Shown piece after piece: positions 1 to 64,000 of a DNA stretch of 64,000 bases. Both the position numbers and the translations under genes were made by a program. Under the pieces are notes generated by a model, which did no database searches, was not told the origin of the DNA, and saw only the letters and a list, made by a program, of their open reading frames with translations. Every line of letters starts with the position of its first letter. Position 1 is the first letter of the stretch. The stretch is from assembly GCA_965214255.1 (NCBI GenBank), contig OZ243948.1:1094225-1158224 (forward strand), given 5' to 3'. Origin of the DNA: Alphaproteobacteria bacterium. GTDB lineage: Bacteria; Pseudomonadota; Alphaproteobacteria; SMXP01.

Positions 1-2
1 AG

Positions 3-131
3 AGTGAAGACGTCACCGTCAACGCGTTGAAAGCGGTCAATCCGGGCATGTTCTCCGCCGGATTTGTAGACGATTTCATCAAGTCGCTGATCCGAAAAGC
101 CATCGTTGTTGCGCTTCCGCCACATACGTGA
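3..131 (+). CDS. 3' end of an unidentified CDS entering from the left edge
   Basis: Open frame from base 3 (SEDVTVNALKAVNPGMFSAGFVDDFIKSLIRKAIVVALPPHT) to TGA 129-131 with GC-rich third positions; no recognisable motif. Confidence 0.4.
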   Translation, partial: SEDVTVNALKAVNPGMFSAGFVDDFIKSLIRKAIVVALPPHT

Positions 132-249
132 GTAAGCCCGGCTTGTTCATCGCCCTGCACAGTGAGTAAGAGGCCTTGAGTTTCGGGCGAACTGAAGCAA
201 TGAACCGTGCAACTCCGGACACGGATGCTCCTCATAGCCAGTCGCTGCC

Positions 250-1248
250 TTACTTGAACACGTCAACTCCCTGCCTGTGTGTTATGAGCGCTCGACGCAA
301 TCGACGGATCTCGCTTCCCAGAGCGGTGCCGATCAATTCGATCTGTTCGGGACAAAAGCTCAGGGTCGCGTCACTATCGCTCTCCAATGCTGAAATGATG
401 TCGGGCCGATACCACTCGACCTCGGGAAGGCGCGCGTTCACCCGCGCAAGCGTCGGGGCCAAACGGTCGCACATGGCGCTCTGGCAGGCCGGATCAGGGT
501 AGATTTGGTCCGGCGGCAGTTCCGGCAGCCCGGTACAGAGCGCATCCGAGAGAATCCGGCCGATCTTGCCGATTCGCCTGTTCAGCGCTGCCTGCAAAGC
601 CAATTCCGCACAGGTCATGCCACGATTGATCGTTGGCGCTTGGGGAGGAGTCAGCGTCATAGTCGGCTGCCTCAACCAAGCACAGAGCGGTACGAGCATG
701 GCACGACGGTGCCGATCATAATTCAGGCAGGTCAGCCCAACGTCATTCAGCGACATGAACCTCTCAAGGAACAGCGCGACACGCTCGGGCACACTGTATC
801 TTTCGAAGAAGGCCTCGATCGGGGCACTGCCGCCTCCCCTTTTCAAGTATTGCTGCCACAGCGAAGCCGCGTGGCCTACAGGGTTGCGGATGAAGAGCAA
901 AATCTCAACCCGGTCGAACCCCGCAGCCAGTGCCGCCCGTGGCAGTACGGTGGGATCGTCATACAAGGTGAGCCGGGGAAAGAACTCTTCGGAAGACAGC
1001 ACCGCCCCCGCCCGACAGGCGGCGCGGTTGATCATGCGCAGGCGCTCTTCCAGTTCCTCGACCGGGCTGGTTGCCAGTGCCAGACCATTGCCCTGGCCGA
1101 TCTCAGCCCCCTGTTCGTTCCCGATGCCGTCGAGTATCGGATAGGCTAGGCCGACTGTTTCGAGCGCAACCGCGTTCTCGCGTAACGCCGCCTGTATCCA
1201 GGATGTGCCGGTCTTGCTGTGACCCACATGCAGGTAAAGAACTGACAT
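250..1248 (-). CDS. Sulfotransferase-like P-loop protein
   Basis: N-terminal LYLHVGHSKTGTSWIQ matches the 5'-PSB loop (HIGxxKTGTTxIQ); internal VLSSEEF and FIRNP motifs fit this family. Confidence 0.75.
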   Translation of the reverse strand: MSVLYLHVGHSKTGTSWIQAALRENAVALETVGLAYPILDGIGNEQGAEIGQGNGLALATSPVEELEERLRMINRAACRAGAVLSSEEFFPRLTLYDDPTVLPRAALAAGFDRVEILLFIRNPVGHAASLWQQYLKRGGGSAPIEAFFERYSVPERVALFLERFMSLNDVGLTCLNYDRHRRAMLVPLCAWLRQPTMTLTPPQAPTINRGMTCAELALQAALNRRIGKIGRILSDALCTGLPELPPDQIYPDPACQSAMCDRLAPTLARVNARLPEVEWYRPDIISALESDSDATLSFCPEQIELIGTALGSEIRRLRRALITHRQGVDVFK

Positions 1249-1335
1249 CTCTACGCAAAGAACCTATCAAAACGAAGTCTTCCAGACGAACATTGTACAC
1301 ACTGCCGCGGAGATGGAGCAATCCCTTGTCCTGGT

Positions 1336-1530
1336 TCAGGGCCTATGAAGCTTTAGGGTTGCCCCGGCTGTGTGTCGGGCAAGGTGCGCGGCGGGGGCTT
1401 GCCCGCCAAGGTCTTGGTGCGATCGGTGAAAGCGTCGGTCCATCGGTTGCGCATTACCCGGGGCGCACCCTCCGGGCCCTCCACCGAGGACACGATGGTC
1501 TATGAAGCATCGCGGCTTTATCACCTTATG
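1336..1530 (-). pseudogene. Possible decayed IS3-family transposase C-terminal fragment
   Basis: Translation ...RCFIDHRVL...RRFHRSHQDLGGQAPAAHL resembles the IS3 integrase-core tail (ECLNEHWF...YN..RPHSSLGGxTPA); no DDE core or start codon seen. Confidence 0.3.
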
Positions 1531-1604
1531 CACAGGCAGGCGGAAAACCGTTTGCGCGGTGTGCGACGTTCCGCGCAGCCGCCCCGCGGGCTCCGTGTGC
1601 AGAC

Positions 1605-2912
1605 CTAAACGATGCCCAACAGGCGCGGCAGCGCCAAAGCCAGAGACGGAAAAACCGCCAAAAGCGTCAATCGCGTCAGGTCGGCAATGAGAAAAGGCAC
1701 GATGCCGGCATAAATCTGCTTCAGCGATATGTTGTCCGCCGCCCCACGTATGACGAACACGTTCAACCCGATGGGCGGCGTGATCATGCCCACTTCCATG
1801 ACCATGACCATCATGACGCCCCACCAAACCGGGTCGTATCCCAAATCCAGCACGAGAGGAAAGACGAAAGGCAAAGTTATGACCATGGCCGCCACCGTGT
1901 CGAAGACACTGCCGAGAACGATATAGACTAGCATCAGCAAAAATATGACAGCCAAAGGCGGTAAGGCGCTATTTCGGATCACGTCGACAACGGCGCCGGG
2001 CCCGCCGCTCAACGATATGAAATACGAGAAGATCGAGGCGCCGATGAGGATTACGAATATGAGGCAGGTGTTGCCTGCAGCCTCCATCAGGGACTCGACG
2101 AAAAGAGAGCGCGTCATCCGACCCGAGACGAGCGCCATGACGAGCGCGATGCTGGCGCCCACCGAGGCCGCTTCGCTTACCGTGAACAAGCCCGTATAGA
2201 TTCCGCCGGATACGGCAACCGCCAACACGATGACCCGCCACGAAGCGATGAGGTAGGCAATACGTTCGCGCCAATCGAGCCGTGGACCCGGCGGTCCCGC
2301 TTCAGGCCTGAGCCTTACGAAGAGTTCGACAGCGGCAACATAGAGAACGACGGCAATCACGCCCGGCAACAGAGCCGCGGCGAAAAGCGCGACAATGAAT
2401 TGCTCGGTGAGCACGGCGTAAAGCACCATGATCACCGACGGAGGAATGAGAATGCCCAGCGTGCCGCCCGACGCGATCGACCCGCTCGCGAGTTGAGGCG
2501 AATATCCCCGCGCACGCATTTCCGGCAGAGCGACCCGGGCCATGGTCGCCGTGGTGGCGATGGACGAGCCGCAAACAGCCCCGAAGCCGGCACAGCCAAG
2601 TATGGTCGCCGTCGACAAGCCCCCCGGACGATGACCGATAAGACCGTAAGCCAAGCGAAACACATCCGCCGACAAGCCCGCGACGTTCGCGAAACTGCCC
2701 ATCAGCAGGAAAATCGCGATGACGGCCAGATTCTCATTCGAGATGGCGGACGAAACTTCCGTCGCGAACAAGGTTGCGGCCGGGCCGAAGCCGATGAGAG
2801 CGCCCACCCCGATGACGCCGGCAACCGCCATGGACACGCCAATGGGCACTTGTAGCGCGATGAGCAAGAACATGGCGCCAAAGCCAACGAGTCCTAAAAG
2901 AATTGGATCCAT
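1605..2912 (-). CDS. dctM: TRAP transporter large permease
   Basis: 435 aa polytopic protein with GSSIATTATM, GGTLGILIPPS and GMITPPIGLNVFV signatures; downstream of dctQ/dctP. Confidence 0.95.
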   Translation of the reverse strand: MDPILLGLVGFGAMFLLIALQVPIGVSMAVAGVIGVGALIGFGPAATLFATEVSSAISNENLAVIAIFLLMGSFANVAGLSADVFRLAYGLIGHRPGGLSTATILGCAGFGAVCGSSIATTATMARVALPEMRARGYSPQLASGSIASGGTLGILIPPSVIMVLYAVLTEQFIVALFAAALLPGVIAVVLYVAAVELFVRLRPEAGPPGPRLDWRERIAYLIASWRVIVLAVAVSGGIYTGLFTVSEAASVGASIALVMALVSGRMTRSLFVESLMEAAGNTCLIFVILIGASIFSYFISLSGGPGAVVDVIRNSALPPLAVIFLLMLVYIVLGSVFDTVAAMVITLPFVFPLVLDLGYDPVWWGVMMVMVMEVGMITPPIGLNVFVIRGAADNISLKQIYAGIVPFLIADLTRLTLLAVFPSLALALPRLLGIV

Positions 2913-3496
2913 CAGGCCGGACCGTCGCGGGGCGGTGCACCGACGTCTTTGTCGATCAACTCATCGGTATCGGCCAATGGCTGCTCGTCGACAACAATGG
3001 TCAGAGTCATCAACTCGTAAAATCGGGCAGCGGCCATCCATGCCTGAACCGGCAAACAGGTGAGCAGGATTGCCGTAGTGATCCACCACCACGGCGCGAC
3101 GGGCATGAGAATTGTGGACGTGACACGGCCGCTCTGCTGATAGTCCAGCGTCATCAAAACGATCTGATAGCCGATGAGCGCGAACACGACCAGGGTGACG
3201 AGTGCAGCCAGGAAATTGAGCAAAGCCTTGACCCGCCCGCCAAGCCCATCACCCAGGAATGTTACCGCGACATTTTGGTTGTGAAGAAGCCCGGCCGGGA
3301 AACAACTCGCTATCACAAGAGCATAAAACACTTCGCCGAAATCGCCGAACCCGGGAATCCGCGGTAACAAAAAATGTCGTGACACCGCGTCGACCATGGT
3401 CATCAGTCCGATGATCACGAGGCCCGTGAAGCCGAGAACGGCAACCGCGCGGGTCAGTCGATCCAACGCCTGACGCTGCTTCAAAAGCACGTTCAT
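2912..3496 (-). CDS. dctQ: TRAP transporter small permease
   Basis: 194 aa with 4 hydrophobic segments; stop overlaps the dctM start. Confidence 0.9.
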   Translation of the reverse strand: MNVLLKQRQALDRLTRAVAVLGFTGLVIIGLMTMVDAVSRHFLLPRIPGFGDFGEVFYALVIASCFPAGLLHNQNVAVTFLGDGLGGRVKALLNFLAALVTLVVFALIGYQIVLMTLDYQQSGRVTSTILMPVAPWWWITTAILLTCLPVQAWMAAARFYELMTLTIVVDEQPLADTDELIDKDVGAPPRDGPA

Positions 3497-3601
3497 ATCG
3501 CGCCTTGATCAACCCGAACGAGACGACCGGCCCAAGCGACGACGTAGCGAACATGCCCGCGGCGGGCAGGAGGCGCAGCTACGAGCGCCCACGGACGGCG
3601 G

Positions 3602-4600
3602 TCAGAGTTCGGCGCGCAATTCCTGCAGCGTTGCAACAAACAAGTCATAGGCCTCCCGCCCTTTCGGAGTATCCGCGATCCAGTCGTCGTGGACCCGCCT
3701 GACGCGCTCAAAGCTGTTGGAATTCTCGGCCGCGCTTGGCACAAACAAGGTGTGCCTTCCGGCACTCTCGATTTCCGATCTTATGCCGTCCGCCATTCTG
3801 TCATAGGCGCGACCGGCGCGCCGTGCCAAAGCCTCTCCTCCATGACGCATCATGACGTCGCGTGTTTCAGGACCGAGTCCTTCCCATTTCCTTTTGTTGA
3901 CCAGCAACATGAACGGAATGAGCCCGACCGGCGCTTCATAAGCGGCTCTCGTCAGTTCCTCGGTTCGAAACGTGCGCATACCGGTCCAGGCTTGAATCAT
4001 ACCGTCGATCGTGCCGCGCTGAATCGCTTCGTTGGTTTCGATCGCGGTCAGGGTTTGGGGAATGCCGCCCAGAGCTTGAACGAAACGCGCCTGCACGGCG
4101 CCTGCCGTGCGGATGCGCAGGTCGCGCAAGCCGTCAAGTGAAGTGATCGGCAAGCTCATTTGAAGGGCGGCAACATCGGTGGTCCATATGCCGATGACGT
4201 GGACGGCGACATCACCGTCGATCAGGCCGGCCGCCTGAAGACGCCACGCCCCTACGGAAGCTTCGGTCGCGTTCTCCGCCAGAAAAGGCAGTTCGGTAAT
4301 TTGGATCTGCGGAAAGACGCCCGGCGTGTAGCCCGGCAACACCCAAGCCGTGTCGAGAACGCCGTTCTTGACGAGATCGAGTTGCGCTACGGGGTCGCGC
4401 CCCAATGAGCCACCCCAAAATTCGCGAATTGTCATGCCGTCGCCCAAGTCGGATTTGACGGCTTCGATCCATGGTTTGAGAACCAACTGCACGCCGACGG
4501 ATTGCTCGGGCACGTAGGTGCCGATCCTCAGAGTATCGGCCTGAACCGAAGACACGGTAAGCAATACGAAAATGCTTGGCCACATACGCCCCAAGACCAT
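3602..4600 (-). CDS. dctP: TRAP substrate-binding protein
   Basis: Signal peptide, GGSLG, YTPGVFP...ELPF, LRIRT and AIQRGTIDG motifs; operon context. Confidence 0.92.
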   Translation of the reverse strand: MVLGRMWPSIFVLLTVSSVQADTLRIGTYVPEQSVGVQLVLKPWIEAVKSDLGDGMTIREFWGGSLGRDPVAQLDLVKNGVLDTAWVLPGYTPGVFPQIQITELPFLAENATEASVGAWRLQAAGLIDGDVAVHVIGIWTTDVAALQMSLPITSLDGLRDLRIRTAGAVQARFVQALGGIPQTLTAIETNEAIQRGTIDGMIQAWTGMRTFRTEELTRAAYEAPVGLIPFMLLVNKRKWEGLGPETRDVMMRHGGEALARRAGRAYDRMADGIRSEIESAGRHTLFVPSAAENSNSFERVRRVHDDWIADTPKGREAYDLFVATLQELRAEL

Positions 4601-4779
4601 GGTCTCATCCTTTCATCCGAACGACCGTTCACCTTCATGGCCTGCGCCGGAGCCGAATCTCGGACGCATTCCAACAAGCACCGATACCAAATCCTGAAAG
4701 ATCCGCCAAATTGCAAGCACGCGGGGCGGCCGCAGAAAGCGTCGCGGACAAGTTCGACGATCAATTCCTGAACCAACTT

Positions 4780-6828
4780 TCATTCGTCCGCCAAATCCGG
4801 CGGTAACGCATAGGCGATCAACGCATCGCCGAGCTTGGTTCCGGCAATCGCGTTGCCCCCAGCGGCAATCACCACATATTGCCGCCCCAGCGGGCCCGCC
4901 TCAAATGTCATCGGCACCGCCATGCCGGGAGCCGGAAGCTGCGCCGCCCACAGTTCCTCGCCCGTCTCACTGTCGAAAGCGCGAAACCTGGAATCGAAGG
5001 TCGCCGCAATGAAGGTCACGCCGCCGCCGGTGGACATCGGACCGCCGACATTGGGCGACCCCCAAGTGGTCGGCGTCGAAAACGGACCGATCGAAACGCT
5101 GCCCAAGGGCACCCGCCAACGGATCTTGCCGGTTTTGAGATCAAGCGCGGTCAACTCACCCCAAGGAGGAGAAATGCAAGGCACGCCCAACGGCGAGACA
5201 AAAAACTCACCTTCGAGCCGATAAGGTGTTCCGTACATGGGTTGATTGAGAAAGTCAGTCGGCGCCGACCTGCCTTCCCGATCATCCTCCGCCGGAACCA
5301 ATTTCATGATCGTCGCGATATTTTGCGCCTTGACTATGAGCAAATGACGCTCAGGATCGAACGCGGCGCCGCCCCAATTGCCGCCGCCGAGCGCCGAGGG
5401 AAAAATCAAAGACCCGGTCAGACTCGGCGGCGTATACATGCCGTCGTAACGCAAGCCCGCCATTTTATTGCGGCACCAGGCCCGATCGAACACGGTCAAT
5501 CCCCACACATCGGCGGGGGCAAGATTCTGTCGCGCGAACGGTTCGGGCAAAGCGGGGACTGGCTGGGTAGCCGAAGAGACTTCGCCCGGCACATCCGTTT
5601 GAGGAACGCTCACCTCGGAGAGCGGAAACAGCGGCTCTCCGGTGTAACGTTGAAAGACGAACGCATAACCCATTTTGGTGATCTGGATCACCGCCGGCAC
5701 AAGGGCTCCGTCTTTGGGTACATCGACAAGAATCGGCTGAGCCGGCAGATCATAATCGAACAGATCGTGGTGAACGATCTGGTAGTGCCAGACAACTTCG
5801 CCCGTCTCCGCATTGAGCACTACGAGAGCGTTGGCGTAGGGGATCGGTGCGGTCCGATGGCCGCCATAGGGATCGACGCTCGGACTCGAAGTGGGCAAAA
5901 ATACCAGACTCGCTTCCGCATCGACGGAGAACGGAGTCCAAACATTGGCCGCGCCGGTTTTGTCGCTGAGTTCTTCCGGAATGGGATTGAAGTTCCAAAG
6001 CTCTTCGCCGGAGCGCGCGTCGAAGGCGCGCACGATCCCGTCAGGCGTTTCCGCTTGCAGGTTGTCTATGACACCGGCGCCGACAATCAGACTGTTCTTG
6101 TAAATGACCGGCGGAGACGTAAGGCCGACACGCCCGGCACCCCGATAATCATAATCATTGAGGCGGATATACCCTCGGCCGCCAAAGTCCGCACATATGT
6201 CACCCGTATCACCGTCGAGCGCAAATATGCGACCGGAATAATCGGTCTTGTAGATGCGCTTGGTGCACACCGCATCGAGAGCCGGCGCGGACGCTTCCCA
6301 ATAAGCCACGCCGCGGCAGTGAAGCGAGACCGGATCCTCGTCCAAAAGCTCGGCATAGGGATCGAAAGCCCAAATCTCCTCGCCGGTTTCCGGGTTAAGA
6401 GCCAAAACCCGGTTGAGAGGCGTGCACACATAAAGAAGATCATTCGCAAAAATTGGCGTGACTTCGAGGCTCGTGGGCCCCGTGGGCGAATCGGGCTCCG
6501 CGACGTCGCCGCTGTGATGAACCCATGCCATTTCAAGCGTCGAGACATTGTTCCGATCGATTTGACTTAACGGCGAATATTGGCCGCCCCCGGGTGCACC
6601 GCCGTAAGAGGACCAGTGATGGTCGTCGGCAAATGCCGGACAGGCCGCGTCAGAGAGCATCGCGACGACGACAAGTGCCAAGGGAAAGCGCCAAGTCAAA
6701 CGCCCTGACCGGTCTTCTCTCCGGCGACGACAGAGAGCAAAAGCATGGCAAAACGACAGGTGAGCTGGCATTTCGGAATTTCGCCTTTTCCCAATGCGGT
6801 GCCGAATTCGGCGGACTTGAAACATCAC
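4780..6828 (-). CDS. PQQ-dependent dehydrogenase (glucose/quinate/shikimate family, no N-terminal membrane domain); true start probably downstream of 6828
   Basis: WSSYGG..GGGQYSPLSQI, CRGVAYW, QIVHHDLFDYD, GGGNWGG, PPWGELTALDL and YVVIAAGG beta-propeller motifs. Confidence 0.92.
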   Translation of the reverse strand: MMFQVRRIRHRIGKRRNSEMPAHLSFCHAFALCRRRREDRSGRLTWRFPLALVVVAMLSDAACPAFADDHHWSSYGGAPGGGQYSPLSQIDRNNVSTLEMAWVHHSGDVAEPDSPTGPTSLEVTPIFANDLLYVCTPLNRVLALNPETGEEIWAFDPYAELLDEDPVSLHCRGVAYWEASAPALDAVCTKRIYKTDYSGRIFALDGDTGDICADFGGRGYIRLNDYDYRGAGRVGLTSPPVIYKNSLIVGAGVIDNLQAETPDGIVRAFDARSGEELWNFNPIPEELSDKTGAANVWTPFSVDAEASLVFLPTSSPSVDPYGGHRTAPIPYANALVVLNAETGEVVWHYQIVHHDLFDYDLPAQPILVDVPKDGALVPAVIQITKMGYAFVFQRYTGEPLFPLSEVSVPQTDVPGEVSSATQPVPALPEPFARQNLAPADVWGLTVFDRAWCRNKMAGLRYDGMYTPPSLTGSLIFPSALGGGNWGGAAFDPERHLLIVKAQNIATIMKLVPAEDDREGRSAPTDFLNQPMYGTPYRLEGEFFVSPLGVPCISPPWGELTALDLKTGKIRWRVPLGSVSIGPFSTPTTWGSPNVGGPMSTGGGVTFIAATFDSRFRAFDSETGEELWAAQLPAPGMAVPMTFEAGPLGRQYVVIAAGGNAIAGTKLGDALIAYALPPDLADE

Positions 6829-7009
6829 ATCCTCCCCACTTCACCGGGCCGGGCAAGTCGGCTCAGACTAACCCATCGAGGCCCGGTTGCATTCATGCAA
6901 TAGGAGCCGTTCCCCGTGACGAAATCGTAAAATTGCAACCGTCCACCTATTGGATTTTCACCTGAAACGCTGCTATGGTTTCGTGGCGACTTTCAGCGGG
7001 GGTAAATCC

Positions 7010-9748
7010 ATGAATATGAAGAAGCTGCTCGGCGGCCTTTTGGCCGCTACGATTCTTGCCCTTCCGGCAACGATCATCCCGGCAAGCAAAGGCTGGGGCC
7101 AAGTCGAGGTCATTACGGTGACCAGCCGGAGACGGGAAGAAACCTTACAGGATATTCCGCTGTCGGTGACCGCATTTGGAGAAATCGACATTGAGCAAAA
7201 GGGCATCACCAATGTCCGCGACATCGCCAAGCTGACGTCCGGTCTGACGTTCGATCTCGGCTTTGCACCGCAGGACACGCGCCCAACCATTCGGGGCATC
7301 CCGTCAACGCGCGGGCGGCCGCCGACAGGCATCCTGGTTGACGGCACGGACGTCTCAAGCGAATCACTGCAAACTGCCGGCGGCAGCATGTTGATGAACC
7401 TCCGCCTTGCCGACATTGAGCGGGTCGAGGTGGTCAAAGGCCCGCAAAGCGCGCTTTATGGGCGCACGGCTTTCAATGGCGCCATCAACTATGTGACACG
7501 GCAGCCCGGCGACGAGTTCAGCGCCGATCTAAGCGGCGATTTCGGTAATCACAACAGGCTCATCGTCAAAGGCGGCGTTGAAGGGCCCGTTCTTCAGGAT
7601 CTGCTGAACGTTCGCGTTTACGGCGCATGGGGCAGAGACGACGGCGGCAATTTCCGCAACACGGTCACTGGCGAGAAAATCAACGGCTGGGAAGGCTGGG
7701 GCGCGAACATGAGCGCCGTCTTCACGCCCACTGAGACGCTCGAATTCATCGCACGGGTAGCATACGCGGAAGACGAGTACGAATCCCGCGCAGTGTCGAC
7801 CTATTCGTTCGCCAACGGATCGGCCGTACGCATTCCCGTACCCGTCATTGCGAATGAGGCTGGCGTAACGACGAGCACGTCGGCTTCTGCGCCTCCGATC
7901 GGCACACTGGTGCATCCCGCTCCGATCACGTTGAGCCCGGACCCGTTACGGCCCGGCTATCAGGACTTCAGGGGCTCGACCCTTGACACGGTCATGGCGA
8001 ATGTGAGAGCGACATGGGACGGCGACTTGTTCGACATCAAATCCTGGACCGCATACACCCACGGAGAGAGCATCCAGGAGGTGGATACCGACCGCATCGG
8101 TCTGCCCGGCGTGCCGTGCGGCACAGGGTGCATTCCCGGCGGCAGCGGCAGCGGCGTTCCGTTTTCCCTTTCCGCCGGATTGATTGACGCCACGGACCTC
8201 ATCGAACCGTTGGCGCCCGGAGCGCCCTTCAGCGGCGCCTCGACACTCAGACAGAATATCGAGACCGATATCTTCAGCCAGGAACTTCGTTTCGAGAACT
8301 TCGACGAAGAAAATATGCTCCGATGGGCCGTCGGCGGTCTGTTCTGGACGGAGGATCACGACCAAACGGACCAAAATACGGCAGCGATATTCATCAATGT
8401 AGCCGGCTTGTTGGGAGGCATTGGATCGGAATTCGCAAACACGAGATTGATCGCCGCCGGCCATCCGGGGTTCAGAGCTATCGGGCGCACAGGCGAGAAC
8501 GAACTCGTGGCAGGCTCGCTCGCGCCCAAGCCGGCGATGCGGAAAACCGACCATTACTCCCTTTACGGCACCTTCGAGTGGGACGCCATAGACAATCTGA
8601 CTCTCGGCTTTGAGGGACGCTACAACTGGGAGGATTATGACGTTCTGTTCAGCGAACTGGACCCGGTACAAGCCACCCTTATTCCGTTCGGCTCATTCGG
8701 AGCGCCGGGCACTCCGCCGATAGGCCACGATACAAACGGCGGCCCCCCTTTCTATTTGGCAAGCGGTCCGAACGCCAAAGCCTTCGGGACCGTCTTCACC
8801 GCCGGCACGACGGCGGATGAATCCTGGTTCTCCTGGCGCACATATGTGGAGTACGACGCTACCGATTGGTTCAGCGGCTGCGGGTGCGACGATCTCCTGT
8901 CCTACGTCTCGGTGGCCCAAGGCGTGAAGCCCGGCGGTGTATCGAGCTTGAACTTCGACCGCGAACTCAGCCTTGAACAGTTGGTCTTCCTGCCCGAGAA
9001 TTTGCGGGTTTATGAAGGCGGCCTGAAATCGTCATGGTTCGACGGCCAAATCATCGCCAACCTGTCCGCGGGTTACCAGAAGTATACGGACAAGGTGAAT
9101 ACCCAGCAGGCGGTTTTACCGGGTGCTGCCTCACTGCAAACCGTCGTGCGCAACGACGGTGAAGGCCGCGTTTACTTTATCGAGTTCGACGGTGCGTATG
9201 CCCCGAACCAGGCAGTTCTGGGCGGCAGTGTCGTTTTCAACGCGTCCTATACGTATCTCAACACCGAGTATACGGGGTTCATCATTGAGGCGACGCAGAG
9301 CGCGAACGATATCGCACGGGGCGGCAACTGCACGCCGTTCGTCTCGGATTTGCCCGGCGGAACGGGTAATACAAACTTCTGTAAAGTCAGCCTCAACGGC
9401 AACCAATTCGAGCGCCAGCCGAAGCACGGCGTGGTGGGCAGCGTAAACTTTACACGGCCTCTCATGGGTGCAATCGACCTGCTGGCCGCTCTCGACATTC
9501 AGTGGACCGGCGAGCGCTTCCTGACCCATTGGAACCGGTGGACGCTGGAATCCTACGTCAACGTGGATGCGCGGATCGGCTTGCAGTCCGACAACTGGAG
9601 CGTAATCATTTACGGTGAAAACCTCACCGACGACGATACCGTTCGCTCCGCCCAGGAGAACTTCGACTTGTTCTCCTTCGGTACCGCGATTGGTACGTTC
9701 CACACGCGGCCGACGCAGTTCGGTGTGCGGCTCGGCATGAACCTGTAA
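7010..9748 (+). CDS. TonB-dependent receptor
   Basis: Signal peptide from ATG 7010, TonB box EVITVTSRRREE, plug motif DIERVEVVKGPQSALYG, C-terminal barrel strand FGVRLGMNL. Confidence 0.95.
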   Translation: MNMKKLLGGLLAATILALPATIIPASKGWGQVEVITVTSRRREETLQDIPLSVTAFGEIDIEQKGITNVRDIAKLTSGLTFDLGFAPQDTRPTIRGIPSTRGRPPTGILVDGTDVSSESLQTAGGSMLMNLRLADIERVEVVKGPQSALYGRTAFNGAINYVTRQPGDEFSADLSGDFGNHNRLIVKGGVEGPVLQDLLNVRVYGAWGRDDGGNFRNTVTGEKINGWEGWGANMSAVFTPTETLEFIARVAYAEDEYESRAVSTYSFANGSAVRIPVPVIANEAGVTTSTSASAPPIGTLVHPAPITLSPDPLRPGYQDFRGSTLDTVMANVRATWDGDLFDIKSWTAYTHGESIQEVDTDRIGLPGVPCGTGCIPGGSGSGVPFSLSAGLIDATDLIEPLAPGAPFSGASTLRQNIETDIFSQELRFENFDEENMLRWAVGGLFWTEDHDQTDQNTAAIFINVAGLLGGIGSEFANTRLIAAGHPGFRAIGRTGENELVAGSLAPKPAMRKTDHYSLYGTFEWDAIDNLTLGFEGRYNWEDYDVLFSELDPVQATLIPFGSFGAPGTPPIGHDTNGGPPFYLASGPNAKAFGTVFTAGTTADESWFSWRTYVEYDATDWFSGCGCDDLLSYVSVAQGVKPGGVSSLNFDRELSLEQLVFLPENLRVYEGGLKSSWFDGQIIANLSAGYQKYTDKVNTQQAVLPGAASLQTVVRNDGEGRVYFIEFDGAYAPNQAVLGGSVVFNASYTYLNTEYTGFIIEATQSANDIARGGNCTPFVSDLPGGTGNTNFCKVSLNGNQFERQPKHGVVGSVNFTRPLMGAIDLLAALDIQWTGERFLTHWNRWTLESYVNVDARIGLQSDNWSVIIYGENLTDDDTVRSAQENFDLFSFGTAIGTFHTRPTQFGVRLGMNL

Positions 9749-9775
9749 TTTTTATAATCCCACGACCTGAATACG

Positions 9776-9810
9776 GCCCTCTCCCGATGTTTCGGGAGGG
9801 GGTTTTCTTT
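9776..9810 (+). terminator. Rho-independent terminator after the TonB receptor
   Basis: GCCCTCTCCCGA-TGTT-TCGGGAGGGGGT hairpin followed by TTTCTTT. Confidence 0.75.
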
Positions 9811-9823
9811 GAGTGCGGACCGG

Positions 9824-11230
9824 ATGGCGAAAATCAACGTTTCTGAAACGGAAAACCTAGCGTCCACGAAACCGACGCTGACCATCGGCCAGAAGCTCGG
9901 CTGGGCCGTCGGCACCCACGGCACGTCGAGCATGACGGCCATCATGACGTTCCTGGTTCTCTTTTACATGACGGACATGCTCGGCATTAACGTCATCATC
10001 GCCAGTTGGATCATTTTGTTTGCACGCGCCTACGATTTCGCCACCGACCCGTTCATGGGTTATATCAGTGATCGGACGAAGTCGCGTTACGGTCGTCGTC
10101 GGCCTTACTTGTTCTTTGGAGCCGTCGCCTCGTTTATCGCGGTCGCCGCTCTTTTCAACGCGCCTCAGCTTGGAGATGCCGGCGTCGTCATATACGTGAC
10201 GATCATCCTGTTGGTGTTTGCGACCGGATACACGCTGTTCAACGTGCCTTACCTAGCCATGCCCGCGGAAATTACGCCGGAATACCATGAACGCACGGTG
10301 CTCATGTCATACCGCGTGTTCTTTATCTCAATGGCGGGTCTGATCACCGTGGGCGGCGGCTCGCAACTGCTCGCGCGGTTTCCCGACAACCAGCTTCACG
10401 CATTCTCGCTCCTCGGCTGGATCATGGGAGGCCTGATCGGTATGGCCATGCTGGCGACGTTTCTGTCCACGGCTTCCGTCCCTTCCCGTGAAGCGAGCGA
10501 CACCAGCAAATTTTCGGTGAAAGACCAGATCAAACTCATTCTCGACAACCGGCCGTTCTTCATCTATTTGCTCGCGAAATCAGGCGGGCTGATGGCCCAG
10601 GGGAGCATCACGGCATCGCTCCTCTATTTCGGCACTTATGTGCTCATGCGCCCGGACGAACTGCTGTTGGCATTCAGCCTGTACATTACAATCGGGCAGT
10701 TAGCCTCCATTCCCCTCTGGCGCCTGACCGCCAGAGTCTACGGCAAGCGCAACATCTTCATGGTCGCTTCCGCCGGACATGCGCTAACCACCCTGTCCTT
10801 TCTGCTCGCAACCGCGGCCGAGCCTACATTCATCCTCAATGTCAGGGTCGTCGTATTGGGCGCATTCACCTGCGGTATCTTGATGATGGGCTTCGCCATT
10901 CTGCCCGACACGATGGATTACGACCGGCGACGCACGGGAATTAATCGAGAGGGCGTTTACGCAGGCATCTACAGCACCATGGAAAAGCTGGCGAGTGCTA
11001 TCGGCCCGTTCCTGTTCGGCAATTTCCTGGGTTTGATGGGATTCATTTCAAGCAAAGCGGGCGAAACCGTCGAACAACCGGAAAGCGCAATCATGGCAAT
11101 CGTTCTGGGCGTCGCCGTGTTTCCCTCGCTCTTTTCTCTTTCGGCCGCTGCAGCGCTGTGGTTTTACGATCTCACGGAGGACAAGCTCAAGGCGGCGCAG
11201 CCCCCGGCTACATTGCCGGGCCGAACATGA
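9824..11230 (+). CDS. MFS transporter, GPH (MelB-like) cation symporter family
   Basis: DFATDPFMGYISDRTKSRYGRRRPY and ILPDTMDYD...TG..REG motifs; about 12 hydrophobic segments. Confidence 0.92.
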   Translation: MAKINVSETENLASTKPTLTIGQKLGWAVGTHGTSSMTAIMTFLVLFYMTDMLGINVIIASWIILFARAYDFATDPFMGYISDRTKSRYGRRRPYLFFGAVASFIAVAALFNAPQLGDAGVVIYVTIILLVFATGYTLFNVPYLAMPAEITPEYHERTVLMSYRVFFISMAGLITVGGGSQLLARFPDNQLHAFSLLGWIMGGLIGMAMLATFLSTASVPSREASDTSKFSVKDQIKLILDNRPFFIYLLAKSGGLMAQGSITASLLYFGTYVLMRPDELLLAFSLYITIGQLASIPLWRLTARVYGKRNIFMVASAGHALTTLSFLLATAAEPTFILNVRVVVLGAFTCGILMMGFAILPDTMDYDRRRTGINREGVYAGIYSTMEKLASAIGPFLFGNFLGLMGFISSKAGETVEQPESAIMAIVLGVAVFPSLFSLSAAAALWFYDLTEDKLKAAQPPATLPGRT

Positions 11231-11242
11231 GTAACCGGCCGC

Positions 11243-11347
11243 TTGAACAGCGGGCGCGACAGTACCGGTCTCCGTTCCAACCGCATCATTCTCGCCGCCT
11301 GGGCCGTGGCGATCATCGCAGGTGTGACCGGCGCGCTTTTGTTGTAA
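11243..11347 (+). CDS. Putative 34-aa single-TM small protein
   Basis: TTG-start frame MNSGRDSTGLRSNRIILAAWAVAIIAGVTGALLL*, below the ORF-track size cutoff; only a weak RBS. Confidence 0.35.
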   Translation: MNSGRDSTGLRSNRIILAAWAVAIIAGVTGALLL

Positions 11348-11556
11348 ACCCTTCATGCCAACCGGCAACAAAGGATCAACGATTTGCTCCGTCGCACCAA
11401 TCAATTGGAAAGCGGGACCACCTTCCACCCTGGCGGGGAAGAGGTTAATTTCGTCAAAGTTTCGCGGTACCTTGTCCGAAGCGAGGCTTCGGAACGAGTG
11501 AAAGCTGAATTCCCGGCAGCCTTGCCGAGGAATGAAGTTGCAAAAAAGATCAAAAA

Positions 11557-12651
11557 ATGAGGGTCAACGGCACACTGAGGCGGACGATTTGGCTGACGGA
11601 CGACGACCGGACGGTCGAGATCATCGATCAAACACGGCTGCCGTTCGAGTATGAAATCGTACGGCTGAAAACGGCGGCCCATGCGGCGCACGCCATTTCA
11701 TCCATGCAGGTACGAGGTGCGCCGTTAACCGGGGTAACCGCGGCCTACGGCATGGCGCTTGCCATGGCGGCGGATCCGAGCGACGCGTCATTGCAATCGG
11801 CTTACGACACTTTACTGGCGACGCGGCCGACCGCTTCCAACCTGCATTGGGCGCTTGACGACATGCGCGCAAGGCTTGGTCCCCTCGATGCCAATGAGCG
11901 TCGCAAGGCAGCCTATGAACGCGCAGGCCAAATCGCCGATGAAGATGTCGAAATTTGCCGACGGATCGGCATGCATGGGCTTCGCGTGCTCGAAGACTTG
12001 GCCGCCAAAAAGAAAAACGCCCCGATCAACGTACTGACCCACTGCAATGCGGGTTGGCTTGCCACCGTAGATTGGGGGACGGCGACCGCACCCATCTATA
12101 TGGCGCATGACAAGGGGCTCGACATTCATGTCTGGGTGGACGAGACGCGGCCGCGCAATCAAGGGTCATTCCTGACCGCCTGGGAACTCGGCCAACACGG
12201 CGTGCCTCATACGGTGATCGCCGACAATGTGGGCGGTCATCTCATGCAGCACGGTCAAGTCGACCTGTGCATTACCGGCACTGACCGCACCGTCGCCAGC
12301 GGCGACGTGGCCAACAAGATCGGTACCTATCTCAAGGCGCTGGCCGCCCATGACAACAATGTGCCGTTTTATGTGGCGCTGCCGGGCCCCACAATCGACT
12401 GGACCCTTACCGACGGGATTTCGGATATCCCGATCGAACAGCGCGACTCATCGGAACTCACGAAAGTTCGTGGACGGACGAAGAGAGGCGCACTGGAAAC
12501 GGTATCGATCATCGCGCCCGGGAGCGACGCCGCCAACTATGCTTTCGACGTGACACCGGCGCGCCTCGTTACGGGTCTCATTACGGAGCGCGGCATAGCG
12601 AAAGCCTCACACGAAGGATTGCTCGGCCTTTACCCGGAGCGACGGCCGTGA
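11557..12651 (+). CDS. mtnA: S-methyl-5-thioribose-1-phosphate isomerase
   Basis: [36 protein letters not shown] and AFDVTP motifs. Confidence 0.96.
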
Positions 12652-13133
12652 ACACATCAAAAGAGACTATGCGCCAAAAAATAAGGCGCATCCTGAATGA
12701 CGCGAAAAGTCTTGCGGTTGTCGGCGGCAGTTCCAATTGGAAGCGTCCGAGTTTCTATGTCATGAAGTATATGCAAAGCAAGGGATACCGCATTACGCCC
12801 GTAAATCCGCGCGCCGCCGGGAAAGAGATTTTAGGTATGCCAGTCTATGCATCCTTGAGTGATATTCCCCACGATTTCGACTTGGTTCAAATCTTTCGGC
12901 CGTCCGATGCAGTCCCGTCCATCGTCGATGAGGCGCTCGCGCTAACCCGCAAAAAAGAAATCCGCGTCATCTGGATGCAGATTGGCGTGCAGCATGATGA
13001 CGCGGCCGCCAAAGCGGAAGCGGCGGGGCTCGAAGTGATCATGAATCATTGCACAAAAATCGAATACGGCCGATTGCACAATGAATTGAGATGGGGCGGT
13101 TTCAACACCGGCATCATCTCAAGCAAAAAATGA
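12648..13133 (+). CDS. CoA-binding protein (YccU-like)
   Basis: [23 protein letters not shown] and IWMQIGV motifs; coupled to mtnA. Confidence 0.9.
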
Positions 13134-13143
13134 GGGTGCGGGC

Positions 13144-14445
13144 ATGAGCAAATCCGAAAGCCCAAAGAATTACGGTTTCGAGACGCGGATGATCCATGCG
13201 GGCGCCCAACCCGAACCCATCACGGGTGCAAGACAAACGCCCATATTTCAGAATACGTCTTACGTCTTTGAAGACGTTGACCACGCGGCCTCTCTGTTCA
13301 ATTTGCAAACCTATGGCTTCATTTACTCGCGGATGACCAATCCGACGGTGTCGGTCCTGGAAGAACGCATGGCGAATCTCGAAGGAGGGCGCGGCGCGGC
13401 GTGCACCGCGTCGGGCCACGCCGCACAAATTCTCGCCTTTTTTCCCTTCATGGAACCCGGCGATGAATTCATCGCATCGAACAAACTCTATGGCGGCTCT
13501 ATCACGCAATTCGGCAAAACCTTTCAAAAATTCGGCTGGCGCGTTCATTTTGTCGATACCGACGATCTCGATGCGGTAGGCGCCGCGGTCACACCAAAAT
13601 GCAAGGCTCTTTTTGTGGAGAGTCTCGCCAATCCGGGCGGCGTCGTGAGCGACCTGGCCGCACTCGCCAACATCGCCCATGACGCGGGCCTTGTCTTCAT
13701 GGTCGATAACACGTTGGCGACGCCGGTTCTGTGCCGCCCTTTCGAGTGGGGCGCCGACCTCGTCGTGCATTCGCTGACAAAATTTCTATCCGGAAACGGC
13801 ACGACCATCGGCGGCTGTGTCACCGACAGCGGCACCTTCGATTGGGCGCAAAACGACAAATTCGCCGGGCTGACCCAGCCCGACCCCGCCTATCATGGCA
13901 TACGTTTCTTTGAAACCTTCGGTGACTTGGCCTTTACCACTCATGCCCACGCCGTCGGGCTGCGGGACCTGGGCGCCACCATGGCACCGATGAACGCTTT
14001 CCTTACTCTCCTGGGCCTCGAAACTCTCTCGCTGCGCGTTGAACGCCACTGCGAAAACGCACGAAAGGTCGCCTTGTTTCTCGATGGCCATGACCAGGTG
14101 ACCTGGGTTTCCTTTGCGGGCCTGTCGGGAAATCCTTATGGCGAACTTGCCGATAAATATCTGTCCGGTAAAGCGGGTTCCGTGTTCACGTTCGGGGTCA
14201 AGGGCGGATATGAACAGGGCATTCGCGTCGTTGAATCCTGTGAGCTTTTGAGCCATTTGGCAAATATCGGCGATGCCCGCTCGCTCATCCTGCATCCGGC
14301 ATCGACAACTCACCGACAACTCACTGACGAGCAGCGCACCGCCGCCGGCGCGGGAGACGATGTCATACGGGTGTCTATCGGCCTTGAAACCGTTGACGAT
14401 ATTATCCGTGACTTGGACGAGGCGCTAACGGAAGCCGCCGCGTAA
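13144..14445 (+). CDS. metY: O-acetylhomoserine aminocarboxypropyltransferase (sulfhydrylase)
   Basis: IYSRMTNPT, VDNTLATP, PLP lysine motif HSLTKF, HLANIGDARSLILHPASTTH. Confidence 0.93.
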   Translation: MSKSESPKNYGFETRMIHAGAQPEPITGARQTPIFQNTSYVFEDVDHAASLFNLQTYGFIYSRMTNPTVSVLEERMANLEGGRGAACTASGHAAQILAFFPFMEPGDEFIASNKLYGGSITQFGKTFQKFGWRVHFVDTDDLDAVGAAVTPKCKALFVESLANPGGVVSDLAALANIAHDAGLVFMVDNTLATPVLCRPFEWGADLVVHSLTKFLSGNGTTIGGCVTDSGTFDWAQNDKFAGLTQPDPAYHGIRFFETFGDLAFTTHAHAVGLRDLGATMAPMNAFLTLLGLETLSLRVERHCENARKVALFLDGHDQVTWVSFAGLSGNPYGELADKYLSGKAGSVFTFGVKGGYEQGIRVVESCELLSHLANIGDARSLILHPASTTHRQLTDEQRTAAGAGDDVIRVSIGLETVDDIIRDLDEALTEAAA

Positions 14446-14601
14446 GATGCGCTGGCTGTGCGCTCGTACATGACTCCGGCAAGTGAAGGTGCAAAACAGC
14501 ACCCGGGAACCGACCGGCATTCAACGTTCGAGGAATGTTTGAAGCCTTGCCCGGCGGCGGGGATTTACGTTCGGCGGCGATTAAGATGCCGGTCAAGTCC
14601 A

Positions 14602-15114
14602 TCACGCCGGCTTGGCGACCTTCGGCGTGGGCGTGTCAACTCTGTCCACCGTCTTGGCCGACGGCAACACGGTGCTCCGGGTCGCGGTCGGCGCCGCACC
14701 ATCGGATTTCGGATCCTGTATGCGTTTGCAATTACCCTCGAAGAAAGCGCCGGTTTCAACCGTCAAAGCCTTGTGAAAGATATCCCCTTCGACATGAGAC
14801 GATGACATGAGATGCACTCGACCGGCGCGAACCGTGCCGAGGATGCAGCCATAGGCCGTCACCTCATCGGCCACAATTTCCCCTTTGATGGTGGCCTTTT
14901 TACCGATCGTGAGCGTGCCGCTATGGACATTGCCGTTGATGGTGCCCTCGAATTGGATATCTCCTTCGGAACGGAGCGTACCTTCGATCATAACGCTTTC
15001 GTTAAAGATGGAAGGGACATTTCGGCCCGATTTGTCGGAAGGCTTGGCTCGGCTGGCTGCTGTTGCTGACCCCATCTGCGCAACGGTCCCATTTCCTTTA
15101 TCTTTTGCAAACAT
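14602..15114 (-). CDS. Bactofilin (polymer-forming cytoskeletal protein)
   Basis: PSIF..SVMIEGTL.SEGDIQFEG..NGNV...VEGDIFHKALTVETGAFFEG beta-helix pattern. Confidence 0.92.
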   Translation of the reverse strand: MFAKDKGNGTVAQMGSATAASRAKPSDKSGRNVPSIFNESVMIEGTLRSEGDIQFEGTINGNVHSGTLTIGKKATIKGEIVADEVTAYGCILGTVRAGRVHLMSSSHVEGDIFHKALTVETGAFFEGNCKRIQDPKSDGAAPTATRSTVLPSAKTVDRVDTPTPKVAKPA

Positions 15115-15486
15115 GTTACCTACCTTTGAAAATCTGTTGGGCTTTTCGAGTTCCGTTACTCGTCAATAACAGCACCAAAATGCAGTGCACGGCACGTGAC
15201 AGATACGTGTAGATGTCCGCCGAATCATGACCGGCGCACGGCCAGTGTCAGAGTTGCGAAGAGGCAATATTTGCATGGGTCGGCGCTTCTGACAACAAGC
15301 AGGTAACGACGCGCACGATTTGGGCTTGGCCATCAAGCCGTCAAAAATCGTAAAAAGCCTAAAATATTGAAATTGCACGTGGCGGACGGATTTGAAAACG
15401 CACGCGCCAAGCAGGGGGAGCCCCAATAGTGCTTCACTGTGCGCAAGGTTCCCCGGACAACACCATAAAAACACCGCCTCCGGCCG

Positions 15487-16410
15487 TTAATCTTCACGGA
15501 CCACGCGAATGCCGACCGTGTTGTAGCGGCGGTCGGCAAACACGGATAGACGATTGGCAGAGCGTAAATCTTCCGGTTCGTCGTCCCAAGCCGCCCCTCG
15601 TATGACGCGGCGATGACATTCACCGTCGAGGCGCGTCGAGCCATCGCCGGACGCTCCTTCATGTGACGGGTTCCAACAGTCTTGCGTCCATTCCCACAAG
15701 TTGCCGGCCATATCGAAAAAGCCCCAGGGGTTCGGTGCGTAATGGCCCACGGGATTGGTAAAAAGAAAGCCGTCGTTACAGTTTACGAATTTCCAAGATC
15801 GGTAAACGCCGACGGCGGCAAGATCAACCGCGTTGGCATACGCGCATCCTTCGTCTTCCTCCCCTCCCCAAAAGAATCTGGATACGGTCCCGGCGCGCGC
15901 CGCATATTCCCACTCCGCTTCGCTCGGCAGGCGATACGTCTTGCGGGTCTTTTCCGACAGCCACACGGCATAGGCCTCAGCATCCTGCCAATTGACGCAA
16001 GTCACGGGATGATCGTCCGTCTGCGGAAACCCGGGATCGATCCAGGAACGCTCAGGATCACTCTGCCATGTAAGCGATTCCGGGTCGATGTACCAACAAC
16101 CCTCATCGATGTGATGGCCCGTCTCAGCGACAAACACGGCAAACTGCGCGCGCTTTATTTCGGTTTTGCCAAGAGCAAACGCTTTTTCGATCATGACTTC
16201 GCGAACCGGCCCCTCGTCATCCTCGCGGCCCGGTTCATCGTCCGGGGAACCCATGAGAAACCTACCCGCATCGACTACGGCCATGACGGGACAGACCTCA
16301 CAGTCGTAGAATTCCGACTTTGCATCTTGAGCGTAAGTGCACAGACTCAGCATGACCGACAAAGCCGCCGCACCGAGGAACCAGGTTTTCACAATTCGAA
16401 TTCGTTTCAA
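15487..16410 (-). CDS. SUMF1/FGE-sulfatase-domain secreted protein
   Basis: Signal peptide, CEVCPVM, RLPSEAEWEYAARAG, DMAGNLWEW, GIRVVR; the catalytic Cys pair of true FGE is not evident. Confidence 0.9.
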   Translation of the reverse strand: MKRIRIVKTWFLGAAALSVMLSLCTYAQDAKSEFYDCEVCPVMAVVDAGRFLMGSPDDEPGREDDEGPVREVMIEKAFALGKTEIKRAQFAVFVAETGHHIDEGCWYIDPESLTWQSDPERSWIDPGFPQTDDHPVTCVNWQDAEAYAVWLSEKTRKTYRLPSEAEWEYAARAGTVSRFFWGGEEDEGCAYANAVDLAAVGVYRSWKFVNCNDGFLFTNPVGHYAPNPWGFFDMAGNLWEWTQDCWNPSHEGASGDGSTRLDGECHRRVIRGAAWDDEPEDLRSANRLSVFADRRYNTVGIRVVRED

Positions 16411-16434
16411 AGATATTGTCGGCGGACCCCTGTC

Positions 16435-17613
16435 TCAACTCCAGTTTCTTTCTCTATTCAAATATGCGGCTGCATCTTCTGAGTCGACAGGCAAATACGA
16501 CGAAAAAAGACCCGGTTCATACTTGGGCCGGTAAGCCGACATGACCGGGTCGGTGATGGCCGCATGAATAAGCGGCTGAGTATGCTTGGCCCTGAAGTCC
16601 GAGATCGGGATATCGACGGAAACGATCGTTTCTTCCAAAGTCGGCGCTTGTTTGAGAAGCGTCCCGTCGGGACCGAAGACGGCGCTGAATACCATGGAAC
16701 TGTCGGCAAGGGGGCCCGTCATGTCGGACGTGCCGAAGCGCCGTTTCAGGGCCTCGATGTTCTCCGGCAAATATGAATTGATGACCATGGCGGAATAAAT
16801 TTCGTTGTAGAGGCTGCCCGCCTGAACGTCAGCATAGTGATAACGGCCTGTCGCCGTGCGCAGTAGAATCTCGCAGCCTTTCACGGCAAAACCGCGGACG
16901 AATTCCGGTTCTCGTTGGGCGGACGACGTGGAAATGTTGCCGATGGGTGTGCGCGCTACGGGGATCACCGCGTCGGCGCCGTACATTTCGACGTATTGAT
17001 CGAGTACATTGTATATGGTCGATGTCATGAGTTCGATTTTCCCGCCGTCCAGCACACCTTTGATGTTGCGTACCTTCCATTGCTTATCGACGATCGCCCC
17101 GTCCGGCCCGATGATTGTCGTCAGAGACAGATTATGCCCCGGCCAATCGGCGTCCCTGGCGTAGCTGCCAAATACGATGTAACAGTCATGTTCACGGGCT
17201 TTTTTCGAAATCTCTTCCGTCTCCTCACCCGGTATCTCGATCGCGGCGCGCTGTACATCATCGCGCCCCCATTCGAAGCTCAACCCGGTGAGAGGTAACT
17301 CGTGAAAGAGAAGAAGATCGTGTTTCCCATTTGCCTGGGCCCGGTCGACCCAGTCGAGCATGTGCGCCAAATTGGCCTTGCGGCTCTTTTCGATACTGTC
17401 GATTTCGACGAGGCTAATCCGCGTCTGCACTATCCCGAGGCGCACCGTATCTTTGGCAAGCGGCACCGCAATGTAACCACCGTTGGGATCGACCGCGAGG
17501 TCCGCATCGACCGGTCGGGTGAGCCCCGCAGCCATGTCCGGCGCCAAGACGGCGGCACCCGTCAAGCCCAGTTTCGATAAATCGCGGCGGGTCACTTTTT
17601 CTAATTGCGGCAT
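16435..17613 (-). CDS. Tat-exported nitrilase-superfamily (carbon-nitrogen hydrolase) protein lacking the nucleophile Cys
   Basis: TRRDL Tat motif; LLFHELP (Glu), KQWK (Lys); nucleophile region reads TPIGNISTSSAQREPE. Confidence 0.8.
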   Translation of the reverse strand: MPQLEKVTRRDLSKLGLTGAAVLAPDMAAGLTRPVDADLAVDPNGGYIAVPLAKDTVRLGIVQTRISLVEIDSIEKSRKANLAHMLDWVDRAQANGKHDLLLFHELPLTGLSFEWGRDDVQRAAIEIPGEETEEISKKAREHDCYIVFGSYARDADWPGHNLSLTTIIGPDGAIVDKQWKVRNIKGVLDGGKIELMTSTIYNVLDQYVEMYGADAVIPVARTPIGNISTSSAQREPEFVRGFAVKGCEILLRTATGRYHYADVQAGSLYNEIYSAMVINSYLPENIEALKRRFGTSDMTGPLADSSMVFSAVFGPDGTLLKQAPTLEETIVSVDIPISDFRAKHTQPLIHAAITDPVMSAYRPKYEPGLFSSYLPVDSEDAAAYLNRERNWS

Positions 17614-17795
17614 GGATGATCTGACCTTTCCTTTGTCCCTGCGGACGGATTGACGGCCCTGTCGGGTAAACAGGCAAGCCCGTCTACCTTCAGGGGCTTC
17701 TCAATAGTACACATTACGGAGTTCTGTGGCTTCCTGGTTCGTAGAACGGCGCCGTTCCGGTATACTTACTGATTCGGTAGAGAAGGAAATATGTC

Positions 17796-18410
17796 ATGAG
17801 GCGGCTCGGTGTAAAGCTGAGGGTGGCAATCATTACTCTGGTATTCGCAGGCATAACGGCATGCAGCACGGTCCCCGACAATCCTGAAAACGTTTGCGAG
17901 ATTTTCGAAGAGCGGGGCAGATGGTACAAAGCGGCAAACAAGTCCGAAAAACGCTGGGGCGTGCCGGTGTCCCTGCAGATGGCGATTATCAAAGTGGAAA
18001 GCGGCTTCGACGATGACGCCAAGCCGCGGCGCAAACGCTTCCTCGGGATCATTCCCCTCGGACGGCCAAGCAGCGCCGAAGGCTATGCCCAAGCGCTCGA
18101 CGGCACATGGGCAACCTATAAACGCAGCACCGGCAAGAAAGGCGCTGACCGCAATCACTTTGCCGATGCCGCCGACTTTGTCGGTTGGTACGTGGACAAG
18201 AGCGCCCGCGAGCTTGGAATCTCCAAAAGCGACGCTTATCGGCAGTACCTAGCCTACCATGTCGGCCAAGGCGGCTACCGCCGAGGCGCCTACCGCAATA
18301 ATCGGACGGCACGAACGGCAGCCAGCCGCGTGCAAAAACAGGAAGCGACCTACGCGCGTCAACTCCGCCGCTGTCGGGACGACCTCAAGGGCGGCTTCCT
18401 GTTCTTCTGA
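17796..18410 (+). CDS. Lytic transglycosylase (SLT-like) lipoprotein
   Basis: Lipobox ITAC, MAIIKVESGF catalytic Glu motif, GYAQALDGTW, YLAYHVG. Confidence 0.88.
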   Translation: MRRLGVKLRVAIITLVFAGITACSTVPDNPENVCEIFEERGRWYKAANKSEKRWGVPVSLQMAIIKVESGFDDDAKPRRKRFLGIIPLGRPSSAEGYAQALDGTWATYKRSTGKKGADRNHFADAADFVGWYVDKSARELGISKSDAYRQYLAYHVGQGGYRRGAYRNNRTARTAASRVQKQEATYARQLRRCRDDLKGGFLFF

Positions 18411-18439
18411 ATGCGCCCGTTCAAAAACGGCTTCGGTTC

Positions 18440-19396
18440 TCAGCGTGGACCAAAACCAAGCGTCGGCGCACCCGTGATTTCTTCGATAGCTTCGAGTTCG
18501 TCGTCATTGAACTTTGTCTCGCCTGCAGCCACGTTGGCTTCGAGCTGCCCGGGTGTGGTCACCCCCGCGATGACGCTCGATACATAAGGCCGACTCACCA
18601 GCCAACCGATGGCATAGTCCAGCAAGCTGTGGCCGTGTTCCTTGCCGAGTTCGTTCAATTTGTCGATCTTGTCGAATTTGTCGTCGGAAACGAACGAGCC
18701 TCGCCATTTGGAAAGCCGCGAGCCTTCCGGCGGCTCCTTGCCGCGCTGGACCTTGCCGGTCAGCAGGCCGCTTTCCAACGGAAAGTATGGAAGGATCCCC
18801 AGGCCATAAGCCTGGGCGGCGGGCACGACGTCTTTATCGATATCGCGCGTCATCAAGCTGTAGCGGTTCTGTGCCGACACGAAGGCGCTGACACCCAGAT
18901 CGCGCGACGTCCACTGAGCTTCGACAATTTGCCAGCCGGCAAAATTGGAGCAACCGATATAGCGCACTTTACCCGCGCCGATGAGATCGTCGAGAGCGCG
19001 CAGCGTCTCCTCGATAGGCGTTGACGCATCCGGAAAATGCATTTGATAGAGATCGATATAATCCGTGTTCAGACGAGCCAGGCTTGCGTCGACGGCTCTC
19101 ATGATGTAGCGGCGCGAGCCGCCTTTCCAATAGTCGCCATCGCCCATGGGGCTCGAGAACTTGGTCGCTATGACGACATCCGGGCGGCGCTTGCCGAGCG
19201 CCTTGCCGAGCCATTCTTCCGACCGGCCGCGATGACCGTAAATGTCGGCGGTATCAAACAGCGTGACGCCCAGGTCGAGCGCTTTTTCCACGACCGCGCG
19301 GCTCTGGGCTTCATCGTTCATCATACCCATGTTCATACAGCCGAGGCCCACGGCCGAGACTTTGAGACCCGAATTGCCTAGATTGTTGAGTTCCAT
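18440..19396 (-). CDS. Aldo/keto reductase
   Basis: LGNSGLKVSAVGLG, FDTADIYG, IATKF, YIDLYQMH, GKVRYIGCSN; start at ATG 19396 or GTG/ATG up to 19417. Confidence 0.95.
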   Translation of the reverse strand: MELNNLGNSGLKVSAVGLGCMNMGMMNDEAQSRAVVEKALDLGVTLFDTADIYGHRGRSEEWLGKALGKRRPDVVIATKFSSPMGDGDYWKGGSRRYIMRAVDASLARLNTDYIDLYQMHFPDASTPIEETLRALDDLIGAGKVRYIGCSNFAGWQIVEAQWTSRDLGVSAFVSAQNRYSLMTRDIDKDVVPAAQAYGLGILPYFPLESGLLTGKVQRGKEPPEGSRLSKWRGSFVSDDKFDKIDKLNELGKEHGHSLLDYAIGWLVSRPYVSSVIAGVTTPGQLEANVAAGETKFNDDELEAIEEITGAPTLGFGPR

Positions 19397-19613
19397 ACGA
19401 TACCCTCTCTTGACCATATCTTGGCACGGTTCGACCCATGTTCGACATCATGCTACGGCATCAGGGCAGACCCTTCCAAAGACAAAATATCAGACGCCCA
19501 ACTGCAACACGGCTTGAGCTTAGACTCTTCCGATCGAGGCATTACAATGTTCACGGAGCCGAGCGTGCGTCAGAACCCATACAGGTCCCCAAATATCGCC
19601 GGGAGAATAGTCC

Positions 19614-20102
19614 ATGTTGCTTGAAGGATCCTGCCATTGCAGCGCCGTCACATTCAAAGTTCAATCCAGGCATCCCTACCCGTTCAATCTTTGTTATTGC
19701 AGCATATGCCGCAAGACGGGCGGAAGCGGCGGATTCGGGATCAATTTGAGCGGCGATTACACAACCATGGACATCGAGGGCGAGGAGAACATTTCGACCT
19801 ACCGGGCCATGGTGAAAGACCGAGAGACAGGCAAGCCAAAGCAAAGCGAGGCAAGGCGCACGTTTTGCAAACATTGCGGCAGCGCGCTTTGGGTATGGGC
19901 GCCGAGTTGGCCGGAGTTGGTTCACCCCCACGCGTCGGCTATCGATACGGACCTGCCGGTCCCGCCCGAGCGGACGCATCTCCTGCTGGCGTCCAAGGCC
20001 TCTTGGGTCGAACCCCACGCCGACCCCCAAGACAAGTTCGCGGATCAGTATCCAGGCGAATCCATCGCCGGCTGGCATCAACGCCTGGGGCTGGAGACGT
20101 AA
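19614..20102 (+). CDS. GFA/CENP-V family zinc protein
   Basis: GSCHC, CYCSICRK and FCKHCGS zinc motifs. Confidence 0.92.
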   Translation: MLLEGSCHCSAVTFKVQSRHPYPFNLCYCSICRKTGGSGGFGINLSGDYTTMDIEGEENISTYRAMVKDRETGKPKQSEARRTFCKHCGSALWVWAPSWPELVHPHASAIDTDLPVPPERTHLLLASKASWVEPHADPQDKFADQYPGESIAGWHQRLGLET

Positions 20103-20146
20103 CCCGCACCAACGCCGCGATCAAATCCCGCCCGAAATCGCAAGGA

Positions 20147-22831
20147 TTAGAAATTCATCTTCCCCCGAACACCTACCGTCCGCTTCGGCGGCAGGATCGC
20201 GAACGAGTGGAAGAGCAGACCGGTAAGCGCCGGACCGAAACATCCTGTATCACAATAGCCGCCGAAAGGAGCAATGAGAGCCGTTCTGGTAAAGTCGGGG
20301 GCTCCGCCGACACCGCTGCGAAACGCGCTGTTCTTCGTCACGTTGTCAACAAAGACCAGAAATTCCCACTGCTCGCCCTGAAGACCGGCGCGCAAATCAA
20401 GCTGATGATAAGCCTTGAACGACGTGAGATTGCCGGCGCCCGAATACCGCTTTCCCTGATATTGAGCGTCGCCTTCGATGAACCAGTCGACCTGCACTCC
20501 CAGCCAATCGTTCAAAGGCGTCGCCGGACGGGTCAGGTTTGCCTGCAGTGCGAAGGCGTGTTTCGGCGCCTGTTCCAGACGGTTGCCCGTATAGCTGATT
20601 TTGCATTGGCGCTCCGGACCGAAAATGCCCTGTACTATTTCAGGCGTACAATTCCCGGCGCCCGTAATCGAATAGATTGACTCCGTGATATCCGTGAAAT
20701 CTTTGTATTTGGCCGTATGCAGATAGGTATAGCTCCCGCCCAAAGTCAGACCGTCGACCGGAGCCGCCCAGTTGAAATCGATTTCACCGCCCCAGACTTC
20801 GGCAGAAGCCGCATTGACCGTCAACCGTGTCAGGTTTCCGTTAGGGTCGGCCCGCTGCACGTTCACCTGTTTATCGGTAAAATCCTGGAAGAACCCGGCG
20901 GCGTTGAGCGTTAGAGATCCGAAACGGCCCTCCCAATCGCTCTTGACGCCCAATTCGAACGCCTTCAGCCGTTCCGATCCGAACCTCATGTCGTCAATGA
21001 CAAAACTCCCGCCGCTGGGCGGCAATTGATCGATTCCTGCGGGCTTAACGCCTTGGGCGTAGGAGAAATAGAGGAGGACATTGTCGTCCGGCGTCCACTC
21101 GACTACGCCCTTGGGTGCGAAGAAATCCGAGAATTCCGTTCCGGAAACCAATGGGGGCGTGATGCATGTCGGCGGTGTCGCCTCGCCAAAGATGGGATGC
21201 GGCACACCGGTGAAATGGATAAAGGAACACGCGTTGGATTCGATCCGGTTGATAAAGAACCGCTCGTTGGAATATCTGGCCTCGCCGGTCAGCTTGAATT
21301 GCTCCGTAAGCTGAAGTTCAAGCAAAGCATAAAGCGACATGTGACGAGACGTTACTTCACTGGTCGGAAGACCAAGGGGCAGCCCGAGTTCCTCGTTGAA
21401 AAGGAATACCTCCTGGTAGGTATCAATGGGGCCCGCTGCCGGGTCGTCATCGGCATCAAGATCCTGACAATTGGGATGCCTGAAGGCGCCCTTCACGCTC
21501 GACGACAGGAAATCCGGGATCGGCACGCCAAAATCATAGCAGTTCACGAATTGACCCCTGATGTCGATATCTTTGTCTTGACGCCAATAGTTGCCGCCAA
21601 ATGTCATCTGAAGACGGTCTTCGAAAAAGGGAAGGTCCTCCCACCGGGAAGCGTATCTCAGTTCCTGGCTGTAGATTTTGACGTTTTCGATGTTGTAGGT
21701 GAAGTCACCGCCGCGCGCGATATCCCGGCCACCCGGGCCGGGAACGGCAAAACTGTCTTGATCAAAGAACTCCACCGAGTCCGCATTGAGAAAAGCGGAA
21801 TATGAAGTAAGCGTTCCACCGGGAACATCCCAATCGGCAATGAGTGACGCCCTGAATATCTCGATCTCATTTCCCGGATAATCGTTGCCGGGATCCTGAT
21901 GATTGTCGCTCAAACGAACCCCTGTGATCCCTTCGGCTTTGCCAAAAGTCGACAAGAAGTCCTGCGTATCCCCGGCCGTCAACACGCCGGCCGCAACCGC
22001 GCCGGCAGGCGCGGTCAGCGTCAAATCATTGGAAATCTCCACCGTTGGACGCGGCTCATATTCGTCATCGGAATATTCGATCCGGGCCTTGAGCCGGAAG
22101 CTTTCGCCGACATTCAAATTGGCGGTGAGCGCGCCGCCGTAGCCCATGCCGCCGCCGATGAAGTTGTCGGTCACTTCATTTAAGTATTGTCCGCGCTCAT
22201 CCCAGTAGTAGGCGCTTGCACGCAATCCCAACACGTCATCGATAACCGGACCGCTTACCGAACCGCCGACTTCGAATTCATGATGCTGAGCGGCCTCGAA
22301 CCGAAGATCGGCTTCGAATTCGTCGCTCGCCTCGCGCGTAACGTATTGCACGGCGCCCGCGAAAGCCGCGCGACCGTAGAGAGCACTCTGCGGGCCTTTG
22401 ACAAGCTCAACTCTTTGCACATCGGACAACAAACGTTGGGATACCAGGATCGACGCGCCCGAACTGTTGAACGCCTCCGACGTGACATCGATGCCGTCGA
22501 CCAAAAAGGCGACATTTGAGCGCCCGCGCGAGGGGCTGAAGCCGCGCACGCTGACAATAACATCCTTTTGAGCGAACCCTTCGGTGTAGATAAAGCTTGA
22601 CGAGACCGAAAGCGCATCCTCGAGACCTTCCACGCCTTGTCGATTGAGAGCCGCCAACTCAAACACGTTCACCGAAATCGGTACGTCTTGAAGATTTTCT
22701 TCCCTTTTACGGGTTGTGACGATGATTTCGCCGACTTGGGCCCATCCGTCACTTGGCAACGATACGGTTAGAGTCGGAACGAGAAAGGCGAGCGCGGCAA
22801 CGCCGCTCACAAATTGAGTACGATATGACAC
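20147..22831 (-). CDS. TonB-dependent receptor
   Basis: EIIVTTRKREE TonB box, VQRVELVKGPQSALYG plug, terminal Phe (RGKMNF); paralog of 7010-9748. Confidence 0.95.
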   Translation of the reverse strand: MSYRTQFVSGVAALAFLVPTLTVSLPSDGWAQVGEIIVTTRKREENLQDVPISVNVFELAALNRQGVEGLEDALSVSSSFIYTEGFAQKDVIVSVRGFSPSRGRSNVAFLVDGIDVTSEAFNSSGASILVSQRLLSDVQRVELVKGPQSALYGRAAFAGAVQYVTREASDEFEADLRFEAAQHHEFEVGGSVSGPVIDDVLGLRASAYYWDERGQYLNEVTDNFIGGGMGYGGALTANLNVGESFRLKARIEYSDDEYEPRPTVEISNDLTLTAPAGAVAAGVLTAGDTQDFLSTFGKAEGITGVRLSDNHQDPGNDYPGNEIEIFRASLIADWDVPGGTLTSYSAFLNADSVEFFDQDSFAVPGPGGRDIARGGDFTYNIENVKIYSQELRYASRWEDLPFFEDRLQMTFGGNYWRQDKDIDIRGQFVNCYDFGVPIPDFLSSSVKGAFRHPNCQDLDADDDPAAGPIDTYQEVFLFNEELGLPLGLPTSEVTSRHMSLYALLELQLTEQFKLTGEARYSNERFFINRIESNACSFIHFTGVPHPIFGEATPPTCITPPLVSGTEFSDFFAPKGVVEWTPDDNVLLYFSYAQGVKPAGIDQLPPSGGSFVIDDMRFGSERLKAFELGVKSDWEGRFGSLTLNAAGFFQDFTDKQVNVQRADPNGNLTRLTVNAASAEVWGGEIDFNWAAPVDGLTLGGSYTYLHTAKYKDFTDITESIYSITGAGNCTPEIVQGIFGPERQCKISYTGNRLEQAPKHAFALQANLTRPATPLNDWLGVQVDWFIEGDAQYQGKRYSGAGNLTSFKAYHQLDLRAGLQGEQWEFLVFVDNVTKNSAFRSGVGGAPDFTRTALIAPFGGYCDTGCFGPALTGLLFHSFAILPPKRTVGVRGKMNF

Positions 22832-23070
22832 TGGCCACCCCCTATCAAATCACCAAAGGCGCTCGCTCCGATCACGCGAGCTTTTATCCGGCCCGGACAC
22901 CGATACGATACCTGACGGCCGGTTGCTGAAAAAGTATAGATCATAAAACGAGCCTGTGGGGGAAATCTCCGGTTCATAGTCGGTTACGGACAATACCGGA
23001 CTTCGAGTCGCTCCATCTCGATCATGCCGTAAAGACTCATCACCGCCCCGTTCCACTCCAACCAATCGCC

Positions 23071-25209
23071 TCACAGCCCCTGTTCGGCAGACTGAGACTC
23101 GAGTTCGGCGAACAGGTCGCGGCTTTCACCCAGACCGAGACGCGCTTTTATAAAGCGCCAGGAACTTTTTCGACGGGTAAGCCAGGACACTTTACCGCCG
23201 TGTTTGCGATTGCGCAGCACACCGTCGACCAGGAACGGCGTTACCGTCTCCACGCGGTCGGCAAGAATGTTGTAAATTCGTTTAATGGGCTCCCAGGCCC
23301 GAGGCGGCAGGACGTCTTTGTCGCGCGTGATCATCTCGGTGATCACGATCCCCGGACTGATCGTACCGACAAGGACCGATTCGTCCCTGGTCTCCTTGAC
23401 CAACGCTTTGGTAAAATAACGCAAGGCAAACTTGGTCGAACCGTAAACGCTTGAACCGGGCGACTGCATTCCGTTGCTGCCGAAGCCCTCAAAATTGTAA
23501 ATGGCGCCCCTGCCCTGTTCTCGCATACCTTCAAGGGCCGTCTTGCAACCGTAAAACATGCCCAAAAGATTTGTGTGGGGAACACTTTCCATTTCCCGAA
23601 AAGGAAGCTTGGCGATCGGCATGCGACTGTTGTTGAGCCCGGCATTATTGATCCAAATGTCGATGTCGCCGAGAGACTCCTTAGCCTTGGACCACAGATC
23701 TCGGACTTGGCGCATCTCTCTCACATCGCAGGCCATGCCGACAACTTTTGCGCCGTCCGCGGCATCGGGCATCAGGCTTTTGACGACCCGATCAACGGCC
23801 TCTTGCGTGCGGCCGGTGATCATGACGCTATTGCCGCGTTTTAGAAACTCGCGCGCCATGCCATAGCCGATGCCGCGTGTACTCCCGGTGATCACGACTC
23901 CGGCATTTTTCATCGGCGCGCCCGGGGTGTAACCCGGTGCTTTCAGTCGAACAATCAGGCTCAGGACAAAGATGACGAACGCTCCGAGGCCGACAAAGAA
24001 AAAAGCGCCTGCCGGCTGCCACGCATCAAAGGCATAGCCGCCGATGCCGCTGAAAAACAGAATACCGACGGCACCGCATGTTCCGAATGCACCGATCACG
24101 GCGCCGCGTTTGGCAGAGGGCGCCTCCTGACCGATGAGCGCCTGAGAGGCGTAAAAGATGCTGATTTGACCGATACCCAGCAAAGCAAACAGCGGCAAAT
24201 AGGTGTTGTCGAACAGATCCTCAACCAACAGCATGCTGATGAAAGCGACGCCGCTCATCAGACTGCCGAAAGCCTGGACACTGACACGATTAAAGCGGTC
24301 TATGGCCCAACCCATCACCGGCGCCCACAAGAGACCGGCCACTTGCGCAACGATAAACACGGTGAGCCCGCGCGCGACGCCTTCGCCCGGACTCATACCC
24401 CGGTCCAATGCGGCTTGTGCGCCCCACAACGCCGTAAATGTACCGACGATGACCAAGTCGCTGCGTGCAACGAACGCGCTGGCATACGCCAACCCCGTCC
24501 GCAATTTCAGAGCTTCGGAGAAGCCGCTCTTGAACAGTTCACCGGGAGACGGCCGCTCGACATGAGGCGTCCCCGGCTTTAATCCGATACCGATCAATAC
24601 GGCCGAGCCGATGCACAGCGCCGCGGCGATCCAGTGCACGTTGCGGCTGGCCGTAAAGTCGTCAAGACCTTGGGCTTCATACGATCCAAGCAGACCCCGG
24701 AACATGAGGTTGAAAGCAATGGCGCCGATGGCGATTATGATGCCCGACAGGGCAACCATTTTGCCGCGCGATATTTCCTGCGGGTAGTCATTCGTGACCG
24801 TGCCGAGCATGCCCGTCGCGGCCGCTACACCCGCAGCGTAGATCACTCTGTAAATCACGAGATCCGTGACGCTGGTCGCAAACGGCATAAGGATATAGCT
24901 GATTCCCATCAAAGCGAGGCCGAGCGCATATACGGGGGGTCGGCCAACCCGGTCACACAAGATTCCGTAGAGAAACACGGTGGACATGATGGTGAGTTCG
25001 CCCGTCACCGTGAGCAGCCCGCCCCGTTTCCCCAGATCCGCACCGCCCTCGATCCCGCCGAGGATCAGCGCCTGCCCGATGTTGACAAACGTAAGCAATC
25101 CCATGGTGACAAGGGACGCATAAAAAAAGGTCGAGAGATGAAGATAAGAGACCTCCGGTGTCAGCCAGATGTTGAAGAATCTCTTCCCTTGCGGATCAAT
25201 CGGCTTCAT
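23071..25209 (-). CDS. Fusion of an MFS transporter (about 430 aa) and a short-chain dehydrogenase of the NYC1/NOL (chlorophyll b reductase)-like type
   Basis: N-half has 12 TM with G.LCDRVGR; C-half has ITGSTRGIG, IWINNAG and YGSTK; no stop codon at the junction. Confidence 0.85.
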   Translation of the reverse strand: MKPIDPQGKRFFNIWLTPEVSYLHLSTFFYASLVTMGLLTFVNIGQALILGGIEGGADLGKRGGLLTVTGELTIMSTVFLYGILCDRVGRPPVYALGLALMGISYILMPFATSVTDLVIYRVIYAAGVAAATGMLGTVTNDYPQEISRGKMVALSGIIIAIGAIAFNLMFRGLLGSYEAQGLDDFTASRNVHWIAAALCIGSAVLIGIGLKPGTPHVERPSPGELFKSGFSEALKLRTGLAYASAFVARSDLVIVGTFTALWGAQAALDRGMSPGEGVARGLTVFIVAQVAGLLWAPVMGWAIDRFNRVSVQAFGSLMSGVAFISMLLVEDLFDNTYLPLFALLGIGQISIFYASQALIGQEAPSAKRGAVIGAFGTCGAVGILFFSGIGGYAFDAWQPAGAFFFVGLGAFVIFVLSLIVRLKAPGYTPGAPMKNAGVVITGSTRGIGYGMAREFLKRGNSVMITGRTQEAVDRVVKSLMPDAADGAKVVGMACDVREMRQVRDLWSKAKESLGDIDIWINNAGLNNSRMPIAKLPFREMESVPHTNLLGMFYGCKTALEGMREQGRGAIYNFEGFGSNGMQSPGSSVYGSTKFALRYFTKALVKETRDESVLVGTISPGIVITEMITRDKDVLPPRAWEPIKRIYNILADRVETVTPFLVDGVLRNRKHGGKVSWLTRRKSSWRFIKARLGLGESRDLFAELESQSAEQGL

Positions 25210-25327
25210 ATGACGGCGTTCCCTGATCGTCTCACGGCAAACATGATTATCCGCTCACGGCCGGACAGGCTCAAGCCGAAATCCGACTCCGGATTCATGA
25301 CCGTCCGTGAAGCTTCCGGGCGAGCGC

Positions 25328-26335
25328 TCATTTGTCCCGTTCGTTATAGAGCGGATTTTCGGGTGGAATTCGATCGGCATAGGCATGCCACGTCTCGCGC
25401 GGGCTTCCGTCATCCCAATCGTCGGCGGGTTCAAGCAAATCGGGACGGACCTTTTCCGTATAAGCGAGAACCTTGTCGGGTATGTCGTCGACAGTCCCGG
25501 TAATACGATAACTGTGCATGCGGCCGATCAATACGCCGTCGACGCTGCCGCCCATCATCATCCACGGCCACCACGGGCCCTGACGGAAGAATCCGCCCAG
25601 CATGGTAACCCAAGGACGGCTCCGGTCGTCCATCTCGGCGGTCGGCGTATAGACGACAAAATGCTCCGACGGATTGATCATTTTGCCTGTCGACGCCTTT
25701 GGCCAACCTTCAGGCGTCACCGGGTTGGTATATTCGTGGCCGTATTCCCAACTCATGAGATATTGATGACCGACACGCCGCCACGGCAAAACGAAGGGAG
25801 GGTCTTCCTCACCCTCGGAGATCACCGCCTCACTCATCGTGGTGGCCTCGTCTTCATTCAGGCTCATGGCGAATTTCGGCATGGTAAGACCAAGCTCGCC
25901 GCGCAAGCGATCGTTCAACATATTCAAAGGTTTGACATTTTCTTCCGTAAACGGATTAAACCAGCTTTCGAGAATCTCGCCCGTAGCAAGATCCGTGTAG
26001 AAGCTCGTCTCCTTGCCGCGAACGCGCAAATGGCCGTTGTCGAGAATCCTGGCCTGCATATTTCCGAAGCCGGTATAACCGAAGAGAGGCTTCGCGCGTT
26101 TCTTGCCGACAATGGCGAATTGAACGCCTTCATAGCCGCTGAACACCGGCTCGTCGCCCAGCGTGAACCACAATTTGCCGAAGGCTTCGAGATTGTCGCG
26201 CGGGTCGTCGAAATTCATCGGGGCGTCCATGCGCGCGCTCGGCGCGGCGCCCAATCCCATAAGCCCCATGGCGCCTACCCCGCCCAGGGCGACCCGACGG
26301 CTAATGGCCATGGTAGCGGCGGAATACATATGCAT
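25328..26335 (-). CDS. Tat-exported DUF1838-like protein
   Basis: SRRVAL Tat motif; DDPRDNLEAFGK, FYTDLATGEILESWFNPFT, YTNPVTP, WWPWM pattern as I recall it for DUF1838. Confidence 0.75.
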   Translation of the reverse strand: MHMYSAATMAISRRVALGGVGAMGLMGLGAAPSARMDAPMNFDDPRDNLEAFGKLWFTLGDEPVFSGYEGVQFAIVGKKRAKPLFGYTGFGNMQARILDNGHLRVRGKETSFYTDLATGEILESWFNPFTEENVKPLNMLNDRLRGELGLTMPKFAMSLNEDEATTMSEAVISEGEEDPPFVLPWRRVGHQYLMSWEYGHEYTNPVTPEGWPKASTGKMINPSEHFVVYTPTAEMDDRSRPWVTMLGGFFRQGPWWPWMMMGGSVDGVLIGRMHSYRITGTVDDIPDKVLAYTEKVRPDLLEPADDWDDGSPRETWHAYADRIPPENPLYNERDK

Positions 26336-26372
26336 GATGCGATGTCCTCTTCAATCGCAGCGTGAAGCGGCG

Positions 26373-27356
26373 CTAGCGTGATCTCAACTCCGCCATGCCT
26401 CCCGATGCTTCTTTCACATTATCGTCGGCAAGAAAGGCGCGCGCCGACGCATCCTGTTTGAGATAGGCGTCCAGAAACGCGGTCGACGTGCCGTTGACCA
26501 GGATGAGCGCTTCCGGCTCCAATCGTTGACCCGGTTCGACCGCGCCGCATATGAGCCCGCCCAGGGGATGCGTCATGTCCTGCATGATGAGGGCGTATTT
26601 ATCGCCGGGCGGCGTATCGGTAAACGCCGTGATACGCCATTCCCATGTTGCGTTGGGGCCCGCCATGTTGACTTGGTCATTGGGGCCGCTTGCTACGTAG
26701 ATCGGCTGCGTGAGATCAGCGAAGGCATCTTCGGGCATGCCCGGTATGGGTCCGGGGCCGCTCAAAAGTACGGTCACGTCGAACCTGTCGTCGGCGCTCG
26801 CAAGCACCGTACCGTCATTGTCCGTGCGTTTGAGGCCGGCAACGGTAGCCGCCGTCATGGCGCCCATGGAATGACCGGCGATAGCCATCCGGTCTTTATC
26901 GAGACGGCCTGCCAGATCGGGCACTATTTCCTCGACCTTCTCCAACGAGTCGGCAATGAAACTCAAATCGTCGAGACGGCTCAAAAAAATCGCCGTCATT
27001 TTGCTGAAGTCCGGCCTGCCCAAGGTTTTGGAATCGAGATGCGTCGGCTGGAAGACGACGTAGCCGTGAGACGCCCAATGATCGGCAATCAGCGAATAGT
27101 CATCCTTGGAACAAAAGGCGCCGTGGGAAAACACGATGACCGGGTAGCGGCCCTCGGCGGCGGGATAACTCACGCGGACACGCAAATCCTTGTTCTGTTC
27201 GGGATAAGGCAGGATCAACGGATTAACCCGTTCAACCTCATAAGGCCCCCATCCGCTCTTGTAGACATCTTCAAGGCCCACCCGGGCGGGTGAACCCATA
27301 CCGAGCGAACCGATCAGGACGATAGCCAATTTACAAACAGTCGACAGCCGTCTCAT
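26373..27356 (-). CDS. Secreted alpha/beta hydrolase (chlorophyllase / PAF-acetylhydrolase-like)
   Basis: YPVIVFSHG, HWASHGYVV, nucleophile elbow AGHSMG, later Asp and His candidates. Confidence 0.85.
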   Translation of the reverse strand: MRRLSTVCKLAIVLIGSLGMGSPARVGLEDVYKSGWGPYEVERVNPLILPYPEQNKDLRVRVSYPAAEGRYPVIVFSHGAFCSKDDYSLIADHWASHGYVVFQPTHLDSKTLGRPDFSKMTAIFLSRLDDLSFIADSLEKVEEIVPDLAGRLDKDRMAIAGHSMGAMTAATVAGLKRTDNDGTVLASADDRFDVTVLLSGPGPIPGMPEDAFADLTQPIYVASGPNDQVNMAGPNATWEWRITAFTDTPPGDKYALIMQDMTHPLGGLICGAVEPGQRLEPEALILVNGTSTAFLDAYLKQDASARAFLADDNVKEASGGMAELRSR

Positions 27357-27464
27357 AGCGCCCTACTCCCCATTAGTGTTCTCATAACGCGAATTCCAAA
27401 ACCACTGAACGGCGACACGGAACCGAAGGCAAATCCATCAGCGGGTCGCAAGGAGGACAATCTC

Positions 27465-28508
27465 TCACTCGGCGGACCGATAGTCAGGGTTTTCCGGCGG
27501 CACTTGTTCGGCAAACGCGGCCCAGGTTTCTTTCGGTGCACCGTCGTCCCAATCGTCGCATGGCTCAAGATAGTCGGGATAGTTCTTCTCCACATAGTCG
27601 AGAACTTTGCGCGGAATATTCCCCAAACCGTCAATATCCTCTTTGAAGGAAAAACTGCGCCCCATCATTTTGCCGTCTTCCATACCGCTGCCGCCCATAC
27701 GCATCCACGGCCAAAACGGGGAAATACGGGTAAAACCGCCGTGAAAACGTGCGGTCGGCCGGTCACGATCTTCGAGTTCTTCTTTCGGAATGTAAAATGC
27801 GAAATGCTCGGACGGATTGACTATACGGCCGGTCGACGCTTTGGGCCAGCCTTCGGGCGTCACGGGGTTGGTGTATTCGTGGCGGTAATCCCAAGCGAGA
27901 AAGATTTTCGATCCCCATTCCTCGAACGGCATGATGAACGGCGCCGATCCGTCAGGCCGGATTTGAGCGGTAGCCTCGTTCATCAAAGTGGGCTCGTCGT
28001 CTTCCGTGCCGTGAAAAATCCTGGGCATGTCGAGAGTCAACTCGCCCCGCACACGGTCATTCATGAAAATGAAGACCTCGACATTTTCTTCCGTGTAGGG
28101 ATTGAACCACGTTTCCAGCACCTCGCCGGTGGCGAGATCCGTATAGAAGTTGCCCTCTTTCGCACGCAGACGCAAATGCCCGTTCGGCATAATTTTGCAT
28201 TGGGCGTTGCCAAAGCCGGCATAACCGAACAGGGGCCGCAACCGCTTTATGCCGACCGAGCCAAAAAGAATGCCGTGCCATGACGTATAGACGGGCTTGT
28301 CTCCGTAGGTTCCCCACATCTTGCCGAATGCGTACAAATTATCTTTGGGATCGGTGTAATCGACGGACCCGCTGTTCGGCGGGGCGGTCATCGCGGCCGA
28401 TATCACAGGCGAGGCCAGTCCGGACACCCCGACGAAACCAGCGCCGCCTGCCAACCGGAGCAAGCCGCGGCGGGTGCAAAACGCATTGTGCACGGATTGA
28501 AATTCCAT
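27465..28508 (-). CDS. Tat-exported DUF1838-like protein (paralog of 25328-26335)
   Basis: TRRGLL Tat motif; shares HEYTNPVTPEGWPKASTG and FYTDLATGE blocks with the neighbouring paralog. Confidence 0.75.
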   Translation of the reverse strand: MEFQSVHNAFCTRRGLLRLAGGAGFVGVSGLASPVISAAMTAPPNSGSVDYTDPKDNLYAFGKMWGTYGDKPVYTSWHGILFGSVGIKRLRPLFGYAGFGNAQCKIMPNGHLRLRAKEGNFYTDLATGEVLETWFNPYTEENVEVFIFMNDRVRGELTLDMPRIFHGTEDDEPTLMNEATAQIRPDGSAPFIMPFEEWGSKIFLAWDYRHEYTNPVTPEGWPKASTGRIVNPSEHFAFYIPKEELEDRDRPTARFHGGFTRISPFWPWMRMGGSGMEDGKMMGRSFSFKEDIDGLGNIPRKVLDYVEKNYPDYLEPCDDWDDGAPKETWAAFAEQVPPENPDYRSAE

Positions 28509-28669
28509 AAGCGACCTCCAGCCAAGCGCCGCGCCCGGTCACGACCCGGGGCGGAACGCAATAAACTCCGACGACGATAAAGCTCTTTGTGTCGAATTGC
28601 CATTCAACAAGTGTCGCGACGGGGCGTTCGATCTCGCGCCGCGATCGAGGCTTTGTGAATGAAGACCCG

Positions 28670-29776
28670 CTATGGTCTCACAAGCGGGACGGTCTCAAGC
28701 GTCCACCCCTTCGACGTATTTCGACCAGGGCTGGGAATAGCGAACGCCTTGCCCCTCGCCGCCCGATCGACGGCGGCGCTGTCAATCCGCCAGCCGCGGG
28801 CTTCCCACTCCTTCAGTTTCTCGCGAAACCGTACGATAACCGTATCGGACGGCACCAGGACTTCTTTGGCGTTGACGGTCGGCGCGATGATCGGCCGCAA
28901 TTTCTCGACGACCACACGGTCCTGCTCCATGGTCTCCCATGTGATCTTGCGAACCCGTTCGTCGTTTGCCTCACCGGGCGCGAAATTCCTGCGTCCGGAA
29001 AAGAAATAACGCCGCGAACGGCGTTCATCGAGCGGCGTCACGAAGGCGTACTGGTGGGTCCAGGCCGTGTCGGTAAAATGGATATGGATCCAGGCTTGGC
29101 AGGGTCCATGATGACCGGACCGGGTGAAAGTCTCGGACTTGACGCGCTCCATGTCTTCCTTGAGCGAGCCTTCTTTTACCGATGACGGCACAACCGTTTC
29201 GTGCCCCGTACCCCATTCGCCGTCCAGCATCTTGAGATCCGGCAGACGATAGTCGTCCATGTCTCCCTGGAAGCCGAACATGGGGTGGACGAATTCCGTA
29301 TGAGCGGGATCGAGCAGATTTTCCGTTGCGCGTTGATAGTTGAAATCCCAATCACAAGTCACGAATGTCCAGCGCCACTCGTCATCCGTCCACTCCGGGA
29401 TGTCCAGGATCGGGATGCGTCCGGCTTGCTCCGCATCACCCAGAAAGACGAATACCAAGCCGTACCGCTCTTCCGTCGGATAAGAATCCGCTTTGGCGCG
29501 CGCCGGAATCTTGGCGTCCGTTCCCATGGACGGAATGCGCCGGCACCGGCCCGCGCCATCGAATTGCCAACCGTGATAGGGGCACTCCAAGAAAGCACCC
29601 TTGACCTTGCCGTGGGCCAACGAACCGCCGCGATGAACACATACGTTACTCAGACAATGGACCTTCTCTGCGGGGTCTCTGAACAGAACGAAATCGTGAC
29701 CCAACATGCGCGTATGAACGGGTTCTTCCGCAACGTTGTTGCTTTGTGCAGCGACGTACCAGAAGTTGATGAACAT
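28670..29776 (-). CDS. Rieske non-heme iron oxygenase alpha subunit (VanA/PaO-type)
   Basis: CVH...CPYH Rieske ligands and ENLLDPAHTEFVH mononuclear-iron motif. Confidence 0.93.
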   Translation of the reverse strand: MFINFWYVAAQSNNVAEEPVHTRMLGHDFVLFRDPAEKVHCLSNVCVHRGGSLAHGKVKGAFLECPYHGWQFDGAGRCRRIPSMGTDAKIPARAKADSYPTEERYGLVFVFLGDAEQAGRIPILDIPEWTDDEWRWTFVTCDWDFNYQRATENLLDPAHTEFVHPMFGFQGDMDDYRLPDLKMLDGEWGTGHETVVPSSVKEGSLKEDMERVKSETFTRSGHHGPCQAWIHIHFTDTAWTHQYAFVTPLDERRSRRYFFSGRRNFAPGEANDERVRKITWETMEQDRVVVEKLRPIIAPTVNAKEVLVPSDTVIVRFREKLKEWEARGWRIDSAAVDRAARGKAFAIPSPGRNTSKGWTLETVPLVRP

Positions 29777-29881
29777 GGCAGTCTCGACCACATATGGACG
29801 AATATCACCGACGGTCTCATCCTAAGGAGAGCCAGAGGACAGGTCAAAGCGCGTCGCTTAAAAGAAGAGCGGCGGAAAAAT

Positions 29882-30457
29882 CTACCAGTGGCGCACGGGC
29901 CCCGTGTCCATGTGGACAAAGCCGCTCGATTCGTACAGGCCGACGCCGCCGCGGTTCATGGACTTGGCCGCCTCATAGAGCCTGCCCGCAGCCAACCGAG
30001 GCAAGCCGATATCGATGGCGCGGCCTTTCATGTGATAGCTCTGCCTCGCGACGCCGGTACTGCGCGAGGCCAACATGGCGTTGGTCCTTGGCGAGCGATA
30101 GCCGGAAATCACGTTGAACGTACCCGGATTGTCCAGGATTTGCGCGAGGGCGAACAGGTCTTCGAGCAGAACGAGGTCAATGGCGTGTTTTTCGTCGGTC
30201 CGCCAGTCCCTCAGCACGCGGTCGATTTCGGCCAAACCCTCGGGCAGAAACTTTCCCCCGGACCAAAAAGTCGCCGTCACCTTTTCGCCTGTATGAATGG
30301 ATTGAAGGGAGAGCCTCTTTTCCCAAACGGGCCATCCGATTCGGCGGGCGGCGAAAGCGCCCGGGAAACCCCCGCCGGCCAGCGCCGCGGCACCGGCGGT
30401 GACCGCAAGACCCGTGACCAGGCGGCGCCTGGAAACGGCAATACCCACTCGTCGCAT
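29882..30457 (-). CDS. YcbK/DUF882 (peptidase M15) Tat-exported protein
   Basis: SRRRLV Tat motif, HTGE, LRDWR, ISGYRSP.TN, SYHMKGRAID, FVHMDTG. Confidence 0.92.
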   Translation of the reverse strand: MRRVGIAVSRRRLVTGLAVTAGAAALAGGGFPGAFAARRIGWPVWEKRLSLQSIHTGEKVTATFWSGGKFLPEGLAEIDRVLRDWRTDEKHAIDLVLLEDLFALAQILDNPGTFNVISGYRSPRTNAMLASRSTGVARQSYHMKGRAIDIGLPRLAAGRLYEAAKSMNRGGVGLYESSGFVHMDTGPVRHW

Positions 30458-30674
30458 CCTTCACCTGCAACCCGTTTCGGCGCCAGACTGCCAGACTGCA
30501 CAGCGCAATGCAACGCATGGGTAAACGTTTCGCGCAGGGGACGGCTCCGAGTAAACACGATCTGCCGAACGCAATCGGGTGGATGGCGCCGCACGGTCAA
30601 CCGCGTTATGTTCACGCGCCTGAAGCGCATTCCGTCAACAAGACGCCACATGATCGAAAGGCACTCTTTTCAAC

Positions 30675-31562
30675 ATGCTGACCTGTTCGCAAGCATCGGC
30701 AAGGCAGAACGAGCCGCTTTACGGTACGGCGGACAAGGTCGATGTATGGCTGATGCTGGAATACAACCGGACGTGGCGGGCCAAAGCTACCGAAGACAAC
30801 AATTTGCCCGGCGGCGTCAAAGAGTGGCTGGCGCGGAGTATCGACATGCTCAAGCGCGACCACGGCAAGACGGCGCGTCTGCAGTTCATCAGTCAGGACC
30901 GAAAATTCCGCGCAGACAGGCTCACATTCTTTGTCGGTGTAAACGACCACGCGCTGCCGAAACTCTTCAGACGATCCCTGAATCACTATGACGAACTCGA
31001 AACGCTTGATCTTGCGAAGGTCGTGACGGGGGACGGAACGGGCGAGCCGCAAACCGACCCCGCCTATTTTATCTGCACCAACGGGCGGCGTGACCGGTGT
31101 TGCGCCGTTCACGGCACCCCGCTCTATCTGACACTGGCGCGGAAAGTGGGGGCGGCAGCGTGGAAAACCACTCATTTGGGCGGTCACCGCTTTGCCGGCA
31201 ATGTGCTGACACTGCCCAGCGGAGCAAGTTACGGCCGCGTGTCGCGACACGATGTCGGCGCCCTTGTTGACGCCACGAATGCGGGCGAACTCGTCCTCGA
31301 AAACTTGCGGGGCCGAACCTGTTTCGAGCCTCATGAACAAATTGCGGAGTACTTCGTGCGCAGCCGCACGGGCCGCACGTCAATAGATGCGATACGCCGG
31401 ACCGGCGCGCCAAGCGGCGGCGCGTTCACCGCGGCGTTCAAGGACGCCGGTTCCGGGAAAACCCACGTGATTCGTCTGGCCCGGTCCGAAAGGCCGCGCG
31501 ATGTCGTCGGCAGTTGCGGTGACGATACGCCGAAACAAGTCTGGTACTACACTGAAGTCTGA
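30675..31562 (+). CDS. Sucrase/ferredoxin-like (thioredoxin-fold 2Fe-2S) protein
   Basis: ICTNGRRDRCCA and THLGGHRFAGN ligand motifs. Confidence 0.88.
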   Translation: MLTCSQASARQNEPLYGTADKVDVWLMLEYNRTWRAKATEDNNLPGGVKEWLARSIDMLKRDHGKTARLQFISQDRKFRADRLTFFVGVNDHALPKLFRRSLNHYDELETLDLAKVVTGDGTGEPQTDPAYFICTNGRRDRCCAVHGTPLYLTLARKVGAAAWKTTHLGGHRFAGNVLTLPSGASYGRVSRHDVGALVDATNAGELVLENLRGRTCFEPHEQIAEYFVRSRTGRTSIDAIRRTGAPSGGAFTAAFKDAGSGKTHVIRLARSERPRDVVGSCGDDTPKQVWYYTEV

Positions 31563-31630
31563 CCGGAACGAACCGACGCTTCATCGGGAGGAACCCGCCT
31601 TTTGGGACTTTCAATTCCGCCCGCAAAGCC

Positions 31631-32152
31631 CTAATCGGAGCCGCCGCGCGCCATGTCGTCGCCGAACATCGGCCCCCGCGCCATAAAGCCCATGACGTTT
31701 CCTTCCGGATCGCCAATATAATAAAGTTCCGCTTCTCCCTCCTCCGGCCAGCCCTCGATGAAAGTAGCGCCATTGGCTTCGGCGTTTTTGAGGACATCGT
31801 CGAGTTGATGTGTGCCGAAGACGGCAACGGTCCGCGATTGCATTCTTGACGTGCGCGGCGGATTGGGCGGCGCGCCCTTGTCCAAATATCCGATCTCCAA
31901 GACCTCGCCGCCGCCCGCGTGCAATCCGATAATGCGCTCCGAACTTGCCCAATCCCGAAACCCGAGTGCGCGATAATAGTCGGCCAGCGTCTCGGGATCA
32001 TGGGAACGGATAAGCACGATGGCGACGCCGCGCAAATGAGTCTTCAACCTGTCTTGGGTCCAATCCCAATCCTGTTGGGCCTGCGCTCCATGGGGCCACC
32101 CAAAAGCCGCAACGAAAACAAAAGTCAAAAGTCCGACAAAGCTGTTTTTCAT
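31631..32152 (-). CDS. Secreted VOC/glyoxalase-family protein
   Basis: Signal peptide (AQA-Q), LADYYRALGF, YIGDPEGNVMG. Confidence 0.8.
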   Translation of the reverse strand: MKNSFVGLLTFVFVAAFGWPHGAQAQQDWDWTQDRLKTHLRGVAIVLIRSHDPETLADYYRALGFRDWASSERIIGLHAGGGEVLEIGYLDKGAPPNPPRTSRMQSRTVAVFGTHQLDDVLKNAEANGATFIEGWPEEGEAELYYIGDPEGNVMGFMARGPMFGDDMARGGSD

Positions 32153-32279
32153 GACACGTCACCAATCGTCCCGGAGTTTTTGAAAAAGACTTCGGTCACA
32201 AGACCGAATACCATTTCACCGATCCTTCGATATTTGCAAAACTTGGCCGCCAAGTCGCGACTTTTCGGAATCGCTCCAT

Positions 32280-32309
32280 TTGACGGCCGGGGCTTGCGCT
32301 TTCTATAGT
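32280..32309 (+). promoter_or_regulatory. Candidate sigma70 promoter for the Dabb gene
   Basis: TTGACG-N18-TATAGT about 40 nt upstream of ATG 32351. Confidence 0.55.
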
Positions 32310-32350
32310 TGAACGCCTCCGAGAGACGACGAAACGGAAAGAGACCGCCC

Positions 32351-32647
32351 ATGCATCGGCATACAGTTTTTTTCAATCTCAACGATGATCTCGATGATGC
32401 CAAACGCGATGACGTCATCGCGGCGTTGCGCAAGCTCAAGGAACTGCCCACCGTAAATTCAATGATCCTTGAGAAGAATCTCGTACCCGCAGGCGACATG
32501 GCGCCTTACGAGTGGATCCTGATCGGCGATTTCGACGACCAGGATGCGCGCGACGCCTACGAACGGCACGACACACACGTAAAAATCATTCGCGAGACAT
32601 TCTTACCCAGCGTCAAGAACTTCGCCGTTGGTGACGTGAACTTTTAG
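32351..32647 (+). CDS. Dabb (stress-responsive alpha/beta barrel) protein
   Basis: MHRHTVFF ... FDDQDARDAYERHDTHV pattern, 98 aa. Confidence 0.85.
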   Translation: MHRHTVFFNLNDDLDDAKRDDVIAALRKLKELPTVNSMILEKNLVPAGDMAPYEWILIGDFDDQDARDAYERHDTHVKIIRETFLPSVKNFAVGDVNF

Positions 32648-32810
32648 CCAAGCGCCGGAGGGCACACGTCCGCCACCCGGTGTGAGCCCCTTTTGATCGA
32701 TTTTGGGGTCTCGACCGCGCGTCGGGTATGATTTCGACGCGCGGAACATCACGGTATCATCCGTGCACATCGTCGGGCGCAGTCTGCCGCGCCGTTACCG
32801 GAGCGTTATC

Positions 32811-33887
32811 ATGGTGCCGATTTATACCGCCGCCGCGGTTCAATGTAATATCCGGCCTGCTTTTCCCGATCGTTCCGGCGAATTGAATTCGGAAAACATC
32901 CGAAAGAATCTCGATCGGGTGATCGACATTATCGAGCGGGTCGCACAATGGAATCCCTCAAAGCTTTACGTGCTCCCCGAATTTTTCATGACGGGCGCCG
33001 GGGGCGTCGGACGAGACGTCCACGCGCGAAAGAAAATCTGTGTACGGATACCAGGGCCCGAAATTGAACGAATCTGCACGCTTGCCAAGACCGTCGATGC
33101 CTACATCGCCGGCATGATGTGGGAAATCATGGACGATTGGCCGGACCGGTACTGGAACACGGCGTTTGTTTGCAGCCCCGAGGGTGAAGTCGTGCTGAAA
33201 TATCACAAGCACTACGACCCTACGGGCAAGACGAAGCCCGGCGACGTATTGGAAGAATATGTGGACCGCTATGGCGAAGACCAGTTGTTCCCCGTGGTCG
33301 ATACGCCCATCGGCCGCATGGGATGCCTCGTCTGCTATGACATCAACTTTCCGGAAATGGCGCGCTGTCTAGCGCTCAACGGCGCCGAACTCATCCTCCA
33401 TCCCACGTCCGAAGGCCGCGCGCCCTTCCTGCTCGAAGACGAAGGGGGTTGGGAGATCGGCAAACGCGCCCGGGCTTACGAAAACCTGGCTTACGTCATT
33501 TCCGCCAACCAGGGCAGTTTCCTGGACAGCGATTATCCGAGCGAACGGATGCGCGGACGCTCTCAAATCATCGATTTCACCGGACGCGTCGTGAACATTG
33601 CCCAAACCACCGGCGAAGCGATTTTACAGGCGGATATCGAGATCGAGCGCCTGCGCAACAAACGCTCCCAAATGCAGATGAATTTTGTGGCGCAGTTGCA
33701 GACCAAAGTTCATGCACGCCAGTACGCGCGCAAGGAAATGTGGCCCCTGCACATGTGGGCCCATGAGCCGCCGCCCACCGACATGGCCAATGTCGTGGAG
33801 GGCCGGAAAGTGATCAGACGGCTGCAAGAGAACGGCAGCTTCGCGCCGCCCGGGTCGGGCATTCTCGACAAGGACAGCTTCGTCTGA
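32811..33887 (+). CDS. Nitrilase-superfamily hydrolase with canonical Glu-Lys-Cys triad
   Basis: VLPEF, LKYHK, GCLVCYDINFPE; GGAG RBS before ATG 32811. Confidence 0.92.
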   Translation: MVPIYTAAAVQCNIRPAFPDRSGELNSENIRKNLDRVIDIIERVAQWNPSKLYVLPEFFMTGAGGVGRDVHARKKICVRIPGPEIERICTLAKTVDAYIAGMMWEIMDDWPDRYWNTAFVCSPEGEVVLKYHKHYDPTGKTKPGDVLEEYVDRYGEDQLFPVVDTPIGRMGCLVCYDINFPEMARCLALNGAELILHPTSEGRAPFLLEDEGGWEIGKRARAYENLAYVISANQGSFLDSDYPSERMRGRSQIIDFTGRVVNIAQTTGEAILQADIEIERLRNKRSQMQMNFVAQLQTKVHARQYARKEMWPLHMWAHEPPPTDMANVVEGRKVIRRLQENGSFAPPGSGILDKDSFV

Positions 33888-33950
33888 GCGGACCGCGTCC
33901 ACGGGGCGCGCATATGTTATGAGATACAAGCTCCGGATCAGGAGACGGAT

Positions 33951-35012
33951 ATGACCCCTCGCTATTACGCGCTTGCGTGCCAGACCATCGTTCATCCCAT
34001 CCGCGAGGACGTGAAAACGCGAGACGAAGGACTCGAAATCATCAAGGCCAACATGGATGCGGCGGTCACGCTCATGTGGCGGGGCGTGGGCAATCATCTG
34101 GGCAACATCAAGCTTGTCTGTCTGCCGGAGATGTTCTTGACCCTGGCCCCCGTGGGCTGGCGCAATCGGCGGTCATCGGAGTTCTACGACATCGGCTGCG
34201 TCGAGGTGCCGGGTTCGGAACTGGAACCTCTGTTCGAGTTCGCTCGGGACGCCAAGGTGCATGTGGCGGCGAACTGTTATGAGCGCGACCCCAGATGGCC
34301 GGGGCGCTTTTTCAACTGCTCGTTCCTTATCGACCCCAAAGGCGAACTCGTTCTCAAATACCGTCGCGTACACAGTTCCGTGTCGTCTTCGCCGCACGAC
34401 TTTCTGGACGAATATGTCGAGGAATACGGCTGGGACGCCATCTTTCCCGTGGCCGATACGGAGCTCGGCCGCATCGCCATGTTCCCCTGCATGGAAGTGG
34501 TCAAACCGGAAGTTGCCCGCATGTATGCCCTCAAAGGCGCCGAAGTGCTGATCAATCCGACGAACGACTCCGATGACTTTCCGGGCTGGGTCGCGTGCAA
34601 GCAGGCGCGCGCGCTTGAAAACAATTGCTACCTGATCTCGACCAATTGCGGCGGCTGGGTGACCCCGCGCGGCTATCTCGAGTCGACCAACGCGGGCGGC
34701 ACCGTCATGATCGACTATATGGGCAACATCTACCAGAAGCAGCTTCATGCGGGCGAAAGCATGAAATGCCGCGGTCTCATCGACATCGAGCAATTGCGCG
34801 CTCATCGCCATTCGCGCCATACGCTGAATTACATTCCGCAGTTGCGCACCGAAGTCTACACCGGGTATCGAAAGACCGTCACGCCGCCCAACCAGTTCCC
34901 AACCGCCATGGAAGACGATTCGCAGCTTAGAAATCTCTACGTCGAGACAATGGACCGCCTGACAAAAGAAGGTCTCTTTCCGCGGCCCATGTACGACGGC
35001 GGCGACGATTGA
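33951..35012 (+). CDS. Nitrilase-superfamily hydrolase (Glu-Arg-Cys)
   Basis: CLPEM, LKYRR, AMFPCMEVVKPE, ARALENNCY; AGGAG RBS. Confidence 0.9.
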   Translation: MTPRYYALACQTIVHPIREDVKTRDEGLEIIKANMDAAVTLMWRGVGNHLGNIKLVCLPEMFLTLAPVGWRNRRSSEFYDIGCVEVPGSELEPLFEFARDAKVHVAANCYERDPRWPGRFFNCSFLIDPKGELVLKYRRVHSSVSSSPHDFLDEYVEEYGWDAIFPVADTELGRIAMFPCMEVVKPEVARMYALKGAEVLINPTNDSDDFPGWVACKQARALENNCYLISTNCGGWVTPRGYLESTNAGGTVMIDYMGNIYQKQLHAGESMKCRGLIDIEQLRAHRHSRHTLNYIPQLRTEVYTGYRKTVTPPNQFPTAMEDDSQLRNLYVETMDRLTKEGLFPRPMYDGGDD

Positions 35013-35016
35013 AGCG

Positions 35017-36216
35017 ATGAGCATCAACGCCGACCCGGAACGATCCCGATGGGGTGAAACGGAGTTGATCGAACGGGCCCGCGCGCTCGGCCCGGCCCTT
35101 GCCGCACAAAGACTCGAGACGCGCGCATTGCGGCGTCTGCCCGACAACATCGTGTCGGCCCTCAAAGAGAACCGGTTTTTCAAAGCCTGCCAGCCGGCGC
35201 GTTTCGGGGGTTTTGAACTGCCCTTCGGCGCCACCATGAAGGTCGCCGCGGAACTCGCAAAGTTCTGCGGCTCGACCGGCTGGGTCGCGTCCGTCATGGG
35301 CGTTCACCACTGGATGACGGCCAAATTCGACCTCGAAGCCCAGGAAGACGTTTGGGGCGATGATCCGGACAAGGTCGTAGCGTCGGCGTTCCGCTTCGTA
35401 CAAGGGACCGTCACACAAGTGGACGGCGGCTGGAAGGTCACGGGCAAAGTCGCATTCGCCAGCGGCATCGACATTGCCGATTGGGTCATCATGGGAACGC
35501 CCCCTTTGGAACAAGAGCACGGGCCGCCCGACCGCACCTTTCTGCTCGTGCCCAAATCGGACTACGAGATTCTCGACGTATGGCACTCACCGGGTCTAAG
35601 CGGCACCGGCACGAACGATATCGAACTCGAGAACGTTTTCGTGCCCGCCCATCGGGCCCTCTCGTTTTCCGAGATCGACAAGATCGAGACGCCCGGCTCC
35701 AAGGTTCACGGCGCCGCTTACCGCCTGCCTCTTTTCGGTCCGTTCAATTACAGCATCGCCGCGCCCGCCGTCGGCATGGCGGAAGGCGCGCTCGGCGCGT
35801 TTTGCGAAAGAATGGGGGTGCGGAACGACCCGAGGAAGCAAAACCGCATCGCCGAAAACGCCACGCTGCAGGTGCGCACCGCCGAGGCTTCGGCCGAGAT
35901 CGACTGCGCCCGGCTTCTGTTCGAAACGGACGTCCGCCGCATGCGCAAAGCCGCGTTACAAAACGCCGAACCGACTCCGGCGGATATCGCGCGCTTCACG
36001 CGCAACGCGGCTTACGCGGCGACCTTGTGCAAGCGGGCGTGCGCGCGGCTCACGGAAGCCATGGGGGCGGGCGGACTCAAACAAGACAATCTCGTGCATC
36101 TGGCCTATGCCGATATTCACGCGGCCTCGGTCCATATCGTGACGGTGTGGGACTTGAACGCACAGCCCTACGGCAAACACCTCCTCGGCGTCGAGCATCA
36201 CGGCCCTCTGCCTTAG
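35017..36216 (+). CDS. Acyl-CoA-dehydrogenase-fold flavin-dependent monooxygenase (HsaA-like oxygenase component)
   Basis: QPARFGGFE, CGSTGWV, FASGIDIADW and W..PGLSGTGTND motifs. Confidence 0.88.
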   Translation: MSINADPERSRWGETELIERARALGPALAAQRLETRALRRLPDNIVSALKENRFFKACQPARFGGFELPFGATMKVAAELAKFCGSTGWVASVMGVHHWMTAKFDLEAQEDVWGDDPDKVVASAFRFVQGTVTQVDGGWKVTGKVAFASGIDIADWVIMGTPPLEQEHGPPDRTFLLVPKSDYEILDVWHSPGLSGTGTNDIELENVFVPAHRALSFSEIDKIETPGSKVHGAAYRLPLFGPFNYSIAAPAVGMAEGALGAFCERMGVRNDPRKQNRIAENATLQVRTAEASAEIDCARLLFETDVRRMRKAALQNAEPTPADIARFTRNAAYAATLCKRACARLTEAMGAGGLKQDNLVHLAYADIHAASVHIVTVWDLNAQPYGKHLLGVEHHGPLP

Positions 36217-36222
36217 AGCGCT

Positions 36223-37224
36223 TCAAATATTTTGGTACGGGTTTCCCTCGACGTTGGGGATGGCGAAGAGGGATTTCCAATCTTTGGCGATGAGCAGATC
36301 CATGAGTTCGGAGGGTTGGCCGTTTTGGCGCTTCTCCATCTCCGTACGGATGGTACGCAACGCCGCGTCCGCCCCCTCGCCAAAAAGCTCCCGCAAATAT
36401 TCAACGGGAACACGAGGCGCATCGCTGAAATTACCGGCCTCATCAAACGAATCCGGCAAAATCGGCGGAACATAAAAAACATTGGGCTCGGTCCCGTATT
36501 CAGGGTGCAAAGGCAGAGCAACACCCCATTCGTTCACCAACTTGTCAATCGGACCCCCTGCATCGTCCAAATAACCCACAAACCTCAAACGGCCAGGACA
36601 CTGACGCGCGCACGCAGGCGCCACACCCTGCTCCAAACGCGGAAAACAGAAAATGCATTTCTGAGACGTCCGCGTCACATAGTTGAAATAAACCTTGCCG
36701 TAAGGACACGCACGGTTGCACTGACGATTGCCGCGGCACTTGTCCTGGTCAACAAGAACAATGCCGTCCTCCTCACGCTTGTAAATCGCCTGAACAGGAC
36801 ACGCCTCAAGACACGACGGCTTGGTGCAGTGATTGCAAAGACGAGGCAGATAAAAATGATAGTTGTTCGGGTAAACGCCCGAACTCGTGTCCTCGTCCCA
36901 GTTGGCGCCGTATTCCAAAGGCTCGCTCAACTGAAGACGGTCCGACGTCCCCTCAAAATAAACGGACGTGTGGTTGAGAGGACGCTCCTCCCCGTGATCC
37001 TCCTTGCGAGGCGTGCGGCCGTAACGCACACGACCTCCCCTCCAGCCGCCCCCCTGACGCTCCCAGTTCTTCGGATACCCGCGCCCGGGCTTCGTCTCGA
37101 CATTGTTCCACAACTGATATTCCTGACCCGCCTCGTCCGTCCACAAAGACTTGCACGCCGCCGTGCACGCCTGACACCCAATGCATTTGTTCAGATCGAT
37201 CACCATGGCAATCTGTCGCGCCAT
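36223..37224 (-). CDS. Type II DMSO-reductase-family iron-sulfur beta subunit (EbdB/SerB-like)
   Basis: DLNKCIGCQACTAACK, WNNVET, PRLCNHC..PSCLEACP, KCIFCFPR, PLHPEYGTEPNVFY. Confidence 0.95.
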   Translation of the reverse strand: MARQIAMVIDLNKCIGCQACTAACKSLWTDEAGQEYQLWNNVETKPGRGYPKNWERQGGGWRGGRVRYGRTPRKEDHGEERPLNHTSVYFEGTSDRLQLSEPLEYGANWDEDTSSGVYPNNYHFYLPRLCNHCTKPSCLEACPVQAIYKREEDGIVLVDQDKCRGNRQCNRACPYGKVYFNYVTRTSQKCIFCFPRLEQGVAPACARQCPGRLRFVGYLDDAGGPIDKLVNEWGVALPLHPEYGTEPNVFYVPPILPDSFDEAGNFSDAPRVPVEYLRELFGEGADAALRTIRTEMEKRQNGQPSELMDLLIAKDWKSLFAIPNVEGNPYQNI

Positions 37225-37275
37225 CGCCCGTCCTCCCTCTAATCACAAATCATTCACATAAACCGCACACAAACC

Positions 37276-40023
37276 TCAAATAGACCGGTCCCCGGAACCT
37301 CCAACATACAACTCAAAATCACACGTGAAATCCTTGAACGTCTGGTTGGGCGTGAAGAACAACGGACGGTAATAAAGATGACCGTAATCTCCAACGATAT
37401 TCGTCGGTTTGATGAGACCGCCCGTCGCGATCACCGAACTGAAATTCTTTTGACCCTTGAACATCATGGGGTCCCAGCCGTGATACATGAACATCATCCC
37501 CGGCTGGATGGCCGACGAAATATGAGCCTGCACGATGAATTCCCCAAGAGGGTTGAAGACACGAACCTCATCCCCGTCCCTCACGCCGCGGACAAACGCA
37601 TCGTCGGGACTGATGAAAATGTCCGGCTCTCCCCTTTGAAGACTAACAAGCAAAGGATCGTCGCGCCACATGCTGTGAATCCCGTGGCGCGCGTGACCCA
37701 TCATCAGTTGCAGCGGATACCCCTCGATCTTCAGCGGCGCACGGTAGTCCGGCAGCGCCTCCCCGAACTTCAAAAACCATTCATGATCGAAATAATACTG
37801 CTGACGGGACGTCAAGGTTTGATAGGGCACTTTGCCGTAGACGCTCGCCGACAATTCGAAGTTGTAAGGCGAGCCTTCGCCGAAGACCGTCGTATCGGAA
37901 TCGTTGACGCGAACGATGCCCCGCCTTGACAGTTCTTCGAACGGCATTTTGGGAATGCCTGGGGTCGCGTCGATCAGGAACTGCACCATGTCCCTGGTCG
38001 AATTGATCGTGCCGTTCAAGGTGAAATGCTGGCCGGCCTTGCTGTAGTCGCGCTGCATGGGATTGCCCATGAAGTTGTCTTCAATGGGCGCGATGCCCCG
38101 CTCCGCGGCGCGGCGGCCGATGGTCTCGCACAAGCGTTTCAGGATCGTCCAGTCATCGAGCGATTCGCCCAGCGGTTCGACGGCCGCGTCGATCACTTGA
38201 AGATAGGGCGTGCGCGGCTCCTGCAACATGTCCTGCCGTTCATAGTGACTGGCAATCGGCAAAATATAGTCCGCGTAATGCGCGGTGACGCTCATGTCGG
38301 GCGTCATGGCAACGATGGTTTCAAGCTTGTCGAAGCCTTCCGAGCGCCATCGATCGCCCGAGGCGCGCCAATTGGCGGGATTGCAGCCCGCGAAGAATCC
38401 CATACGCCAGGGCACCGGCGCATGGTCGGGGATCCAGCCGCGCTCGTGGGCTTCCCGATAATGTCGAGCCAGTTCATCGGCGAAGTCTTGGCCGTAAATT
38501 TGAGCGTTGACCTGGTTCATGTCGCACTGTTCGTAGTCGAACATTTCGCCCGATACCAGACGCATGGCGGGCGGGATGTCTTTGGCGACATAGGCCAAAA
38601 TACCGTCTTTCCTGGCCAGGTTGGTGACCTGAAAGCCGCCGCCTTCCGGGCCGATATTGCCGGTCAGGGACAAGAGCAGCAGCATCGCGCGCTGCAAAAG
38701 ATCGCCGTGAAGCCATTTCGACGACGCGTAGCCCGAGAAGATCATGGCGGGCTTGGCCGCCGCGAACTCGCGGGCCACGGTGCGCACGGCTTCGGGATTG
38801 ACGCCGGTGATCTCGGCGGCGGCCTCAGGCGTGTACGCCGCCGCCTTCGCTTTGACCTGTTCGAAAACCGTGGTCACCTCGACGGCGCCGTCGACCGTTT
38901 CCACGGTCCACCGTCCTTCGAGCGAGGGAGCGATGTCGCCGAGCGCGAGGCTGGTGCCGTCGCCGCCGGTGGCCGGCGCCTTGACGGCCATACCCGTCGC
39001 CTCGTCCCACATGTAAAAGACGGTCTCGCTCCCGTCCGGTTCCATATCGGAGGCGCGCAGGAACCGCTGATTGTCGGTGCGCACCAGGAAAGGCAAATCC
39101 GTCTGTTCACGGATGTAGTCGGCATCGTAGCTCTTGTCTTCCAGGACCGTTTGCACCATCGCCATGGCAAGCGCCGCGTCGGTCCCAGGCCTGGGGTTGA
39201 GCCAGCGGTTGGCGTGCATGGCGGAGGCGGTGAACTCCGGCGAAATGGCCGTCACCTTGGTGCCGTTGTAGCGGGCCTCCCAGAAAAAATGCGCATCCGG
39301 TATGCGCGTCACCGCCGGGTTGACCATCCAGATGAGACAGGCGCGCGATTTGTAAACCGCCGCCATGGTGTCGCCCCAGGTGTTCAGGCCGAAAGTCATG
39401 TAAATGCCGAGAGGCTGGTCGCCGACGCCCGCGAAACTTTCCGGCACGGCGACGCCCGTGATCGTGGAAAAGCGCAGAGTGCCCGCAATGCACGAGCGCT
39501 TGACCACCATCTGGGTGCCCAGATCGTAGGATATCGCTTCCGGTCCGTCCTCGACCGCCACATCGATGAACTTGTCGGCGATTTCATCGAGCGCCTGGTC
39601 CCAGGTGACGCGCTCCCATTTGCCGTCTCCGCGCGCGCCCACGCGCTTCATCGGATAAAGAACCCGTTGCGGGCCGTACATGTATTTGGCGTGGCGCAAG
39701 CCTTTCTGACAGCCGCGCGGGCCGTAATCGGGGGTGTCTCCGGACGCGCCGTATTCGGCCTGCTGCTCCTCGCGCCAGGCGATCCCGTTCTTGACGAATA
39801 CGTTGAAAGCGCAACTGCCCGTGCAATTGGTCCCGTGCGAACTGTGGACGACCTTGTCCCATGTCCATTTTTGACGCATCACGTCTTCGAAGCCGTTGTA
39901 GGACGGTGCGGCGGCCTCCTGCGCCCGGGCGGCAACCGAGCCGTATCGGAGCGTCAACGCGTTGGCGGCGACGGCGGCCGCGCCGACCACGAAGCCGCGG
40001 CGAGAAACGGCAAAAGTATTCAT
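37276..40023 (-). CDS. Type II DMSO-reductase-family molybdopterin alpha subunit (ethylbenzene / steroid C25 dehydrogenase-like), Tat-exported
   Basis: SRRGF Tat motif, HGTNCTGSC...PRGCQKG FS0 motif, probable Mo-ligand Asp in VGDQP, TRIPDAHF, HARHGIHS.W. Confidence 0.9.
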   Translation of the reverse strand: MNTFAVSRRGFVVGAAAVAANALTLRYGSVAARAQEAAAPSYNGFEDVMRQKWTWDKVVHSSHGTNCTGSCAFNVFVKNGIAWREEQQAEYGASGDTPDYGPRGCQKGLRHAKYMYGPQRVLYPMKRVGARGDGKWERVTWDQALDEIADKFIDVAVEDGPEAISYDLGTQMVVKRSCIAGTLRFSTITGVAVPESFAGVGDQPLGIYMTFGLNTWGDTMAAVYKSRACLIWMVNPAVTRIPDAHFFWEARYNGTKVTAISPEFTASAMHANRWLNPRPGTDAALAMAMVQTVLEDKSYDADYIREQTDLPFLVRTDNQRFLRASDMEPDGSETVFYMWDEATGMAVKAPATGGDGTSLALGDIAPSLEGRWTVETVDGAVEVTTVFEQVKAKAAAYTPEAAAEITGVNPEAVRTVAREFAAAKPAMIFSGYASSKWLHGDLLQRAMLLLLSLTGNIGPEGGGFQVTNLARKDGILAYVAKDIPPAMRLVSGEMFDYEQCDMNQVNAQIYGQDFADELARHYREAHERGWIPDHAPVPWRMGFFAGCNPANWRASGDRWRSEGFDKLETIVAMTPDMSVTAHYADYILPIASHYERQDMLQEPRTPYLQVIDAAVEPLGESLDDWTILKRLCETIGRRAAERGIAPIEDNFMGNPMQRDYSKAGQHFTLNGTINSTRDMVQFLIDATPGIPKMPFEELSRRGIVRVNDSDTTVFGEGSPYNFELSASVYGKVPYQTLTSRQQYYFDHEWFLKFGEALPDYRAPLKIEGYPLQLMMGHARHGIHSMWRDDPLLVSLQRGEPDIFISPDDAFVRGVRDGDEVRVFNPLGEFIVQAHISSAIQPGMMFMYHGWDPMMFKGQKNFSSVIATGGLIKPTNIVGDYGHLYYRPLFFTPNQTFKDFTCDFELYVGGSGDRSI

Positions 40024-40107
40024 CCGACAAATCTCCCACAAAGCGCGGCGGCCCCGAGTCCCGCGCCGGACATGTTATATGGGCGGCCCGTCACCCTCCA
40101 GGCTCCG

Positions 40108-41181
40108 CTATATGAGTCCCAAATCGGCAAGGCGCTCGATGGTGCGGGTTTGCCGCTGCTCGAAGAACTCGCGCCCCGGCGGGGCCTTGGCCTCGCCGTT
40201 TTCGAGAAGGTCGTTCGGCGCCTGAAACGTCGTCCCGGCATAGCTGTTCGCATAGGCGGCAAAGGGCTGGCGCGACAGGAAGTTGGTCATGCACGCATAG
40301 CGGCGCACCTCTCTCAACTCTCCCAAATCGATGGCGGCCCGCGCCGCGTGGCTCTCTCCGCCCATGGCCGCTTCGGCCAGAACATTGCCGTGAAAATCGA
40401 TCACTTTGGACATGCCGCTGCAGCTATGGGCCGGCAGCGGAATGTCTTCGAGGCTCGCGGTATTGGCCGAGACGACATAAATCATGTTCTCGATAGCGCG
40501 GGTGCGCTTGCACAGGTCGCGGCCCACGTCCCGCGGCGTGCCCGTTTCCGAAGTCGGATGCAGAAGCACTTCCGCCCCCCGCATCACATGGCAGCGGGTC
40601 AGTTCGGGCCACAGGATTTCTTCCGACGCCACCATGGCGAGATTGCCTATGTCGGTCCTCGCCACCGGGAAGACGCCCTCCAGACCGTAGATATCCAGAT
40701 ATTTGTCCCACACGTCATAGGGCGACGGCTCGAAGGACGACGTCAATCGACGGTAACGGAGAACGATATCGCCGTTGGGCGCGATCACGAAACAGGTTTG
40801 AAAATAGAGGTCCGGAAAGTTCGGATCGCATTCATAGGCGTTGCCGCCGATGTAAATGCCGCATTCCTGAGCCGTTTCGCTCAGCACGTCATATTCCGGG
40901 CCGCCGGGATCCAGACAGGCGCGTTCGCGCCACGCCGGAATCGACTCTCCCATGGGAAAGCCGGTCAGTACGAATTCGGGCAAAAGCACGAGGCGGCATT
41001 CGATGCCGTTGAAAAACTTCATGAATTTCGCGCTCGCCGCGGCGTAATCCGCCGCTCTGCGCACATTGCGCAGGATCTGCGCGCGCGCGGAGTCCGTATC
41101 CTTGCACCTGTGCACGCCGACGCATTTCAACTGCAACGCAAGCGCGCCGTAGCGTAAATTTTCAGAGTTTCGTTCGGACAG
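40108..41181 (-). CDS. Nitrilase-superfamily protein (Glu-Arg-Ser) with probable CTG start
   Basis: LLPEF, LRYRR, AMVASEEILWPE; first strand YGALALQ lies upstream of the ORF-track start, and the frame is closed by TGA 41187-41185. Confidence 0.85.
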   Translation of the reverse strand: MSERNSENLRYGALALQLKCVGVHRCKDTDSARAQILRNVRRAADYAAASAKFMKFFNGIECRLVLLPEFVLTGFPMGESIPAWRERACLDPGGPEYDVLSETAQECGIYIGGNAYECDPNFPDLYFQTCFVIAPNGDIVLRYRRLTSSFEPSPYDVWDKYLDIYGLEGVFPVARTDIGNLAMVASEEILWPELTRCHVMRGAEVLLHPTSETGTPRDVGRDLCKRTRAIENMIYVVSANTASLEDIPLPAHSCSGMSKVIDFHGNVLAEAAMGGESHAARAAIDLGELREVRRYACMTNFLSRQPFAAYANSYAGTTFQAPNDLLENGEAKAPPGREFFEQRQTRTIERLADLGLI

Positions 41182-41457
41182 ACGTCACCTCACTTGCGCC
41201 GCATCGCCCGCGCGCGATTCGTTCATCGTCACGGCAACCGACGCCCGCGATATCGGCGGCGCTGCCGACGAATCCGAATGTAACGCCCTTCCGACGAAGA
41301 CACCAACGAAAAACAAAGATCCGGCCGAAGTCCCTCCGGGTCCGCCTCCCGGTTTTCCGCTTGATGCGGGACTCCCATCCGCACCGGCAATGGCCTATGT
41401 TGGGCCGCGCAAACCTTTCACCTTCCATGACAGCCGTCAGTCGCAGGATCGCCAATC

Positions 41458-42336
41458 ATGATGAAAGTCGCCGTCACCGCCGCCTCGGGCCGCCTTGGAC
41501 ACGCCCTGCTCGAAGCCTTGAGCGGCAAACTCGGAGCCGAGGGCGTCATCGCCGTCGCCCGCTCGCCTGAAAAAATCGACGCGCCGCACGTCGAAACGCG
41601 CCGGGGCGATTACAACGCGCCGGACGAGATGACGGACGCATTGCGAGAAGTCGATACGGTCGTGATGATTTCGGCGCCGGTGGTCGCCGGAACGGACCGC
41701 GTGCTGCTGCACCGCAACGTCATCGACGCGGCGAGCCAAGCCGGCGCCGCGAAGATCGTCTATACCAGCGTCGTCGGCAGCGGCGCGGAAAAAGACACAT
41801 GGTACTGGCCGACGCAGCAGATCAACCGGCAGACGGAACGGGACGTGCGCGATTGCGGACTGCAGTGGATCGTCGCGCGCAACGGACTGTATCTGGAACT
41901 CGACCTGAACCACATCATCGCCGCGAACGAGACGGGCACCTACAGAAACAACGGCGGCGCGGGCCGCTGCGGCTATATCACCATCGACGAGTTGGCCGCC
42001 GCCACCGCCGAACTCGCCATCCGCGACCGCCTGAACGGACGGATTTACAACCTGGTCGGAGACAGCCGGTCTCAAGACGAACTCGTGGCCCTCGCCAACC
42101 ATGTCTTCGGACTGAACGTCGCCTATGAGGAGATGAGCGACGAGGACAATGTCGCACGCTTCATGAAGGACCCGCGCATTTCGGCGCGCGGCGAGGATGT
42201 CGCCCGCATGTTGACCGGGTGCTTTCAAGCCATGCGCCGGGGGGCGCTGGACGTGGACTCCGATTTCGAGGCCGCGGCGGGACGCCCTTGCAAATCGACC
42301 GAAGAGATGATGGAAGACGTGCGCCGGCGCAGATAA
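41458..42336 (+). CDS. NmrA/QOR2-like atypical SDR
   Basis: VTAASGRLG, RRGDY, IVYTS, ARNGLY motifs. Confidence 0.88.
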   Translation: MMKVAVTAASGRLGHALLEALSGKLGAEGVIAVARSPEKIDAPHVETRRGDYNAPDEMTDALREVDTVVMISAPVVAGTDRVLLHRNVIDAASQAGAAKIVYTSVVGSGAEKDTWYWPTQQINRQTERDVRDCGLQWIVARNGLYLELDLNHIIAANETGTYRNNGGAGRCGYITIDELAAATAELAIRDRLNGRIYNLVGDSRSQDELVALANHVFGLNVAYEEMSDEDNVARFMKDPRISARGEDVARMLTGCFQAMRRGALDVDSDFEAAAGRPCKSTEEMMEDVRRRR

Positions 42337-42421
42337 CGGAGAAAAGGCCATGAATGTGAAGACCGGCGCGGGAGCGGCGCATCCACGGCAGATACCGCTC
42401 GACCGGGAGAGCGCGTAGTCG

Positions 42422-45251
42422 ATGCGCCTGTCGTGGAACGAGGTTCGCGCGCGGGCGGCCGCCTTTGCCCGGGAGTGGGGTGAGGCGTCTTACGAGAGAG
42501 GCGAGACCCAGAGTTTCTACAACGACTTCTTCGAAGTGTTCGGCGTGCGCCGACGCACGGTGGCGCGCTACGAGGCGCATGTGGCCAAGCTGGACGAGAG
42601 GCGCGGCTTCATCGACCTGTTCTGGCCCGGCGTGCTGATGGTCGAGCAGAAGAGCGCAGGGCGCGGGCTCGCCGCGGCCCTGGACCAGGCGGGGGCCTAT
42701 TTCGACGCCCTGCCCGAGCGCGAGCGCCCCCGCTACATTCTGGTGAGCGATTTCCGCACCTTCGAGCTTCACGATCTGGAAGAGCGCAGCACCACGGCCT
42801 TCGCCCTCGCCGACCTGCCCGCCCATGTCGAGGCGTTCGGCTTCATCCTCGGCGTCGAGCGCCGCGCCTTCCGAGATCAGGACCCGGCCAATATCGAGGC
42901 CGCAGAACTGGTCGGACGGCTCCACGACGCCCTCGACGCGGCCGGCTACCGCGGGCACGACCTGGAGCGGTTCCTCGTGCGCATCGTCTTCTGCCTGTTC
43001 GCGGACGATACCGGCATCTTCGAGCCGCGCGACATCTTCCTCGATTTCATCGAGACACGCACCGCCGAGGACGGCGCCGGCCTCGGGCCCTGGCTGGCGC
43101 AACTGTTCCAGGTGCTGGACACGCCGCAGAGCGAGCGGACCGCCACGCTGGACGAGGACCTGGCCCGCTTCCCCCATATCAACGGCGACCTGTTCGACGG
43201 GCCCCTGCGCATCCCCTCCTTCGATGCGGACATGCGCGCCAAGCTGCTCGACGCCTGCCGCTTCGACTGGTCGAACATCTCGCCCGCGGTCTTCGGCGCG
43301 TTGTTCCAGTCGGTCATGGACCCGGCGGAGCGCCGCGCCCAAGGCGCGCACTACACCACCGAGACGAACATCTTGAAAGTGATCGAGCCGCTGTTTCTGG
43401 ACGATCTGCGCGCCGAGTTCGCGCGGCTGAAGGCGCGCCGCGACAGCCGCCGTCGCCCCGACCTGCTGGCGTTTCAGGAGAAGCTGGGCGCCATGCGTTT
43501 TTTCGACCCCGCCTGCGGCTGCGGCAACTTTCTTATCATCGCCTACCGCGAACTGAGGCTTATGGAAATCGAGGTGCTGAAGGAAATCCACCCGAGGGCG
43601 CCGGACGGACGGCAAACCGACGCTCTGGCTGAGACCCTGTCGGTGATCGACGTCGACCGGTTCTACGGGATCGAACTCGGCGAGTTTCCGGCGCGCATCG
43701 CGGAGACCGCGCTGTGGATGATGGACCACATCATGAACAACCGTCTGAGCCTGGAGTTCGGCCGGACTTATGCGCGCATCCCCCTTGAGAAATCGCCGCG
43801 CATCGTCCACGGCGACGCGCTGGAGATCGACTGGCGGGCGGTGCTGCCGCCGCAGACCTGCTCATACCTGTTCGGCAATCCGCCGTTTGCGGGGGCGAAG
43901 TACCAGACGCCGGAGCAGCGCGCGCAGGTGCGCCGCATCGCGGCGCTGGGCAAGAGCGGCGGGACGCTGGATTACGTCGCCGCGTGGTTCATCAAGGCGG
44001 GGGAGTATGTGAAGGGCGGCGATACGCGCATCGGCTTCGTCGCCACCAACTCGATCAGCCAGGGCGAACAGGTGGCGCAGCTTTGGCCGCTTCTGTTCGA
44101 GCGCTGCGGGCTGGAAATCGCTTTCGCGCACCGCACTTTCGCCTGGGGCTCGGACGCGCGCGGCAAGGCCCACGTGCATGTGGTGATCGTCGGGCTCGGT
44201 TGGGGGGGGGCGTACACAAGCGCAGAAGCGTCTGTTCAATTATCCCGACATCAAGGGCCCGCCGGAGGAGAGCCGCCACGCGGCATTGTCGCCCTATCTG
44301 TTCGACGCCGAGGGTCTAAGCGACCCGCACCTCACGGTGCGCGAGGAAAGCCGACCGATCAATGGGATGGGGCGGTTGATTACAGGTACTCAGCCGCTTG
44401 AAGACGGAAATCTGACCTTTTCAAGTGAGGAGAAGGCAGCCTTTCTCGAACATGAACCGGGTGCCGGACCGTATTTCCGACCGTTTCCGGGTGCACGCGA
44501 GTTCATTCGCGGTGATTTACGATGGATTCTCCACACAGCGGAAATCCCTCCCCAAAAACTACGCAGCTTACCTATGGTTGTCGAACGGCTGAAGGCAGTT
44601 CGCGAGTTCCGGGCGAAAAGCAAGAGGCAGACCACCAAACGGCTTGCCGACTATCCGAGCGCTTATGGTGTAACGGTTGTACCGGAATACCCGTTCCTAA
44701 TTGTCCCGCAGACCAGTTCCGAACGACGTGAATATGTGCCGATTGGTTATCTTGAACCACCGGTAATCCCAAGTGAAAAACTTCGACTTCTGCCCAACGC
44801 TACTTTAGCCGACTTTGCCCTGCTGACCTCCGCCATGCACATGGCATGGATGCGGGCGGTTACGGGACGGCTGGAGAGCCGTTACATGTACTCCGTCGGC
44901 GTCGTCTACAACACCTTCCCCACACCGCCGGGCTTTGCGGACGGAAGGGCAGACCTTTTGAGGCTGGAGCCGCTCGCCCAAGCCGTGCTCGACGCCCGCG
45001 CCGCCCACGCCGGGGCCGCGCTGGCCGATCTCTACGACCCGGACCTGACGCCGCCGGACTTGCGCCGCGCCCATGCCCGCCTCGATAGCGCCGTGGACCG
45101 GCTCTACCGGCGCGGCGGCTTCGCCTCCGAACGCGAGCGCGTCCGGCATCTGTTCAAGCTCTATGAAACCATGCGCGCGCCGCTGACGGCCGACATCGAG
45201 GGACGTCGGAAACGGCGGCGGCGAACCGGGGCCGAACGGACGCGGTCATGA
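42422..45251 (+). pseudogene. MmeI-like type IIL restriction-modification enzyme split by a +1 frameshift at G9 (44202-44210); about 942 aa if one G is removed
   Basis: GFIDLFWPG...VEQKS nuclease, GAHYT, FDPACGCGNF (motif I), GNPPF (motif IV); after the G run the coding frame switches to RTQAQKRLFNYPDI...SSERREYVPIG. Confidence 0.9.
44202..44210 (+). repeat. G9 homopolymer at the frameshift site of the R-M gene
   Basis: CTC GGT TGG GGG GGG G CGT ACA CAA GCG CAG AAG CGT. Confidence 0.9.
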
Positions 45252-45289
45252 GCGGACGGGCCGCCGGGCGGCGCTGCGGGCGGCGGGGC

Positions 45290-45814
45290 CTATCCCTCGC
45301 GGAACCATTTTTGACGGGCGTCGTAGCCCATCGCCCACAGCCAGGTATCGACATAGAGGATCCGCTCCGGCGAAACCTTGACCAAAGCCTGCTCCGGCGG
45401 CGTCGACAAGTCCCAACCCAGTTCCTCGGCCCAAATGCGCCAGCGGAAAATGGTCATACCGTGCTCCCAGCCGGGCGTGCCGGGCTCCAGAACCGCGGCC
45501 TTGCCGAAGTACTGAACGCCGCGGGCGCTCGCCCATCCGTTGTGATTCTTGTGCACCGCCAGAGACACGTTGGGGTCGCGCTGCATCGCCAGGAGCTTCG
45601 GCGAGCCCGCGTCCGGCAGCATGTAGAGGTCGAGACCGTCGGCGTAATATTCGATGGGGCTGGCGATCGGCGTGCCCGCCTTGCTGATCGTGGCCAGCAC
45701 GCAGGTGTTGACCGAGTTCACGAATTCACGAATGCGAAGCTCCAACCGGTCGCGCGGCAGCTTTTCTTCGGAACGCGGAGGGTGAAGCCAGGGGGAAGCG
45801 GCGTGCATGGTCAT
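45290..45814 (-). CDS. Pyridoxamine-5'-phosphate-oxidase-like FMN/F420-binding split-barrel protein
   Basis: CVLATISKAGTP.ASP, SPKL..MQRDPNVSL, GVQYFGKA. Confidence 0.85.
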   Translation of the reverse strand: MTMHAASPWLHPPRSEEKLPRDRLELRIREFVNSVNTCVLATISKAGTPIASPIEYYADGLDLYMLPDAGSPKLLAMQRDPNVSLAVHKNHNGWASARGVQYFGKAAVLEPGTPGWEHGMTIFRWRIWAEELGWDLSTPPEQALVKVSPERILYVDTWLWAMGYDARQKWFREG

Positions 45815-45895
45815 GATCTCCTGATGGACGCCCGGCGGACATCGGCGGATCGTAAAGACCCTCTTGACCGGTCGGATCGAAATTTCGCGGACCGC

Positions 45896-45918
45896 ACTAT
45901 ACCATTTCCATGTATAGT
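45896..45918. promoter_or_regulatory. Candidate operator palindrome between divergent genes
   Basis: ACTATAC-N9-GTATAGT perfect inverted repeat, AT-rich within GC-rich DNA. Confidence 0.45.
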
Positions 45919-45953
45919 CTCTCGTCTTTTCCGTCTTTCGCGAGGATCGGCGC

Positions 45954-47315
45954 TTGACCTCATCACAAGAAACGCGCGTTGGCGGCGGCCCGGGCTATCC
46001 GCCCGCGTCCGTCGCCTGGTACGTGGTGGGCCTTCTCACGCTCGCCAACCTGTTCGCCTTTCTCGACCGGCAGATCCTGTCGCTGTTGATTGAGCCGATC
46101 AAGGCCGACCTGGACCTGAATGACACGCAAATCAGCCTGCTGTCCGGTTTCGCCTTCGCTCTCTTCTATTCCGTCCTCGGCATTCCTCTGGGGCGGCTGG
46201 CCGACCGTAAAAGCCGGCGCACGATCCTCGCGGCGGGCATGGCGGTCTGGTGCCTCGCCACGGCGGCGTGCGGACTGGCGCGCAATTTCACGGTCCTGTT
46301 TCTGGCGCGCGTCGGCAAGGGTGTCGGACAGTCGGTTTTGAGCCCTTGCGCCTTGTCGCTCATCTCCGATCATTTCCCGCGCGAGTCCCGCGCCCGCGCC
46401 GTGAGCATATACAGCACCGGCATCGGACTGGGCGGCGGCCTGGCCTACATCCTGGGCGGACAGTTGGTGCGCTACGTGTTCGAGGCGGACACCTTCGCAT
46501 TGCCGCTGATCGGCGCACTCGCGCCGTGGCAAATGGTGTTCATCCTGGTCGGCCTGCCCGGACTCGTCGTCGCCGGCCTGCTGATGACCGTAACCGAGCC
46601 CTCGCGCCAGGAGAAGATCGGCGGGGCGCAGGGGAACGACGTCATACCGATCCCGCAAGTCGTCGCATACATGAAAGACCGCTGGCAGGCATTCGCCACG
46701 CTGTTCTTCAGCATGGCGGCCGTCGTCATCCTCGGATACGTCTTCCTGGTCTGGACGCCCGTCATGTTCGTGCGCAAATTCGGATGGTCGATTCCCGATG
46801 CCGGGCTTTACTACGGTCTGGTGATTTTGATCGCGGGCCCTCTCGGCGTGATCATTGGGGGATGGATCGCGGACTACCTCTACAGGAAAGGGCGCAAGGA
46901 CGCCCATCTGCTTACGATCCTGATCGGCTTGGCGGGCGCCAACTTTCCTCTGGCCGTCATCGCGCCGCTGGCGCCCGACGGCACCGCCGCGCTGCTGCTG
47001 CTGTTTCCGGCAACCCTGGGGGCGGGGGTCGCGACCACCGGGGGCGCCGCCGCCATGACGGTGCTCGTTCCCAACCAGATGCGCGGGCAATTGACGGCGG
47101 TCTATTACTTCGTGATCGGACTGGGAGGCCCGACCGTCGGCGCGACGGCGCCCGCCTTGATCACCGACTTCGTCTTTGCCGACGACGCGGCGCTCCCCTA
47201 CTCCATGTCCATCGTCTCGGCGGTTATGGGCATTGCGGGCACGATCATCCTGATGTGGGGGCGCGACGCCTACAACCGGGTGGCCGTCGAAGCGGAACGG
47301 ATGCAGACACGGTAA
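45954..47315 (+). CDS. MFS transporter (spinster/ACS-like)
   Basis: FLDRQILSLL.EPIK.DL, GRLADRKSRR, SLISDHFP, VPNQMRG. Confidence 0.93.
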   Translation: MTSSQETRVGGGPGYPPASVAWYVVGLLTLANLFAFLDRQILSLLIEPIKADLDLNDTQISLLSGFAFALFYSVLGIPLGRLADRKSRRTILAAGMAVWCLATAACGLARNFTVLFLARVGKGVGQSVLSPCALSLISDHFPRESRARAVSIYSTGIGLGGGLAYILGGQLVRYVFEADTFALPLIGALAPWQMVFILVGLPGLVVAGLLMTVTEPSRQEKIGGAQGNDVIPIPQVVAYMKDRWQAFATLFFSMAAVVILGYVFLVWTPVMFVRKFGWSIPDAGLYYGLVILIAGPLGVIIGGWIADYLYRKGRKDAHLLTILIGLAGANFPLAVIAPLAPDGTAALLLLFPATLGAGVATTGGAAAMTVLVPNQMRGQLTAVYYFVIGLGGPTVGATAPALITDFVFADDAALPYSMSIVSAVMGIAGTIILMWGRDAYNRVAVEAERMQTR

Positions 47316-47442
47316 AAAACGCGGCGGCGATGGGGCGGACTCCAACCGCATCGCTGGCAATAGCGTCGAAATCGGTCTAATCTGGGAGACGGCGCCGCCC
47401 CGCGGCGCTCCGGATCCGTCAAACGGAAAGGGAGGAATACCC

Positions 47443-48531
47443 GTGCCCCAGTCCCAAGCCCCATTCACGCGCGGCATGAGCGGCCCGCGGCCGGCCTTGC
47501 CCACGCGCGCCGACGAAGCCTATTTCGACTTCGTATCGGACGCCCGTCACTTTTTGATGCACAAACCGTTCGGCCGGCTGCTCAAAGCGGGGCGGGACCA
47601 TCTGACCCGTGCGGAACGGGAGACGGGACGCAAACCCAACAGCATCGAGGCTCTCAGAGACGTGCTGACCGACATGCCCGAAATGTCGGTTTTCCTGCGC
47701 GCCAAACGAACGCTCCAGGAAATCAAATCGTTCCGTTTCCTCGAGTCGTTCGAACCCTATCGCGAAGCCTACGCGCAAGCCTTGGACAAGGCGGACAAGA
47801 GCGGTCCGGGATCGGTCTCATGGGACCCCGATTTCGTCTATCCGGACTACGCCAAAGTCGATATCCACATCATGCCGGGCGGCTACACCGGGTCGGACAT
47901 CGCCGGACTCCTCTACGATCAGGGCACGCGCGTGTTTTTCGACGGCGCCGCGGACCAGGACGACCTGCATATCAATCTCGCCGAAAAGACCGGCGCGCCC
48001 GCGGACGGCAACGTCAAGCGGGTGCTCGACCTCGGCTGTTCGGTCGGTCAACTGAGCTGCGCGCTCAAGCGCCGTTTTCCGGAAGCCGAGGTCTGGGGCA
48101 TCGACATCGGCGCTCCCATGGTCCGCTACGCCCATTGGCGCGCGATTCAGCACGGCGCGGACGTCAATTTCGCACAGATGGCGAGCGAATCGCTCACCTT
48201 TCCCGACGAGCATTTCGACCTCGTCACCGCTCACATCCTGTTTCACGAGATTCCCGTCGAAGTGATCCGCGAAACGCTGCGGCAAACCTTTCGCGTGCTG
48301 AGGAAAGGCGGCACGTTCGTGCTCTGGGATTTCGCGACCGCGACGGACCGGGACCCGAGCTATACCGGCTTCATGGGCCAAATGGACGCCATCGACAACG
48401 GCGAGCCTTACGCGCTCGGCTTCGCGCGCTGCGGCGTCGAGGACATGATCGAACGGACGGGCTTCAAGCTGCGCGCGCGGGACCCGGAGACATTGCGCAA
48501 GGACGGCCGCGTCGCCGACAAGCCGGCCTAA
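47443..48531 (+). CDS. Class I SAM-dependent methyltransferase
   Basis: VLDLGCSVG, WGID, FDLVTAHILFHE, RVLRKGG; GGAGG RBS. Confidence 0.9.
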   Translation: MPQSQAPFTRGMSGPRPALPTRADEAYFDFVSDARHFLMHKPFGRLLKAGRDHLTRAERETGRKPNSIEALRDVLTDMPEMSVFLRAKRTLQEIKSFRFLESFEPYREAYAQALDKADKSGPGSVSWDPDFVYPDYAKVDIHIMPGGYTGSDIAGLLYDQGTRVFFDGAADQDDLHINLAEKTGAPADGNVKRVLDLGCSVGQLSCALKRRFPEAEVWGIDIGAPMVRYAHWRAIQHGADVNFAQMASESLTFPDEHFDLVTAHILFHEIPVEVIRETLRQTFRVLRKGGTFVLWDFATATDRDPSYTGFMGQMDAIDNGEPYALGFARCGVEDMIERTGFKLRARDPETLRKDGRVADKPA

Positions 48532-48577
48532 AGGTCCCGCCCGCAACCGCATCTTCAGCGGCAGGGGCCGCAGTCTC

Positions 48578-49003
48578 ATGACCGACGCTCGACCGACCGC
48601 CGCCGTGGAACGGGAAAACAAGGCCGTCACGCGCCGGTTCATTCACGCATGGAATGAAAGGGACGTCGAGGGCATCTGCTCGCTGCTTGCCGAAGATGTG
48701 GTTTACATGATTTACGACGGCGGCCCCGTCGAGCGCGGTATTCCGGCGATCCGCAGCCGTCTCGCCTCATTCATGAACAGGTGGGAAAAAATCGAGTTCA
48801 AAATCAGACGTCTGAATGCGGTCGGCCCGCTCGTCATCCATGAAAGAATCGAAGACTATTACGGCGCGGACGGCCATCCCGACTGGCATTTCGAAGTGGC
48901 GGCCATGCTGGTCATCGAGGACGGCAAAATCTCTTTGTGGCGCGACTACGGCCTGCCGGGCGGACGGCAATCGTCGCCGCAGCCCGCGGACGGGAACCGT
49001 TAG
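48578..49003 (+). CDS. Limonene-1,2-epoxide hydrolase / SnoaL-like (NTF2-fold) protein
   Basis: RFIHAW, VIHERIED, DGKISLWRDY. Confidence 0.85.
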   Translation: MTDARPTAAVERENKAVTRRFIHAWNERDVEGICSLLAEDVVYMIYDGGPVERGIPAIRSRLASFMNRWEKIEFKIRRLNAVGPLVIHERIEDYYGADGHPDWHFEVAAMLVIEDGKISLWRDYGLPGGRQSSPQPADGNR

Positions 49004-49076
49004 ACTCGGGGGGCGTTTCGCCCCGTCCGTCCATGGCGGCCCCAGTCCGACCCCGCCTGCGCCGCCTCGCGGCGGG

Positions 49077-49838
49077 CTATGAGGAAACCGGCGCCTCAGC
49101 GGCTTGAGATCCGGCGTCCCCTTGCGGCCTCTGCGCGAACCGATAGGCGGCCGCCAGAAGACCCGCATTGAAGATCGGTTCGCCGAAATTGCCGAGCAGC
49201 GGTCCGTAATAGAAATCGGGCACCTGTTGCAGTCCGCCCGCCGCGAACATGAACAGGCCGGTGAGCGCGAGCCAGGGAAATGCGTGGCGCGCCCAAAGGG
49301 CGAATCCCACGGCCGTGAGCGCGAGGTTCACGCCCAAAGCCGGTATCGGGGCGACGCTTATGCCCTCCGGCGGCGGATTCGCCGGGTCGCATATCTGATT
49401 CGCGGGCACGTTGATCGTAAGCCGGACCGTCTCGCCGTAGCAGGCGGGATAAAATTCGACCTGGAAAATATAGGGCACATCGAGGACCATGAACCCGACC
49501 GCCACGACGCAAAAAAGCCCCATGACGAATTTCTTTTGCGCGAAGGCGAAATCGGCGTTGCGCAGCAAAATGCCCGCGACGATCATCAGCAGGGGCAGCA
49601 TCTGCCAGTGCCAGTAAAAGCGAATGTAGGTAATGCTCGTCAGGAACGGGCCTTCGCCGATGAATTGACCGAGAGCGATGGCGAAATTATCCAGCCACAA
49701 GAATATGAGCGGGATGAGGATCAAAACCGACAGCGCGACGGGATGCAGCCGCCACAGTTTGACGGCGTAATAGAGAACGACCAGCGACATGACGCCGTTC
49801 ACGAGATAGCCGATTGTGATAAAGCCGATCGTGCCCAT
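49077..49838 (-). CDS. Hypothetical polytopic membrane protein
   Basis: 253 aa, about 7 hydrophobic segments, GGAGG RBS; no family recognised. Confidence 0.75.
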   Translation of the reverse strand: MGTIGFITIGYLVNGVMSLVVLYYAVKLWRLHPVALSVLILIPLIFLWLDNFAIALGQFIGEGPFLTSITYIRFYWHWQMLPLLMIVAGILLRNADFAFAQKKFVMGLFCVVAVGFMVLDVPYIFQVEFYPACYGETVRLTINVPANQICDPANPPPEGISVAPIPALGVNLALTAVGFALWARHAFPWLALTGLFMFAAGGLQQVPDFYYGPLLGNFGEPIFNAGLLAAAYRFAQRPQGDAGSQAAEAPVSS

Positions 49839-49971
49839 GGCATTGCCTCCGCGATGATCCCGAGAGTCCGAGTATGCAAAGGCGGCGGCGCCGTGGCAAG
49901 TGGCCTGCGGTTGCGGTTTCGTGTTAGAAACACCTCAACTTGAACTCCACTCCAAACCGCGGGAGTATGAC

Positions 49972-51000
49972 ATGATCAATCGACGCGCCTTCGTTGCCGC
50001 AAGCTCCGGCCTGTTGATGACGTCGGGCCTCACCCTGCCCCGTCGCGCCTTTGCCGCCGATTACGGCCATATCGGCAAAGAACCGCCCTTAAGCGACTTT
50101 ACCCGGGACTCGACGTCCGAAGAAGTGACCGCCGGATTGGACCTCACGGGCAAGACGGTCGTCATCACCGGCGCGAACTCCGGCCTCGGCTACGAAACCA
50201 TGCGGGTGCTGGCCATGCGCGGCGCGCACGTCATCGGCACCGGACGCACGGCCGAGAAAGCGGAAACGGCGGCCGCGAGCGTCGAAGGGAACGTGACGCC
50301 CGTCGTTCTGGAGTTGACGGATTTCGACTCCATCGCCGCGTGCGCACGAGACATCGAAGCGCTGGGCGCGCCCGTCGACGTCCTGATTTGCAATGCGGGC
50401 ATCATGGCCTTGCCGGAACGCGAACTCGTGCGCGGGATCGAAAGACAATTCGCGGTCAATCACTTGGGACATTTCGTTTTCTCCAATCTACTGCTCGACA
50501 GCGTAAAGGCCGCGCCGCAGGGCCGTTTCGTCATCGTTTCGAGCGAAGGTTACAAGTCCGCCCCCGAGGACGGCATACAGTTCGATGATCTGTCCTGGGA
50601 AGCGGGCTATGAGCCGTGGACGGCCTACGGTCATTCGAAGCTCGCCAATCAACTGTTCGCGCAGGAATTGGGCCGTCGGCTGCAAGGTTCGACCGCGACG
50701 GCCAATTCCATCCATCCCGGCGTCATCGCGACAAATCTGGCGCGCCACATGATGCCCGGGATTGCCGTGCGATTCGTCTCGGTCTTCGGCGGCTGGTTCA
50801 TCGACGACTTCAAATCGACTCCTCAAGGGGCGGCGACGCAATGCTACGTCGCGACCGCGCCCGCTCTGGAAGGCGTGAGCGGCGTCTACTTCGCCGACTG
50901 CAATCCGCGCGAGCCCGAAACCCCGCACATGTTGAACGAGGACATGGCGGCGCGGCTGTGGGACGTTTCCGTCGAGTTGTCGGAAGGATATGTAAGTTAG
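49972..51000 (+). CDS. Retinol-dehydrogenase/WWOX-like SDR with Tat-like signal
   Basis: MINRRAFV...AFA signal, ITGANSGLG, CNAGIM, NHLGHF, YGHSK, HPGVI; GGGAG RBS. Confidence 0.9.
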   Translation: MINRRAFVAASSGLLMTSGLTLPRRAFAADYGHIGKEPPLSDFTRDSTSEEVTAGLDLTGKTVVITGANSGLGYETMRVLAMRGAHVIGTGRTAEKAETAAASVEGNVTPVVLELTDFDSIAACARDIEALGAPVDVLICNAGIMALPERELVRGIERQFAVNHLGHFVFSNLLLDSVKAAPQGRFVIVSSEGYKSAPEDGIQFDDLSWEAGYEPWTAYGHSKLANQLFAQELGRRLQGSTATANSIHPGVIATNLARHMMPGIAVRFVSVFGGWFIDDFKSTPQGAATQCYVATAPALEGVSGVYFADCNPREPETPHMLNEDMAARLWDVSVELSEGYVS

Positions 51001-51201
51001 CCGCGGGGCCGACGCGCCGCGACATGTCTTGAGGCGGCCCGCGCTTGCCGATCGGCACCGGACCCACACCTGAAACGTCGCCAAGACCCTGCCAAATCGC
51101 GCCGCCTGTAAGCGTCTCGGCTTGCGCTCTTATTGGTGGACCCTACGCTTCGACACGCGCACCCGCGGCGCTCTATGGGCCGGTCCGGACCGGAAAATGA
51201 C

Positions 51202-51625
51202 CTGCGACAACGCGCTACCCTGTCGCAAGGTCGGTTTGCCCCTGAACAGGGCGGAATCGTGCCGTTTTCGCGATGTCGCGCGGCGTCCGGATTTGCGACT
51301 ATTGACTGCGACAATGCGCAACCCTGTCGCAAGGTCGGTTTACCCCTGAACAGGGCGGAATTGCACCGTTTTCGCGATGATTCGCGCCGTTCGGATTTGC
51401 GACTATTGACTGCGACAACGCGCAACTCTGTCGCAAGGTCGGTTTGCCCTTGAACAGGGCGGAATCGCGCCGTTTTCGCGATAACGCGCGCCGTCCGGAT
51501 TTGCGACTATTGACTGCGACAATGCGCAACCCTGTCGCAAGGTCGGTTTGCCCCTGAACAGGGCGGAATTGCGCCGTTTTCGCGATGACGCGCGCCGTCC
51601 GGATTTGCGACTAGGGCTGCGACAA
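51202..51625. repeat. Tandem repeat: four 104-bp units (last 103) plus a 9-bp partial, each internally palindromic
   Basis: CTGCGACAA recurs at 51202, 51306, 51410, 51514 and 51617; each unit has TGCGACA-N11-TGTCGCA and a CCCTG-AA-CAGGG-type hairpin. Confidence 0.95.
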
Positions 51626-51689
51626 ATACCCGCCCGGATATGGAAGACCTGGAAGGCGTGAAGCGCCAACGGCCACTTGCACGCTTTCA

Positions 51690-52050
51690 ACGGCGCGGCC
51701 AATTCTTCGCGTGCATAGCAGGCTGGCATGGCTGGCGACTTCCAACGTCCGGCGTTCTGCATTTCGACTAATCCCGCGCCCTTCGCCGCTAGCGATTGCG
51801 TAGTGCCGACGCGCAAGCTGTGGCTGCTTATCCGGCCTTCCAGTCCGGCGGCCGCCGCGCGCTGTGCCGCCCTTATCTATACGTTGGAAGATAGGCGCGT
51901 CCGCGTCTTCGACCCCCAACGCCGGACGGCTGCGACTGTTTCCGCCCGACAAACAACGCCGCGCCTTCGCCTTCCCGATCCGTCTTTTCTTTCCGTATAC
52001 GGACGGTATTCACGCCCTCGGCTTCGAGAGCGGCGAGCATGAGGCGCCCG
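51690..52050 (-). pseudogene. Frameshifted C-terminal remnant of a Cre-like tyrosine recombinase
   Basis: Across frames: RIRKEKTDREGEGAALFVG (Lys loop), AAAAGLEGRISSHSLRVG (HxxR), QNAGRWKSPAMPACYAR (Trp and Tyr); N-terminal part absent. Confidence 0.8.
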
Positions 52051-52085
52051 GCCTGTTGCAGGAGCGCGCGAGTCGGCGTGCGGCG

Positions 52086-52160
52086 TCTGTTCCGACGGCA
52101 AGCCCCGAGGCGTCCGTCGTTCATGGCCGCGACCCTCAGCCGCTTTCCGGTCCGATGATT
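52086..52160. repeat. Cassette 3'-end repeat, homologous to 54254-54328
   Basis: TCTGTTC(C/T)GACGGCAAGCCCCGAGGCG(T/C)CCGTCGTTCATGGCCG...GCTT(T/C)CCGGTCCGA is shared by both. Confidence 0.85.
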
Positions 52161-54106
52161 GAGCGGCTAACCTCGGCTTGGTTCATGTGCTCGTTCGATA
52201 TGAATTCCATCGCGTTCCGGTGCGCTTGGCCGTCACGGTAGCCGTTTATGAGATAGAGGTCGAACGCGGCGGTGCGGCTGGCGGAGAAAATATCGTTGAG
52301 CGCCTCGGCTTGGCCCCGCTCCCGAAATTCCGGCAGGAACCGGTAGGCGGTTCTGGCGACATAGGTGCAATCGTAGGCTTCCGCTGACTGCGTCTGGCAG
52401 CGCTCCAATTCCTCGCGAAGCACGTCGGTCGATGGGTTCGTCGCCAGCCGGTCGACAAGCCGCCTCTCGGCGGAGTCGGCGGACTTCAAGATGTCGGTGC
52501 GAATCCAGAAGCCCGTCAGGGCTTCCGGGTTTTCCTTGCACCGCTCCCTGGTCCAGGGCGACACCCAAGCCTTGATCGGCCTGTAGCGTTGAACGAAGCG
52601 CGGGTCGGAAAAAATGTCACCGTCATACCGACAAGACCAAAAGGCATGGCTTTCGATCATATCCGGAGCCGCGTAGTCGAAGAAGTAATCCGCCAAAGAG
52701 GGTCCCGATATCTTCGCCATGATGGGCGAGCCGAGGAGACCGAAATCCACAATGTTGAACTTTTTATGCCAACTCATCGCGCCAAGGTCGGGATTGGAAA
52801 CCGTTGGGCGCGGCAGTGCCTCCCTCTCGGCGACACGTGCGAATTCGGACCTGGTGCCGTCAAATAACCACGTCCCCCAACCTGCCTTGTAAGGAGCGAC
52901 GACGTTCATGCTGAACACCGCGACCGCGATGGCCCCCAGCGCCGGTGCAGTTAACAGCGTGCGCCGTATGCTTCCGAGGCTTGTAAGGTGGTAGAACATC
53001 GCGGCGGTACCCAGCGCCGCGAAAACAGCCACATGCGTCGTGAGACGGGCTCGGTCCATCCGGGCCGGACCGAAAACCCACTCGCTGAACACGGCGGTCA
53101 GGATCAGGCTGCCGACAAGCAGCAGCAACAGGACGGTCTGCCGGCAGCGAGACAACACGAAGATGACGGGCAAAGCCAGCAAGAGAACGAAACCCCCGTG
53201 ATAAGAGAGAATGTCGCCGTTGGGAAGCGGCCAGGAGCGCAGATTGTCCGGAACGGAGATGGACTGGGCATATGCGGTGTTGGGCAGCAGATCGCCAAAA
53301 TAAAAATACCGCCATAGCTGAAACAGACCCCACGATACCAGCACGATCGATGAAAAACGCATCCCGCGCCAGTCCCGGAACACGAACCACCAGAACGCGC
53401 CGAAAATGACCAGCAGCGGGGCGATGTGGAATATGCTTTCAACCCTTGAAACCGTCGCCAGAAAAACCGGGATCGACCACAGGTAGACAACCCGCTCCAT
53501 CCTGACCTGAGAAACCAATATCAGGACGGTTGCCAGAAAGAGAACGTGCGTGATGGCATTCTCCATTCCCGAACCGTGCCATTGGAGAAACGGTCTGAGG
53601 AAAGTGAGAAACAGCGCGGCCAGCGCGGTCAGGACCAAGGCCGGAATTGTCCGCTCCTTGAAGAAGAGCGCGAACAGAGCGCCCAGCAGAAACGTCGCGA
53701 CAGCGGTCTGAACCGCCGCATAAACGGCGTAATCCGTTCCGGTCACGGCGTAGACCGCAGCGAAGAGGAAGAGTTGGACAGGGGCCGAATAGCCTTCGAC
53801 ACGTCCCCCGGAAGGGTTGACCCCGATGAAACCGTATTCCACCAGATTCCTGGCGTGGCTCATCGTGATCACGCCATCGTCACGGACCTGATAGTAAGAG
53901 TTCGGTATGTCCGAATAGGCCCAATGAAAGGCAAGGTAGAAAATAAGCCCGCCGAGCAGCGGCAGAAAAATGCGAGCGTTGACGACCGATACGAGCGATT
54001 CGCGGATGCGTTCGCGTATCGCAGCCCCCTCGACCGGCGCGTTGCGCAACGGGGTGGACAGGGTCTCCCCTTCGGCGGCGTCCGCTGGCCGTATGCCCCC
54101 CCCCAT
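52136..54106 (-). CDS. GT-C-fold (AftB/ArnT-like) membrane glycosyltransferase, cassette 1
   Basis: RDDGVITMSHARNL..G.IGVNP.G.RVEGYS, SGMEN, SRVE motifs; many TM segments plus a C-terminal soluble domain. Confidence 0.8.
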   Translation of the reverse strand: MGGGIRPADAAEGETLSTPLRNAPVEGAAIRERIRESLVSVVNARIFLPLLGGLIFYLAFHWAYSDIPNSYYQVRDDGVITMSHARNLVEYGFIGVNPSGGRVEGYSAPVQLFLFAAVYAVTGTDYAVYAAVQTAVATFLLGALFALFFKERTIPALVLTALAALFLTFLRPFLQWHGSGMENAITHVLFLATVLILVSQVRMERVVYLWSIPVFLATVSRVESIFHIAPLLVIFGAFWWFVFRDWRGMRFSSIVLVSWGLFQLWRYFYFGDLLPNTAYAQSISVPDNLRSWPLPNGDILSYHGGFVLLLALPVIFVLSRCRQTVLLLLLVGSLILTAVFSEWVFGPARMDRARLTTHVAVFAALGTAAMFYHLTSLGSIRRTLLTAPALGAIAVAVFSMNVVAPYKAGWGTWLFDGTRSEFARVAEREALPRPTVSNPDLGAMSWHKKFNIVDFGLLGSPIMAKISGPSLADYFFDYAAPDMIESHAFWSCRYDGDIFSDPRFVQRYRPIKAWVSPWTRERCKENPEALTGFWIRTDILKSADSAERRLVDRLATNPSTDVLREELERCQTQSAEAYDCTYVARTAYRFLPEFRERGQAEALNDIFSASRTAAFDLYLINGYRDGQAHRNAMEFISNEHMNQAEVSRSIIGPESG

Positions 54107-54266
54107 CTACGCGGGTTGTTTCCGTGGCAACGATCATTGTTCGTCCTTCTCGGGTGGCTGGCTCATGCGATGTATAAGAGCGGCCGCCGCGTACATCAAG
54201 AGTCCCGATTCGTCCAAAACATGCCGTCGAATTCCACCAACGGATCATCGGACTCTGTTCTGACGG
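54096..54266 (-). promoter_or_regulatory. Conserved leader cassette copy A: promoter, RBS, ATG and G9 tract
   Basis: Minus strand TTGATG-N17-TATACA (54199-54171), AAGGA-N7-ATG 54137, G9 at 54104-54096. Confidence 0.8.
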
Positions 54267-54288
54267 CAAGCCCCGAGGCGCCCGTCGT

Positions 54289-56670
54289 TCATGGCCGGGG
54301 TCCTCCGTCGCTTCCCGGTCCGACGACAATGGCGCCCTCCCAGAGGCGGCCCTCGCCGGGGATGTATTGGCCGGTGCGGATCTCGGCGAGCGGGTAGTCC
54401 GGCAGTTCGCGCACCGCCGTGCAACGCTCTGCGAACTTTATACGGAAGTCCAGATTGTCGAAACCGTCTTGCCGGCGCCCGGCGGGAAGATCACGCTCGT
54501 CAACCGGAACCACGTGCAGGAAGAACACCGCGTCGTGGTCCAGACGGCACGGCCGCTTGAAGTAGAGCAGGCGGTTCCCCAGCAGATAGACATCGAACAC
54601 CGAGCGGATGGCGGCTGTCCTCACCCGCTCGACCTCTTCCAGCCGGGACGGGTCGTCGACGACCGACTTGGTCCACTTCAGGGGCATTGTGGCGGTGGCC
54701 CGGCACAGCCCGGTCTCGTTGATCGTCCAGCGCTGGAGTGCCGGTTCGTCCGCCTCTTCGTTCCACCAGGGCCATACCAGCAGCTCGTCCGGCGCGCAAT
54801 TCCCGGCGAACGCCCGCACTCGGGGCCATTTGGGAGCAGGATCCACCATGAACCCCATATCCACCGACCGGTAGTCGAAATCTGGCGCCGCCTTCTCCCA
54901 GGACAGGTCGGCGTATTGCATGTCTCGCACATGCAGGTTTCGCCCGGCGAAACGCTCTAGAACCCACGCCTCGTCCGGGGAGTCGAAAGGCATCCAGAGA
55001 TCCGGGCCGACCCGCACGGCGTATCGCGCCATCATGAGCGCTTTCGTTGGATTGTCCGCCGCGGGATGTACGTTGATGTTAACGCCCCGCTCTTCGAGGT
55101 ATCCCGGCGGCGGTCGCCGGTCATGGGCGATTTTGCGTTGGCGATTGGGCCTGGCGACCGGGTTGCGGGCTATGGTGGCGTCGGTCAGTCCTTGCTCGTC
55201 GATGACTTTCAGGTCCGGGAGATAATAGAATCGGATTCCGATTGCACCCGCGCTCATCAGCGCATCCTCGGGAATGAGTCCCCGCTCCATGTGCTCGTAG
55301 GCCTTGTAACTTAGAAGCTGTCCTGCGGCGAACGCGCGGTGTCTTGAAAAGGATGCAGCGACGGACTGCCGGGCGGTCAAACGCCGCAGGTCGTTGGAGA
55401 CGGCGACGAGCATCGGCATTCCCGGAGCGGCCAGCAGCCACCCGGCGTTGTCGCTGTCGAGTTCTAAATGCCGTTGATGCGGTCGAGAAACCCACTCAAG
55501 CAAGTCCCGTGTCGCGGCGCCCTCAAACAGCAGCGCGCTCTGGAGCGCGCCGGCATAGAACAACACCGGCGCGAATACGACCGCCGCCCAGGCCCGTGCG
55601 CCCATCTTTCCAAGCCCGGGAAGCCAGCGAACCGCGGCCAGACGCGAGCCGAGGTGCACGATCCCCGCCGCCGCGGGCAGCGCCAGCAGCGGCCAGTAGA
55701 AGTCCAGCGGCCGGTACTCGAAATGGTCCCCGCCGACCCGCATCACGTAAGCCATGTGAACGCCGATCAGAACAAGCGGCAGCGCGAACGCCCCGTCCCG
55801 GCACGCCCGCCAGCGCTCGCGCGCGGCAACGGCGGCCAGGGGCAGCAGAAGATACAGCCCCGTCTCCAGAGCCGCCGCCCACAGGTAGCGAAAGCCCGAC
55901 TCGTACCAGGGCCGCACGTGCTTGGCGTAGTACGCGTTGGGCAGCCACTCGCCGTAATAACCGTAGCGGAACAGGTAGTGAGCGGCCACCAGCGCGACGA
56001 AGGGCGCCGCCAGCCATGCCAGCCGCCGCCAGTCCGGCCGCAGACGCCCGGCGTCCGCCATCGACTGGGCGGCGAACCAGCCGATGCACAAGACCCCGAT
56101 CAACAACCCTTCGGGCCGGGTCCAGGCCGCCAGCGCCAGACTCAGCGCCGCCACCGCCAAGCCCCAACGCCGGTCGCGCCACAGGCTCAGGCAGACCACC
56201 GCCGCAACGGTGAACAGGGTGAACTGCCGCGTTTCCAGGCCGCCGCCCGAGGTCCATACCGCGAAGGTGGCGCTGGAGCACAACAGGCCGAAGGCCATCC
56301 AGGCGACCAGCCGCCGATGGCGCAGCAGCGGCAGGCGGGCGAGCCACACGCCCAGCATGGCGATAACGCCGACGGTGCAGACCACGGACAACCACGGCGC
56401 CGCCTGCTCCGGGGGAACCCCGAGCACCCCCCAGATCGCGGCCAGTTCCAGCACCCACAGGAAGTTGGTGTAGCCCTCGACATATTCGCCCGGATTGAAG
56501 ACCAGCCCGTGCCCTTCCAGCAGGTTGCGGACGTAGCGGAAGCTGATGAAGGCGTCGTCGCAGAGGAACCAGGCGACGGCGGAGAACCAGCCCAGCAGCG
56601 CCAGCCACGGCAGAAGCGACAGCGCAACCCCCGCGTTCCGGATCAGGCCCCTTTCGGCAAGACCCGTCAC
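54289..56670 (-). CDS. GT-C-fold AftB-like membrane glycosyltransferase with extra C-terminal domain, cassette 2
   Basis: DDAFISFRYVRNLLEGHGLVFNPGEYVEGYTNFLW, GGLET, TRPEG, GEWLPNAYYAK, GGD.F, D.QGLTD..IA. Confidence 0.85.
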   Translation of the reverse strand: MTGLAERGLIRNAGVALSLLPWLALLGWFSAVAWFLCDDAFISFRYVRNLLEGHGLVFNPGEYVEGYTNFLWVLELAAIWGVLGVPPEQAAPWLSVVCTVGVIAMLGVWLARLPLLRHRRLVAWMAFGLLCSSATFAVWTSGGGLETRQFTLFTVAAVVCLSLWRDRRWGLAVAALSLALAAWTRPEGLLIGVLCIGWFAAQSMADAGRLRPDWRRLAWLAAPFVALVAAHYLFRYGYYGEWLPNAYYAKHVRPWYESGFRYLWAAALETGLYLLLPLAAVAARERWRACRDGAFALPLVLIGVHMAYVMRVGGDHFEYRPLDFYWPLLALPAAAGIVHLGSRLAAVRWLPGLGKMGARAWAAVVFAPVLFYAGALQSALLFEGAATRDLLEWVSRPHQRHLELDSDNAGWLLAAPGMPMLVAVSNDLRRLTARQSVAASFSRHRAFAAGQLLSYKAYEHMERGLIPEDALMSAGAIGIRFYYLPDLKVIDEQGLTDATIARNPVARPNRQRKIAHDRRPPPGYLEERGVNINVHPAADNPTKALMMARYAVRVGPDLWMPFDSPDEAWVLERFAGRNLHVRDMQYADLSWEKAAPDFDYRSVDMGFMVDPAPKWPRVRAFAGNCAPDELLVWPWWNEEADEPALQRWTINETGLCRATATMPLKWTKSVVDDPSRLEEVERVRTAAIRSVFDVYLLGNRLLYFKRPCRLDHDAVFFLHVVPVDERDLPAGRRQDGFDNLDFRIKFAERCTAVRELPDYPLAEIRTGQYIPGEGRLWEGAIVVGPGSDGGPRP

Positions 56671-56706
56671 AACTCAAGCCTGCGCGAGAGTGACGATGCG
56701 AAACCG

Positions 56707-56895
56707 CCCCCCCCCATCTACGCGGGTTGTTTCCGTGGCAACGATCATTGTTCGTCCTTCTCGGGTGACTGGCTCATGCGATGTATAAGAGCGCCCGTCG
56801 CGTACATCAAGAGTTCCGATTCGTCCAAAACATGCCATCGAATTCCGGCAACGGATCATCGGCCTCTGTTCCGACGGAAGGCAAGAGGCTCTCCT
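56707..56895 (-). promoter_or_regulatory. Conserved leader cassette copy B (G9)
   Basis: Near-identical to copy A; ATG 56748, G9 at 56715-56707. Confidence 0.8.
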
Positions 56896-58875
56896 TCATC
56901 GGGGAGGGTTGCCGCGGTGGGCACGGCCTGCCGGCGTTGTTGTGATCCGGACGGGACGACCGGCATCGTTAGGTAATTCAAGGACGCTGGATAAAATCCT
57001 CCGGTCGTCGTTCTCGTCTATGGTTTCCCACGGACGCCAAAGGCGAGACCGTTCCCCTTCCCCGGTCGACCAGGAAAACACCAACGTCTCGTCACGCGTT
57101 GCCGCCGCCGCATAATCCTTGAAGAACGCCTGCGCCATGTTGCCGTCGACGACGACCGCGACGGACTCCGACTCGTAATCGAAGTGAGGCGTCATTTTCT
57201 CCCAGAACCAGGCGTCGTTGTCGAACTCGCCCGATGATACCTCCGGCGGCCGGGCAAGCCAGAGTTTAAATCGCCGGTCGTGCTGGCCGAGGAGGGCACT
57301 GAGATATGAAAATGGAGGGCCTTCGAACAGTATTATTTTATTGGTGGGTCGGTCGGGTCCGAAGACATTGGCGAAATGGGTAATCCCGAACTGCCGTCGC
57401 AACGCGACCTCGGTTCCTTGAACCCGGGGGCGGCCGACCCTTAGGGCCCGCATGTAGTCGTAGGAATTCACCACACCGTCCAGATTCACCACCGGGAAGC
57501 GGGAGAAGTATCCGATGACGCCGGAGTCAAATGACCCGATCACGCTGCCCTCGGGCAGTACGCGGTTCATCACCCGCGTGCCCAGGTAGCTGGTGATCTC
57601 CCACTCGCGCTTGGAGAACTCGCTGTTCCGGTCGACGGTCCGGAACGGGCCGGCAAAGTCCGCCTGGATGAGCAACGCGACCGCGCCTGCGGTGACGATG
57701 CTCACGCGCGGGACAGCGGCCGCACGGCCGCGCCTGGGTTCGACGAAGCGACGAACCAGGTGCAACGCGACGTAACATGCGACCGGCACGGTCAACGCCT
57801 CCATCAGATAGGCCGGAACGAAGTAGCGTGAGTATCCTCCCCAGATCGGGTGCACCATGAGCACCGTCTGCGCAAACTTCGCCAAGTGGCCCGCCGCCAA
57901 GCCGAACGCACCCGCCAGAAAGATCAGGAGCAGTCTGTCGTCTCTCCCGCGGACGCGGCGGGTGGACCACAGAACCAGCAGAACGCAAACGCAGAGTCCC
58001 AGGGCCGCCGCCAGCTCGGTATCGAAGGCAGGAATTTGCAGGACCGCCTGGAAGTTTTCCGCGAGATTGTACCCGCCGTCCCGCTCCCAACGGTCCTGCG
58101 ACCACATTTGCCTGATCGCCCCGCTCACCGGGACGGCGCCGCCGAAGACAAGCCGGTTGTAGGCGAAGTAGGCGAGGATGCCCGCACAGGCGCCGAACAG
58201 CGGAATACACGCCCGCAGAGCGGATGGCGCGCGGGGCGGACGGTCTCTCGGATCCGACCACTCGACAAGACACAGCATCGCCGTTGTCGCCACCGAAACG
58301 GCGGCGAACTCCAGTCGGACCCATGGCAGAGCGAAGACCACGGCGGCCAGCGTCCAAGTCCATCGCGCCGGGTTCCGCGCAAAGAGAGTCAATGTCAGGA
58401 ACAACAGACCCAGCATGAACAGCGCCGCGGCGCTTTCCATTCCTCCAAAGAAGACTCCATTTCCGAGACGGTAGAGAAACGGCAGCAAGGCGAACAGCAG
58501 AATCCAGGGCAGCCGCGCTATACGGGCGGCCAGAACGATGAGCGCCGCGCCGCCGGCGACAAGCATGATCTCGAACGCCTTGATGGCGAACAGCGCGGTC
58601 TCGGCGTCGAATATCCAGTAGAACGGCGTTATGAGCAGCATCCAGATGGGATGATACCCGTTGGTCAGGGTAATGCCGCCGTCGAAGGTCGAGAATTTCC
58701 CTTCCGCCAGATTCCTGGCGATCTGAAAGTAGTAGAAGGAGTCGTCATCGTTTACGTCGCGGAGCAGGTTGGCCAAGTCGTAGTGGGCGAGCAGATACCA
58801 GGCGAATGCGCCCCCATACATGAGGATGGCGCCGATGAACACGGCGACCGGCGCGTTACGCAACGGGGTGGACAA
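56896..58875 (-). CDS. GT-C-fold membrane glycosyltransferase-like protein, cassette 3
   Basis: DDSFYYFQIARNLAEG..STFDGG..TNGYHPIW, GMES, VRLE, PVSG, FDSGVIGYFS..VVNLDGVVN. Confidence 0.8.
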   Translation of the reverse strand: MSTPLRNAPVAVFIGAILMYGGAFAWYLLAHYDLANLLRDVNDDDSFYYFQIARNLAEGKFSTFDGGITLTNGYHPIWMLLITPFYWIFDAETALFAIKAFEIMLVAGGAALIVLAARIARLPWILLFALLPFLYRLGNGVFFGGMESAAALFMLGLLFLTLTLFARNPARWTWTLAAVVFALPWVRLEFAAVSVATTAMLCLVEWSDPRDRPPRAPSALRACIPLFGACAGILAYFAYNRLVFGGAVPVSGAIRQMWSQDRWERDGGYNLAENFQAVLQIPAFDTELAAALGLCVCVLLVLWSTRRVRGRDDRLLLIFLAGAFGLAAGHLAKFAQTVLMVHPIWGGYSRYFVPAYLMEALTVPVACYVALHLVRRFVEPRRGRAAAVPRVSIVTAGAVALLIQADFAGPFRTVDRNSEFSKREWEITSYLGTRVMNRVLPEGSVIGSFDSGVIGYFSRFPVVNLDGVVNSYDYMRALRVGRPRVQGTEVALRRQFGITHFANVFGPDRPTNKIILFEGPPFSYLSALLGQHDRRFKLWLARPPEVSSGEFDNDAWFWEKMTPHFDYESESVAVVVDGNMAQAFFKDYAAAATRDETLVFSWSTGEGERSRLWRPWETIDENDDRRILSSVLELPNDAGRPVRITTTPAGRAHRGNPPR

Positions 58876-58909
58876 AGTCTCCCCCTCGGCGGCCTCCGCC
58901 GGTCGTGCA

Positions 58910-59100
58910 CCCCCCCCCCATCTACGCGGGTTGTTTCCGTGGCAACGATCATTGTTCGTCCTTATCGGGTGACTGGCTCATGCGACGTATACGAGCGGCC
59001 GCCGCGTACATCAAGAGTTCCGATTTCGTCTAAAACATGCCGTTGAATTCCATCAACGGATCATCGGCCTCTGTTCCGACGGAAGGCAAGAGGCTCTCCT
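58910..59100 (-). promoter_or_regulatory. Conserved leader cassette copy C (G10)
   Basis: Near-identical to copies A and B; ATG 58952, G10 at 58919-58910. Confidence 0.8.
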
Positions 59101-61071
59101 TCATCGGGGAGGGTTGCCGCGGTGGGCACGGCCTGCCGGCGCCGTTGTGATCCGGACGGGACGACCGGCATCGTTAGGTAATTCAAAGACGCTGGTCAAG
59201 ATCCTCCGGTCGTCGTTCTCGTCCATGGTTTCCCACGGACGCCAAAGGCGAGACCGTTCCCCTTCCCCGGTCGACCAGGAAAACACCAACGTCTCGTCAC
59301 GCGTTGCCGCCGCCGCATAATCCTTGAAGAACGCCTGCGCCATATTGCCGTCGACGACGACCGCGACGGACTCCGACTCGTAATCGAAGTGGGGCGTCAT
59401 TTTCTCCCAGAACCAGGCGTCGTTGTCGAACTCGCCCGATGATGCCTCCGGCGGCCGGGCAAGCCAGAGTTTAAATCTCGGGTCGTCTCGGCCGAAGGCA
59501 CTGAGATATGAAAATGGAGGGCCTTCGAACAGTATTATTTCGTTGGTGTGTCGGTCGGGTCCGAAGACATTGGCGATATGGGTAATCCCGAACTGCCGTC
59601 GCAACGCGACCTCGGTTCCTTGAACCCGGGGGCGGCCGACCCTTAGGGCCCGCATGTAGTCGTAGGAATTCACCACACCGTCCAGATTCACCACCGGGAA
59701 GCGGGAGAAGTATCCGATGACGCCGGAGTCAAATGACCCGATCACGCTGCCCTCGGGCAGTAAGCGGTTCATCACCCGCGTGCCCAGGTAGCTGGTGATC
59801 TCCCACTCGCGCTCGGAGAACTCGCTGTTCCGGTCGACGGTCCGGAACGGGCCGGCAAAGTCCGCCTGGATGAGCAACGCGACCGCGCCTGCGGTGACGA
59901 TGCTCACGCGCGGGACAGCGGCCGCACGGCCGAGCCTGGGTTCGACGAAGCGACGAACCAGGTGCAACGCGACGTAACATGCGACCGGCACGATCAGCGC
60001 CTCCATCAGATAGGCCGGAACGAAGTAGCGTGGGTATCCTCCCCAGATCGGGTGCACCATGAGCACCGTCTGCGCAAACTTCGCCAGGTGACCCGCCGCC
60101 AAGCCGAACGCACCCGCCAGAAAGATCAGGAGCAACCTGTCGTCCCTCCCGCGGACGCGGCGGGTGGACCACAGAACCAGCAGAACGCAAACGCAGAGTC
60201 CCAGGGCCGCCGCCAACTCGGTATCGAAGGCATGAATCTGCAGGACCGCCTGGAAGTTTTGCGCGAGACTGTACCCGCCGTCGTGTTCCCAACGGACCTG
60301 CGACCACACTTGCCTGATCGCCCCGCTCACCGGCACGGCGCCGCCGAAGACAAGCTGGTTGTAGGCGAAGTAGGCGAGGATGCCCGCACAGGCGCCGAAC
60401 AGCGGAATATACGCCCGCAGAGCGGATGGCGCGCGGGGCGAACGGTTGCTCGGATCCGACCACTCGACAAGACACAGCATCGCCGTTGTCGCCACCGAAA
60501 CGGCGACGAACTCCAGGCGGACCCATGGCAGGGCGAAGGCCGCGGCGGCCAGCAGCCAGGTCCCCCGCGCCGGGCTCCGCGCAAAGAGAGTCAATGTCAG
60601 GAACAACAGGCCCAGCATGAACAACGCCGCGGCGCTTTCCATCCCTGTAAGGAAGGTTTCATGACGGTAGAGAAACGGCAGCACGGCGAACAGCAGAATC
60701 CAGGGCAACCGCGCTATGCGGGCGGCCAGAACGATGCAAGCTGCGCCGCCGGCGACAAGCATGATCTCGAACGCCTTGATGGCGAACAACGCGGTCTCGG
60801 CGTCGAATATCCAGTAGAACGGGGTGATGAGCAGCATCCAGATGGGGTGATACCCGTTGGTCCGGGTAATGCCGCCGTCGAAGGTCGAGAATTTCCCTTC
60901 GGCCAGATTTTTGGCGATCTGAAAGTAGTAGAAGGAGTCGTCACCGTTTACGTCGCGGAGCAGGTTGGGCAGGTCGTAGTGGGCGAGCATGTAGCAGGCG
61001 AACGCGCCTCCATACATGAGGACGGCGCCGATGAACACGGCGACCGGCGCGTTACGCAACGGGGTGGACAA
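59101..61071 (-). CDS. GT-C-fold membrane glycosyltransferase-like protein, cassette 4 (recent tandem paralog of cassette 3)
   Basis: Mostly identical to 56896-58875 with clustered differences. Confidence 0.8.
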   Translation of the reverse strand: MSTPLRNAPVAVFIGAVLMYGGAFACYMLAHYDLPNLLRDVNGDDSFYYFQIAKNLAEGKFSTFDGGITRTNGYHPIWMLLITPFYWIFDAETALFAIKAFEIMLVAGGAACIVLAARIARLPWILLFAVLPFLYRHETFLTGMESAAALFMLGLLFLTLTLFARSPARGTWLLAAAAFALPWVRLEFVAVSVATTAMLCLVEWSDPSNRSPRAPSALRAYIPLFGACAGILAYFAYNQLVFGGAVPVSGAIRQVWSQVRWEHDGGYSLAQNFQAVLQIHAFDTELAAALGLCVCVLLVLWSTRRVRGRDDRLLLIFLAGAFGLAAGHLAKFAQTVLMVHPIWGGYPRYFVPAYLMEALIVPVACYVALHLVRRFVEPRLGRAAAVPRVSIVTAGAVALLIQADFAGPFRTVDRNSEFSEREWEITSYLGTRVMNRLLPEGSVIGSFDSGVIGYFSRFPVVNLDGVVNSYDYMRALRVGRPRVQGTEVALRRQFGITHIANVFGPDRHTNEIILFEGPPFSYLSAFGRDDPRFKLWLARPPEASSGEFDNDAWFWEKMTPHFDYESESVAVVVDGNMAQAFFKDYAAAATRDETLVFSWSTGEGERSRLWRPWETMDENDDRRILTSVFELPNDAGRPVRITTAPAGRAHRGNPPR

Positions 61072-61102
61072 GGTCTCCCCCTCGGCCTCCGCCGGTCGTG
61101 CG

Positions 61103-61200
61103 CCCCCCCCCCGCCGTTCGCGCGGGCGGTTTCCGTGGCAACGGTCATTGTTCGTCCTTGTCGGGTGACTGGCTCATGCGACGTATACGAGCGCCCGCCG
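61103..61200 (-). promoter_or_regulatory. Leader cassette copy D (G10), more diverged and truncated upstream of the -10 region
   Basis: AAGGA-N7-ATG 61148 (MTVATETARANG), G10 at 61112-61103, TATACG; similarity ends near 61200. Confidence 0.75.
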
Positions 61201-61279
61201 AGCGATGAAAAAAGCGCCGCCTCCGATCAGGGCCGCGCCGCCCAAACCTCCATAGTAAAGCAGGCGCCGTCTATTCATG

Positions 61280-62647
61280 TCATGTCCCCTTCGCCAAGTA
61301 GTCCGCCAGCCTCAGCGATAACGCCACAATCGTGAAGGTCGGATTGGCCGCTGCAGTAGACGGAAACAGTGAGGAACCTGCGACATACAAGTTCTTCACT
61401 CCATGCACTCGACCCTGCGCGTCGGTGACGGACAGCGTCGGATCGCTTCCCATGCGAGTGGTTCCCATCATGTGACCCCCTCCGACATCGCTTCCCGTCC
61501 TTTGCGGAGGCCCCATCCTGCCAAGGCCGGAGCGTATCAGTTGAGCATTGAGATGCTTGTAAGCGGCCAGTGTTTCTTGAGGATCGAATTTCAATGCCAC
61601 ATGGGCGATCGGCTGTCCCATATGATCTCTCCGGGACTTTGAAAGAGTGACCCTGTTCCCGGCATCGGGACTCATTTCTGTACGAACCTCCGTATTCGTC
61701 GCCATGACCCGTCTGCTTTTCCCGAGAAGGTTCTTCGATAGAATCCGTGGCGGTCGCCACGGTCGACTCACCTCGAACGTCGCCGATATCAGTCGATGCG
61801 TATTCGAAAACTCGGAGGACAGCGCGATGGCGTGAACTATCGGAGACTTGGGCGAAGTCTGCACCATCAGGTTCCGGAACTTCTCCCAATCCAGAATCAA
61901 GGACGCATATCCGGGAATGTGAGGGTGTTCGCAAAAATACCGGCCTATGGGAAGTTCCCGGTTGTCGGGAAGAGAAAGTTGCAACAGACGAGCATTTTGT
62001 ATGCCGCCGGCCGCGAGCACGATCTTGCGTCCCGACACCTCCGCTGGAGATTGCCTGTCGCCTGACGAGTCCCGGATGAAGATACGCGAGGCGGCGCCGT
62101 TCCGGATGCCCACATTCGTTACCGTATGATTGAATAGCACGCTAACGGTCCCGCTTCGTGCCAGCCAATCTCCGAACGAGATGCGACGCGACCCGTATGG
62201 GATTATATAGTACGGCTTGCAAACGATATTCGGATTATCGGGAAAGGCCTTTTCGGGAAGGGTATGAGATTCCTCCGGCAAGCCCAATATCTTCGCGGCT
62301 TCCGGATACCATTTATAGAGGTCGTCGTACGCGAACGGCCATTCATGGTTCAAGAACGGACGTTTCTCCAATACCGCGCACCAGCCACTCCAAACCGTGG
62401 ACGTGCCGCCGAACATCCGCTGGTTGTGTCTAAGATAAGACCTGGTCGGAATATCGCCGTCGGCGTCCAGGACGTTGAGCTTTTGGGCTTCGCTTTCGAA
62501 ATCCGATCGATCTCCGCTTTCCACTATGAGCGTTTTGCCGGTCGCGAGTTCATCGTACTTGCGGGCCAAGGCCAAGCCTGCGGGACCTGAGCCTACGATA
62601 ATCAAGTCGTACGTGTTTCCGCTCAAAGCGCCCGCGTCGATTTCCAT
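61280..62647 (-). CDS. GMC-family FAD oxidoreductase
   Basis: IIVGSGPAG, FGGTSTVW, LAAGGIQNARLL, HMMGTTRMG, SLFP...ANPTFTIVALSLRLA. Confidence 0.92.
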   Translation of the reverse strand: MEIDAGALSGNTYDLIIVGSGPAGLALARKYDELATGKTLIVESGDRSDFESEAQKLNVLDADGDIPTRSYLRHNQRMFGGTSTVWSGWCAVLEKRPFLNHEWPFAYDDLYKWYPEAAKILGLPEESHTLPEKAFPDNPNIVCKPYYIIPYGSRRISFGDWLARSGTVSVLFNHTVTNVGIRNGAASRIFIRDSSGDRQSPAEVSGRKIVLAAGGIQNARLLQLSLPDNRELPIGRYFCEHPHIPGYASLILDWEKFRNLMVQTSPKSPIVHAIALSSEFSNTHRLISATFEVSRPWRPPRILSKNLLGKSRRVMATNTEVRTEMSPDAGNRVTLSKSRRDHMGQPIAHVALKFDPQETLAAYKHLNAQLIRSGLGRMGPPQRTGSDVGGGHMMGTTRMGSDPTLSVTDAQGRVHGVKNLYVAGSSLFPSTAAANPTFTIVALSLRLADYLAKGT

Positions 62648-62713
62648 GTCTGCCTCTTTCTTACGTCAAGCCCCGAGGCGCCGTGGAACGTGCGGGGACC
62701 CTCACCCGGCGCG

Positions 62714-63850
62714 TCATTCCGCCGCCGCTCTCGTTTCTTCCGCGGCCGGCATGAGAGGAACGGGATCGAGCACCCAATTGCCCGTGGTGCGGCGGCGCGG
62801 GCACGGAACGGCAAAAGCCGCATCGCCCCGCTTGGCGCGCAACGTCTGCACATCGATACGCCAGCCTTTGTTTCTCCACTCTTTGAGTATCTCGCGATAG
62901 CGCAGGATCGCGCGGTCGGCGGGCATCATCACTTCCCGGCTATTGGTCGCCGGCGTGCGCACCGGCTCCACTTCGCCCAGCACGACACGGTCCTGATCGC
63001 TGATGACCATATTGCGGGCGTGAATGCGCTCGTCATATTCCGGGTCCAGAAGGCAATTGCGCATATTGATAAAGAAACTGCGCGTCCTGTTTCCATCGAT
63101 CGGCGCGCTGAAAGCGTATTGATGAAACCAATTGGTCTCGGTGAGATGGATATGAGTGGTGAGGCTGTTGGGGCCGTGCACGAACGTCGATGCGACCGTG
63201 GTGCCGGACGATTGGCGGATCCTGTTCATCGTCCCGTCCTTATATCCCGATGACTCCATCTCAAGCGTAAAGCCGCACCCGAAGGGGCGTTCTTCCACTT
63301 CGAAGTCCTTCACGCGGTAGTCGCCCTTTTCACCCGAATAGCCGTGGGTCGGATGGACGAACTCGTTGTGCGACGGGTCGAGCGCATTCTCCATGCTGCG
63401 TTCGTAATAGATGTCGTTTTCTCTCACCACGAGCCGGTTGCTGCGCCAGCCGCTTCGGCCGAATTCCGGAACGGGGTAAAGAGGAGGGCGCTCTTCGTCG
63501 GGAAGGTCGCCCAGAAACGCAAAAACGATCCCGTATTTTTCCTGCACCGGATAGGAATCCACTTTCGCGCGCGCCGGCGGCTTGGCGCCGTAACCGAGCG
63601 AAGGCACGGTCGTGCACAGACCGTCGCCCCCATAACGCCAGCCGTGATAGGGGCAAACCACCGAGCCGTCCTTGACCCGGCCCTTGCCCAGCGAGCCGCC
63701 GCGGTGAACGCAGGTATCGCTCAAGACATGCGCGGTTCCCGACATATCCCGAAAGGCCGCTACTTTGACGCCCAGAATCTCGACGCGGCAGGGTTCGTCG
63801 GATTTGACCTCTTCGCTCGCGGCGATGGGATACCAGAAGTTGATGTACAT
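62714..63850 (-). CDS. Rieske non-heme iron oxygenase alpha subunit (paralog of 28670-29776)
   Basis: MYINFWY, CVH...CPYH, ENALDPSHNEFVH; AAGGAG RBS. Confidence 0.93.
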   Translation of the reverse strand: MYINFWYPIAASEEVKSDEPCRVEILGVKVAAFRDMSGTAHVLSDTCVHRGGSLGKGRVKDGSVVCPYHGWRYGGDGLCTTVPSLGYGAKPPARAKVDSYPVQEKYGIVFAFLGDLPDEERPPLYPVPEFGRSGWRSNRLVVRENDIYYERSMENALDPSHNEFVHPTHGYSGEKGDYRVKDFEVEERPFGCGFTLEMESSGYKDGTMNRIRQSSGTTVASTFVHGPNSLTTHIHLTETNWFHQYAFSAPIDGNRTRSFFINMRNCLLDPEYDERIHARNMVISDQDRVVLGEVEPVRTPATNSREVMMPADRAILRYREILKEWRNKGWRIDVQTLRAKRGDAAFAVPCPRRRTTGNWVLDPVPLMPAAEETRAAAE

Positions 63851-63906
63851 GGCGCTCACTCCTTAGCGGGGCGCGGGGGCGTCCTCGTCACGCGACGCAG
63901 CGAAGT

Positions 63907-63999
63907 TCAGAACTTGACGACCGGCGGCAGGTAAGCACGGCCCCAGACCTCGTAAGGCGTGACGCCGCCCGACGAATAGGGGTCGCCGAAAGCCTGATC
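63907..63999 (-). CDS. 3' end of an unidentified CDS entering from the right edge
   Basis: Open frame DQAFGDPYSSGGVTPYEVWGRAYLPPVVKF* with GC-rich third positions. Confidence 0.5.
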   Translation of the reverse strand, partial: DQAFGDPYSSGGVTPYEVWGRAYLPPVVKF

Positions 64000-64000
64000 T

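What the first reader, a model, noticed from the sequence alone, without database searches (positions are those of the whole stretch)
52086..61200. Array of four GT-C glycosyltransferase cassettes, each behind the same promoter-RBS-ATG-polyG switch module
Seen in sequence: a ~100-190 bp element repeats before each of four tandem membrane glycosyltransferase-like genes, which are of three different types. On the minus strand it carries TTGATG-N17-TATAC(A/G) (copies A-C), AAGGA-N7-ATG, the leader M(I/T)VATET(T/A)R(V/A)(D/N)G and then a G tract of 9, 9, 10 and 10. The distance from this ATG to the main ORF start is 31, 77 and 77 nt for cassettes 1, 3 and 4. All are out of frame as sequenced, and all become in-frame at G8 or G11, giving a conserved N-terminus ...GGG(A/I)RPA(E/D)A(A)EGETLSTPLRNAPV. 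I noticed no other G/C run this long in the window except the one in the R-M gene. Established: 5' poly-G tracts cause slipped-strand ON/OFF phase variation of surface-glycan genes in Neisseria, Campylobacter and Helicobacter, and GT-C enzymes decorate envelope glycans from lipid-linked donors. Inference: a portable expression-plus-switch module reused on different GT-C genes, giving up to 16 combinatorial surface states. I do not know of this being described for such genes.
Basis: partly seen in the sequence, partly recalled or inferred. Interest (0 to 1): 0.88.

Follow-up and report, generated by a model that had tools for sequence, protein, structure and literature searches.

The report
Poly-G switches on membrane glycosyltransferase genes
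Four neighbouring genes for membrane sugar-transferring enzymes each sit behind the same short leader that ends in a run of 9-10 G, the classic kind of slippery tract that lets bacteria randomly switch surface-sugar genes on and off, here in an uncultured bacterium with about 65 such tracts.

Summary
Window 52136-61190 (minus strand) carries four tandem genes, each behind one shared module that ends in G9, G9, G10 and G10. The genes are GT-C-fold glycosyltransferases of three divergent subfamilies with no Pfam hit. The leader ATG is out of frame in cassettes 1, 3 and 4 and would be in frame at G8 or G11. Cassette 2 is in frame but has a TGA, so no fusion is possible there.

The module occurs 7 times in the genome, and nine GT-C paralogues carry a G-tract leader, some in frame and some not. 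G/C runs are bimodal: 36 of length 7, 1 of 8, 48 of 9, 12 of 10. Of 39 neighbouring frames scanned, 15 are restriction-modification genes and 4 are GT2 transferases. Homologues in a Chloroflexota MAG carry G10-G11 at the same place. Contigs of other runs differ in tract length at some copies.

Best reading: slipped-strand ON/OFF phase variation, a known mechanism on a new enzyme family and organism. Switching within a population is not shown. The proposed promoter is weak. An excess of tracts "one G too long" is unexplained.

The parts
52136..54106 (-). Cassette 1 gene: GT-C-fold membrane glycosyltransferase, type 1, 656 aa as listed. It starts at the ATG formed by AT plus the first G of the tract.
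   Evidence: ORF list. No Pfam hit. A profile of 52 homologues hits PDB AftB at E 3.1e-4. AF2 pLDDT 89.8. The first 29 Foldseek PDB hits are all GT-C.
54096..54104 (-). Tract A, G9. The leader ATG at 54137 would be in frame at G8/G11. The second ATG at 54106 is in frame at G9.
   Evidence: G9 with no gaps in contigs of runs X1, X4 and X5.
54105..54243 (-). Module A: terminator-like hairpin 54243-54224, TTGATG 54199-54194, TATACA 54176-54171, AAGGA 54148-54144, leader ATG 54137-54135, leader MIVATETTRVD.
   Evidence: (hairpin listed; promoter not flagged).
54289..56670 (-). Cassette 2 gene: GT-C-like, type 2, 793 aa from GTG 56670.
   Evidence: NCBIfam AftB model at E 3.5e-7, 28.7 bits against a cut-off of 1050. 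BLASTP to type 1 at 9e-6 across the DD-motif region. Four paralogues at 87-90% identity in the second cluster.
56707..56715 (-). Tract B, G9. Homology to the other modules ends exactly at the tract. The leader is in the gene's frame but stops at TGA 56676-56674.
   Evidence: One search lists '1 TGA' inside this match.
56716..56854 (-). Module B: hairpin 56854-56835, TTGATG 56810-56805, TATACA 56787-56782, AAGGA 56759-56755, ATG 56748-56746.
56896..58875 (-). Cassette 3 gene: GT-C-fold, type 3, 659 aa from TTG 58875. The open frame continues upstream to the tract.
   Evidence: AF2 pLDDT 78.7. The first 8 Foldseek hits are GT-C. 92% identical to cassette 4. dN/dS 0.35-0.43 among the three type-3 copies.
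58910..58919 (-). Tract C, G10. Leader ATG 58952 would be in frame at G8/G11, the second ATG at G9/G12.
   Evidence: One base fewer (G9) in a contig of run X1.
58920..59059 (-). Module C: hairpin 59059-59040, TTGATG 59014-59009, TATACG 58991-58986, AAGGA 58963-58959, ATG 58952-58950.
59101..61071 (-). Cassette 4 gene: GT-C-fold, type 3, 656 aa from TTG 61071.
61103..61112 (-). Tract D, G10. Leader ATG 61148 would be in frame at G8/G11. There is no second ATG here (...AACGGC-G10).
61113..61190 (-). Module D, core only: TATACG 61187-61182, AAGGA 61159-61155, ATG 61148-61146, leader MTVATETARANG (one codon longer). The -35 part and the hairpin are absent.
   Evidence: (homology starts about 85 nt before the tract).
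52086..52135 (-). Partial repeat after cassette 1 (ggccATGAACGACGG...CTTGCCGTCGGAACAGA). The same junction sequence follows cassette 2. It is related to the second kind of G9 leader used in cluster 2.
44202..44210 (+). Context: a G9 tract inside an MmeI-type restriction-modification gene (42422-44401). The frame breaks at the tract as sequenced, and one G fewer gives 942 aa.

Best explanation
The region is an array of four independently switchable genes for GT-C-fold membrane glycosyltransferases. These enzymes transfer sugars from lipid-linked donors onto envelope glycans or proteins at the outer face of the inner membrane. That activity is inferred from the fold.

Each gene is preceded by one recombining module. 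It holds a weak terminator-like hairpin, a possible weak promoter, AAGGA-N6-ATG, an 11-12-codon leader and a G9-G10 tract. The tract lies in the part that codes for the cytoplasmic N-terminal tail.

Slipped-strand mispairing during replication would change the tract by one G. That puts the well-initiated leader ATG in or out of frame with the enzyme: ON at G8/G11 for cassettes 1, 3 and 4, with extra Gly residues tolerated in the tail. The result would be heritable, reversible, stochastic ON/OFF expression. As sequenced, cassettes 3 and 4 are OFF. Cassette 1 is OFF from the leader ATG, though a Shine-Dalgarno-less second ATG is in frame.

Cassette 2 cannot fuse. There the tract can only change where the leader ORF ends relative to GTG 56670 (3 nt before it at G9, overlapping it at G8, reading through it at G10). 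That might modulate coupled initiation.

Shown: anatomy, frames, fold, copy number, genome-wide tract class, conservation of the tract in homologues, some tract-length differences between assemblies.

Inferred: switching itself, the start codon used, the glycan target, and the selective agent (phage or grazer pressure is my guess).
For: 1. Same module, different genes. An 85-nt core is nearly invariant in 7 copies, in front of three GT-C subfamilies that share only 24-30% identity over their N-terminal parts. In cassette 1 the module plus 25 codons is grafted onto a type-1 body. Type-1 homologues elsewhere lack this extension.

2. Both sides of the tract behave as coding. The differences are 3-nt indels: GGC in leader D, GCC between C and D, and a CGG insertion behind 61082 in run X5.

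3. Paralogues with the same leader are in different states. Copy G (G9) is open from the leader ATG into the gene. A, C, D and E are out of frame. Of the two genes with the other G9 leader, one is in frame and one is not.

4. The genes look functional. All frames are intact and dN/dS is 0.35-0.43 among the type-3 copies.

5. Genome-wide signature.
- G/C runs of 7/8/9/10/11 number 36/1/48/12/3, against 430/122/35/10/2.8 for random order. A/T runs fall steadily.
- Frames break specifically at G/C runs of 9 or more. In 27 of 65, a change of one G lengthens the frame by at least 60 aa, against 2 of 36 for G/C7 and 1 of 36 for A/T8-9.
- Of 39 frames next to tracts, 15 are restriction-modification or DNA methylase genes and 4 are GT2 transferases. 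The others with a Pfam hit include an autotransporter and a UDP-sugar dehydrogenase.

6. Conservation.
- Of the 120 best type-3 homologues, 42 have GG or longer Gly runs of varying length just before the conserved (V)TLSSRLRNALF. A further 12 are called from a start just after that point.
- In a Chloroflexota MAG, two type-3 homologues and one type-1 homologue have G11, G11 and G10 between a leader ORF and the first membrane helix.

7. Contigs of other runs. Tract C is one G shorter in X1. A type-2 module is one G shorter in X5. A C/E-like copy is two bases shorter in X5.
Against: - No per-read data: within-population heterogeneity and reversibility are untested. Contigs show only majority forms.
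- Tract A is G9 in all three runs that cover it, and no indel was listed at tract D.
- None of the four window cassettes, nor copy E, is at the length that puts the leader ATG in frame.
- Cassette 2 and copy F (interrupted tract) cannot work by fusion, yet keep intact genes. Downstream starts must therefore be usable at least there.
- A GGAG lies 3 nt before TTG 58875 and TTG 61071, so tract-independent initiation is conceivable (read).
- The promoter match is weak and was not flagged.
- MutS and MutL are present, so tract instability is not boosted by a lack of mismatch repair.
- The 23:4 excess of tracts that are 'one G too long', together with only one G8 in the genome, could mean a systematic consensus error at long G runs.
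- Distant relatives of the family (22-47% identity) have no such tract: 0 of 80 loci. Most listed type-2 homologues show no Gly run: 104 of 120.
Confidence: 0.68

Rival explanations
1. Leader-ORF (uORF) control rather than fusion. The enzymes always start at downstream codons (TTG 58875, TTG 61071, GTG 56670, ATG 54106). The tract only sets where ribosomes from the strong leader ATG stop. This tunes re-initiation or occlusion of the real start, so output is graded rather than all-or-none.
For: - Cassette 2 and copy F have leader stops 3 nt before, or overlapping, the GTG start and keep intact genes.
- GGAG lies 3 nt before the TTG starts of cassettes 3 and 4 (read).
- Gene callers start many homologues just after the tract: 12 of 120 have short tails.
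Against: - Copy G and many homologues read straight through the Gly run from an upstream start.
- 3-nt indels on both sides of the tract suggest one continuous coding frame.
- In cassette 1 the equivalent downstream codon is CTG, not TTG.
Confidence: 0.12
2. Decaying duplicates. Long G runs are mutational hot spots that have broken recently amplified, horizontally acquired genes. The frameshifts are pseudogenising accidents without an adaptive switching role.
For: - Most copies are out of frame. Cassette 2 has a nonsense codon and copy F an interrupted tract.
- All three gene types were absent from the relatives searched, which suggests recent acquisition.
- dN/dS of 0.35-0.43 is only moderately constrained.
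Against: - Every gene body (about 650-800 codons) is intact downstream of the tract.
- Tracts are kept at the same place in homologues of another phylum.
- Tracts are concentrated in the gene classes typical of contingency loci. Accidental decay would not preserve 9-11-nt runs or deplete runs of 7-8.
Confidence: 0.08
3. Consensus artefact. The tracts exist, but their called lengths are wrong (for example one G too many at long G runs). The genes would then be in frame and stable in reality.
For: - Only one G/C run of 8 against 48 of 9.
- Removing one G lengthens the frame in 23 of 65 tracts, adding one in only 4.
- Tract C is G9 in run X1 and G10 in the window.
Against: - Independent contigs from three runs of two studies give G9 at tract A with no gaps. 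No indel row is listed at tract B in X1 and X4, or at tract D in any of the four runs.
- A/T runs of 8-9 and G/C runs of 7 show no frame problem.
- 8 of 65 long tracts are clearly best as sequenced, and copy G and one alt-leader gene are in frame as sequenced.
- No single uniform shift puts cassettes 1, 3 and 4 all in frame with the leader ATG. One G fewer would give G8, G9 and G9.
Confidence: 0.07

Closest known systems
Poly-G/C contingency loci of Campylobacter jejuni, Helicobacter pylori and Neisseria (lgt, pgl/pgtA, LOS, capsule and flagellin-glycan genes; the 'phasome')
   Same: Homopolymeric G tracts of about 8-11 nt lie in the 5' coding part of glycosyltransferase and restriction-modification genes. 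There are tens of tracts per genome with G9 the commonest length, and paralogous families carry tracts. Sources: search listings only of PMC6321876, PMC2192423, PMC2193922, PMC5953494 and PMC3068675. That G9 is the modal length in C. jejuni is recalled.
   Different: The known targets are cytoplasmic GT-A/GT-B transferases of host-adapted pathogens. Here the targets are GT-C-fold integral membrane enzymes of a family without a Pfam model, in an uncultured bacterium. One identical leader module serves three divergent subfamilies, and MutS and MutL are present.
Neisseria opa gene family (CTCTT repeats in the signal-peptide coding region of about 11 paralogues)
   Same: A repeat in the N-terminal leader-coding part is shared by many paralogues. 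Each switches on its own, which gives combinatorial surface states (recalled, not from a call).
   Different: The Opa repeat is a pentamer, the proteins are adhesins, and the paralogues are close. Here the repeat is a homopolymer in a cytoplasmic tail, and the genes are enzymes of three remote subfamilies.
Salmonella and phage gtrABC O-antigen glucosylation operons
   Same: A membrane transferase (GtrC) modifies an envelope glycan from a lipid-linked donor. Several horizontally acquired gtr clusters per genome each phase-vary, giving mixed O-antigen populations and phage evasion. Sources: search listings and abstract starts of PMC2909390, PMC3688519 and PMC12541327.
   Different: The Gtr switch is epigenetic (Dam/OxyR at the promoter), not a repeat. 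No gtrA or gtrB was found among the window frames scanned beside the array. GtrA-domain genes lie elsewhere in the genome, two of them beside other tract-bearing membrane genes.
Mycobacterial AftB/AftA/Emb arabinofuranosyltransferases, ArnT, PglB/STT3 (solved GT-C structures)
   Same: The fold matches: type 1 to AftB 9dlh at E 5.4e-6, with PglB, STT3, ArnT, ALG12 and DPY19 among the other top hits; type 3 to STT3A, AftA and PglB. An invariant DD motif lies near the end of the first helix pair (D76/D77; D44/D45).
   Different: Sequence identity is 10-16% and TM-scores about 0.4-0.5. The NCBIfam AftB model scores 28.7 bits against a cut-off of 1050, so this is not an AftB orthologue. Donor and acceptor are unknown.

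Membership tests
Simple-sequence-repeat (homopolymeric tract) phase-variable gene | A repeat tract long enough to be hypermutable (about 8 or more G/C) within the 5' coding region or promoter | tested here: met
   G9, G9, G10 and G10 lie 33-36 nt after the leader ATG.
Simple-sequence-repeat (homopolymeric tract) phase-variable gene | A change of one repeat unit toggles between a full-length and a truncated reading frame | tested here: met
   For cassettes 1, 3 and 4 the leader ATG joins the gene at G8/G11: 730, 685 and 682 aa. This is not met for cassette 2, which has a TGA in frame.
Simple-sequence-repeat (homopolymeric tract) phase-variable gene | Tract length polymorphic among cells or strains | tested here: inconclusive
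   Contigs only. Tract C is G9 in X1 against G10 here. A type-2 module is one G shorter and a C/E-like copy two bases shorter in X5. Tract A is G9 in all three runs that cover it. Paralogues differ: G7, G9, G10 and an interrupted tract.
Simple-sequence-repeat (homopolymeric tract) phase-variable gene | Reversible ON/OFF expression at high frequency | not testable with these tools
   No raw reads of a holder run and no RNA holder were served.
GT-C fold glycosyltransferases | N-terminal bundle of many membrane helices plus a C-terminal soluble domain, with fold similarity to solved GT-C enzymes | tested here: met
   Type 1: pLDDT 89.8, first 29 PDB hits all GT-C. Type 3: pLDDT 78.7, first 8 hits GT-C. 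Type 2 was not modelled. It has an AftB-model hit at 3.5e-7 and BLASTP links to types 1 and 3.
GT-C fold glycosyltransferases | Conserved acidic motif (DD/DxD) in the first outward loop | tested here: met
   D76/D77 are invariant in 52 type-1 sequences and D44/D45 in 52 type-3 sequences. DDAF is present in type 2. That the motif lies in the loop is inferred from the models and was not measured.
GT-C fold glycosyltransferases | Use of a polyprenyl-phosphate-linked sugar donor | not testable with these tools
   Biochemical. Three GtrA-domain genes exist in the genome, none next to the array.
AftB (terminal beta-1,2-arabinofuranosyltransferase, NCBIfam NF041481) | Score above the curated equivalog cut-off | tested here: not met
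   28.7 bits against a cut-off of 1050 for cassette 2. Cassettes 1, 3 and 4 have no hit.
Any Pfam family | Match at the gathering threshold | tested here: not met
   No family reaches its threshold for any of the four proteins. The only row is a chance-level LGFP hit at 14.5 bits against 22. Precomputed Pfam is '-' for nearly all homologues.
GtrABC-type three-component glycan modification | gtrA (flippase) and gtrB (polyprenyl-P sugar synthase) beside the GT-C gene | tested here: not met
   The array's neighbours are a GMC oxidoreductase and a Rieske oxygenase upstream. Downstream are two small frames without a Pfam hit, then a short-chain dehydrogenase on the other strand. GtrA-domain genes lie at genome positions 75919, 1882415 and 1938615.

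The most novel reading that the evidence does not exclude
The poly-G tract is not a local invention. It is an old, horizontally travelling partner of this uncharacterised AftB-like GT-C family. The same position, between a short leader ORF and the first membrane helix, carries G10-G11 in a Chloroflexota MAG and variable Gly runs in many other genomes.

That MAG and this bacterium each carry about 50-65 long G/C tracts, and here they sit on restriction-modification and envelope-glycan genes. If so, large SSR phasomes with combinatorial switching of envelope glycans are a general bet-hedging strategy of free-living uncultured bacteria, presumably against phages. They would not be a speciality of host-adapted pathogens. 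This genome would show how a switch module spreads by recombination onto unrelated genes.
Probability: 0.4. Interest if true: 0.72.

Novelty: new member of a known kind. Interest (0 to 1): 0.55.

Why it matters
Slipped-strand switching of surface-glycan genes is textbook for a few host-adapted pathogens. If confirmed, this case would extend it in three ways:

- **New enzyme class.** The targets are GT-C membrane transferases of a widespread family with no Pfam model and no known function.
- **New setting.** The organism is an uncultured bacterium whose genome has about 65 such tracts, on restriction-modification, glycan and surface-protein genes.
- **A spreading module.** One leader-plus-tract module has been copied in front of three divergent genes. 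That is a natural example of how a switch spreads within a genome.

It also gives a practical warning. In long-read MAGs, "frameshifted" genes at G9-G11 tracts may be real OFF states rather than errors. Tract lengths should be counted per read, not polished away.

Tried and rejected
**Searches and scans that gave nothing**
- Promoter scan: the proposed TTGATG-N17-TATACR sites were not flagged. Terminator-like sites in the region (13) are not above the shuffled mean (9.8). I keep only the three hairpins that lie at the same module position, and only as weak.
- Rfam at E up to 0.1 over 51800-61600: one chance-level snoRNA row. No known RNA element lies in the module.
- Module DNA in relatives: found in 1 of 41 genomes, the window's own.
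- Gene types in relatives: type 3 in 1 of 301 same-class and 1 of 401 same-phylum genomes at E up to 1e-30. Type 2 in 1 of 13 relatives at E up to 1e-40. In each case the only genome was the window's own. So no orthologous locus was available for a tract-length comparison between close species.
- Metagenome scan: it reached only distant relatives (22-47% identity). None of the 80 loci has a G run of 8 or more on the gene strand; 2 of 80 have a C8 run, not placed relative to the gene.
- Genome-contig scan: 3 loci only.

**Ideas tested and dropped**
- Missing mismatch repair as the cause of instability: rejected, because MutS and MutL are present.
- A gtrA or gtrB partner next to the array: not found among the window frames scanned beside it.

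**Not available or not done**
- RNA evidence: no RNA holder listed.
The four runs laid were contigs only.
- Taxonomic name of the organism: not determined.

**Literature**
- Papers were seen only as search listings with abstract starts, plus two passages of PMC8035078 that were irrelevant. No supplements were opened.
- I found nothing in print on poly-G tracts in GT-C genes or on large phasomes in environmental MAGs. That rests only, and subscription journals are not covered.

**Rows left out of counts**
- The 39 frames scanned are the largest open frame beside a chosen subset of the 66 tracts of 8 or more. One frame (L044) spans two tracts.
- Left out were the eight G-tract GT-C leaders, paralogue twins (980557, 1021916, 1138426, 2412680), and tracts with only short frames beside them.
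- 1138426 was scanned separately.

Full report
**What is there**

On the minus strand of window 52136-61190 lie four co-oriented open frames:
- cassette 1: 54106-52136, 656 aa
- cassette 2: 56670-54289, 793 aa
- cassette 3: 58875-56896, 659 aa
- cassette 4: 61071-59101, 656 aa

Each is preceded by a G run of 9, 9, 10 and 10 (C runs on the + strand at 54096-54104, 56707-56715, 58910-58919 and 61103-61112). The only other G/C run of 9 or more in the window is G9 at 44202-44210, inside an MmeI-type restriction-modification gene.

An alignment of all copies shows about 85 nt ending at the tract that are nearly invariant. The block runs GCTC(G/T)TATAC(A/G)TCGCATGAGCCAG.CACCCGA.AAGGACGAACAATGA(T/C)CGTTG.CACGGAAA... 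Six of the seven copies also share the preceding TTGATG region. Copies A, B, C and E share a hairpin CCGTTG.TGGAATTC.ACGG followed by CATGTTTT.

- The Shine-Dalgarno spacing is AAGGA-N6-ATG.
- Cassette 1 has a second ATG (AT plus the first G of the tract) that is in frame at G9.
- Cassette 2's leader is in the gene's frame but is stopped by TGA two codons before GTG 56670: MIVATETTRVDGGGRFRIVTLAQA*VVTGLAERG....

**What the genes are**

None of the four proteins reaches a Pfam threshold. Cassette 2 gives a weak hit to the NCBIfam AftB model (E 3.5e-7, 28.7 bits against a cut-off of 1050).

- Type 1 (cassette 1). A profile of 52 homologues hits the solved AftB structure at E 3.1e-4. The AlphaFold model has pLDDT 89.8 and pTM 0.88. 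Its first 29 Foldseek PDB hits are all GT-C enzymes: AftB 5.4e-6, STT3, PglB, ALG12, ArnT, DPY19, AftA, EmbB and PimE.
- Type 3 (cassettes 3 and 4, 92% identical). The model has pLDDT 78.7, and its first 8 hits are GT-C.
- Between types, similarity is only 24-30% over the N-terminal region around an invariant DD motif: DDGVITMSHARNL, DDAFISFRYVRNL and DDDSFYYFQIARNL.

So the genes are GT-C-fold transferases of three remote subfamilies. They are not AftB orthologues. Donor and acceptor are unknown.

**Frames**

For cassettes 1, 3 and 4, both sides of the tract look coding. Differences between copies there are 3-nt indels: an extra GGC codon in leader D, GCC present or absent between C and D, and a CGG insertion behind 61082 in run X5.

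- The leader ATG joins the gene at G8 or G11. The N-terminus would then read ...TRVDGGG(A/I)RPA(E/D)A(A)EGETLSTPLRNAPV (read).
- The second ATG joins at G9 or G12.
- G7, G10 and G13 join neither.

As sequenced, cassettes 3 and 4 are therefore OFF. Cassette 1 is OFF from the leader ATG but open from the second ATG, which has no Shine-Dalgarno sequence.

In cassette 2 the homology to the other modules ends exactly at the tract, and no fusion is possible. There the tract only moves the leader's stop. At G9 it lies 3 nt before the GTG, at G8 it overlaps the GTG, and at G10 the leader reads far into the gene.

**The wider family in this genome**

The module has 7 copies. Four are in the window. Three lie in a second, inverted cluster about 32 kb away, at genome 1.186-1.202 Mb.

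| Copy | Gene type | Tract | State from the leader ATG |
|---|---|---|---|
| E | 3 | G7 | out of frame |
| F | 2 | interrupted (GGGGGCGGCGG) | out of frame; its stop overlaps the GTG start |
| G | 2 | G9 | open straight into the gene, ON as sequenced |

Two more type-2 paralogues use a different leader, M(S/N)DGRAARGKWSVA-GGG-. One is in frame and one is not. Remnants of that leader follow cassettes 1 and 2 in the window.

In all there are one type-1, five type-2 and three type-3 genes. GMC-oxidoreductase paralogues that are 97.6% identical head both clusters. The type-3 copies have dN/dS of 0.35-0.43 and intact frames.

A set of near-identical leaders in mixed ON and OFF states is what a phase-variable gene family looks like.

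**Genome-wide context**

The genome is 2.787 Mb in one contig, 56.9% G+C.

| G/C run length | Observed | Expected for random order |
|---|---|---|
| 6 | 439 | 1513 |
| 7 | 36 | 430 |
| 8 | 1 | 122 |
| 9 | 48 | 35 |
| 10 | 12 | 10 |
| 11 | 3 | 2.8 |
| 15 and 18 | 1 each | - |

Runs of 7-8 are strongly avoided, and runs of 9-11 form a second mode. A/T runs simply decline: 1183, 241, 33 and 3.

Frames break specifically at the long G/C tracts. The test asked whether changing the run by one base lengthens the open frame by at least 60 aa.

| Class | n | One fewer longest | One more longest | As sequenced longest | Within 60 aa | No long frame |
|---|---|---|---|---|---|---|
| G/C 9 or more | 65 | 23 | 4 | 8 | 27 | 3 |
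| G/C 7 | 36 | 1 | 1 | 14 | 18 | 2 |
| A/T 8-9 | 36 | 0 | 1 | 18 | 16 | 1 |

I scanned 39 frames next to tracts against Pfam:
- 15 are restriction-modification or DNA-methylase genes (HsdM, HsdR, MmeI, type ISP, N6_N4 methylases).
- 4 are GT2 glycosyltransferases.
- 9 hit other families: an autotransporter, a UDP-sugar dehydrogenase, a sulfatase-family membrane protein, a DUF6798 membrane protein, an ion channel, a glucose/sorbosone dehydrogenase, UbiD, a GDSL lipase (below its cut-off) and a squalene-hopene-cyclase-like domain.
- 11 have no Pfam hit.

That is the make-up of a classical phasome. MutS and MutL are present.

**Conservation outside the genome**

The module DNA was found in none of 40 relatives. 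Types 2 and 3 were found in none of the relatives, class or phylum samples searched. The genes are therefore probably acquired.

Close homologues (55-81% identity) are numerous in other assemblies, often several per contig.
- Of the 120 best type-3 hits, 14 have a run of three or more Gly and 28 have GG just before the conserved (V)TLSSRLRNALF. Lengths vary from 2 to 8 Gly.
- 12 are called from a start just behind that point. 55 have other sequence there, and 11 lack the anchor motif.

At the DNA level, a Chloroflexota MAG has two type-3 genes with G11, 12 nt before ...VTLPAPLRNALF, and a type-1 gene with G10 before its first helix. In each case a leader ORF runs into the tract out of frame as sequenced. 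Fusion would occur at G10, G10 and G11. That MAG has about 50 runs of 9 or more.

The association has limits:
- Distant relatives (22-47% identity) have no such tract: 0 of 80 loci.
- Only 10 of 120 listed type-2 homologues show a Gly run.

**Is the tract length variable?**

Only contigs of public runs were available.
- Tract A is G9 with no gaps in X1, X4 and X5 (two studies).
- No indel is listed at tract D.
- Tract C is one G shorter in X1.
- A type-2 module with 10 mismatches is one G shorter in X5.
- A C/E-like copy is two bases shorter in X5.
- An X4 contig three bases shorter fits paralogue E.

This shows some length differences between assemblies. It also argues that G9 at tract A is not a consensus error of the window's assembly. 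It says nothing about heterogeneity within a population.

**Reading**

The most likely mechanism is slipped-strand ON/OFF phase variation by translational frame, with the leader ATG as the start. I put this at 0.68. Rivals:
- leader-ORF coupling without fusion (0.12), which probably applies at least to cassette 2 and copy F;
- non-adaptive decay at mutational hot spots (0.08);
- wrong tract lengths in the consensus (0.07).

Unexplained:
- the near absence of G8 and the 23:4 excess of tracts one G longer than the in-frame length;
- why none of A, C, D and E is at the leader-ATG ON length;
- the TGA in cassette 2.

**Comparison and novelty**

The mechanism is that of the poly-G contingency loci of Campylobacter, Helicobacter and Neisseria. 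The family logic resembles the Neisseria opa leader repeats (recalled). The closest functional analogue is the phase-variable gtr O-antigen glucosylation of Salmonella, which switches epigenetically (search listings).

What is new:
- the enzyme class (GT-C, a family without a Pfam model);
- the reuse of one module on three divergent genes;
- the cross-phylum conservation of the tract;
- the size of the phasome in an uncultured bacterium.

I found nothing in print on this in five searches. I file it as a new member of a known kind, with interest 0.55.

Noticed in passing
whole genome (G000:C1); window tract 44202-44210: There are 65 G/C runs of 9 or more and only one of 8. In 23 of 65, removing one G lengthens the frame by at least 60 aa, against 4 for adding one. 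This could be a real bias of OFF states or a consensus over-call at long G runs.
   Followed up: partly
window 42422-44401 (+), continuing to about 45470: An MmeI-type (type IIL) restriction-modification gene is broken at a mid-gene G9. One G fewer gives 942 aa. A paralogue with the same flanks and the same state lies at genome 505844.
   Followed up: partly
genome 1186000-1203000 (L048), about 32 kb beyond the array on the opposite strand: A second, inverted cluster of five GT-C paralogues follows a GMC-oxidoreductase paralogue that is 97.6% identical to window 61280-62647. The two clusters form long inverted repeats that could invert the segment between them.
   Followed up: partly
genome 375529-376434 (L050): A potassium-channel-like gene (Ion_trans) has a G9 right after the TVGYGD filter and stops there. 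With G8 it would read ...PVTGGGRLFTSVVLM... and reach 344 aa. This is an unusual gene class for a switch.
   Followed up: no
genome 1938615-1938965 and 1882415-1882759 (L147, L148): GtrA-domain frames of 414 and 380 aa lie next to tract-bearing membrane genes: the tract at 1936218 (DUF6798 protein, 712 aa) and the tract at 1881533 (543 aa, no Pfam hit). These may be further phase-variable lipid-linked-sugar systems.
   Followed up: no
window 61175-61276 (-): A 33-codon frame (MNRRRLLYYGGLGGAALIGGGAFFIARRALVYVA) overlaps the stop of the GMC oxidoreductase gene. It ends inside the core of module D, at ...GTATACGTCGCATGA. It looks like a small membrane peptide (read).
   Followed up: no
window 61280-63859 (-) and 49900-51000 (+): The array is flanked by a GMC-family FAD oxidoreductase and a Rieske/VanA-type oxygenase. 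The latter's best NCBIfam row is a 4-beta-methylsterol monooxygenase model, far below its cut-off. A short-chain dehydrogenase lies on the other side. A role in making or modifying the lipid-linked donor is only a guess.
   Followed up: no
G683 (record of L003), whole genome: A 4.2-Mb Chloroflexota MAG has about 50 G/C runs of 9-16 nt, including those on its GT-C homologues. Several other same-class genomes are also rich in G9 matches: G015 has 345, G023 has 61 and G012 has 54. The same-genus genome G001 has 3.
   Followed up: partly
window 54289-56670 vs 56896-58875, C-terminal parts: Types 2 and 3 share a 65-residue stretch (35% identity, WEK..P.FDY...) in their C-terminal soluble domains, although their membrane parts are only remotely alike.
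   Followed up: no
genome 983792 (L047): A G9 sits at the very 3' end of a 759-aa frame with no Pfam hit...ATAGAC-G9-TGA. By eye, the last 50 or so bases before that tract resemble the 3' end of cassette 2. The tract length there would change the C-terminus or the start of the next gene.
   Followed up: no
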